Shown: positions 1 through 32,000 of the stretch, piece by piece
Layout: the number at the start of each line of letters is the position of its first letter
Numbering within the stretch: position 1 is the first letter of the stretch
Assembly (NCBI GenBank): GCA_036266955.1
Contig: DATAWY010000026.1
Span: 8,128 to 40,127 of the forward strand
DNA length: 32,000 bases
Origin: Rhizomicrobium sp.
Lineage (GTDB): Bacteria; Pseudomonadota; Alphaproteobacteria; Micropepsales; Micropepsaceae
Reading direction: 5' to 3'
Position numbers and translations under genes: made by a program
The notes under the pieces: generated by a model
Told to the model about the DNA's origin: nothing
The model's database searches: none
Seen by the model: only the letters and a program-made list of their open reading frames with translations

Positions 1-675
1 TTTCGCCGCGTAGCCCACGAGCCGCGGACGGTCCGGATGCCAGTTCTCGAAGCGGATTTCCGAAATGGGCAGCACGCGCGGGCCGCCCTCCTCTTCGAGA
101 ACCGAGGCGTGGAATTCGCGCCCGGGACAATAGGCTTCCGCAAACCAAATGCCGCCAAAACGCGATACGCAGGCAGCCGCCCGGTCGAGCACGGCGTTGC
201 GCCCCGAAGCCAGGGACCGATCGTCCAGGCCGACCGAGGCGTCTTCATTGGCCGATTTCACCACATAGCGGCGTTCGTTTGTGAGCTCATCCCAGCGGGG
301 CGGCTCCGACCAATCCGGCGTCGGCAGACCCGCCGCCCGCAAGATGCGCTTGGTGAGCGGCTTGCTCGCGGCACAGCTGATCGCCGCGGCAGAAGCCCCC
401 GTGAAAGGAATGTTGCGGTGTTCGAGCATTGCTGCTGCGACGCCCGCCAGATCTCCACGTCCGAAGACACTTTCAACGAGGTTGAAGACCAGTTGAGCGC
501 CTGAGTCTGCGAGCGCGGTCTCGAGTGCGCCCGGTTCCGGAATGAAGGCGCGTTGCATGACGTCGTGCCCGAGTTCGGTCAATCTGCCGGCCATGACGGC
601 CGCCGTGACGAGCGTGTCCTGTTCGTCCGGCGGCGCGTCCGGTGAAACATCGGAATGCAGGACCAGGATGCGCAT
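1..675 (-). CDS. ATP-grasp ligase, D-alanine--D-alanine ligase-like (partial; C-terminus lies beyond the window start)
   Basis: Not in the ORF track because the frame stays open to the window edge. My reverse-complement translation from the ATG at 675-673 reads MRILVLHSDVSPDAPPDEQDTLVTAAVMAGRLTELGHDVMQRAFIPEPGALETALADSGAQLVFNLVESVFGRGDLAGVAAAMLEHRNIPFTGASAAAISCAASKPLTKRILRAAGLPTPDW... This is a typical Ddl/ATP-grasp N-terminal and central-domain pattern. The start lies 2 nt after the upstream gene's stop (678-680). Confidence 0.75.
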   Translation of the reverse strand, partial: MRILVLHSDVSPDAPPDEQDTLVTAAVMAGRLTELGHDVMQRAFIPEPGALETALADSGAQLVFNLVESVFGRGDLAGVAAAMLEHRNIPFTGASAAAISCAASKPLTKRILRAAGLPTPDWSEPPRWDELTNERRYVVKSANEDASVGLDDRSLASGRNAVLDRAAACVSRFGGIWFAEAYCPGREFHASVLEEEGGPRVLPISEIRFENWHPDRPRLVGYAAK

Positions 676-677
676 GG

Positions 678-1694
678 TCAGCCGCGCGACGGAATGGCGA
701 GTTCGGGATGACGGCCGTGGAATGCCGCCATGATGCGACCGATCAATTCCACATAGGAAATGCCCGTGAAACGCGCGATGAAAACAAGATCCGATCGCTC
801 CGGATTGAGTCCGGCGAGCGGATTGACCTCGATGAATTGCGGCCGGCCGGCCGCGGTGCTCCGCACATCGACCCGGCCCCCGTCGCGGCAGCGCAGGGCC
901 CGCCATGCGGCAAGAGCAACGTTGCACGCTTCCTGCGCTTCGCCGTCCTGGACCGGCCGGTATTCGATCCTGTCCTCGAAATGCTCCTTGTTCTCATAAC
1001 CATAGCCATGCAGTGCGGCTTTTTCGTTCGCTACTACTTCCACCCCACCCAGAACTTCGGCGTCGGCGCCCGTGCCCGTAATGCCGACGGTAAATTCCCT
1101 GCCGGGCAGCCAGGACTCGGCGATCACCGGTTGACCGAAGCGCCGCAGCAACTCCGCGGCGACACGCTCAAGCTCGCTCCTGCCATTGACCTTCGAACGC
1201 GCGCCGATGCCCTTGCCAGAGCCTTCGGCCACGGGTTTGACGAACAGCGGAAAGTCCAGCCGGACGTCTGCCGCGTCTTCCAGCTTCTCGATGACGGCGA
1301 AGGGTGCGGTCGGCACACCGCAATCGCGGACAATGCGTTTGGCGAAACCCTTGTCCAGAGCCAGAGACAGCGTGAGCGGATCGGAGAAGACGTAAGCCAC
1401 GTCATAGGCTTCGAGAAGTGCCGGCACCTGCGCCTCGCGTGCGACGCCCTTCAGCCCTTCGCAGATGTTGAAGACGCAATCCCAGCGTTCTCCCGCCACC
1501 AGCTGCTTGCACAGCCGCCGCACACCGCCGATGCGGTCAGGCGTGTAGCCCAGACGGCCCAACGCATCGTGGAGCGCCGCGATCGTCACTTCGCTGTCGA
1601 ACTCGGCCGTTGCCTCCTCGCCATAGCCCAGCGCTAGATAGTCCGCCCGCAGATCGTAAGTAATCCCGACTCGCGGCTTCGCATGCGTTTGCAT
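678..1694 (-). CDS. ATP-grasp ligase, D-alanine--D-alanine ligase family
   Basis: ORF 678..1745. It contains ...CEGLKGVAREAQVPALLEAYDVAYVFSDPLTLSLALDKGFAKRIVRDCGVPTAPF...FPLFVKPVAEGSGKGI...FIEVNPLAGLNP, all ATP-grasp/Ddl-like motifs. I prefer the ATG at 1694 (MQTHAKPRVGITYDL). The longer 1745 start would run into the palindromic element. Confidence 0.85.
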   Translation of the reverse strand: MQTHAKPRVGITYDLRADYLALGYGEEATAEFDSEVTIAALHDALGRLGYTPDRIGGVRRLCKQLVAGERWDCVFNICEGLKGVAREAQVPALLEAYDVAYVFSDPLTLSLALDKGFAKRIVRDCGVPTAPFAVIEKLEDAADVRLDFPLFVKPVAEGSGKGIGARSKVNGRSELERVAAELLRRFGQPVIAESWLPGREFTVGITGTGADAEVLGGVEVVANEKAALHGYGYENKEHFEDRIEYRPVQDGEAQEACNVALAAWRALRCRDGGRVDVRSTAAGRPQFIEVNPLAGLNPERSDLVFIARFTGISYVELIGRIMAAFHGRHPELAIPSRG

Positions 1695-1704
1695 TGCCAA
1701 AGGA

Positions 1705-1923
1705 TTCACGCGGAGCCGCGGAGAGTCGGAATAATGAACCGCCAAGGCGCCAGGGCAAATTTACCACGGAGCCACGGAGCGCACGGAGAAAAAGTGTCGC
1801 GCGCGAATGCGCGCCAAAAAATCCTCCGTGCACTCCGTGTCTCCGTGATGCACACGTTGCTTGGCGTCTTGGCGCCTTGGCGGTGAAGCTGTTTTCCTCT
1901 GCGCCTCCGCGGCTCCGCGTGAA
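1705..1923. repeat. Nested imperfect palindrome (~220 bp) built from short periodic repeats; REP/MITE-like or a long RNA hairpin
   Basis: Outer arms are a perfect 19-bp inverted repeat: TTCACGCGGAGCCGCGGAG (1705-1723) and CTCCGCGGCTCCGCGTGAA (1905-1923). The middle arms are ACCGCCAAGGCGCCA (1738-1752) and TGGCGCCTTGGCGGT (1870-1884). CACGGAG occurs three times (1765, 1773, 1782), mirrored by CTCCGTG three times (1824, 1833, 1841). CTTGGCG occurs three times at 1860, 1868 and 1876. The centre holds GCGCGC-GAAT-GCGCGC. Confidence 0.85.
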
Positions 1924-1926
1924 GCA

Positions 1927-3345
1927 TTATTCGTTCGATGGCGCGGGTTGCGGCTTGTCGAGGCCGAGCGTGCCGCCGGGGTCGGGATAGCGGTAGACGC
2001 CGCCCTCGAAATTCCGCAGCAGCAGATCGTCGCCGTCGCGGCCCACGATGGAGTCCGGGGCGATCAGTATCTTCCCGCCGCCGCCGGGCGCGTCGATGCA
2101 GAAGCTCGGCGATGCATAGCCGGTGGTATGGCCGCGCAACCCGCGGATGACTTCAATTCCCTTCTCGACGCTGGTGCGAAAATGTCCCGAACCCCGAATG
2201 GGGTCACACTGATAGAGGTAATAGGGCTTGACGCGGCGCGCCAGCAGCCCCTGCATCAAGGGTTTCATCACCGCGATGTCGTCGTTGATGCCCTTGAGCA
2301 GCACGGTCTGGCTGCCAAGCGGTATGCCCGCATCGGCCAGGCGCGCGGTCGATTCGGTCACTTCCGGCGTGAGTTCGCGCGGATGCGTGAAGTGGATGCT
2401 CATCCAGAGCGGATGATGCTTCTTCAGCATCTTCGCCAGGCTCTTGGTGATGCGCTGCGGCAGCACGACGGGAATCTTGGTTCCGATGCGCAGGAACTCG
2501 ATGTGGCGGATGGCGCGCAGCCGGCCGAGCAACCAGTCGAGCTTGTCGTCGCCAATGCTGAGCGGATCGCCGCCGGAAAGCAGCACGTCGCGCACCTCGG
2601 TGTGAGCTTCGAGATAGGCGAGCGCCTGCTCCCACTGGCGCGTGGAGAACTGGTATTCGCCGCCGGGATGGCCCACGAGACGCGACCGGGTGCAGTAGCG
2701 GCAGTAGGTCGAACAGGTGCCGGTCGTCAGAAACAGCACTCGGTCCGGGTAGCGATGGACGAGGCCCGGCACCACCGTGTCGTGATCCTCTCCCAGCGGA
2801 TCATCCGCTTCACCTGGAAGGGTCACATATTCCTCGGCAGTCATCACGTGGGTCCGGCGCAGCGGCTCCCCCGGGTCGTCACGTCCCATCAGGCCCGCGT
2901 AATAGGGCGTGATGCCGACGGGCAGCGAACCCGTGTGGCGGCTGACCGCGGCGCGCTCCTCCTCCGAGAGATCGAAAATCCGCGAGAGGTCCGGAAGCGA
3001 GCGGATGCGAGCCCGGAACTGCCAGTGCCAATCGTTCCATTCTGTGGCCGACGTGCCGGGAAAAAACCGCTGATAGAAGGCGCGCGCTTCGGGGCTGACC
3101 GGAAAGCGCAAGACCCCGCGCGGCTTTGCGCCTATCGCGGGGAGCTGGATCGCTTGATCGGTGTAGCTGCCTGGACTTTCGCCCGTCTTGTTACTCAAGG
3201 CCCGCAACGGAGGCTTCAGTTCGCGCCCCCGCAACACCTGCAGACTCATCGTCGTCCCGTGACGCTCCACGGTGAGGCCGCGAAAGTCCCATCGACTTCC
3301 ATGAATCGGCGCACCGGTGGCCGGATATTTAGAAGCTTCGCGCAT
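1927..3345 (-). CDS. kamA: KamA-family radical SAM aminomutase (lysine 2,3-aminomutase-like)
   Basis: It has the radical-SAM cluster motif CSTYCRYC and LLSGGDPLS. The C-terminal stretch QTVLLKGINDD...YYLYQCDPIRGSGHFRTSVEKGIEVIRGLRGHTTGYASPSFCIDAPGGGGK resembles Clostridium LAM, including the PLP-lysine context GGGGK. The true start may be the internal MSLQV at 3249. Confidence 0.9.
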   Translation of the reverse strand: MREASKYPATGAPIHGSRWDFRGLTVERHGTTMSLQVLRGRELKPPLRALSNKTGESPGSYTDQAIQLPAIGAKPRGVLRFPVSPEARAFYQRFFPGTSATEWNDWHWQFRARIRSLPDLSRIFDLSEEERAAVSRHTGSLPVGITPYYAGLMGRDDPGEPLRRTHVMTAEEYVTLPGEADDPLGEDHDTVVPGLVHRYPDRVLFLTTGTCSTYCRYCTRSRLVGHPGGEYQFSTRQWEQALAYLEAHTEVRDVLLSGGDPLSIGDDKLDWLLGRLRAIRHIEFLRIGTKIPVVLPQRITKSLAKMLKKHHPLWMSIHFTHPRELTPEVTESTARLADAGIPLGSQTVLLKGINDDIAVMKPLMQGLLARRVKPYYLYQCDPIRGSGHFRTSVEKGIEVIRGLRGHTTGYASPSFCIDAPGGGGKILIAPDSIVGRDGDDLLLRNFEGGVYRYPDPGGTLGLDKPQPAPSNE

Positions 3346-3600
3346 ATCGTCAAGCGAAACCCTCCGAATACTGAAACAGGTCGAATTTTGCCCAATATAG
3401 GCAGCGTGTATCCGGCAAGTATTAATGATGGATTACTGAAGAGGCAGTCAAGTAAACAGGCCGCACCATGTCCTCGCAGGGCGCAAACCCTGTTTAACAT
3501 CGGGGAGTTCACTGTGAGACTAAAGCACATTCGACGAAGCTGAAAACTCGCGCAGCCTTTCACTGACGAATGCAGCAATCGCGCTGTCCCGCCCGGGTTT

Positions 3601-5115
3601 TCACATCACATGTGGACGACTGGCCGGCTGGGCGCGGTCCGTGCCGCGCGGACCGCGGTAATAACGGGCATCGTACAAATCAATCGTGCGCGCGTGCCCC
3701 CCGCCGACGCCGATCGAGAGGTGTTTTACCGCCCGTGCCGAATCAAATGTGGCCAGCACGCGCCCCGCCGCGCCCGGCTCGACCGCGACCAGGACGCGGC
3801 GTGCGCCGCGCTCGAGGCGCATCGTCATCTCGAAATGATCTCTTATGTTGAAATCGCGCGCCCATGCGCGGACCGGCACGCTGCAGGGGCGTGCATAATA
3901 GAGAAGCTCCGCGACGATGCTGCGATTGTCGGCCGCGATGAAATCATAGTCGGCGGCGCTCGCCGCGCGCGCGACGTCTGCTCCCAGCTGCCGCCAGCCT
4001 TCCTCGCGTTTGAAGGCATTGCCGGCAGCGATGGCGTCGGCCGCTGCCGGCCATACGAGCACGATCCACAGAACGAGCATTACAGTGCCGTTGACGACAA
4101 AGGAGGCCCAGAGCACGCGGCCGCGCCACCAGCGGATAAGTTCGGCCACGGCAAGGGGCGTTGCAGCGATATAGGCGGCTGCCGCCCAATTGGCATTTGC
4201 GCCCGCGACGAAGGACTGGATCAGGATCAGAAAAAGCGGGGGCAGACAGAATGCCGCCAGTATCAGTTCCGGCGCGGCGCGCGCCGTTGCAGTCGCGAGC
4301 CGCCAGAAGGCGGCCACGAGCCCCATCATTAGAATCGGTCCGAAGACGCCAAGCTGGCCGATCAGGAATCCTGCCGCGCTCGCGAGGCTATAGCGCGAGC
4401 GCGCCCAGTCGGCATTGGCTTCCGTATGCGCCACGGTCGGAAAGCCGTGCTGCGCGTTCCAGACGATGTTCGGCACAAGAAGCAGAAGAGCGATCGCAAG
4501 AATGACCAGACCGCGCCAGCCGGCAACGAGGCGGCGCGCATCGGGGGCAAACGCCGCCGCGAGACCCGCGCCGGCAAGAAAGTAAAGCATCGCATATTTG
4601 GATTCGAGGCCGAGACCGGCGGCCACCCCGCACAGCACCGGCCATCGCCACCTCCTGTCCTCGCAGGCGCGCAGAAAAGCGTAGAGCGCCGCCGCCCAGA
4701 AAAAGAGCAGCGGCACGTCGGTGGATATGAGCCCGCTCGAGTAGGATATTCCCGGGACTGTCAGATAGGCGACAGCGCTCAGAAGCGATACACGCGCATC
4801 CACGGCACGGCGCGCAATTCCGAACACCAGGAGCGACGTGGCTGCATGAAACAGCGGTGAGGCGATGCGGATCGCCCATTCGGAATTGCCAAGGAGCGTC
4901 GTCGAAATCCAGATGATCCAGGCGATCATCGGCGGCTTCGAGAAATAGCCGAAATCCGGCGTCTGCGCCCACCACCAATATTGCGCTTCGTCGGGATAGA
5001 GATTGAGCGGAGACAGCACTAGAACGGCGCAGCGGACGATGGTCACCGCCAAAATGATTCCAAACGCGATCCAGAACGCGGATGGCGTTTTGCCGGCCGG
5101 GGTGAGCTGGCGCAT
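3601..5115 (-). CDS. ArnT/PMT-type (GT39/GT83-like) membrane glycosyltransferase
   Basis: The protein is polytopic and carries the N-terminal signature YPDEAQYWWWAQTPDFGYFSKPPMIAW typical of ArnT-like GT-C enzymes. The ATG at 5115-5113 overlaps the upstream gene's stop (TGATG). The ORF track's 5118 start is a TTG. Confidence 0.85.
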   Translation of the reverse strand: MRQLTPAGKTPSAFWIAFGIILAVTIVRCAVLVLSPLNLYPDEAQYWWWAQTPDFGYFSKPPMIAWIIWISTTLLGNSEWAIRIASPLFHAATSLLVFGIARRAVDARVSLLSAVAYLTVPGISYSSGLISTDVPLLFFWAAALYAFLRACEDRRWRWPVLCGVAAGLGLESKYAMLYFLAGAGLAAAFAPDARRLVAGWRGLVILAIALLLLVPNIVWNAQHGFPTVAHTEANADWARSRYSLASAAGFLIGQLGVFGPILMMGLVAAFWRLATATARAAPELILAAFCLPPLFLILIQSFVAGANANWAAAAYIAATPLAVAELIRWWRGRVLWASFVVNGTVMLVLWIVLVWPAAADAIAAGNAFKREEGWRQLGADVARAASAADYDFIAADNRSIVAELLYYARPCSVPVRAWARDFNIRDHFEMTMRLERGARRVLVAVEPGAAGRVLATFDSARAVKHLSIGVGGGHARTIDLYDARYYRGPRGTDRAQPASRPHVM

Positions 5116-6821
5116 CAAGCAGGGCGGTCCGACGAGGGCCGTGTCACGCGGTACAGCGTGATGTGCTGTTCGCGGCCTGTGGAGTAATCGAGACCGGACA
5201 CCGAACCGAGGGACGTAGCTGTGGCGCCCGTTTGCTGCAGCGCCGAAAGAAAGCGCGGCTGTACCCGTTCCTCAACCAGTGCGAGTCCGCCATGGGCCGC
5301 AGCGGCCCTTGCGGCTGCGCCCGGGGGCTCGATCTGCGTATCGGAACCCAGAAGAAAGACGAGGCTGGGCTCTACATAACCAGCGAGGACGACCGGATTT
5401 CTGCTCGCACCCCGATGAGCGGCGACCAGGTCGGCCGCGCGCCGGCTGAGCCAGAGATCGTGGAGTTGCGGCACCACTTCAAAAGCGAGCACCAGGTAGA
5501 ACGTCAGAGCCGTTCCCATCGCCAGCAACGCCGCAGGTTCGGCGCGCCGGCGCACAAACAAGACGATGGCCACGCAGGCGGCTGCGAGCCCAAGCGCCAC
5601 ACCTGCGAACAGCGGCCAGGACGCGGAACCGCCGTAATGCGCAGGCAGAACGATGCACGCCAAGGCAATGGCCACCGCAACGAGCCCGAATTGCACGGAC
5701 GCAACGAAGCGCAACGCGCGCTCCCAGCGACTGTCAGACGCATTCCGCGGGCTCGAAACCCACAATGCAACGAGAAACGCAAGCGCCGGATATGCCGGCA
5801 GGATGTAGTGGGGCAGCTTGGTAGGGACGAGTTCGAACAGGAGCCACGCACCGCCGCTCCAGGCGAGCAGAAACCGGTAGAGCGCCTCCTTTCGCCGCAG
5901 CGCCGCGAACCGGATCGCGGGCAGCAGCAACAGAGTTGCCGGCCAGAACGTCAGATTCACCAGCACGAAGTAATAACCTGGAGGCGCGCCGTGCGATTCC
6001 TCTCCTCCGAGGATCTTGGCTGCGAAGTCATGGCCGAGCGACTGCCGGTAGAAAGCGCCGTGGCTTGCCAAGCCGATCGCGAGAGCCCATGGCGCGACGA
6101 GGATTACGGCCAGCACTGTGCCCATCAAGGGTTTCGTGCCGCCAAGCCAGCGCCAATCCCGGTCCCACAGCGAAAGGCCGAGGGAGGTGACGCCCAGCAC
6201 GGCAAGGATGACCGGACCTTTCAGCAGCACGCCAAAGGCCAGGGCGACCCAACCGCCGAGTATGAGCGCGAGCGGCGGGCCTGGATGACCCCGCGCGGCC
6301 AGATAGACGCGCATGAGCGCAGCCTCGGCCGCAATCACGGCGGCCAGTAGCGCCGCGTCCGTCGTGGCGATATCGCTTTCCGCAGTCAGCAACAGACCCG
6401 TTCCCAGCAGCAGCGCCCCCAGGAGGGCCATTTTCGGCGGAGCGGTGCTGCGCGCCATTCCATAGAGGAGGAGCAGCGACAGGAATCCGCCGAGCAGCGA
6501 CGGCAGCCGGTAAACCCAGATGCGGCTTCGCAGCGACGGCGTCGACACGCTGGCAACAGCGGCCTGCAGCCAATAAATGCCGATCGGCTTGTTGTAACGG
6601 GGGACATTGGCAAAGCGGATATCGACGTAATTGCCGGACTCGACCATCTGCCGCGAGGCTTCGGCAAAGCGGCTTTCATCACGGTCGAGCGGCGGCAGCA
6701 TCGCCGCGGCTGGAACCCAGCCCAGCAGAGCGACCAGCAGAATCGCCGCGAGCGGCCGTGCCTTGAGCTGATCGAGCAAGGACACGGCAAACCTCGTCGT
6801 CGGTAGGGCGGCCTCGGCCAT
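5115..6821 (-). CDS. ArnT/PMT-type (GT39/GT83-like) membrane glycosyltransferase, second copy
   Basis: It contains DRDESRFAEASRQMVESGNYVDIRFANVPRYNKPIGIYWLQ followed by many transmembrane segments. The ATG is at 6821 (MAEAAL); the ORF track begins at a TTG at 6830. Confidence 0.85.
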   Translation of the reverse strand: MAEAALPTTRFAVSLLDQLKARPLAAILLVALLGWVPAAAMLPPLDRDESRFAEASRQMVESGNYVDIRFANVPRYNKPIGIYWLQAAVASVSTPSLRSRIWVYRLPSLLGGFLSLLLLYGMARSTAPPKMALLGALLLGTGLLLTAESDIATTDAALLAAVIAAEAALMRVYLAARGHPGPPLALILGGWVALAFGVLLKGPVILAVLGVTSLGLSLWDRDWRWLGGTKPLMGTVLAVILVAPWALAIGLASHGAFYRQSLGHDFAAKILGGEESHGAPPGYYFVLVNLTFWPATLLLLPAIRFAALRRKEALYRFLLAWSGGAWLLFELVPTKLPHYILPAYPALAFLVALWVSSPRNASDSRWERALRFVASVQFGLVAVAIALACIVLPAHYGGSASWPLFAGVALGLAAACVAIVLFVRRRAEPAALLAMGTALTFYLVLAFEVVPQLHDLWLSRRAADLVAAHRGASRNPVVLAGYVEPSLVFLLGSDTQIEPPGAAARAAAAHGGLALVEERVQPRFLSALQQTGATATSLGSVSGLDYSTGREQHITLYRVTRPSSDRPA

Positions 6822-6997
6822 GGGCTGCAAAATTCCGCCTCTGCGGGCGGCTCCGCTTTCGCGTCAGGAGCTTGTTCCGTCACGACCGGCGTGGCTCTAT
6901 GGGACCCGCGCCGCTCCGATCAACCCCAACTGCCCAGCGATCTTTTCATGGGACTCTGACGCGAGGCAGCGCACATTCTATTCTGCAGGGCCATCGA

Positions 6998-7738
6998 ATG
7001 GAACCTTTACCCATGACAGTCGCGCTTTCCGTCGTCGTGCCGGTCAAGGACGAAGCCGAAAACGTCGTGCCCCTGGCCCAGGAGATCGCCCGTGCGGTCG
7101 GCCACGACGAGTCGGTCGAAATCATCTTCGTCGACGACGGCTCGGCGGACCAGACGGTCGCGCAGCTGTTGAAGCTCAGGTCCGAACTGCCCATGCTGCG
7201 CGTCATCCGCCATGGCCGGAACGCGGGCCAGAGCCGCGCCCTGCGCACCGGCGTGCGCGCCGCACGTGCCGGAATGATCGTAACGCTGGACGGAGACGGC
7301 CAGAACGACCCGGCAGACATTCCCAAAGTGCTTGCACCCTTCGCCGAGGCCGACGCGCTCCAGATCGGTATGGTTTCCGGCGTCCGGGTCAGGCGGCGCG
7401 ACGGGATCGGAAAACGGCTCGCGTCCCTCGCAGCCAACCGGTTCCGGCGCTGGGCGCTCAAGGACGGCGCTTCCGATGTCGGCTGCGGTCTCAAGGCCTT
7501 CCGCCGCGACGCATTTCTCGCCCTGCCCTATTTCGATCATATGCACCGCTACCTGGCGGCCCTGATGCTGCGCGAGGGGTATGAGGTGCGGTTCGTCGAT
7601 GTGGGCCATCGCCTCCGGTTGCATGGCCGCTCGAAATACGGCGTATGGGACAGGTTCGTCGTCGGCGTCGAAGATGTCCGGGGCGTGCTGTGGCTGAAGA
7701 AACGCCATCGCGGCGCAGTCGAAACAACGGAGCTGTAG
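6998..7738 (+). CDS. GT2 polyprenyl-phosphate glycosyltransferase (ArnC/DPM1-like)
   Basis: It carries the GT-A/GT2 motifs LSVVVPVKDEAENV...EIIFVDDGSADQT...GRNAGQSRALRTGVRAARAGMIVTLDGDGQNDPADI. The start is chosen at 6998 (MEPLPM), with 7013 as an alternative. The upstream part of ORF 6872.. looks non-coding. Confidence 0.85.
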   Translation: MEPLPMTVALSVVVPVKDEAENVVPLAQEIARAVGHDESVEIIFVDDGSADQTVAQLLKLRSELPMLRVIRHGRNAGQSRALRTGVRAARAGMIVTLDGDGQNDPADIPKVLAPFAEADALQIGMVSGVRVRRRDGIGKRLASLAANRFRRWALKDGASDVGCGLKAFRRDAFLALPYFDHMHRYLAALMLREGYEVRFVDVGHRLRLHGRSKYGVWDRFVVGVEDVRGVLWLKKRHRGAVETTEL

Positions 7739-7744
7739 GCGTTC

Positions 7745-8065
7745 ATGCACAACTGGGTCACGCCTGAACGCATCTGGCTCGCCGTCGGCTTCGCCGGCCA
7801 GGCGCTCTTCGCTTCGCGCTTCCTTATCCAATGGTTCAAGAGCGAGATGGAGGGCCGCAGCGTCATCCCGGTCGCTTTCTGGTATTGCAGCATTGGGGGA
7901 GGAGTCGTTCTTCTGGCGTACGCAATCTACAAGAAAGACCCCGTCTTCATCATCGGCCAGGCAAGCGGCCTTCTGGTCTATGGCCGCAATCTTTATCTCA
8001 TCTTCCGCGAGCGGAACCTGCTGCGCGTCGCCGCGGCGCCCCTGGAAAGAGGTTCGCCCGTTTGA
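7745..8065 (+). CDS. Lipid-A-biosynthesis N-terminal (LAB_N) domain membrane protein
   Basis: WLAVGFAGQALFASRFLIQWFKSEMEGRSVIPVAFWYCSIGGGVVLLAYAIYKKDPVFIIGQASGLLVYGRNLYL matches the LAB_N pattern as I remember it. The gene starts 7 nt after the GT2 gene. Confidence 0.75.
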   Translation: MHNWVTPERIWLAVGFAGQALFASRFLIQWFKSEMEGRSVIPVAFWYCSIGGGVVLLAYAIYKKDPVFIIGQASGLLVYGRNLYLIFRERNLLRVAAAPLERGSPV

Positions 8066-8135
8066 GTACCGCCACCGTGCCCCGGCGTACCGCGTTTCAG
8101 ACGACCTGCCACCCCATCTGACCCGAGGAGAATCC

Positions 8136-8564
8136 ATGTTTCGCGTCTTTCCGGTGCTGCTCGTCGTGATGGTGATCTACAATGTGCTTGCCGTGGCCCA
8201 CGGGCTCGCCGGCAACGAGGCCATGCAGACCTTCCTCTCGCGCGAACACGTCACCTTTCACATGTTCTCCGGTGACCTGTGGGACTTCAGTCTGGGCGAT
8301 CTCCTGGTGACGCTCGGCTTCGTCTGCCTGTTCATCGAAATCGTCAAGGCAACGCGGACCACCCGCCGCAACCTTATCAACCATGGCCTCTCGGTCGTCG
8401 TCTTCGTCATCGCCATCGTGGAATTCATCGTGGTGAAGGGGTTCTCGACCTCGGTCTTCTTCTTCATCATGGTGATGACGGCCTTCGACGTGATCGCGGG
8501 CTATACCATCTCGATCGTGGCGGCCGAGCACGATCTGGGGCTGGGCCGCGCCGGAACCGACTAG
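8136..8564 (+). CDS. Small integral membrane protein, unknown function
   Basis: An ATG at 8136 is preceded by GAGGAG (8125-8130). The product MFRVFPVLLVVMVIYNVLAV... has 4 predicted hydrophobic helices. The 5' part of ORF 7893.. overlaps the LAB_N gene and is discounted. Confidence 0.6.
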   Translation: MFRVFPVLLVVMVIYNVLAVAHGLAGNEAMQTFLSREHVTFHMFSGDLWDFSLGDLLVTLGFVCLFIEIVKATRTTRRNLINHGLSVVVFVIAIVEFIVVKGFSTSVFFFIMVMTAFDVIAGYTISIVAAEHDLGLGRAGTD

Positions 8565-8571
8565 GCCAATC

Positions 8572-8599
8572 TTGCCGCGGGCGGCCGGACCGCTATAGT
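8572..8599 (+). promoter_or_regulatory. Candidate sigma70-type promoter for tRNA-Ser
   Basis: TTGCCG (8572-8577), a 16-nt spacer, then TATAGT (8594-8599), about 40 nt upstream of the tRNA. Confidence 0.35.
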
Positions 8600-8640
8600 C
8601 CCGGCCCTCCCGGCAGCGCCGGGGTCTTGCGGACAGGTGG

Positions 8641-8730
8641 CCGAGCGGCTGAAGGCGCACGCCTGGAAAGTGTGTAGACGGTGACGAATCGTCTCGAGGG
8701 TTCGAATCCCTCCCTGTCCGCCATTTATCG
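8641..8730 (+). tRNA. tRNA-Ser (anticodon GGA)
   Basis: I folded the cloverleaf by hand. The acceptor stem is GGACAGG/CCTGTCC, and the anticodon stem is CACGC/GTGTG with loop CTGGAAA. There is a long variable arm (type II tRNA), and the T-arm is GAGGG-TTCGAAT-CCCTC. The discriminator is G, and CCA is encoded at 8731-8733. Confidence 0.95.
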
Positions 8731-8735
8731 CACTA
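8720..8735 (+). repeat. attL core (direct repeat CTCCCTGTCCGCCATT; overlaps the tRNA-Ser 3' end)
   Basis: An exact 16-nt copy is found at 15855-15870. Confidence 0.75.
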
Positions 8736-8819
8736 AGATACTGTAAATGCACATAAATTTGGCGTCGCGGTTTCAACGCCCAACATTAAAACCCACAATT
8801 CGAGCCGGATTGCCCCGGT

Positions 8820-9023
8820 TTAGGGGCGGCGAAGCAATATCTCTGGTTCGATCCTCAGCGCCTTCGCCAGTCGCGCGAGTGCCTTGACGCTTGGATTGCG
8901 GGTACCCCGCTCCATATCGCTTACGTAGCTTCGCTTCATGCCGGTTTCTAGCGCCAGTTCCTCTTGCGACATTCCTTTTTCCGAGCGCAAGCGGCGAATA
9001 TTTCGGCCAAGAATCTGCGGCAA
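8820..9023 (-). CDS. XRE-family helix-turn-helix transcriptional regulator
   Basis: ILGRNIRRLRSEKGMSQEELALETGMKRSYVSDMERGTRNPSVKALARLAKAL is a classic HTH_XRE pattern. The ORF track starts at a TTG at 9080. I prefer the in-frame TTG at 9023 (MPQILGRNIRRL), but the start is uncertain. Confidence 0.8.
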   Translation of the reverse strand: MPQILGRNIRRLRSEKGMSQEELALETGMKRSYVSDMERGTRNPSVKALARLAKALRIEPEILLRRP

Positions 9024-9110
9024 TCCATCGCCGCAGTTGGCGAAAATCTTGGTCTGGAATCTGTCCCCTAACCGTGTCAATTTGAGTTTTGACCCAAATC
9101 GGGGGGAGAT

Positions 9111-10166
9111 ATGCGACTGCGTCTTGCCGCATTGCTGTTGATTGAAACTACCTCATTCGCTCTGGCGCAGCCCTCTGCGGCCGACAAAGCGGCCGACGCG
9201 CAAAGAGTGGCAGATGCACAGGTGAGAGTCTGTGAGCAGCTTGTCGATTGCCGCAATGCGAAATTTCGCTACGGCAAAATCCTAACGTATCAAGGCAACT
9301 CCGCCGCTTGCGGTGAAGTCGCGTTCGGCAAGAACACGGATGGCGATCCGGATTATCAGGTTTGGATCGTTCTTATAGGAATATTAACACCCGCAATGCT
9401 CGAAAGCTCGTACCCTCAGTCCACGCGTGAAAAGATACATGCGGGGCCGTGTTCTCAAGCAACACCTGACCAAGTTCCTGCCCCAACACTTCCTACAACG
9501 GCGGCCGACCAGAAAAACGGCCATGAGTACGATTTCAGAGGTGCAAAACTTGGTATGCCCCTCGACGAGTTTAGAACTCTACGCTTCCCTGACGCGGCCA
9601 CAACATCGCAACAGTCGGTCAACGCTGACAATACGATAGGCGGCATTCCAACAATTTGGGGCGTCGCACTCTTTTGTTCGTCACAACATTACAAGGACGC
9701 TCCGGAATTGCGCCTTGAGGATTATGAAATCGATGCAGGTGAAATTAAATGCGCATATTACCAATATCTTCTAGGAACGTGGATGCAAGCGACACTTGCT
9801 ATTGGAACAAGCGGTTATTCAACAATGCCCAGCTATTACTTTATTCGTGATCCGCTTGATCAAATTCCACGGTTATATTCCATCAACGCCATCACAAACA
9901 ACAACGCCGCAGCCAACGCTCTTGAAGGACTGAAAGAAAAATTCGGGCTCCCAACAAAGTACGTGAGCAACACCGTACAAAATGCAATGGGGGCAAGCTT
10001 TCCGCATATCAGTGCCAGTTGGAAAAGTCCACTCTCTACTATTCAATTCGAAGCGCCCTACAACGAGATAGACAAAATGGCGATCATCTACACTGAAAAT
10101 CGACTTTTTTCCTACGCACACTCTGCCGAGGAGAAAGCAAAGGGTTCATCTGGGGGAAAAATGTAG
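9111..10166 (+). CDS. Secreted hypothetical protein (island cargo)
   Basis: The ATG is preceded by GGGGGGAGA. The N-terminus MRLRLAALLLIETTSFALA-QP is signal-peptide-like. The gene is AT-rich and contains several Cys residues. I recognise no family. Confidence 0.6.
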   Translation: MRLRLAALLLIETTSFALAQPSAADKAADAQRVADAQVRVCEQLVDCRNAKFRYGKILTYQGNSAACGEVAFGKNTDGDPDYQVWIVLIGILTPAMLESSYPQSTREKIHAGPCSQATPDQVPAPTLPTTAADQKNGHEYDFRGAKLGMPLDEFRTLRFPDAATTSQQSVNADNTIGGIPTIWGVALFCSSQHYKDAPELRLEDYEIDAGEIKCAYYQYLLGTWMQATLAIGTSGYSTMPSYYFIRDPLDQIPRLYSINAITNNNAAANALEGLKEKFGLPTKYVSNTVQNAMGASFPHISASWKSPLSTIQFEAPYNEIDKMAIIYTENRLFSYAHSAEEKAKGSSGGKM

Positions 10167-10291
10167 CAAACATGGAATTCGCTTGCGATGCATGGTAGGG
10201 CTAAATCGGTCCAAATTGAGTTTTTACGTTGTTTCAAACTCGTTAGAGCTAGCGGTAACACTTCGACAGGCTCTAAGCAAAAGAGGCATTT

Positions 10292-10789
10292 ATGCAAAAC
10301 ACTATTGCAATCTGCATCTTGTTTTCCATTTCATTCGTTCCCACTGAGCCGGCGTTAGCAGACTGGCAATACGCCCATTGGGGCATGACACCTTCACAGG
10401 TAGCCACAGCGTCAAGCGGCGCAGCCGCAGAAAGCGCTGGGCAACCGGGTGATCAATTAGACGGCTACGTAATCGGCGATATAGGCCGATATTCATCGGG
10501 CGAATATCATTTCAGATCGATCTACTATTTCGACAAGCGTGGACTCGCGATGATTGAGCTGACCCTGAACGGAGCGGGTTACGATGAATGCATCGCTGTT
10601 CAACTTGATTTGGAAGGGCGCTACGGAAGGCCGTATGACAGAGACGGCACTTCGGTCACTTACGGAGCCACATGGCAAGACGCGAAGGCAAACAACTTCG
10701 TATCGATTGAAACTATTGGGCGTGGCGAATCTGCTACTTGTTCGATCAGATATAGACCGTTAAAAACGAACAGCGCAAACGGATTATGA
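10292..10789 (+). CDS. Secreted hypothetical protein (island cargo)
   Basis: The N-terminus MQNTIAICILFSISFVPTEPALA-DW is signal-like. The protein shares the motif style (W)GM(T/P)..(V/F) and L...(F/Y)G.P with the C-terminal half of the preceding protein. Confidence 0.6.
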   Translation: MQNTIAICILFSISFVPTEPALADWQYAHWGMTPSQVATASSGAAAESAGQPGDQLDGYVIGDIGRYSSGEYHFRSIYYFDKRGLAMIELTLNGAGYDECIAVQLDLEGRYGRPYDRDGTSVTYGATWQDAKANNFVSIETIGRGESATCSIRYRPLKTNSANGL

Positions 10790-10823
10790 TGAAAATACCT
10801 TTTTAAGCAAAGACCATCCAATT

Positions 10824-11267
10824 TCACTCTTGTACAGAATCCAGCGCGCGTTTAATTAAGGCGCGACGACGCTGCGCGTCGATTAATTCTCCGGCTTCTT
10901 CGAATGACATCTCAGCGTAATCAATGTTTGGTTCTTGCTCTCGTTGCAGAATGAGTTCGCGCGGGACAAGCGCACCGACTAGGCGAAGGTAGGTTGCAGG
11001 ATCATCCGTGCGCAGACGAGCAATGGCGTCCGCACCATGTTCCGCAAAGTCAGCGACAATCACCGACAGGAACAATTCAGTAAGGCGGTTCCTCGCACCT
11101 TTTGGCCTTCCGCCACCGCTATTGCCGGTTAGAAAACGGCCCTTTTCGTCGCGCGCCGCAGGAGCATCCCCCTCTGCTAATCCTGCTAAGGGGGCCAACT
11201 GGTTCGCAGCTCTAGCGGGATTAGCTGACGGCCAAGGCTTTTGTTCACCCACGGCAACAGTCTCCAT
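10824..11267 (-). CDS. DUF5681-like phage/island protein
   Basis: GRFLTGNSGGGRPKGARNRLTE matches the G-R-F-x-x-G-x-S-G-N-P-x-G-R-P-K-G motif I associate with DUF5681. The start is uncertain, since the gene overlaps the upstream ORF by ~80 nt. Confidence 0.55.
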   Translation of the reverse strand: METVAVGEQKPWPSANPARAANQLAPLAGLAEGDAPAARDEKGRFLTGNSGGGRPKGARNRLTELFLSVIVADFAEHGADAIARLRTDDPATYLRLVGALVPRELILQREQEPNIDYAEMSFEEAGELIDAQRRRALIKRALDSVQE

Positions 11268-12783
11268 GCTTCTTTGCGCGGCGCACCATCAATCACCGTG
11301 CCCGGCGCCATGCGTTCGATCCAGCCGTGTTCCTCCAATATCTCGACGGCCTTACGGGCCGTCTTAGCGTCTCGCATCGCCCCTGGCCCGCGTTGGTAGA
11401 TCAGCGCCAGATAAACCAGAGGCGAAAGTTGTGCCTGCCACCACGTCAATAGACGCTGCGCTAAACGAAGTTCTGGCGTCACAGACGCACCGCCATGAAG
11501 GCGTAGCATCTCGTTTGCATAGTGCGTCGCAAGAGCGATACCCGACTGCATCGCAGTCAACGATACTTCCATCGCGTCGGGGTATCGTAAACGGTCAATA
11601 CAGCGGCTAACCGTCCTGCATGTTCAGCAAGCTTGGCCGCAAATGCACGTATTGGAACAAGAACGCCTTCGGTCGCAATTGCACCCTCGCAACTGTCGTG
11701 AAATGAAATCCATGCTCGCACCGCGTCGGAATGCAGCCGCATAGTCGGAGGGTCTAAGACATCCTCCATATCTGTTCGCGTGACCGTAGGCTTCAACAAA
11801 AGGTAACGCAGTCGATCATTGTAGCTTTCCAGTGCATCCGCCGCTCCATGCGGAGCTTCACGGAAGAACCGCGTTCCTGCCGTCGTGTCTGGTGCAACGA
11901 TCAACATTCGCGCAATCAATCCAATACCGTCAAATAGTACATCTCCCAACAGCCGTTCGGCAACTATGGGCTGCAACATAATATGGGCGCTGCAACGCCG
12001 GCCCGGCAGGAACGTCACGCCAGTACCGACGCGTCGCCGTCTGATCGCCTCACCATCCCACAAGGTATTGAACAACGCGGCGGTTCGCATTCTGCTTTCA
12101 TCATTGAAGGCTGCGCCTCCGATTAACAAGCCGCCTTCGGCCGTGAATACGCCCGCCATGGGGCGTCCTTCGGCAAGATGCAGCGTCAACGCTTCGGGCG
12201 TCGGATCAGCGATGAGCAACATGGGATGCGGCGGCGCCTTAGGCTCCGGGCCAACCGTTTCAAGAGCCGCGCAAAGACCGACCATGTCGCCTTTTTTTGT
12301 CCGTTTGGCGTGGTCACGCGCAGTCTCCCAAGCCTCCTTCGCGTTCACAAACATTTGCCGTTCACTTTGCGATTTCTGACGCCACTCACCTTCAACGCGA
12401 TAGACGGCCGCCAAAGCAATACGATCCACGCTCGATTTACGTTCGCCACTGTCCGCAACGGATATGAAGATGGCAGTAAGAGGCTTCTGCCCACCACCGG
12501 GCAACGTCACGTCCCGTTGCGCTTGAACAGCCAACGTAGCGGCGGCCAAGACAGATTGGGCAGCTATTGCAATTGGGGCTTGAGTTCGTTGGTGGATGGC
12601 GAATGTGGCGTCCCTCAAAGGTCCTAGTGCTTCCAACGGAAACTCCGGCGCGGACGATAGCGGGCGGAACAGAGGGCGCTTTTCGGGCGGCGCTCTAAGT
12701 TCAGCGGCGACAACTTGAGTAAGCTCCGTCGCATCTTTGGGAGACCAATTGGACGGGTCACAGTCCATTGCGAGCGCTCCCAT
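11186..12783 (-). pseudogene. DUF3987 (YfjI/P4-alpha helicase-like) protein, split by a frameshift near 11557-11575
   Basis: ORF 11557..12954 carries the DUF3987-like core (...LTAIFISVADSGERKSSVDRIAL...ADPTPEALTLHLAEG...) and ends ...VLTVYDTPTRWKYR*. ORF 11186..11572, in another frame, continues with MEVSLTAMQSGIALATHYANEMLRLHG...IYQRGPGAMRDAKTARKAVEILEEHGWIE, the usual C-terminus of this family. The likely real start is M at 12783 or 12768. Confidence 0.7.
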
Positions 12784-13624
12784 AACCGACTTGAACGCCA
12801 CTACGCACCGTTGCGCTCGCCTCACGCACTGGTAATCCGGCTTGCCGGCCGGCTTCGGTGAGAAGTGCGATAGCGGTTTCAATCTGAATGCTGCCATCGC
12901 ACACGATTTCTCGCGCGCGACATGCTGCCCAATGAAGCGTTGAATTTCGTTCACCTTTCGGGGCAGACACTACCCTGCGAACAAGTCCGATCAGCCGCCG
13001 TTTTACGGGTCCGGCCCTTGTATCGTTGGGTTTCATGATTTTCACTGGTATGGCCACTGTCGCGGGCTTGACCATCAACGCAACGAGCCATTGCGGCACT
13101 TCTGGCAAGTTTCGGTTGCCAATCGCCTTCGCGAGTTGTTCCAATGAGCCGTTGGAGAGCGAGTAGCGACGGCAATCCGCCATAATCGAACCCGCCGCTA
13201 TGACATAGGCGTTGTCGCGAATATCAACCGCTGAAACGATTTTTGCTTTCGTTTGGCCCATTTCAGGCCAACGCTGGAACAAGCAATGAAGGCCGTCGCG
13301 TGGCGTTGATATGCATGGAACCGAATGCGGCTCAAAGCCGTGTAGCGCGAACAAATCGCAGAGGGTCGCAACGCCGTCACTATTTCCGTGCCTATCGGCA
13401 TCTATGACAACAACACTATTATCTTGGCATGGCAGGCCGACTATAGCATTGGGCCATGTCTTCCACCAACTAATGATCTGCTCTTCGCTGGCACTTGCGC
13501 TATGCCATCCGCCACCGACGTATGGAGCCTTTGCATTTCCGCTTTCGCTATCAACTTCGCGACATGGGAAAACCTTAACGCCCCATTTTGCGTAGCCGAG
13601 CGCAACCATTCCGTTGACCGTCAT
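12758..13624 (-). CDS. Bifunctional DNA primase/polymerase (Prim-Pol, N-terminal domain family)
   Basis: ALGYAKWGVKVFPC...GGWHSASASEEQI..WW...PNAIVGLPCQDNSVVVIDADRH...TPRDGLHCLF fits the archaeo-eukaryotic primase DxD and surrounding pattern. The start overlaps the upstream stop as ATGA. Confidence 0.8.
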   Translation of the reverse strand: MTVNGMVALGYAKWGVKVFPCREVDSESGNAKAPYVGGGWHSASASEEQIISWWKTWPNAIVGLPCQDNSVVVIDADRHGNSDGVATLCDLFALHGFEPHSVPCISTPRDGLHCLFQRWPEMGQTKAKIVSAVDIRDNAYVIAAGSIMADCRRYSLSNGSLEQLAKAIGNRNLPEVPQWLVALMVKPATVAIPVKIMKPNDTRAGPVKRRLIGLVRRVVSAPKGERNSTLHWAACRAREIVCDGSIQIETAIALLTEAGRQAGLPVREASATVRSGVQVGYGSARNGL

Positions 13625-13929
13625 TTTATCCCCGATCTCTTAAGTGTGGTCGGATCGATACCGCGTGAACGAAGAAATTCGACAATGGATCGATCGGTTT
13701 TGAGCGTCGGACAGTTGGGGGCAGTGAATAACGCACGAATTCGCATTCCGACCATACGCTTGACAACTACGAGATTAACTTCGCCCAGTACTCCGGTTCC
13801 ATCATCGGCGAACGGGATTGCCCACGATGGAAAGGGTCCATCTCCTGTTGTATAGCAACGAGCGCGAAAGCGACGGAACGGATTGGCAGCGAAAAACGCC
13901 TTGTCTGAACTTAGTGATGGCTCACGCAT
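13621..13929 (-). CDS. Hypothetical protein (island replication/regulation operon)
   Basis: This is the in-frame part of ORF 13621..14070, taken from M at 13929 (MREPSLSSDKAFF...). It is sandwiched between alpA and Prim-Pol with short overlaps at both ends. I recognise no family. Confidence 0.4.
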   Translation of the reverse strand: MREPSLSSDKAFFAANPFRRFRARCYTTGDGPFPSWAIPFADDGTGVLGEVNLVVVKRMVGMRIRALFTAPNCPTLKTDRSIVEFLRSRGIDPTTLKRSGIK

Positions 13930-14137
13930 CTCGCGTGTCCGAATTGGGCCGCGCCGGCATAGGCGCTGCACGCCCTTCAAGCCACGCCACGATGACGGAT
14001 TCGGGCCAACCGACAGCCCTCTTGCCGAGTTTGATCGGCTTCGGAAATTCGCCTTGGGCGATCCCTTCATAGATCGTGCTGCGGCTCAGACCGATTCGCA
14101 ATTCAACTTCGCGACGGCGCAGAATCCTATCGGTCAT
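13922..14137 (-). CDS. alpA: AlpA-family transcriptional regulator / excisionase-like
   Basis: ILRRREVELRIGLSRSTIYEGIAQGEFPKPIKLGKRAVGWPESVIVAWLE is the typical AlpA/Phage_AlpA pattern. Confidence 0.85.
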   Translation of the reverse strand: MTDRILRRREVELRIGLSRSTIYEGIAQGEFPKPIKLGKRAVGWPESVIVAWLEGRAAPMPARPNSDTRDA

Positions 14138-14500
14138 CCGATTCTCCCAAGTGCGTAAGCGGCGATGGAAGTTTCATCGCATTTCGTGGTCGGTGGATGG
14201 CTCTTGTTAGGGCAGTTAGCCGGTATGGTGCGCATGTGCTTTCTCCTCGCGCCGCGCGAGCGGCACTGTTCTGGTTCATGTTTTGAGAAAGCCCCGCAGG
14301 TCCTAAACCAACGAAGCGCGCTGGCCTTGCCAGAGCAAACCTTGGCGAACACGTCGCCTTTTCACTACTGCTTCGGACCGGCCTAGCCTTACTCGAATCG
14401 CAATAGCGAACTTCGGTATTATCCGGCCAGCAGACATGCGGTCAAGAGAAAACTTCGCGCGGCCGAACAAACTACAGGTTGGCAGTCGAGTAGTTAGCGC

Positions 14501-15722
14501 TCAGACCCTGCCGCGCATTCTGACAACGTTTTCGGAATTCAAGCTTAGGTATTGCGCCCAAGTGTTCATCAATTTACGCCGCTTTTCAAACAAGTCCGAC
14601 CGTGCGTAAGCGGCTTCGGCCTTATTAGCGATGATATGCGCAAGCGCGAATTCGCAGACTTCGCGGGGAAAATTCGTTTGCTCACCTGCCCAATCCCGAA
14701 ACGAAGAACGAAACCCGTGGGGCACTGCTTCAACTCAATTCTCTCAGCAACTTCGACAACGTTGCATCCGATAGCGGTTTTCCCTTCGACGTGCCGGGAA
14801 ATACGTGCCCACTCTCGCACTTGAGCATTTGCGCTGTTTTCAGAATTTCAAGGCAACGTGCGGAGAGCGGAACGCGATGCGGACGTTTAGCCTTCATTCT
14901 CTTTGCGGGGATGATCCATTCCGCCTTTTCAAGATCGATTTCATTCCACGATGCACCCCGCGTCTCTCCCGAACGCGTGGCCGTCAAAATCATAAATTCG
15001 AGCGCCAGTTTCGACGCAAGCGATGCTTCACTTGCGTTGACGCGCTCAATAGCGTTGGCAACTTCGCCGTATGGCAGTGCACTATGGTGATTTACGGTAG
15101 AACGATCATGCTTCGGAAGCGCCCTAGCGATTGCATCGGCAGGATTGTCGCTTCGCCAGCCTTGAGCGACGGCCCATTTCATAACAGACCCGATACGCTG
15201 CTTTACGCGACGGGCCGTTTCGGGCTTTGAATTCCATACTTGCGACAACGCCGACAGCACGTCAGCGGTAGTCACAACGTCAATCCGCTTATGGCCGAAG
15301 TGTGGGAACACGTATTCATTCAGCGTATTGATCCACTGCTGGCCATGCTTCGGGTTGCGCCATGTGGGCAAATGCAGAGCGTGGACCTTTTCGGCTGCAT
15401 CCTTGAACGTCATAATGGAGGCGAGTTGCCTACGGGAAGCAACGGGATCGCCACCCATTCGGGCCGTTTTTCTGTTTTGAAGCGCCGTATCCCTTGCGTC
15501 GGCGAGCGACACGATATTGGCCGCTCCTAACCCCAGATCGCGACGCTTCCCGTGGACGACAAGGCGTTGAACCCATCGTTTCGCGCCCGACGGGTCAACC
15601 TTTAGGTAGAGGCCATGACCATCGCCATAGAAGCCCGCCACGCTCACGTTGCGAACCGCTGCGGCCGACAACCTCTTTTCCTTGTGTTGGCCCTGTGACT
15701 TCGTGCCCATGGTGTATCCCAC
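14501..15722 (-). pseudogene. int: P4-type tyrosine integrase, interrupted by a frameshift at ~14725-14732
   Basis: ORF 14730..15722 has a DUF4102-like N-terminus (GFYGDGHGLYLKVDPSGAKRWVQRLVVHGKRRDLGLG), a SAM-like domain, and TATRSGETRGASWNEIDL with the catalytic Arg. It ends LLRELS*. ORF 14501..14725, in a different frame, carries (V)PHGFRSSFRDWAGE...AAYARSD with the HxxR motif and catalytic Tyr. Confidence 0.85.
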
Positions 15723-15761
15723 ATTCCGCCCAACAATTTCGGCCGGAAGTTAGCGGTACAC

Positions 15762-15828
15762 TTGGGAATGCTCAAGCATAATTTTGGGAATTGTCGCGGT
15801 TTTAGCGAGGTTTTTGGGATTGCCCCGG
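15762..15828 (+). repeat. Direct repeats between the int start and attR (candidate arm-type recombinase sites)
   Basis: TTGGGAAT occurs at 15762-15769 and 15784-15791, and TTGGGATT at 15814-15821. GGATTGCCCCGG at 15817-15828 is repeated exactly at 8807-8818, just inside attL. Confidence 0.5.
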
Positions 15829-15854
15829 ACTTTGCCGGTATTGAGTGCAGCGGA

Positions 15855-15870
15855 CTCCCTGTCCGCCATT
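15855..15870 (+). repeat. attR core (direct repeat CTCCCTGTCCGCCATT)
   Basis: This is an exact copy of 8720-8735, the tRNA-Ser 3' end. Confidence 0.75.
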
Positions 15871-15925
15871 GTTTCGCTCAAACATTCCCCCGGCCGCCCC
15901 AGGACCGAGGGAATCAGACGAACTG

Positions 15926-16528
15926 TCAGGCGTGCTTTGCCAGCTCGTGCTCCACATGCGCCCAGTTCACCAGGTGATCGAGGAACGTTTCCACGAAGTC
16001 CGGCCGGCGGTTCTGGAAATCCAGATAATAGGCGTGCTCCCAGACATCGCAGGTCAGCAGAGCGGCCGAGCCCAGGGCAAGCGGATTGACCGCATTGGGA
16101 GTCTTGATGACCTTGAGCTGATTGCCCTCGCGGACCAGCCAGCCCCACCCGCTGCCGAACTGGCCGACGCAGGCATTCTTGAATTCTTCCCGGAACTTGT
16201 CATAGCCGCCAAAGTTCCGCTCCAGCGCCTGGGCCACCTCCCCGTCGGGACGGCCGCCGCCGCCGGGCTTCATCGAGTTCCAGAAGAACGTGTGATTCCA
16301 GACCTGTGCCACGTTGTTGAAGATCGCGGTTTTCGAGTCATCATGGGCCGTCGCGCGGATCACATCCTCCACGGGCCTGCCCTCGAGCGGCGTGCCCTGG
16401 ACGAGCCGGTTCGCGTTGTCGACATAGGCCTTGTGATGCTTGTCATGGTGGAACTCAAGCGTCCTGGCCGACATATGCGGTTCGAGCGCATTCTTCTCAT
16501 AGGGCAGAGGCGGAAGTTCGAAAGTCAT
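15926..16528 (-). CDS. sodB: Fe-type superoxide dismutase
   Basis: The product reads MTFELPPLPYEKNALEPHMSARTLEFHHDKHHKAYVDN...FNNVAQVWNHTFFWNSM...DVWEHAYYLDFQNRRPDF. The start is chosen at 16528 with GAGGAC upstream. The N-terminal 24 aa of ORF ..16600 are discounted. Confidence 0.95.
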   Translation of the reverse strand: MTFELPPLPYEKNALEPHMSARTLEFHHDKHHKAYVDNANRLVQGTPLEGRPVEDVIRATAHDDSKTAIFNNVAQVWNHTFFWNSMKPGGGGRPDGEVAQALERNFGGYDKFREEFKNACVGQFGSGWGWLVREGNQLKVIKTPNAVNPLALGSAALLTCDVWEHAYYLDFQNRRPDFVETFLDHLVNWAHVEHELAKHA

Positions 16529-16667
16529 CTTGTCCTCGCTTCGTTTGGGGCGAAAGGGCCGCGCCTTGCATACAGGGTTTGCGGGTCCGTCGATCGACAA
16601 TTACCGGCAATGGCCGGCGCCCTCAAGCGCCACTTGCGACGTTCTCTTGCCGGCACGTTCGGAGCCG

Positions 16668-17720
16668 CTACTCGAGCGGTACACTGGCTAAACCCAGCGG
16701 GCGGTTTCCGATGCAATGATTCATGGATTCAAGCTGATGGCGCGCCATCGCTCTCAACATTGAGACCATTTCACCTTCATGCGGTTCGAGTGTCTTAAGA
16801 AGTTTGATGAATTTGAGGGCATTGGAACGCAGAATGTAGTCGAATACCTCGTCGGGATTCGTCACACCTGCTTCGCCCAGTAGCGTGCCGAATATTCCGC
16901 GCGCCAGGCGGGGAACCTGCCGGTGGCCGAGCAACAGGTACGACAGCGTCAGCGTGTTCCCGTCGATTCCAGTTTTGGGGACCCGGTGCTTTCCACGCTT
17001 GACACTCTTTTCGGTATTTCGACCTATCACGATTTCCTTGTCTTCGAGCTGCACCCTGCCTGAGAGGCTGAAGGCGGCCGGTCGCGGCTCCAGAACTCCG
17101 AAACGGCAAAAAACCGAATAAGCGTCCTCGGCGCCGTAGCGGAGCGCGATGTCCTGGCGAACGTATCCCTGGACCTGGAGGTGCATTCCCCGCTCGTATT
17201 GCAGACCGTCCGCGCTGTGGTTGGCCAGTTCGAGCAATGGCGCGATGACTGCTCCGCCGCGCCAGGGGACTTCGCGGGTTTGGAGGAAATGCGTCCAGAT
17301 CCTCGTGGCGAAATCTCCCTGCAGCAGATGACCAAGCCTGAATTCCGCAATCAGCAACTCGCGCGTTTCTGGCGGAAGTCCCTCCAATGCAGCGATAAAC
17401 GAGGTGGCTTTCGCCTGTCCACCCGCCCCCCACGAAAATGCGGTTTGGTACCGTTCAAAAAATCGCCGTTCCGTGTCAGGGACATCGGCGGACTCGCGAA
17501 TACCGATCGACCCCGCGGTGAATTCGATATCGTCGACCCGGAACAGAAGATTGCGCGACACCCGCAGAAGCACCGGTTCACGCGGGTCGACGACGGAAAG
17601 GCCGCAGCCGAATTCTCCGTTCCCCAATGCGACGTTCTGCGCCGCCCCGCCAAGCGCGCAAAACGCCTCGAGCATCTCGTTCCAGGTCCACTCCCGCTGT
17701 GGGGGCGAGTCGTGCTCCAT
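16668..17720 (-). CDS. LSMT-like SET-domain protein (putative protein lysine methyltransferase), paralogue 1
   Basis: G.GL...D......LL.V...LL in the N-terminal part, VIAPLLELANHSADG, and ...DIALRYGAEDAYSVFCRFGVLEP resemble plant RuBisCO-LSMT-type SET domains (LVPLADLINHS ... YG..SNAELALDYGF). The start M at 17720 overlaps the upstream stop as ATGA. The fold assignment is from memory and was not searched. Confidence 0.6.
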   Translation of the reverse strand: MEHDSPPQREWTWNEMLEAFCALGGAAQNVALGNGEFGCGLSVVDPREPVLLRVSRNLLFRVDDIEFTAGSIGIRESADVPDTERRFFERYQTAFSWGAGGQAKATSFIAALEGLPPETRELLIAEFRLGHLLQGDFATRIWTHFLQTREVPWRGGAVIAPLLELANHSADGLQYERGMHLQVQGYVRQDIALRYGAEDAYSVFCRFGVLEPRPAAFSLSGRVQLEDKEIVIGRNTEKSVKRGKHRVPKTGIDGNTLTLSYLLLGHRQVPRLARGIFGTLLGEAGVTNPDEVFDYILRSNALKFIKLLKTLEPHEGEMVSMLRAMARHQLESMNHCIGNRPLGLASVPLE

Positions 17721-18775
17721 CAGAACTCCCGCGTTCCGACGCATTGGGCCAGCGCTTCGAGGTGGAGATGGGCCATCGCTCTCAGCCTCACAACCATCTC
17801 GCCGCGCAGCAGTTCAAGTGCCTCGAGCAGCTGGAGAAATTTTGCCCTGTTAAAATGCAGCACCTGATCGAATGCGTCCATGGCACCTGCCGCGCCCGCT
17901 TCCCGCATCAAGCCATAGAAAATTCCGCGCGACGCGCGCGGGGAATTCGCATTGCCGACCATCAGATGCGACACGAAAACTTCGCCAGCTTCGGATGTCA
18001 TGACCGGCAACACGAAACCGGCACGGTTCGTATTGTGCATTATATTTCGGGTGATCGTAAGGTTGAAGGCTCCGACCTTTATCTTCATCGGCAGGCTGAA
18101 CGCATGGGGCCGCGCGGTGGCAAAACCGTATTTGTTGAAAACGCCGAGGCAATCGTGAAATCCATAACTCAGGTGGAGTTCGCCCTGCGCTTCGCCTGCT
18201 ATCTGCACGCCCCCTTGCGGACCGGTATCCACACGCATGCCGTTGCTGCCGCCGCCCATGAGGTCAAGCAATGGCACGAGAAGGCTTTCGTCATCCCATC
18301 GCACCGATCTGCTTCTGAGAAAGTGCTTGCGGATTCTTTCCCTGCGGTCACCCTCCATGAAAAGGCTCATGCCGAATTCTGCGACCAGCAGGGCGCGCAA
18401 ATCGGGGGCGAGAGAGTCGAACAAGTCGATGAGCTCGGCACTCTGAGCGTGGCCTGCGTCGCCCCAGGAAAAAGAGCTCTGGTATCGTTCAAAAAAGCTC
18501 CGCTCGCGCGATCCCGTTTCGGCATGCTCGCCAATGCGGATGCGGTCGCCCTCGAACCCGATATCCCGGAGCCGGAACAAAAGATTATCCGGCACATGCA
18601 CCAGCAATGGCTTCGCCGGATCCTTCGGAAACAATCCTTGCCCGGACAATGACGGTAGCAACACGACGTTTTCCGCAATACCGCCCAAATTGCGGAATTC
18701 GTCCAATACGCCCTCCCATGCCCCCAAACGTGGCGACAATGCCGTATTCGACGTGTCGTCGGCGCTACTGGCCAC
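17720..18775 (-). CDS. LSMT-like SET-domain protein, paralogue 2 (NH motif absent)
   Basis: It is collinear with paralogue 1 along its length, for example FFERYQSSFSWG versus FFERYQTAFSWG and LLVAEF versus LLIAEF. It has LLVPLLDLMGGGSNG where paralogue 1 has ...ELANHSADG, and retains ...HLSYGFHDCLGVFNKYGF. Confidence 0.6.
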   Translation of the reverse strand: MASSADDTSNTALSPRLGAWEGVLDEFRNLGGIAENVVLLPSLSGQGLFPKDPAKPLLVHVPDNLLFRLRDIGFEGDRIRIGEHAETGSRERSFFERYQSSFSWGDAGHAQSAELIDLFDSLAPDLRALLVAEFGMSLFMEGDRRERIRKHFLRSRSVRWDDESLLVPLLDLMGGGSNGMRVDTGPQGGVQIAGEAQGELHLSYGFHDCLGVFNKYGFATARPHAFSLPMKIKVGAFNLTITRNIMHNTNRAGFVLPVMTSEAGEVFVSHLMVGNANSPRASRGIFYGLMREAGAAGAMDAFDQVLHFNRAKFLQLLEALELLRGEMVVRLRAMAHLHLEALAQCVGTREF

Positions 18776-18916
18776 GGATTAGCCGTCTGTAAATGGCTGC
18801 GGAAACTGTATGCGTGACGTGAATCGCCAGCGCAACAGCTTCCGCATTGCGCCGGGTGCTTTTCGCGAAAGACCTCCTATGCCATAGAAGTGCTTACAAC
18901 CGCGGAACCAGAGGGG

Positions 18917-19573
18917 ATGATGCGCTCGATACGCAAAGCTGTCTTGGTGGCGATTTGCGCGGTGGGGATAGCCGCAGCGGCGGCCCGCCCCGGAGGGGGG
19001 CTGGCCGCAGCCGCCCCTGCCGGCGATGCGGTTTACGTACTGAAAGGCTACAGGTTCAGCGGTAAGCTTGGGCCTGCGAACACGACCGGGATGGTGGCAA
19101 AGCTCAAGCACCAACCCGGCGGCCGGGTCACCAAAGCCGACATCATCGCCGACGCAGCCATATTCGCCGGGGAACTCAAGGCCCGGCATATGGGGGGGCG
19201 CTACTTCGTCTTCACCACCGAAAATCACGGGCAGATCTGGGTCACGTTCGGACTTTTGGATATGCGTTACCCGGCGGCGACGGCGTGGGCGTCACGCCGC
19301 CTCGAATCCCAGCATTTTGAGGGCCTGTCCAACATTCCCACGAGCGCTCTGTCTGCCGCCACACGCCTGAAGCCCGGCGATACGCTATCGCCCGAAAATA
19401 TCGATGCGGCGCGAAGGGCGATAATGGCCCTGTTCGCGAATTCCCCGAATGGAACCGCATTAACGGTAAAGATCAAAATACAGGTCAGGCCGAATAACGA
19501 AGCCGCGCTCACCTGGATCATCGCCGACAAACGGAAACCAGCGATGGGGACCGGGAGCGGCAAAGCCGATTAG
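18917..19573 (+). CDS. Secreted protein with two POTRA-like repeats, no barrel
   Basis: The N-terminus MMRSIRKAVLVAICAVGIAAAAA is signal-like. VYVLKGYRFSGK... and HFEGLSNIPTSALSAATRLKPGDTLSPENIDAARRAIMALF...LTVKIKIQVRPNNEAALTWIIAD look like POTRA units. The ORF track starts at a GTG at 18890. Confidence 0.55.
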   Translation: MMRSIRKAVLVAICAVGIAAAAARPGGGLAAAAPAGDAVYVLKGYRFSGKLGPANTTGMVAKLKHQPGGRVTKADIIADAAIFAGELKARHMGGRYFVFTTENHGQIWVTFGLLDMRYPAATAWASRRLESQHFEGLSNIPTSALSAATRLKPGDTLSPENIDAARRAIMALFANSPNGTALTVKIKIQVRPNNEAALTWIIADKRKPAMGTGSGKAD

Positions 19574-19728
19574 GTTAGCCGCCACAAGCAGCTTTGGGGG
19601 CTTGCGCCAATCCCATTTTTTCGATTAGCTTTCCGTTGAGGTGGCGCTTCCGGGGCATGGAGCGGGATCCGTCGGCTTACGTTTGGGAGCCGAAATTATC
19701 AATGCCTCGTTTCCCCAGGGGAAGACTA

Positions 19729-20274
19729 ATGGACAACCTGACCAAGACTTTGCTTACGGGTGCAGCGATCTCCGCAATTGCGGCTGTTCCCGCCATGGCC
19801 GGCGCTCCGAAAATTCAACCGACAGCGGCTCCGATCAAATATCACGGCATACAGTACCAGAAGACAGCTGCTGGACACATGACCCCGAAAGGCACGACCT
19901 ATACCTACAATGAAGGCACGTATGTCTACAGCTATAGCTATACGTTCTGGTACAAAAATACGTACAATCTGGCGGCTTGGACGTGGACCAGCCGCACCGG
20001 CACCACCAGCAGCTCGAAGTGCAAGACCGTCCCGGGTCAGAAAGTAAAATTCACGACAGATGCGGACGCAAAGGTCAAGAAATACACTACCGTGATTTCG
20101 AATGCCAGCAACGCGGGCTTCTGCAAGGGCGGCACGCTCAGCTACTATGGACCGGCGTACGAGTACAAGAAGAAGGGTGCGGACGACGACAACACCTTCA
20201 CAATGACGGACACGATCAAGTCCAACAAGAACAAGTACGAGCTCATCGTGGGCTACGACATCAACGTTACCTGA
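19729..20274 (+). CDS. Secreted Tyr/Thr-rich small protein, unknown function
   Basis: The ATG at 19729 follows GGGGAAG. The signal peptide is MDNLTKTLLTGAAISAIAAVPAMA-GA. The mature part is rich in Y, T and K (TYTYNEGTYVYSYSYTFWYKNTY...YYGPAYEYKKKGADDD) and has 2 Cys. The gene is AT-richer than its neighbours and is followed by a clean terminator. Confidence 0.7.
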   Translation: MDNLTKTLLTGAAISAIAAVPAMAGAPKIQPTAAPIKYHGIQYQKTAAGHMTPKGTTYTYNEGTYVYSYSYTFWYKNTYNLAAWTWTSRTGTTSSSKCKTVPGQKVKFTTDADAKVKKYTTVISNASNAGFCKGGTLSYYGPAYEYKKKGADDDNTFTMTDTIKSNKNKYELIVGYDINVT

Positions 20275-20322
20275 TCAAACAATGCGTTTTTAAAATCGGC
20301 GGCCATAGCCGCAGATTGCCCA

Positions 20323-20358
20323 GGGCCAGCGACGGGATCCGTCGCTGGCCCTTTTCTT
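20323..20358 (+). terminator. Rho-independent terminator
   Basis: GGGCCAGCGACGG-GAT-CCGTCGCTGGCCC forms a perfect 13-bp stem and is followed by TTTTCTT. Confidence 0.85.
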
Positions 20359-20443
20359 AGCGATGCTCGTACTTTCGTTTTGCGTGAAGGGCCTCAACGC
20401 GCTATCTGCATAACCATCTGCAAACTGCCAGGAGGACGGCGAG

Positions 20444-22456
20444 ATGCGACCACCTAGGGCGAAGTCCGTGCCGACAGCGCTTTTCGCGAACCAGGGTTTG
20501 CGGCGACCGCAGAGTGGCTTGCCGGAATGTCCTCAACCCCTTCCGACAACCGTGCCGCCGGTTGTTCCTGCGTCTCGCGCATCCGGGCATGGATCGCCAC
20601 CGGTCGCGTCGAAGGCCCCGGCGTCGCCGACCCATCTTTATGAAGTCGGCCTGACGGCTGCAGCGATGTCCTATCACACCCTTGCTATCGACTCCCTGCG
20701 CGAATGCACCGCCCTGGCGCCAAATCACGGACCCGCCTTGCGCAAGCTCGCCCAGCTGCTGCACCTCGCAGGGGAAGATGCGCAGGCGGACGAGGCCGAA
20801 GCAGCGGCGCAGCGTGCCGCAGGTGTCGAGTGGGTGAACGGCTCAGACGTACGCGCATCGGCAGACCTGGAAAAAGCCGAGCGAAAACGGATCGAGTCTC
20901 TCAAAAGAAAGCCGGAGGCGGAGGCTACCAACACTCTTCGCGAACATCTCATCGCGCACCCCCTGGACGCAGTGGCGATACGATGGCTGGCGCGCCTCGA
21001 GATTCGGGGCAACGATCGGGTTACAGCCCGCACCTTGTTCGAACGTGCTCTCGATCTCTGCCCGGGGTACATCGGCGCGCGCGAGGACCTGGCTCAATTG
21101 CTGATCGAAGAGCGACAGTATGCAGCCCTTGCCGAAACCACCCGGCTGCTGTCAGAGCAACCGGGCAGTTCCCGCTATCTGCTGCTCCACGCGCATGCCT
21201 TGATCGACAGCGGCAAGCCGGCCGCTGCAATCGATGTCCTCGTCCGCGCGCTCCGGGAGGATCCAAACGATGCAAGATCCTGGCGCATTTACGCAGCCGC
21301 GCTGCTTACCGCGGGCCGCGGCGAGGAGAGCGTGCAGGCCTATCGGAAGTGCCTCGATCTCGATCCGGCGGCGGGCGAGGCCTGGTGGGGATTGTCCGAA
21401 ATGAAGGACAAGGTCCTCACCGAAGACGATGTTGAAGAGATGCGGGCACATCTCGACGACGACACAGTCGAGCCGGAGCGCCGCATGCATATGTTATACG
21501 CGCTGGGCCAAACCCTGGAACGAGCAGGAGAGTTTGCCAAAAGTTTTGAGGCCTATGAAAAGGCCGCCCGCGAATTTTGGGTCGGCCGCGAGAAAAAGCC
21601 GAGGGAAGAGGAGACGTTCGACTCTCACGACACCGTGCAGCGGACAAAAACGGCATTCAGCAGCAACAATTTCGCAACACGGCTGGTGCAGGCACCTGCG
21701 GGGAATGATCAGGACACACCGATTTTCGTGGTCGGCATGCCGCGTGCGGGCTCCACGCTTGTCGAACAAATCCTTACCAGCCACAGCCGCATCGAAGCGA
21801 TCGGCGAACGGCCGCTGGTCGGCGAAATCCAGCGCGAATTGGCATTCAGCCGGCTGCTCGTGGAGCGGGAGGCCTATCCCGATTGCGTCCTGGAGCTCAC
21901 CGCGGAGCGGTTCGCCGAACTCGGCGCCCGGGTTATGGCGCGCTCGCGCGACTATCGTACCACCGCCCGGCCCTATTTCGTGGACAAGCGCCCGTGGAAC
22001 TGGCTGGCTGTGGGATTGATCCATCTTATGCTGCCCCAGGCGAAAATCATCGATATACGACGCGAACCCATGGCGGCCTGCTTTGCGATGTACAAGCAGC
22101 TGTTGCCGCGCTACTGCACGTTTTCCTACGATCTCAAAGAAGTGGGCCGCTATTACAACAGGTACGTGAAGCTGATGGAACACTGGGAAACGGTTCTTCC
22201 CGGCCGTGTACATTTCATTCAATATGAAAATCTTGTACAGGACACGGAATTCGAAATTCGCCGCATGCTCGCCCATTGCGGGTTGCCGTTCGAAGAAGGC
22301 TGCCTGCGTTTTTGGGAAACCGAGCGATCCATTGTCACGCCGAGCGCCGAGCAGGTACGCCGTCCCATCTACCGTGGCGCTCTGGAGCAATGGCGCAATT
22401 TCGAGCCATGGCTCGATCCCCTGAAGGAAGCGCTCGGCGAACCCGTCGAGCTGTGA
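20444..22456 (+). CDS. TPR-repeat sulfotransferase-family protein (module 1)
   Basis: GGAGGA lies 7 nt upstream of the ATG. The N-terminal half has TPR-like helices. The C-terminal half has the PAPS 5'-phosphosulfate-binding loop PIFVVGMPRAGSTLVEQIL and then ...IDIRREPMAACFAMYKQ...TPSAEQVRRPIY. Confidence 0.85.
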   Translation: MRPPRAKSVPTALFANQGLRRPQSGLPECPQPLPTTVPPVVPASRASGHGSPPVASKAPASPTHLYEVGLTAAAMSYHTLAIDSLRECTALAPNHGPALRKLAQLLHLAGEDAQADEAEAAAQRAAGVEWVNGSDVRASADLEKAERKRIESLKRKPEAEATNTLREHLIAHPLDAVAIRWLARLEIRGNDRVTARTLFERALDLCPGYIGAREDLAQLLIEERQYAALAETTRLLSEQPGSSRYLLLHAHALIDSGKPAAAIDVLVRALREDPNDARSWRIYAAALLTAGRGEESVQAYRKCLDLDPAAGEAWWGLSEMKDKVLTEDDVEEMRAHLDDDTVEPERRMHMLYALGQTLERAGEFAKSFEAYEKAAREFWVGREKKPREEETFDSHDTVQRTKTAFSSNNFATRLVQAPAGNDQDTPIFVVGMPRAGSTLVEQILTSHSRIEAIGERPLVGEIQRELAFSRLLVEREAYPDCVLELTAERFAELGARVMARSRDYRTTARPYFVDKRPWNWLAVGLIHLMLPQAKIIDIRREPMAACFAMYKQLLPRYCTFSYDLKEVGRYYNRYVKLMEHWETVLPGRVHFIQYENLVQDTEFEIRRMLAHCGLPFEEGCLRFWETERSIVTPSAEQVRRPIYRGALEQWRNFEPWLDPLKEALGEPVEL

Positions 22457-22463
22457 CTGCGCG

Positions 22464-25400
22464 ATGACAGGAGTTTCCGAACTAACCCATCCGTCGGTGC
22501 CCGACAGCACGACGCCGTTGAGTGCGTCGCCCATCCTGGATTACACGCGCGCCCTTAACCTGGCAGCAACGGAGCATTACGAATCCGCCATCAAGGTGCT
22601 GCGCGATGTCACCGCACGCGCGCCCGGCCACGGGCCCGCCTGGCAAAAGCTCTCGGAGTTGCTGTATCTCGCGGGCAAAGACGAAGAATCGAGCTCCGCA
22701 AACGCCCGCGCGGCCGGCCTTACCGCCGAATTTGATCCCCTCACAGACGATCGTGATTCGGCAAAAATCGAGGCTGATGAACAGGTACTGCGCGAACACC
22801 TCTCCGCCTTGGCTACGGCGGGGGAGCAGCAGAACAAGCTGCGCAGTCACTTGCGCGAGCATCCGGCCGACGCGGTGGCCCTGCGCGCCCTCGGGCGCCT
22901 CGAACGGGACCGCGGCCATGTTCCAACGGCGCGCAACCTGTTCGAGCGCGCGCTGGAGCTGGCCACTTATTACGTGGGCGCACGGGAAGACCTCGTGCTT
23001 GTACTGCGTGTGCTGCAGGACGACGCGCACGCGCTCGCCGAGACGCGGCTGCTGATTGCCCAGTCGCCTGAGAGCGTCAACTATCGTGCGTTACTCGCTG
23101 CCGGACTTTTCGAAGTCGGGGATATGGAAGCCGCCATTCCCGTCCTCGAACAACTGATCCGGGAGGATTCCTCCCGCGTGCGTATCCGCGGCCTGTATGC
23201 GCAAACCTTGTATTATGCCGGCCGGCGGCACGACAGTGCTCGGGAATGCCGCGCGCTGCTCGAGATGCGCCCGGGAATGGGCGCGGCCTACTCTCGCCTT
23301 GCGGAAATGCGCGACGACTTTCTCGGACCGGCTGATGTTACTGCCATGCGCGAACATCTGCGCGAGCCCGGGGAGGACAAACCGAACTCCGCACTCATCC
23401 AGTTTGCGCTCGGCCTGGTGCTGGAGCAGACGGGAGATTTTTCCGGGAGCTTCGCCGCCTATGAGGCCGGTACGGCGCTGGCGCGGGAGATCGCGGCAGA
23501 CAAGAGCGGCCCCTACGATGTCGCGACGGACGTCGACAAGATGCGCAGGCGTTGCGCGGTGTTTACCCGGAAAACTTTGAGCAAATGCGCCGTGCCGCAG
23601 CCCGCCGCGGCCGCCATAACTCCCATTTTCATCGTCGGAATGCCGCGTGCCGGGTCAACACTCGTGGAACAGATCCTCGGCAGCCACAGCCTCGTCGAGG
23701 CTACCCTGGAATTGCCCGTGCTGAACAAAATCGCCGGCGATCTCTCGCGCAGCCGTGCCCTGGTCACGCCTGACGCCTATCCCGAATGTATGACAAGCCT
23801 GAGCGAGGAGCGGCTGGCAGAACTTGGCGCGCGTTTCATCCGGGACGCTGCTGCCTATCGCAAGACTGACCGCCCATATTTTGTGGACAAATGTCCGTGG
23901 AATTGGTTCGAGGCGGGCTTGATACGGATGATACTGCCGCAGGCAAGAATTGTCGATATCCGTCGCGAACCGATGGCTGCCTGTTTTGGCATGTACAAGC
24001 AGAACCTGGCCGATGCCGGCGCGTTTTCCAACGATTTCAACGATCTCGCTACATATTACACGGAATATGTGCGTACAATGGACCACTACGACACGGCAAT
24101 GCCGGGTCATATCTATTGCCTCTCATACGAGCGGCTGGTGGAGGACACGGAAAACCAGATCCGCCGGCTTCTCGATTATTGCGGCCTTCCGTTCGAAGAA
24201 AATTGTCTGCGCTTCTGGGAAACCCAAAGGCCTGTCTCGACGCCGAGCGCCGAGCAGGTGCGCCGTCCCATTTTTCGTGACGCCGTTCAGCAATGGCGCA
24301 GGTTCGAGCCCTGGCTCGGGCCACTGAAGGAAGCCCTGAGGAAGGCAGAGACAGCCGCAGCTGCGGCGCCCCAGCCGGCTGGGTACGATTTCGCCCTGAC
24401 GTTTGCGGCGATGAGCGTTTGCGATCCGGCAATGAAGAAACTGCGGGCCGTGACAAGGCGGGAACCCACGCATGCGGGCGCCTGGAGCAAGCTTGCGGAA
24501 TTGCTGCGGCTCTCCGGAAAGGACAAGGCCGCGGACGATGCTGCCGCGGCCGCAGCGCGCCATGCCGGCGAGGCGTCAAATTGGCAGAAAACCCGGGATC
24601 TGCGCACGGCGCCGCAACTCGAGGCCGCCAAGGAGGCATTCGAGACGGAACTGAAGGGCAAGGAGCGCGGCAAACAGATGAACTGGCTCCGCAATCATCT
24701 GGCGGAAAATCCTACCGACACGGCTGCCATTTTCCTGCTTTCCGATCTTGAGTTCGAGGACCGTGACGAGTTGACATCGCTCGCACTTCTGGAGCGCGCG
24801 CTGGAACTCGCGCCTGCATATCATGCCGCCCGATACCAGTTCGCGCGGCGGCTCGCGGACGGGCAGTTTGTTCGCGCGCTGGAACACACCTCGTTCCTGG
24901 TGCGTCGGGTGCCCCAAAACCCGATCTACCGCGAGCTTCATGCCGAACAGTTGAGACAAATTGGCCGTTTCTCGGAGGCCATAGCGCTGACCGATGAGCT
25001 CTTGCGGGAATTCCCGCGCCACCCGCGGTTCCGGTTCCGGTACGGGCTGCTGCTGCGTTCGCTCGGCCGGCGTGACGAGAGTGCCCGCGCCTTCCGCGCC
25101 TGTCTTCAGATCGCCCCGGCTATGGGCGAGGCTTATGCCGGCCTCGCCGATCTAAAGGACAATTTACTCACCGACGATGATGTGACGGCCATTCGCGGCC
25201 ACATGGCGGATCCGAGCCTTCCCCCTCACGACCGCATGAACATGTATTACGCGCTCGGCTCTGCGCTGGAACGGAGGGGCGATTTTTCGGCAAGCTTCAA
25301 GGCCTATCAGGCCGCCGCCCGACTGTTTCGCGGCGCGTTTCTGGGAATGGGCGAAGCCCACAACGAAGAGGAGACGGTTGGGCGCATTCGCGGGCTCAAG

Positions 25401-26201
25401 AACTTCTATACACAAAGGTTTCTATCTCCATCACCCGCCGCTCCCACAAATCGGGATGTCACGCCGATTTTTGTCGTGGGCATGCCGCGTGCGGGTTCTA
25501 CGCTCGTTGAACACATTCTCGGCAGTCACAGCCAGGTCGAGGCGACAAGCGAACTGCCGCTGATCGGTCAGATCGTGCGCGATATTGCGATCAGCCGCCG
25601 GTTGGTGATGGGAACTGCGTATCCGGAGCGTTTGTCGGACATGACACCCGATGAGCTGGCGGCGCTCGGAAATCTCTACATCGAACGCGCCCGCGACTTT
25701 CGGAAAACCGACTGGCCTTACTTCGTCGACAAGCGACCCTGGAACTGGATTGACGCAGGCCTGATCCATCTGATTCTGCCACATTCGAAGATCATCGACA
25801 TCCGCCGCGAACCGATGGCCGCGTGCTTTGCAAATTTCAAGCAGAAATTGCCGAAAGACGCCGAGTTTTCCAACGACCTTGCCGAACTTGGCCACTACTA
25901 TAATTTGTATGTTTCATTGATGGACCACTGGAAGGAGGTCATGCCGGGCCGTATTCATTTTGTGCAGTACGAACGCCTGGTCCAGAACACGGAAAACGAG
26001 ATCCGCCGCATGCTGGAATATTGCGGGCTGCCCTTCGAAGAGGGCTGCTTGCGCTTCTGGGAGTCGGATCGCGCGGTGACGACTCCGAGCGCCGAGCAAG
26101 TGCGGCGCCCGATCTATCTGGACGCGGTGGAGCAATGGCGCAATTTCGAACCCTGGCTTGGTCCGCTCAAAGCGGCACTATCCGAACCCGCCCGTGCGTA
26201 G
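22464..26201 (+). CDS. Tandem-fused double TPR-sulfotransferase protein (modules 2 and 3)
   Basis: This is a 1245-aa ORF. Residues 1-625 and 641-1245 are each collinear with the upstream 670-aa protein. Each half has its own PRAGSTLVE P-loop (PIFIVGMPRAGSTLVEQIL and PIFVVGMPRAGSTLVEHIL) and its own TPSAEQVRRPI motif. Confidence 0.85.
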   Translation: MTGVSELTHPSVPDSTTPLSASPILDYTRALNLAATEHYESAIKVLRDVTARAPGHGPAWQKLSELLYLAGKDEESSSANARAAGLTAEFDPLTDDRDSAKIEADEQVLREHLSALATAGEQQNKLRSHLREHPADAVALRALGRLERDRGHVPTARNLFERALELATYYVGAREDLVLVLRVLQDDAHALAETRLLIAQSPESVNYRALLAAGLFEVGDMEAAIPVLEQLIREDSSRVRIRGLYAQTLYYAGRRHDSARECRALLEMRPGMGAAYSRLAEMRDDFLGPADVTAMREHLREPGEDKPNSALIQFALGLVLEQTGDFSGSFAAYEAGTALAREIAADKSGPYDVATDVDKMRRRCAVFTRKTLSKCAVPQPAAAAITPIFIVGMPRAGSTLVEQILGSHSLVEATLELPVLNKIAGDLSRSRALVTPDAYPECMTSLSEERLAELGARFIRDAAAYRKTDRPYFVDKCPWNWFEAGLIRMILPQARIVDIRREPMAACFGMYKQNLADAGAFSNDFNDLATYYTEYVRTMDHYDTAMPGHIYCLSYERLVEDTENQIRRLLDYCGLPFEENCLRFWETQRPVSTPSAEQVRRPIFRDAVQQWRRFEPWLGPLKEALRKAETAAAAAPQPAGYDFALTFAAMSVCDPAMKKLRAVTRREPTHAGAWSKLAELLRLSGKDKAADDAAAAAARHAGEASNWQKTRDLRTAPQLEAAKEAFETELKGKERGKQMNWLRNHLAENPTDTAAIFLLSDLEFEDRDELTSLALLERALELAPAYHAARYQFARRLADGQFVRALEHTSFLVRRVPQNPIYRELHAEQLRQIGRFSEAIALTDELLREFPRHPRFRFRYGLLLRSLGRRDESARAFRACLQIAPAMGEAYAGLADLKDNLLTDDDVTAIRGHMADPSLPPHDRMNMYYALGSALERRGDFSASFKAYQAAARLFRGAFLGMGEAHNEEETVGRIRGLKNFYTQRFLSPSPAAPTNRDVTPIFVVGMPRAGSTLVEHILGSHSQVEATSELPLIGQIVRDIAISRRLVMGTAYPERLSDMTPDELAALGNLYIERARDFRKTDWPYFVDKRPWNWIDAGLIHLILPHSKIIDIRREPMAACFANFKQKLPKDAEFSNDLAELGHYYNLYVSLMDHWKEVMPGRIHFVQYERLVQNTENEIRRMLEYCGLPFEEGCLRFWESDRAVTTPSAEQVRRPIYLDAVEQWRNFEPWLGPLKAALSEPARA

Positions 26202-26321
26202 CACGCACCGGCGAATTGCCGCGCTCCCGCGCCCGACGCCTGGCTGTTCGCGGCGCCCACCGGGGAAGTCCCGAATGTCTGATGTAGGCCTCGCGTGCGG
26301 TCGTTTGCCTTCATCGCGCGA

Positions 26322-26349
26322 TTGACCCTTACCTTACATTTGCTATGAT
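26322..26349 (+). promoter_or_regulatory. Candidate sigma70-type promoter of the riboswitch-btuB transcript
   Basis: TTGACC (26322-26327), a 16-nt spacer, then TATGAT (26344-26349), immediately upstream of the riboswitch. Confidence 0.5.
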
Positions 26350-26350
26350 C

Positions 26351-26522
26351 GCGCAACGCGCAAGGTTCCCGAAAGGGATTGAAAAGGGAACGCGGTTGTG
26401 ATGCCGCGGCTGCCCCCGCAACTGTGACCGGCGAGCGACCATCGGATACGCCACTGGGGCTTCGGCCCTGGGAAGGTGGATGGAAGCGGAGACCCGGGAG
26501 CCAGGAGACCTGCCTCGCGCCG
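26351..26522 (+). promoter_or_regulatory. Cobalamin (B12) riboswitch
   Basis: Three conserved core blocks are present. They are AAAAGGGAACGCGGTTGTGATGCCGCGGCTGCCCCCGCAACTGTGACCGG, GCCACTGGGGCTTCGGCCCTGGGAAGG, and the B12 box GAGCCAGGAGACCTGCC (26498-26514). The element sits in the 5' leader of a TonB-dependent receptor gene. Confidence 0.9.
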
Positions 26523-26680
26523 TCGTCCTGTTTCCGGCCGGGGTGTGCCGGGGGCTGCGGGGGAAACCGTCGCGACGACAAGGTTGGAGTCGTCGTCGCG
26601 GGGTCCGGTATGAAAGTTTCTCGTTCTCATCGCCGTGCGCTTCCGCATGCCGGCTTCTGGATTCGAACCAGGAGATCACC

Positions 26681-28564
26681 ATGCGTCGCTTACTCATTGC
26701 TTCCATCAGCCTGATCGCTGTTGCGGCGACGGCCGGCGCGTCCGCGGCCCAGACCGGGCAAACGCCCGAAACGGTGGTCGTCACGGCCACGCGTGTCCCG
26801 ACGCCCCGGGCGGAGGTTGCGAGCAGCATCACCGTCATCACCGCCAAGGAGATTGCGGCCAGACAGCAGCAGTCCCTGCCCGACGTGCTTGCCGACGCGC
26901 CGGGCCTGAACGTCGTGCAGTCGGGCGGGCCCGGCGGCGAGACCTCGGTGTTCATGCGCGGCACTGATTCCAATCACGTCAAGGTGCTGGTCGACGGCAT
27001 CGACATGAGCGATCCGAGCAGCCCCACGGGCACCTATGATTTCGGCCAGTTCCTCACCCAGGATATAGCGCGGATCGAGATCCTGCGCGGGCCGCAGAGC
27101 GGGCTTTACGGCTCCGACGCCATCGGCGGCGTGATCAACATCATCACCAAAAGCGGGTCGGGTCCGGCGCAGTTCACCGGCGACATCGAGGGCGGCTCGT
27201 TTGATACGTTCAACCAGGCAGGCACGGCGAGCGGCTCGGAGGGTCCGTTCCATTATGCGGGGACCATTGAACATTTCTGGTCGGGCGCTACGCCTGTCAC
27301 TCCGCTCGATCTGCTGGCGCCGGGCGAAAGACGGATCGACGATACCTACGACAACGTCACCGCATCGACCAAGCTCGGCTATGACGTGACCAACGATTTC
27401 GATCTGGGCTTCGTGGGGCGCTACACGAATTCGCAGCTCGACTCCACGGGCGAGAATTATTTCACCGACTATCCCGACGCGACGCAAAGCCAGAGCGAGA
27501 CGCTGCAATATTATACGCGCGGCACCGCGCATCTTGTCCTGGCGGGCGGCTTCTTCGAGCAGACTCTGGGGCTCGCCTATGGCAGCATCGAATCCACGGA
27601 GCCAACTCCCGACAATCCCACCGCCTATTATTTCGGCGACCGCGTGAAGCTCGACTGGCAGGGCGATCTCAGGTTCTCGGATGATGAAATTCTCGTGCTG
27701 GGCGCCGAGCACGAACATGACGGCATCACCCAGCCGGTTTCGGCGGGAATCGACATCGATTCCGGCTACGCCGAGCTGCAATCGACTCTGGCCGAAAACC
27801 TTTTCAGCACCGAGGCGGTGCGTTTCGACGACAATGCGCAGTTCGGCGGCGAGGCGACTTGGCGCATCGCACCCGCTTATCTCGTCGCGGCGACGGGAAC
27901 GAAGATCGAGGCAAGTGTCGGCACCGGATTCAAGGCGCCGACGCTCAGCGAGATGTTCGAGAATTACCCCGCCTATGATTTCTACGGCAATCCCGGCCTC
28001 CGGCCGGAATCGAGCCTCGGTTATGACATGGGCTTCGAGCAACCGCTGTTCGAAGATGCGGTGCGGTTCGGCGGCACCTATTACCGCAACGACATCAAAA
28101 ATCTCATCAACGACAACGCGACCTATACGAGCTATGCCAATGTCGGCAAGGCGGAAACCGATGGCGTCGAGGCGTTCGCCGAATGGCAGGTCTTGCCGAC
28201 GCTGAACCTGCGGGCGGACTACACCTTTACGGAAGCCAACGACGAAATCCTGCACCAGGAACTGCTGCGCCGGCCCAAACACAAGGGCACGCTGAATGCG
28301 CAATGGCAGGCGACGGACCGGCTGTCCCTCGATGCCGATCTCCTCGCGGTCAGCTCCTGGATCGACGGCAACCGCGCCTTCACCATCCCGCGCCTCATCG
28401 CCCCCGGCTATACGACGGCCGACATCGCGGCGAGCTACGCGATCAACGACACCTTCACGCTCTACGGCCGGATCACCAATCTGTTCGACGCGAACTACCA
28501 GGACCCCGTCGGCTTCCTCCGCCCGGGCCGTGGTTTTTTTGCGGGCATCAAGGCCAGGACGTGA
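26681..28564 (+). CDS. btuB: TonB-dependent receptor, BtuB-like (vitamin B12/corrinoid transporter)
   Basis: GGAGA lies 5 nt upstream of the ATG at 26681. The signal peptide is MRRLLIASISLIAVAATAGASAAQ and the TonB box is ETVVVTATR. The plug region has IEILRGPQSGLYGSDAIGGVINIITK. Barrel motifs run to the C-terminus. The B12 riboswitch upstream supports the btuB call. Confidence 0.9.
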   Translation: MRRLLIASISLIAVAATAGASAAQTGQTPETVVVTATRVPTPRAEVASSITVITAKEIAARQQQSLPDVLADAPGLNVVQSGGPGGETSVFMRGTDSNHVKVLVDGIDMSDPSSPTGTYDFGQFLTQDIARIEILRGPQSGLYGSDAIGGVINIITKSGSGPAQFTGDIEGGSFDTFNQAGTASGSEGPFHYAGTIEHFWSGATPVTPLDLLAPGERRIDDTYDNVTASTKLGYDVTNDFDLGFVGRYTNSQLDSTGENYFTDYPDATQSQSETLQYYTRGTAHLVLAGGFFEQTLGLAYGSIESTEPTPDNPTAYYFGDRVKLDWQGDLRFSDDEILVLGAEHEHDGITQPVSAGIDIDSGYAELQSTLAENLFSTEAVRFDDNAQFGGEATWRIAPAYLVAATGTKIEASVGTGFKAPTLSEMFENYPAYDFYGNPGLRPESSLGYDMGFEQPLFEDAVRFGGTYYRNDIKNLINDNATYTSYANVGKAETDGVEAFAEWQVLPTLNLRADYTFTEANDEILHQELLRRPKHKGTLNAQWQATDRLSLDADLLAVSSWIDGNRAFTIPRLIAPGYTTADIAASYAINDTFTLYGRITNLFDANYQDPVGFLRPGRGFFAGIKART

Positions 28565-28610
28565 TCTCGCGCGGGCGGCCCGGGGGCATCTGCACATTCC
28601 TTCAGATATT

Positions 28611-28650
28611 CTCCCTCGCCCCGCGAGGCAGGGAAGAGGGAGTTTTTTCT
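28611..28650 (+). terminator. Probable rho-independent terminator after btuB
   Basis: CTCCCTCGCCCCGCGAGGCAGGGAAGAGGGAG is an imperfect GC-rich hairpin (outer CTCCCTC/GAGGGAG) followed by TTTTTTCTT. Confidence 0.65.
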
Positions 28651-28840
28651 TACAATTTCCCTTCTCGGAAATTTGCCGAAGCAGGAATTTCCGCAGCGGA
28701 TTGGAAACTGGCACTCATCCGCGCGAACAAGCATTTCCGCGGCTGCGCACCTCGGGTTCCCTTTTCAAGGCAAGATATTGTAATATACCATTTCGGTGTA
28801 TTTGTCAACCGATTTAGAAGACGCCGAAGTGCCGCCCGAG

Positions 28841-29344
28841 TCAGAGCGAGTGGAAGGGGGAGAACGTGGGGGAAAACGGATGGTAACGTCCGCGGAAGAA
28901 AACCAGCGGTGAACCGATGTATCGGAATCCGAACTCGACCACCCGACCGACCAGCACGGCATGATCGCCGCCATCGTACACGGCGTGCCGCCGGCAGTCG
29001 AAAACCGCAAGCGCATCCGCCAGAGCCGGCGCCCCGGATCCGGTGGCGACGAGCGGAATGCCGTCGAGGCGGTGTTCCCCGGGTTTGGCCAGTCGCGACG
29101 ACACCGCTTCGTGGGTCGCGTCGAGCACGCTGATGGTAAAGGCCTCCGCGTTAACGAATGTCTCGAAGCGCCGCGACCGGCGATGGAGGCAGTAGAGGAT
29201 CAAAGGGGGATCGAGCGAAACGGAGGCAAAGGAATTGACCGTAATGCCCATGGTGTCCGACTGGGCACGGCGCGCGGTGACCAGGGTCACGCCCGTGGGA
29301 AAACAACCCAGCGCATTGCGGAACGCGCGCGTGTCGAAGGCCAT
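28841..29344 (-). CDS. Flavin reductase (NAD(P)H-dependent, Flavin_Reduct/HpaC-like family)
   Basis: FRNALGCFPTGVTLVTA....GITVNSFASVSLDPPLILYCL......F........FTISVL......S..LA matches the flavin reductase domain pattern. Confidence 0.85.
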   Translation of the reverse strand: MAFDTRAFRNALGCFPTGVTLVTARRAQSDTMGITVNSFASVSLDPPLILYCLHRRSRRFETFVNAEAFTISVLDATHEAVSSRLAKPGEHRLDGIPLVATGSGAPALADALAVFDCRRHAVYDGGDHAVLVGRVVEFGFRYIGSPLVFFRGRYHPFSPTFSPFHSL

Positions 29345-29663
29345 GGATTTTTGCCTGCGCTTCGGGAATTACGCGAATAGCACGAAAGACCGGTGCTTGC
29401 GACGCCCGCCGCCGCGCTCCTTTGAGAGATGATGCCATCGCGCGGGCTCCAGCCGCGACAGTCTGGCGCTCCGGCCGAACCTACCCGCGCTGGGACCCTG
29501 ACGTCCTCCCGCATCGCGACCAGGAACACAATCCGAAGGTTGTCTGCACCGGCAATCTGTGCAATTCTATTGCGACTGGAGCTTGTGCAGGGTGTTGAAT
29601 GGTAATGCTGGTTGCATCAAAAGAGTTTTCCGACAGCAGACATCTTCTTCAGGGCACGGGGCG

Positions 29664-31229
29664 ATGAGTGCAATGCCCGGAAGCGGGGCCGCCAACTCCG
29701 TAGCGGACCATCACATCCGGAAGATCGTCATCGTCGGGGGCGGGACGTCGGGCTGGATGGCGGCCGCGGCACTTCGCACCAAAACCCGGCGCGAACTCTG
29801 CGAAATCGTTCTCGTCGAATCGGATGAAATCGGCACTGTGGGCGTCGGCGAGGCGACCATCCCGACGATCAAGGAATTCAATCGCAGTCTCTCGATCGAT
29901 GAGAACGATTTCGTTCGCAACACGCAGGGAACGTTCAAGCTCGGGATAGAGAACGTCGATTGGGGGCGCCTGGGCCATGTGTACTTCAACCCGCTCGGGG
30001 AACTCGGCTTCAGTGCGGCAGCAAGCGGCGGGGGCCTCAACGAACTTCCGCCCCTGTTCCAGTATCTGCTGAAGCTCGTCGTTACCGGCCGCACCCCGGA
30101 TCTGGCGGAATATTCCCTCTGCAGTGCAGCGGCGCGAAGCAACCGCTTCGACCGCCCGAGCAGCAAGGAACTGGTGTATTCCTACGCGTTCCACCTCGAT
30201 GCATCCCTTTATGCGAAGTACCTGCGCGCCCATGCGGAAAAGCGCGGCGTGGAACGGGTGGAAGGCAAGGTTGCCGACGTTCGACTGAACGGAGAAAGCG
30301 GGTTCATCGAAGCTGTCGTCCTGGAATCGGGACAGCGCATCGGGGGCGACCTCTTCATCGATTGCTCGGGGTTCCGTGGGCTGCTGATCGGTCAGGCCCT
30401 GAAAGTCCCCTATGAAGACTGGTCGCACTGGCTGCCTTGCGACCGGGCGCTGGCGGTGCCGTGCGAAAGCAAGACCCCGCCCGTGCCTTACACGCGCTCG
30501 ACCGCACGCGAGGCGGGGTGGCAATGGCGCATTCCGCTCCAGCACCGGATCGGAAACGGCTATGTGTTCTCGAGCAAATTCATCAGCGCCGACAAGGCCG
30601 CCGAAACGCTGCTTGCCAATCTCGACGGGCCGCTTCTCGACGAGCCGCGTCTGCTGAAATTCACGACCGGTCGCCGCAAGCAGGCGTGGGTAAAGAACTG
30701 CGTGGCGATCGGACTTTCTTCGGGTTTCGTAGAGCCACTTGAGTCGACGAGCATTCATCTGATCCAGACGTCGATCACGAACCTGGTCAAGATGTTCCCC
30801 GACAGGGATTTGGGCCGCCTCGTTCAGGAAGAATACAATCACCGATTCACCACCGGCTTCGACTGGCTTCGCGATTTCATCATCCTGCGCTACCACGCGA
30901 CGGAACGCGAAGATTCGGAGCTCTGGCGGTATTGCAAGCACATGTCCGTGCCGGACACTCTTGCTTACAAGATCGAGATGTTCCGGAAGCATGGCCACGT
31001 CTTCATCAACCCGGGTGAAGGATTCGGGGCGCGGCCATGGATGAATGCGATGTACAACCAGGGCATCCGGCCGGAACGCTATCCTTCGATCATCGACGGT
31101 GTCGAAGACCTCGCGATACGCGCGGAACTGGCGAAGGTGCGATCCGGTATCAAACAGGCGGTCGAGCAGATGTCGCGCCATGACGATTACATCGCCATGA
31201 ATTGCGCCGCGACCCCGCCCGCCGCGTAG
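29664..31229 (+). CDS. Flavin-dependent halogenase (tryptophan-halogenase family)
   Basis: It has IVIVGGGTSGWMAAAAL (GxGxxG), GVGEATIPTI, QGTFKLGIENVDW (Lys at the position of the catalytic Lys of PrnA/RebH), WQWRIPLQHRIGNGYVF (WxWxIP) and GLSSGFVEPLESTSI. The start is chosen at the ATG at 29664; the ORF track begins at a GTG at 29559. Confidence 0.88.
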   Translation: MSAMPGSGAANSVADHHIRKIVIVGGGTSGWMAAAALRTKTRRELCEIVLVESDEIGTVGVGEATIPTIKEFNRSLSIDENDFVRNTQGTFKLGIENVDWGRLGHVYFNPLGELGFSAAASGGGLNELPPLFQYLLKLVVTGRTPDLAEYSLCSAAARSNRFDRPSSKELVYSYAFHLDASLYAKYLRAHAEKRGVERVEGKVADVRLNGESGFIEAVVLESGQRIGGDLFIDCSGFRGLLIGQALKVPYEDWSHWLPCDRALAVPCESKTPPVPYTRSTAREAGWQWRIPLQHRIGNGYVFSSKFISADKAAETLLANLDGPLLDEPRLLKFTTGRRKQAWVKNCVAIGLSSGFVEPLESTSIHLIQTSITNLVKMFPDRDLGRLVQEEYNHRFTTGFDWLRDFIILRYHATEREDSELWRYCKHMSVPDTLAYKIEMFRKHGHVFINPGEGFGARPWMNAMYNQGIRPERYPSIIDGVEDLAIRAELAKVRSGIKQAVEQMSRHDDYIAMNCAATPPAA

Positions 31230-31316
31230 GGCGGACCGCGACCTGCTTTTGCGGAGGATTCGCGCGGACCGGCGCGGTCCGTTCCACGGAGTCGGAAGCG
31301 CGTGATTGCGTTCAAG

Positions 31317-32000
31317 ATGGAAGAAATCTGGACAGCGGCCGCCTCATCGAACGGAAAAGGCGCGGCACGATTTGAACGCCCGGAGACGGCTTACCTTACG
31401 CTTGCCGAGACGCAGGCTTTGCTCGGAACCCCAGCCGCAGCTGAAATGCGCGCGCGCGAAGTTCTGAAGACCCATTCGGCGGATCCGGTGGCCCGGTTTT
31501 TGCTCGGCGCTGCGCGGGCGAGGCAGGGCCAAGACGAGGAAGCGAGGGCGATCCTCGATCCGCTCGTGCAGTCTCAGCCGCAGATGGGGCCGGCCTGGCG
31601 CGAACTCGGCTTCGTGCTTGAAAAGCTCGGTGCACGTGACCAAACGGCGGCTGCGCTCATGAAAGCCCTCGATTTCAACTACATGGACGAAAGCGTTCTC
31701 TTCGCGCTGGGCGATCTCGTGCCGTGGGGAGACGCGTCCGACTTCGCCGCGCCACGATTTCGTCGTGCGACCGCACTTTTCGCGCAACGCAAATTCGGCG
31801 CGGCGCTCGCCGGCTTCGGCGAACTTCTCAGGGCAAAGCCCGAGTTTGCCTTGGTGCGGGCGTTGAAAGCCATCGCGCTCGCGGGAGAAGGGCAAACCGA
31901 CGCCGCGATCGCCGAGTTCGGAACATTCATCGAAGAATGCGACTGGCCGGGCCTCTGGCTCGAATACGCGCGAGCGCTGAGATCGAAGCGCGATCCAAGA
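31317..32000 (+). CDS. TPR-repeat protein (partial, continues beyond the window); related to the N-terminal halves of the TPR-sulfotransferases
   Basis: Not in the ORF track because the frame stays open to the edge. My translation reads MEEIWTAAASSNGKGAARFERPETAYLTLAETQALLGTPAAAEMRAREVLKTHSADPVARFLLGAARARQGQDEEARAILDPLVQSQPQMGPAWRELGFVLEKLGARDQTAAALMKALD... The segment GPAWRELGFVLEKLG parallels GPAWQKLSELLYLAG, GAWSKLAELLRLSG and GPALRKLAQLLHLAG in the upstream genes. Confidence 0.7.
   Translation, partial: MEEIWTAAASSNGKGAARFERPETAYLTLAETQALLGTPAAAEMRAREVLKTHSADPVARFLLGAARARQGQDEEARAILDPLVQSQPQMGPAWRELGFVLEKLGARDQTAAALMKALDFNYMDESVLFALGDLVPWGDASDFAAPRFRRATALFAQRKFGAALAGFGELLRAKPEFALVRALKAIALAGEGQTDAAIAEFGTFIEECDWPGLWLEYARALRSKRDPR

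Follow-up and report, generated by a model that had tools for sequence, protein, structure and literature searches.

The LSMT/SETD3/SETD6 class of SET proteins has been regarded as essentially eukaryotic. The SET proteins characterized in bacteria have small SET domains that Pfam recognizes; several of them are secreted and, as effectors, methylate histones of the host. The Asn-His of the (R/E)xxNH motif binds the ribose, amine, and adenine of AdoMet. Among bacterial systems, RaxST-RaxX represents the sulfation type of cassette, and we know of no SET-fold component described in RaxST-RaxX or in neighborhoods of the type surveyed by Iyer et al. The latter are sulfotransferase-containing modification neighborhoods (Iyer et al. 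2010; PMC2938197). In SETD3, residues N278, H279, R254, Y313, and F327 touch AdoHcy or substrate, the N278A mutant is severely impaired in kcat, and the kcat of Y313F is ~36-fold lower; the AdoMet pocket is formed within a single chain in solved SETD3 and likewise in LSMT and SETD6 by the authors' comparison (PMC6400499). In plastid PAP7, an LSMT-class SET fold is stably built into a larger assembly as one of its subunits, and a substrate that it methylates has yet to be identified (PMC11561172); SET-fold proteins encoded by bacteria, such as Chlamydia NUE, have been reviewed (PMC3980110).

Here, we analyzed a 32,000-nucleotide stretch of a soil Rhizomicrobium genome (the window), which carries two adjacent open reading frames on the minus strand: paralogue A (18775..17720; 351 aa, GTG start) and paralogue B (17720..16668; 350 aa from the ATG at 17720, with a second candidate in-frame ATG at 17744). 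The two proteins are collinear and similar far beyond chance (BLASTP, 38% identity over 334 aa, E = 6e-77, 2 gap positions). The description in an earlier note on this DNA of a translationally coupled pair of collinear paralogues is borne out, with both reading frames real. The note had also placed the stop/start junction correctly at 17718..17722 but had misread it as ATGA: on the coding (minus) strand, the sequence is TGATG, with 1 nt common to the TGA of A and the ATG of B. A GGGAG Shine-Dalgarno sequence for B lies within the 3' end of A (17730-17726, minus strand), 5 nt before the ATG. No convincing promoter or terminator was found between B and the downstream sodB gene or upstream of A.

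Sequence searches placed neither protein in a known family. Scanned against Pfam and NCBIfam, neither A nor B matched a family even at E ≤ 1; this includes the two Pfam families toward which the earlier note had pointed, SET (PF00856) and Rubis-subs-bind (PF09273, the C-terminal Rubisco-LSMT substrate-binding domain). PDB sequence searches with A, B, and a family profile gave no SET match, the sole match being a spurious one to a nuclease (E = 0.1). Structure comparison gave a clear result. AF2 models of B (pLDDT 91.9, pTM 0.87) and A (pLDDT 90.1) were compared with the PDB by Foldseek, and all matches at E ≤ 1e-3 (22 for B, 30 for A) were to SETD3, SETD6, pea LSMT, and plastid PAP7. The best 36 matches for A and the best 22 for B belonged to the LSMT/SETD3/SETD6/PAP7 class only, with SMYD proteins first appearing at E ≥ 1e-2. 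For B, the E values were 5.5e-6 for SETD3 (3smt) and 6.2e-6 for SETD6 (3qxy); those against pea LSMT (PDB 1MLV and 1OZV) were 3e-5 and 7e-5. In a profile comparison by hhalign, the canonical subfamily introduced below aligned to verified SETD3/LSMT/SETD6 sequences with a probability of 93% (E = 3.4e-7, 171 columns, all motifs in register); the significant score required this canonical-subfamily alignment, as a mixed A/B alignment matched only weakly (E = 0.044). The model of B contains the large helical insert (iSET; helices 82-95, 101-113, 117-127, 130-133, and 137-149), with the same pattern in A; in this class, the iSET follows the GxG region and precedes the Arg...Asn-His region. It also contains a C-terminal lobe, shorter than that of LSMT, in which beta strands (215-266) are followed by three helices (272-333). 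The Foldseek alignments span ~430-480 columns and may therefore cover part of this lobe. By the match of their predicted structures to solved SET domains, A and B belong to the LSMT/SETD3/SETD6-class SET fold, and the view that they are of this large type and not of the small bacterial one holds for both proteins.

The motifs quoted in the earlier note are all present in the two proteins: P161-LLELANHS-169 and R206-F-G-V209 in B, and L172-MGGGS-177 and K215-Y-G-F218 in A. Alignment carries the SETD3 AdoHcy contacts R254, N278, H279, Y313, and F327 to family positions 149, 167, 168, 195, and 209. The GxG AdoMet loop occurs in both (G38-C-G40-L in B, G45-Q-G47-L in A), aligned to E-G-L-G-L of LSMT, and its two glycines are conserved family-wide at 82% and 90%. 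B retains G38-x-G40, Arg149, Pro161, Glu164, Asn167-His168, Tyr195, Asp199, and Gly208. It deviates from the canonical family at three positions, with Ser42 for Phe, His180 for Gly, and Val209 for Phe (canonical conservation 87% for Phe42, 86% for Gly180, and 91% for Phe209). As had been noted, Asn-His is intact in B but lost from A: A has Gly174-Gly175 at that position and is on this basis predicted to be unable to bind AdoMet in the canonical mode. A retains G45-x-G47-L-F49, Arg156, Tyr204, Y216-G-F218, and a Gly aligned to position 180. The adenine-stacking Phe (SETD3 F327, LSMT F302) is present in A as F218 and replaced in B by V209.

The loss of the catalytic Tyr from B, which the earlier note had read from RFGV, concerned the wrong residue. 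The Tyr of the DYGF motif is LSMT Y300, a position occupied by Ser325 in active SETD3 and by Y, F, or W across the present family, whereas the catalytic residue is LSMT Y287 (SETD3 Y313). Profile alignment sets the latter at Y195 in B and Y204 in A, so both copies keep the catalytic Tyr. B, with Asn-His, the catalytic Tyr, and the carboxylate-binding Arg, may therefore retain weak methyltransferase activity. This residue set invites the explanation that B is an active AdoMet-dependent Lys/His methyltransferase and A a noncatalytic regulatory or substrate-presenting subunit, the purpose of the pair here still being methylation. A stable two-subunit unit of this kind would fit coupled translation and the natural fusions described below, and A has the Gly-Gly replacement while B keeps GxG, Arg149, Glu164, Asn167-His168, Tyr195, and Asp199; however, B is without the adenine-stacking Phe, Phe42, and Gly180. 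We consider this explanation possible but, given the wider family, rather unlikely.

Homologues of A and B were numerous, with at least 538 cluster representatives at E ≤ 1e-3 (clusters at 50% identity), mostly from soil Alphaproteobacteria such as Rhizomicrobium and Caulobacteraceae. Among homologues recovered by word-index searches, none had a precomputed Pfam domain, and all of the named ones were called "hypothetical protein." Our literature search found a description neither of this family nor of a cassette combining SET and sulfotransferase genes, in line with the earlier impression that no described system covers the pair. On a neighbor-joining tree without support values, from which the clades were defined, one derived clade contained all A-type and B-type genes, with A in the A-type subclade. 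Members of the main, canonical group carried Asn-His in 112 of 118 cases, compared to 12 of 68 in the A/B clade (56 of 68 lacking it). The same disparity held for the catalytic Tyr alone (113/118 versus 31/68), the adenine-stacking Phe alone (107/118 versus 12/68), Asn-His together with Tyr (109/118 versus 8/68), and Asn-His, Tyr, and Phe209 combined (101/118 versus 4/68). Arg, Asn, His, and Tyr were invariant in the canonical alignment of 33 sequences. The signature for AdoMet binding and catalysis is complete in most family members, which presumably act as protein methyltransferases. Fusions of the domain to TPR repeats and an OGT-like GT41 domain occur elsewhere in the family, and no common partner was found among the genes neighboring canonical members.

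Only columns 42, 167, 168, 180, 195, and 209 were conserved at ≥85% in the canonical members but at <60% in the A/B clade; in these alignments, constraint is relaxed in the clade on exactly the cofactor and catalytic columns. The clade is less diverse overall, with a mean column entropy of 1.84 bits versus 2.44 bits in the canonical set. Twelve columns were conserved in the A/B clade only, one of which is the start Met; the other 11, which include R120, F127, R140, R242, and G275, have by this measure gained constraint. At the Asn-His pair, the substitutes were Arg/Lys, Gly, Tyr, or Phe; Arg, His, or Phe stood in for the catalytic Tyr. Arg or Lys stood at the Asn-His positions in 35 of the 68 A/B-clade proteins, compared to none of 118 canonical ones. 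The clade still conserves Arg149, Glu164, Asp199, Gly208, and the GxG loop, which could mean that the pocket still binds a ligand.

Two independent methyltransferases with unusual pockets and different substrates, left side by side by plain tandem duplication so that their adjacency is historical rather than functional, would also be compatible with the continued conservation of Arg149, Asp199, and the GxG loop, and canonical members do occur as tandem or triple-tandem copies at loci L015, L017, and L027. The replacements of Asn-His and of the catalytic Tyr in the A/B clade are, however, hard to square with AdoMet chemistry, and the organization of the pair across genomes likewise counts against this account, to which we give little credence. 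At eight distinct loci (the window, L001, L004, L007, L008, L009, L029, and L030), A precedes B, and the stop and start codons overlap or abut. The junction reads TGATG in L001 and L007 and ATGA in L008 and L009, whereas in L004 the codons abut as TAG-GTG. Natural A-B fusions were also found, in two proteins that share 62% identity. A natural fusion at L010 is 697 aa long, L029 carries a 696-aa gene, and L010 has four SET-like modules among four sulfotransferases. The conserved overlap and the two fusions argue for a joint function of A and B.

What that joint function is not can be read from the residues of the paired proteins. Asn-His with Tyr was found in only 3 of 30 B-type proteins and in neither partner at L001, L004, L007, L008, and L009 (at L004, one partner has Asp-His). 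Because the combination is so rare in B-type proteins and missing from both partners at these five loci, methylation cannot be the conserved function of the pair, which weighs against B as an active enzyme with A as its subunit. The same data bear on the model of the earlier note, in which reciprocal half-losses are complementary and a functional methyltransferase exists only as the heteromer. In the window, the losses do differ as that model requires: A lacks Asn-His but has Phe49, the Gly, and Phe218, and B is the reverse, lacking Phe42, Gly180, and Phe209. Its catalytic-Tyr basis does not stand, since both copies keep that residue, and complementarity was not a rule across seven pairs, where the same residues were often gone from both partners and even the combined residues lacked Asn-His at the five loci above. 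Moreover, the AdoMet pocket consists of residues of a single chain in SETD3, LSMT, and SETD6 (PMC6400499). We regard obligate complementation of half-sites as very improbable; the note's weaker alternative, some form of heteromer, including an enzyme with a pseudo-enzyme, stays plausible on the strength of the conserved overlap and the fusions.

The neighborhood of the pair is also conserved. Divergent from A in the window is small1 (18917..19573, plus strand), whose ~218-aa product has a signal peptide and, over one stretch, a weak likeness to POTRA (Pfam POTRA, E = 5.5e-5); its homologues were detected at only two other pair loci, L007 and L008. It is followed on the plus strand by small2 (19729..20274), whose ~181-aa product is rich in Thr, Lys, and Tyr and carries a signal peptide, a YGPxY motif, and two conserved Cys; no Pfam, NCBIfam, or PDB relative was found for it. 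Homologues of small2 adjoin the pair in L001, L004, L007 (two copies), L008, and L009, making it the most constant small neighbor of the pair and a candidate substrate or partner. In L029 and L030, unannotated small genes (208-262 aa) occupy the equivalent position, a correspondence of position that does not imply homology. Two plus-strand sulfotransferase genes follow. ST1 (20444..22456) is a 670-aa open reading frame with TPR repeats and a Sulfotransfer_3 domain (Pfam PF13469, E = 6.7e-42, plus TPR families), and its orthologues were present at all pair loci. ST2 (22464..26201; 1245 aa) combines TPR repeats with two sulfotransferase domains (PF13469, E = 3.3e-82 in two stretches) and has full-length orthologues in L001, L004, and L008. 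Like A and B, and in contrast to small2, the sulfotransferases showed no signal peptide, which counts against the reading preferred below. The divergent block of signal-peptide proteins and sulfotransferases that had been noticed in the window is therefore real and its link to the pair conserved: one or two small signal-peptide proteins and TPR-sulfotransferases adjoin the pair at 8/8 loci. The sole named similarity of the sulfotransferase was a weak match to the Nod-factor sulfotransferase NoeE, so its substrate could be carbohydrate rather than protein.

Other neighbors were set aside. The sodB gene sits in the window between the A/B pair and an integrated element; the distance of 67 nt given for it previously applies only to the first possible TTG (16600), the ATG at 16528, where the Pfam SOD domains begin, being 139 nt away. 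Its adjacency was seen in the window only, with other genes downstream of the pair in L001, L004, L029, and L030, and we rejected a link. The TonB-dependent receptor, flavin reductase, and halogenase were likewise rejected as parts of the module; a cobalamin riboswitch at 26346 starts a separate unit.

The reading we prefer, and in which we place about half of our confidence, is that A and B constitute a heteromeric, largely pseudo-enzymatic SET-fold module that works with the sulfotransferases, in which B may retain activity. The methyl-donor pocket is no longer conserved in the A/B sub-branch, which makes a paired, largely noncatalytic module probable. A tandem duplication would have founded the derived A/B clade within an unannotated, mostly alphaproteobacterial family. 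The signature residues are no longer under selection in the clade, and yet conservation over the remainder of its proteins, among them helices from the inserted helical region and the C-terminal lobe, exceeds that in the parent family. We infer that A and B form a heteromer and that this heteromer has largely or wholly abandoned methyl transfer. The retained surface of SET, iSET, and C-lobe would bind a protein partner, and the heteromer would act with the co-encoded TPR-sulfotransferases, plausibly on the secreted Thr/Lys/Tyr-rich small2. For B of the window, which keeps Asn167-His168-Tyr195-Arg149, the term "pseudo-enzyme" may not fit.

A more specific version, which we offer as a long shot, is that the A/B-clade pocket has been rebuilt as a cationic site for an anionic sulfur ligand (the sulfate donor PAPS, its by-product PAP, or a sulfated substrate residue). 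The SET-fold heterodimer would then serve a bacterial machine for protein sulfation, built around the TPR-sulfotransferases and small2, as a dedicated subunit that handles the cofactor or reads sulfo-marks. The cationic site is read from Arg or Lys at the Asn-His positions with Arg149, Glu164, and Asp199 kept.

These findings bring to light large SET proteins of the LSMT/SETD3/SETD6 class as a family of considerable size in bacteria; Pfam and NCBIfam recognize neither A nor B. Because this class has been taken to be essentially eukaryotic, a deep alphaproteobacterial branch bears on its origin. The A/B clade is a clean case, found in nature, of the passage from enzyme family to pseudo-enzyme, with six cofactor and catalytic columns freed and constraint gained elsewhere; tandem duplication, the coupling of translation, gene fusion, and entry into a sulfotransferase cluster coincide with this shift. 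The locus points to an uncharacterized cassette for protein modification in bacteria, in which TPR-sulfotransferases are joined by a SET-fold pair and a small exported protein rich in Thr, Lys, and Tyr.

Compared to known systems, the family of A and B shares with pea LSMT the N-terminal helix and GxG loop, the large helical insert, the Arg...Pro-x-x-Asp/Glu-x-x-Asn-His arrangement, the catalytic Tyr, the aromatic-Gly-Phe motif, and a C-terminal lobe. A and B differ from it in being only 11-14% identical to it, in their lack of Pfam SET and Rubis-subs-bind matches, in a length that is less by ~90 aa, in a smaller C-lobe made up of a beta-rich stretch and three helices, and in forming a bacterial tandem pair whose cofactor signature is partly lost (Asn-His in A, Phe in B). 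Their best structural matches, SETD6 and human SETD3 (the actin His73 methyltransferase), are single-chain active enzymes with known substrates, whereas A and B occur as coupled or fused pairs in a clade largely without Asn-His. PAP7, also among the top structural matches, offers a possible parallel for a SET fold serving as an assembly subunit, although it is eukaryotic, keeps the LSMT active-site residues, and has an unrelated context. Chlamydia NUE and other bacterial SET proteins resemble A and B in being SET-fold proteins encoded by bacteria; in contrast, members of the present family are ~340 aa long, LSMT-class, invisible to Pfam, without a signal sequence, partly missing catalytic residues, and multicopy in free-living soil Alphaproteobacteria. 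Finally, the locus shares with RaxST-RaxX and the Iyer neighborhoods a cytoplasmic sulfotransferase gene beside a small exported presumed substrate and further modifying enzymes, and differs from them in the TPR repeats on its sulfotransferases, small2 being the putative target of sulfation here.

Genes A and B, the paralogous SET-fold pair, lie in tandem on the minus strand: A (18775..17720) encodes 351 aa from a GTG start and B (17720..16668) encodes 350 aa from the ATG at 17720, with a second in-frame ATG at 17744. The two proteins are collinear throughout (BLASTP, 38% identity over 334 residues, E = 6e-77). At the junction (17722-17718, minus strand) the coding strand reads ...GGGAG-TTC-TGATG-GAG, such that the stop codon of A (TGA) and the start codon of B (ATG) overlap by a single base, and a GGGAG Shine-Dalgarno for B lies within A, 5 nt upstream of the ATG. 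An earlier note, made from the sequence alone, had placed this junction correctly and quoted peptide motifs that are all present in the translations, but had read the overlap as ATGA rather than TGATG. In the NCBI record of the Rhizomicrobium sp. metagenome-assembled genome that is the source of the window, B is annotated for its C-terminal 229 residues only, as a hypothetical protein (P0001, locus tag VHX61_05170), and for A the sole record found was a 328-aa call in Logan assemblies (P0027). Public annotation appears to under-call both.

Searches of Pfam and NCBIfam gave no match to A or B at E ≤ 1, the suggested SET (PF00856) and Rubis-subs-bind (PF09273) models included, and PDB sequence searches returned no SET protein. 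Structure prediction settles the question of an LSMT-type SET fold (B, mean pLDDT 91.9, pTM 0.87, 40-sequence input alignment; A, pLDDT 90.1, pTM 0.85, 24-sequence input alignment). As an independent test at sequence level, reference SETD3, LSMT, and SETD6 sequences, each residue of which was checked against PDB chains 3SMT, 2H21/1MLV, and 3QXY, were aligned for profile comparison. A mixed A/B alignment matched this profile weakly (E = 0.044), and 33 canonical sequences, from family members outside the derived A/B clade, matched with 93% probability (E = 3.4e-7, 171 columns), with the main motifs in one register in both alignments. B G38-x-G40-L corresponds to LSMT E-G-L-G-L; B P161...E164-L-A-N167-H168 to LSMT P236...D239-L-I-N242-H243 and SETD3 N278-H279; B Y195 to LSMT Y287 and SETD3 Y313; and B F207-G208-V209 to LSMT Y300-G301-F302 and SETD3 S325-G326-F327. 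B R149 pairs with LSMT R222 and SETD3 R254 in the significant canonical alignment, which we used here; the weak mixed alignment puts this residue a few positions off. Structure prediction and profile alignment bear out the proposal that both proteins belong to the large LSMT class rather than the small bacterial type: A and B share a SET fold with a GxG loop, a helical insert, and the catalytic Tyr, and each lacks one cofactor-contact feature.

In SETD3, Asn278 contacts the ribose and amine of AdoHcy (kcat is severely impaired in N278A), the main chain of His279 contacts adenine, Arg254 contacts the carboxylate, Phe327 stacks on adenine, and Tyr313 stacks on the target residue (Y313F lowers kcat ~36-fold) (PMC6400499). 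The earlier note had taken the Tyr of LSMT DYGF (Y300) as catalytic and as lost in B, which reads RFGV. The alignment instead puts the catalytic Tyr 12-13 residues upstream, where both proteins keep it (B Y195 within LRYG, A Y204 within LSYG); the position of Y300 is occupied by Ser in active SETD3 and, across the family, by Tyr, Phe, or Trp in about equal shares. B lacks the adenine-stacking Phe (Val209 instead) and the canonically conserved Phe42 and Gly180. A lacks Asn-His (Gly174-Gly175 instead) and retains residues equivalent to Phe42, Gly180, and Phe209. The idea of reciprocal loss therefore survives insofar as the defects of A and B differ in the window, but they are not the defects originally named. 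Such differing defects would suit a model in which each partner supplies half of an active site, but a composite site is not expected because the SET pocket sits inside a single chain, and complementarity between partners is not consistent among seven A/B pairs; we give this model hardly any credence. At five loci (L001, L004, L007, L008, and L009) the complete Asn-His plus Tyr set is found in neither partner, and only 3 of 30 B-type proteins have it, window B among them. Weak methyltransferase activity may persist in window B; window A cannot be a canonical methyltransferase. An active B accompanied by an inactive A would fit the residues of the window pair and sits poorly with these counts; we consider it unlikely as an account of the pair.

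The wider family is large: among 1.84 billion cluster representatives, a profile search picked out 538 relatives at E ≤ 1e-3, of which 221 reach E ≤ 1e-30, and word-index searches added further members. The latter come from Rhizomicrobium, Caulobacteraceae, other alphaproteobacterial MAGs, and a few Eremiobacterota; all named ones are "hypothetical protein," and none carries a Pfam domain. In a neighbour-joining tree of 191 near-full-length sequences aligned to the family HMM, Asn-His plus Tyr occurs on nearly all branches, the exception being a single derived clade (68 sequences) made up of A-type (20) and B-type (30) subclades, fused genes, and a few others. Asn-His is present in 112/118 sequences outside this clade and 12/68 inside, Asn-His plus Tyr in 109/118 and 8/68, and both with Phe209 in 101/118 and 4/68. 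The 33-sequence canonical alignment has only eight invariant columns, Arg, Asn, His, and Tyr among them. Exactly six columns (42, 167, 168, 180, 195, and 209, numbered by B) are ≥85% conserved in the canonical group but <60% in the clade, a loss that occurs despite lower clade diversity (mean column entropy, 1.84 versus 2.44 bits). Constraint was gained at R120, F127, G135, R140, L146, G172, L219, R242, G275, L280, and A326, columns that lie within the C-lobe and the helices of the helical insert; the substrate groove of SETD3 is built jointly from its SET, iSET, and C-terminal domains (PMC6400499). Given how few clade members and pairs keep Asn-His plus Tyr, the sequences make canonical methyl transfer very unlikely as the conserved function of the pair. 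Substitutions at 167 (R, K, G, D, A, H, E) and 168 (R, Y, G, F, P, D, E) are varied and reflect many separate events rather than a single inherited change. Arg or Lys occupies 167/168 in 35/68 clade members versus 0/118 outside; that the pocket was rebuilt as a cationic site, with PAPS, PAP, or a sulfated residue as its possible ligand, would accommodate this count, and we regard it as a long shot.

Apart from L019 (see below), canonical members stand alone or in tandem, in unrelated neighbourhoods. L017 carries three tandem copies, all confirmed canonical. L027 (5973-8988) carries three family members in tandem (341, 329, and 333 aa) with overlapping or nearly overlapping junctions beside a weak TylF-like methyltransferase match, the middle copy having come from the canonical-profile search. 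In P0114 (1172 aa) and P0131 (1035 aa) the SET-like domain is C-terminal to TPR and GT41 (OGT/O-GlcNAc-transferase-like) domains; P0114 keeps Asn-His plus Tyr, and Asp replaces the Tyr in P0131.

The two genes, whose co-occurrence was raised as a check, stand in A-then-B order at eight loci (the window, L001, L004, L007, L008, L009, L029, and L030), the L004 proteins recurring in L005 and L006. The six junctions examined as DNA sequence are TGATG, ATGA, or TAG-GTG, and in L029 and L030 the called genes have one coordinate in common at the junction. Natural fusions of two SET-like modules occur in L010 (697 aa) and P0043 (695 aa), which are 62% identical to each other and so not an assembly artefact; L029 has a 696-aa gene besides two A/B pairs. 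Translational coupling and A-B fusion are thus conserved. Two independent enzymes would have to be reconciled with this arrangement, and we find that improbable. L010 (7842-12061) and L029 (961-7685) hold four to six clustered SET-like modules, in each case including a two-module fusion (697 and 696 aa) and further pairs; four TPR-sulfotransferases flank the former cluster, and one lies at the edge of the latter.

The divergent block of secreted proteins and sulfotransferases remarked on in the window recurs throughout, with the pair divergent from one or two small genes and then TPR-sulfotransferases at 8/8 pair loci. In the window these are small1 (18917-19573; signal peptide, weak POTRA-like stretch), small2 (19729-20274; signal peptide, Thr/Lys/Tyr-rich, two conserved Cys, YGPxY motif), and the TPR-sulfotransferases ST1 (20444-22456) and ST2 (22464-26201; two sulfotransferase domains). 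Small2 homologues adjoin the pair in L001, L004, L007, L008, and L009 (phmmer), and small genes occupy the equivalent position in L029 and L030, a match by position alone. Four SET-like modules lie among four sulfotransferases in L010, and the solo canonical member of L019 adjoins three sulfotransferases. The pair keeps its linkage to small exported proteins and TPR-sulfotransferases from locus to locus, and the theme that recurs is TPR-bearing modifying enzymes.

Beyond ST2, a cobalamin riboswitch (26346-26531; Rfam RF00174, 119.7 bits) directly precedes, and overlaps the longest-ORF start of, a TonB-dependent receptor (26480-28564). On this basis the receptor is probably a B12 transporter of the BtuB type, in a unit of its own apart from the sulfotransferase genes. 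Adjoining it, genes for a flavin reductase (28841-29344, minus) and a tryptophan-halogenase-family flavoprotein (29559-31229; Pfam E = 3.3e-173) diverge from each other in the reductase/halogenase two-component arrangement (28841-31229), a kind of neighbourhood mentioned in PMC2938197.

On the other side, the Fe/Mn superoxide dismutase gene sodB (15926-16600, minus) lies downstream of B, with a gap of 139 nt to its likely ATG at 16528 rather than the 67 nt first stated. As a curious parallel, PAP7, a SET subunit of the LSMT-like kind, is found in the plastid RNA polymerase of plants together with the Fe-SOD subunits PAP4/PAP9. The sodB gene follows the pair in the window and at no other locus, and the adjacency consequently looks coincidental. 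The sodB gene sits between the pair and a ~7.1-kb element (8631-15870) integrated in tRNA-Ser, just beyond the right-hand repeat. The 16-nt sequence CTCCCTGTCCGCCATT is repeated exactly, in direct orientation, at the tRNA-Ser(GGA) 3′ end (8710-8725) and at 15855-15870. Between the repeats lie genes for a DUF3987 protein (11557-12954), PrimPol (12758-13624), and a tyrosine integrase (14730-15722, minus), which may be truncated because it matches only positions 10-117 of a 172-position catalytic-domain model. Two adjacent PMT_2-family (dolichyl-phosphate-mannose-type) glycosyltransferase genes occupy 3601-6830 (minus); a PMT_2 pair likewise lies a few genes past A/B in L001, and the window synteny hence appears interrupted by sodB and the element.

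We propose that (i) A and B would form a heteromer; (ii) this heteromer would have largely abandoned methyl transfer, with B perhaps weakly active and A not a canonical enzyme; and (iii) the retained protein surface would serve the sulfotransferase pathway as a module for binding or as an adaptor, small2 being the plausible client. As a whole, we believe this proposal about as strongly as we doubt it.

Our literature search found no paper on this family or on a SET-sulfotransferase cassette. Structurally, A and B group with LSMT, SETD3, SETD6, and PAP7, and they differ from Chlamydia NUE and other characterised bacterial SET proteins (PMC3980110) in architecture, context, and likely function. 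What is new here is a branch of LSMT-class proteins in bacteria, within which a derived subclade is paired and apparently pseudo-enzymatic.
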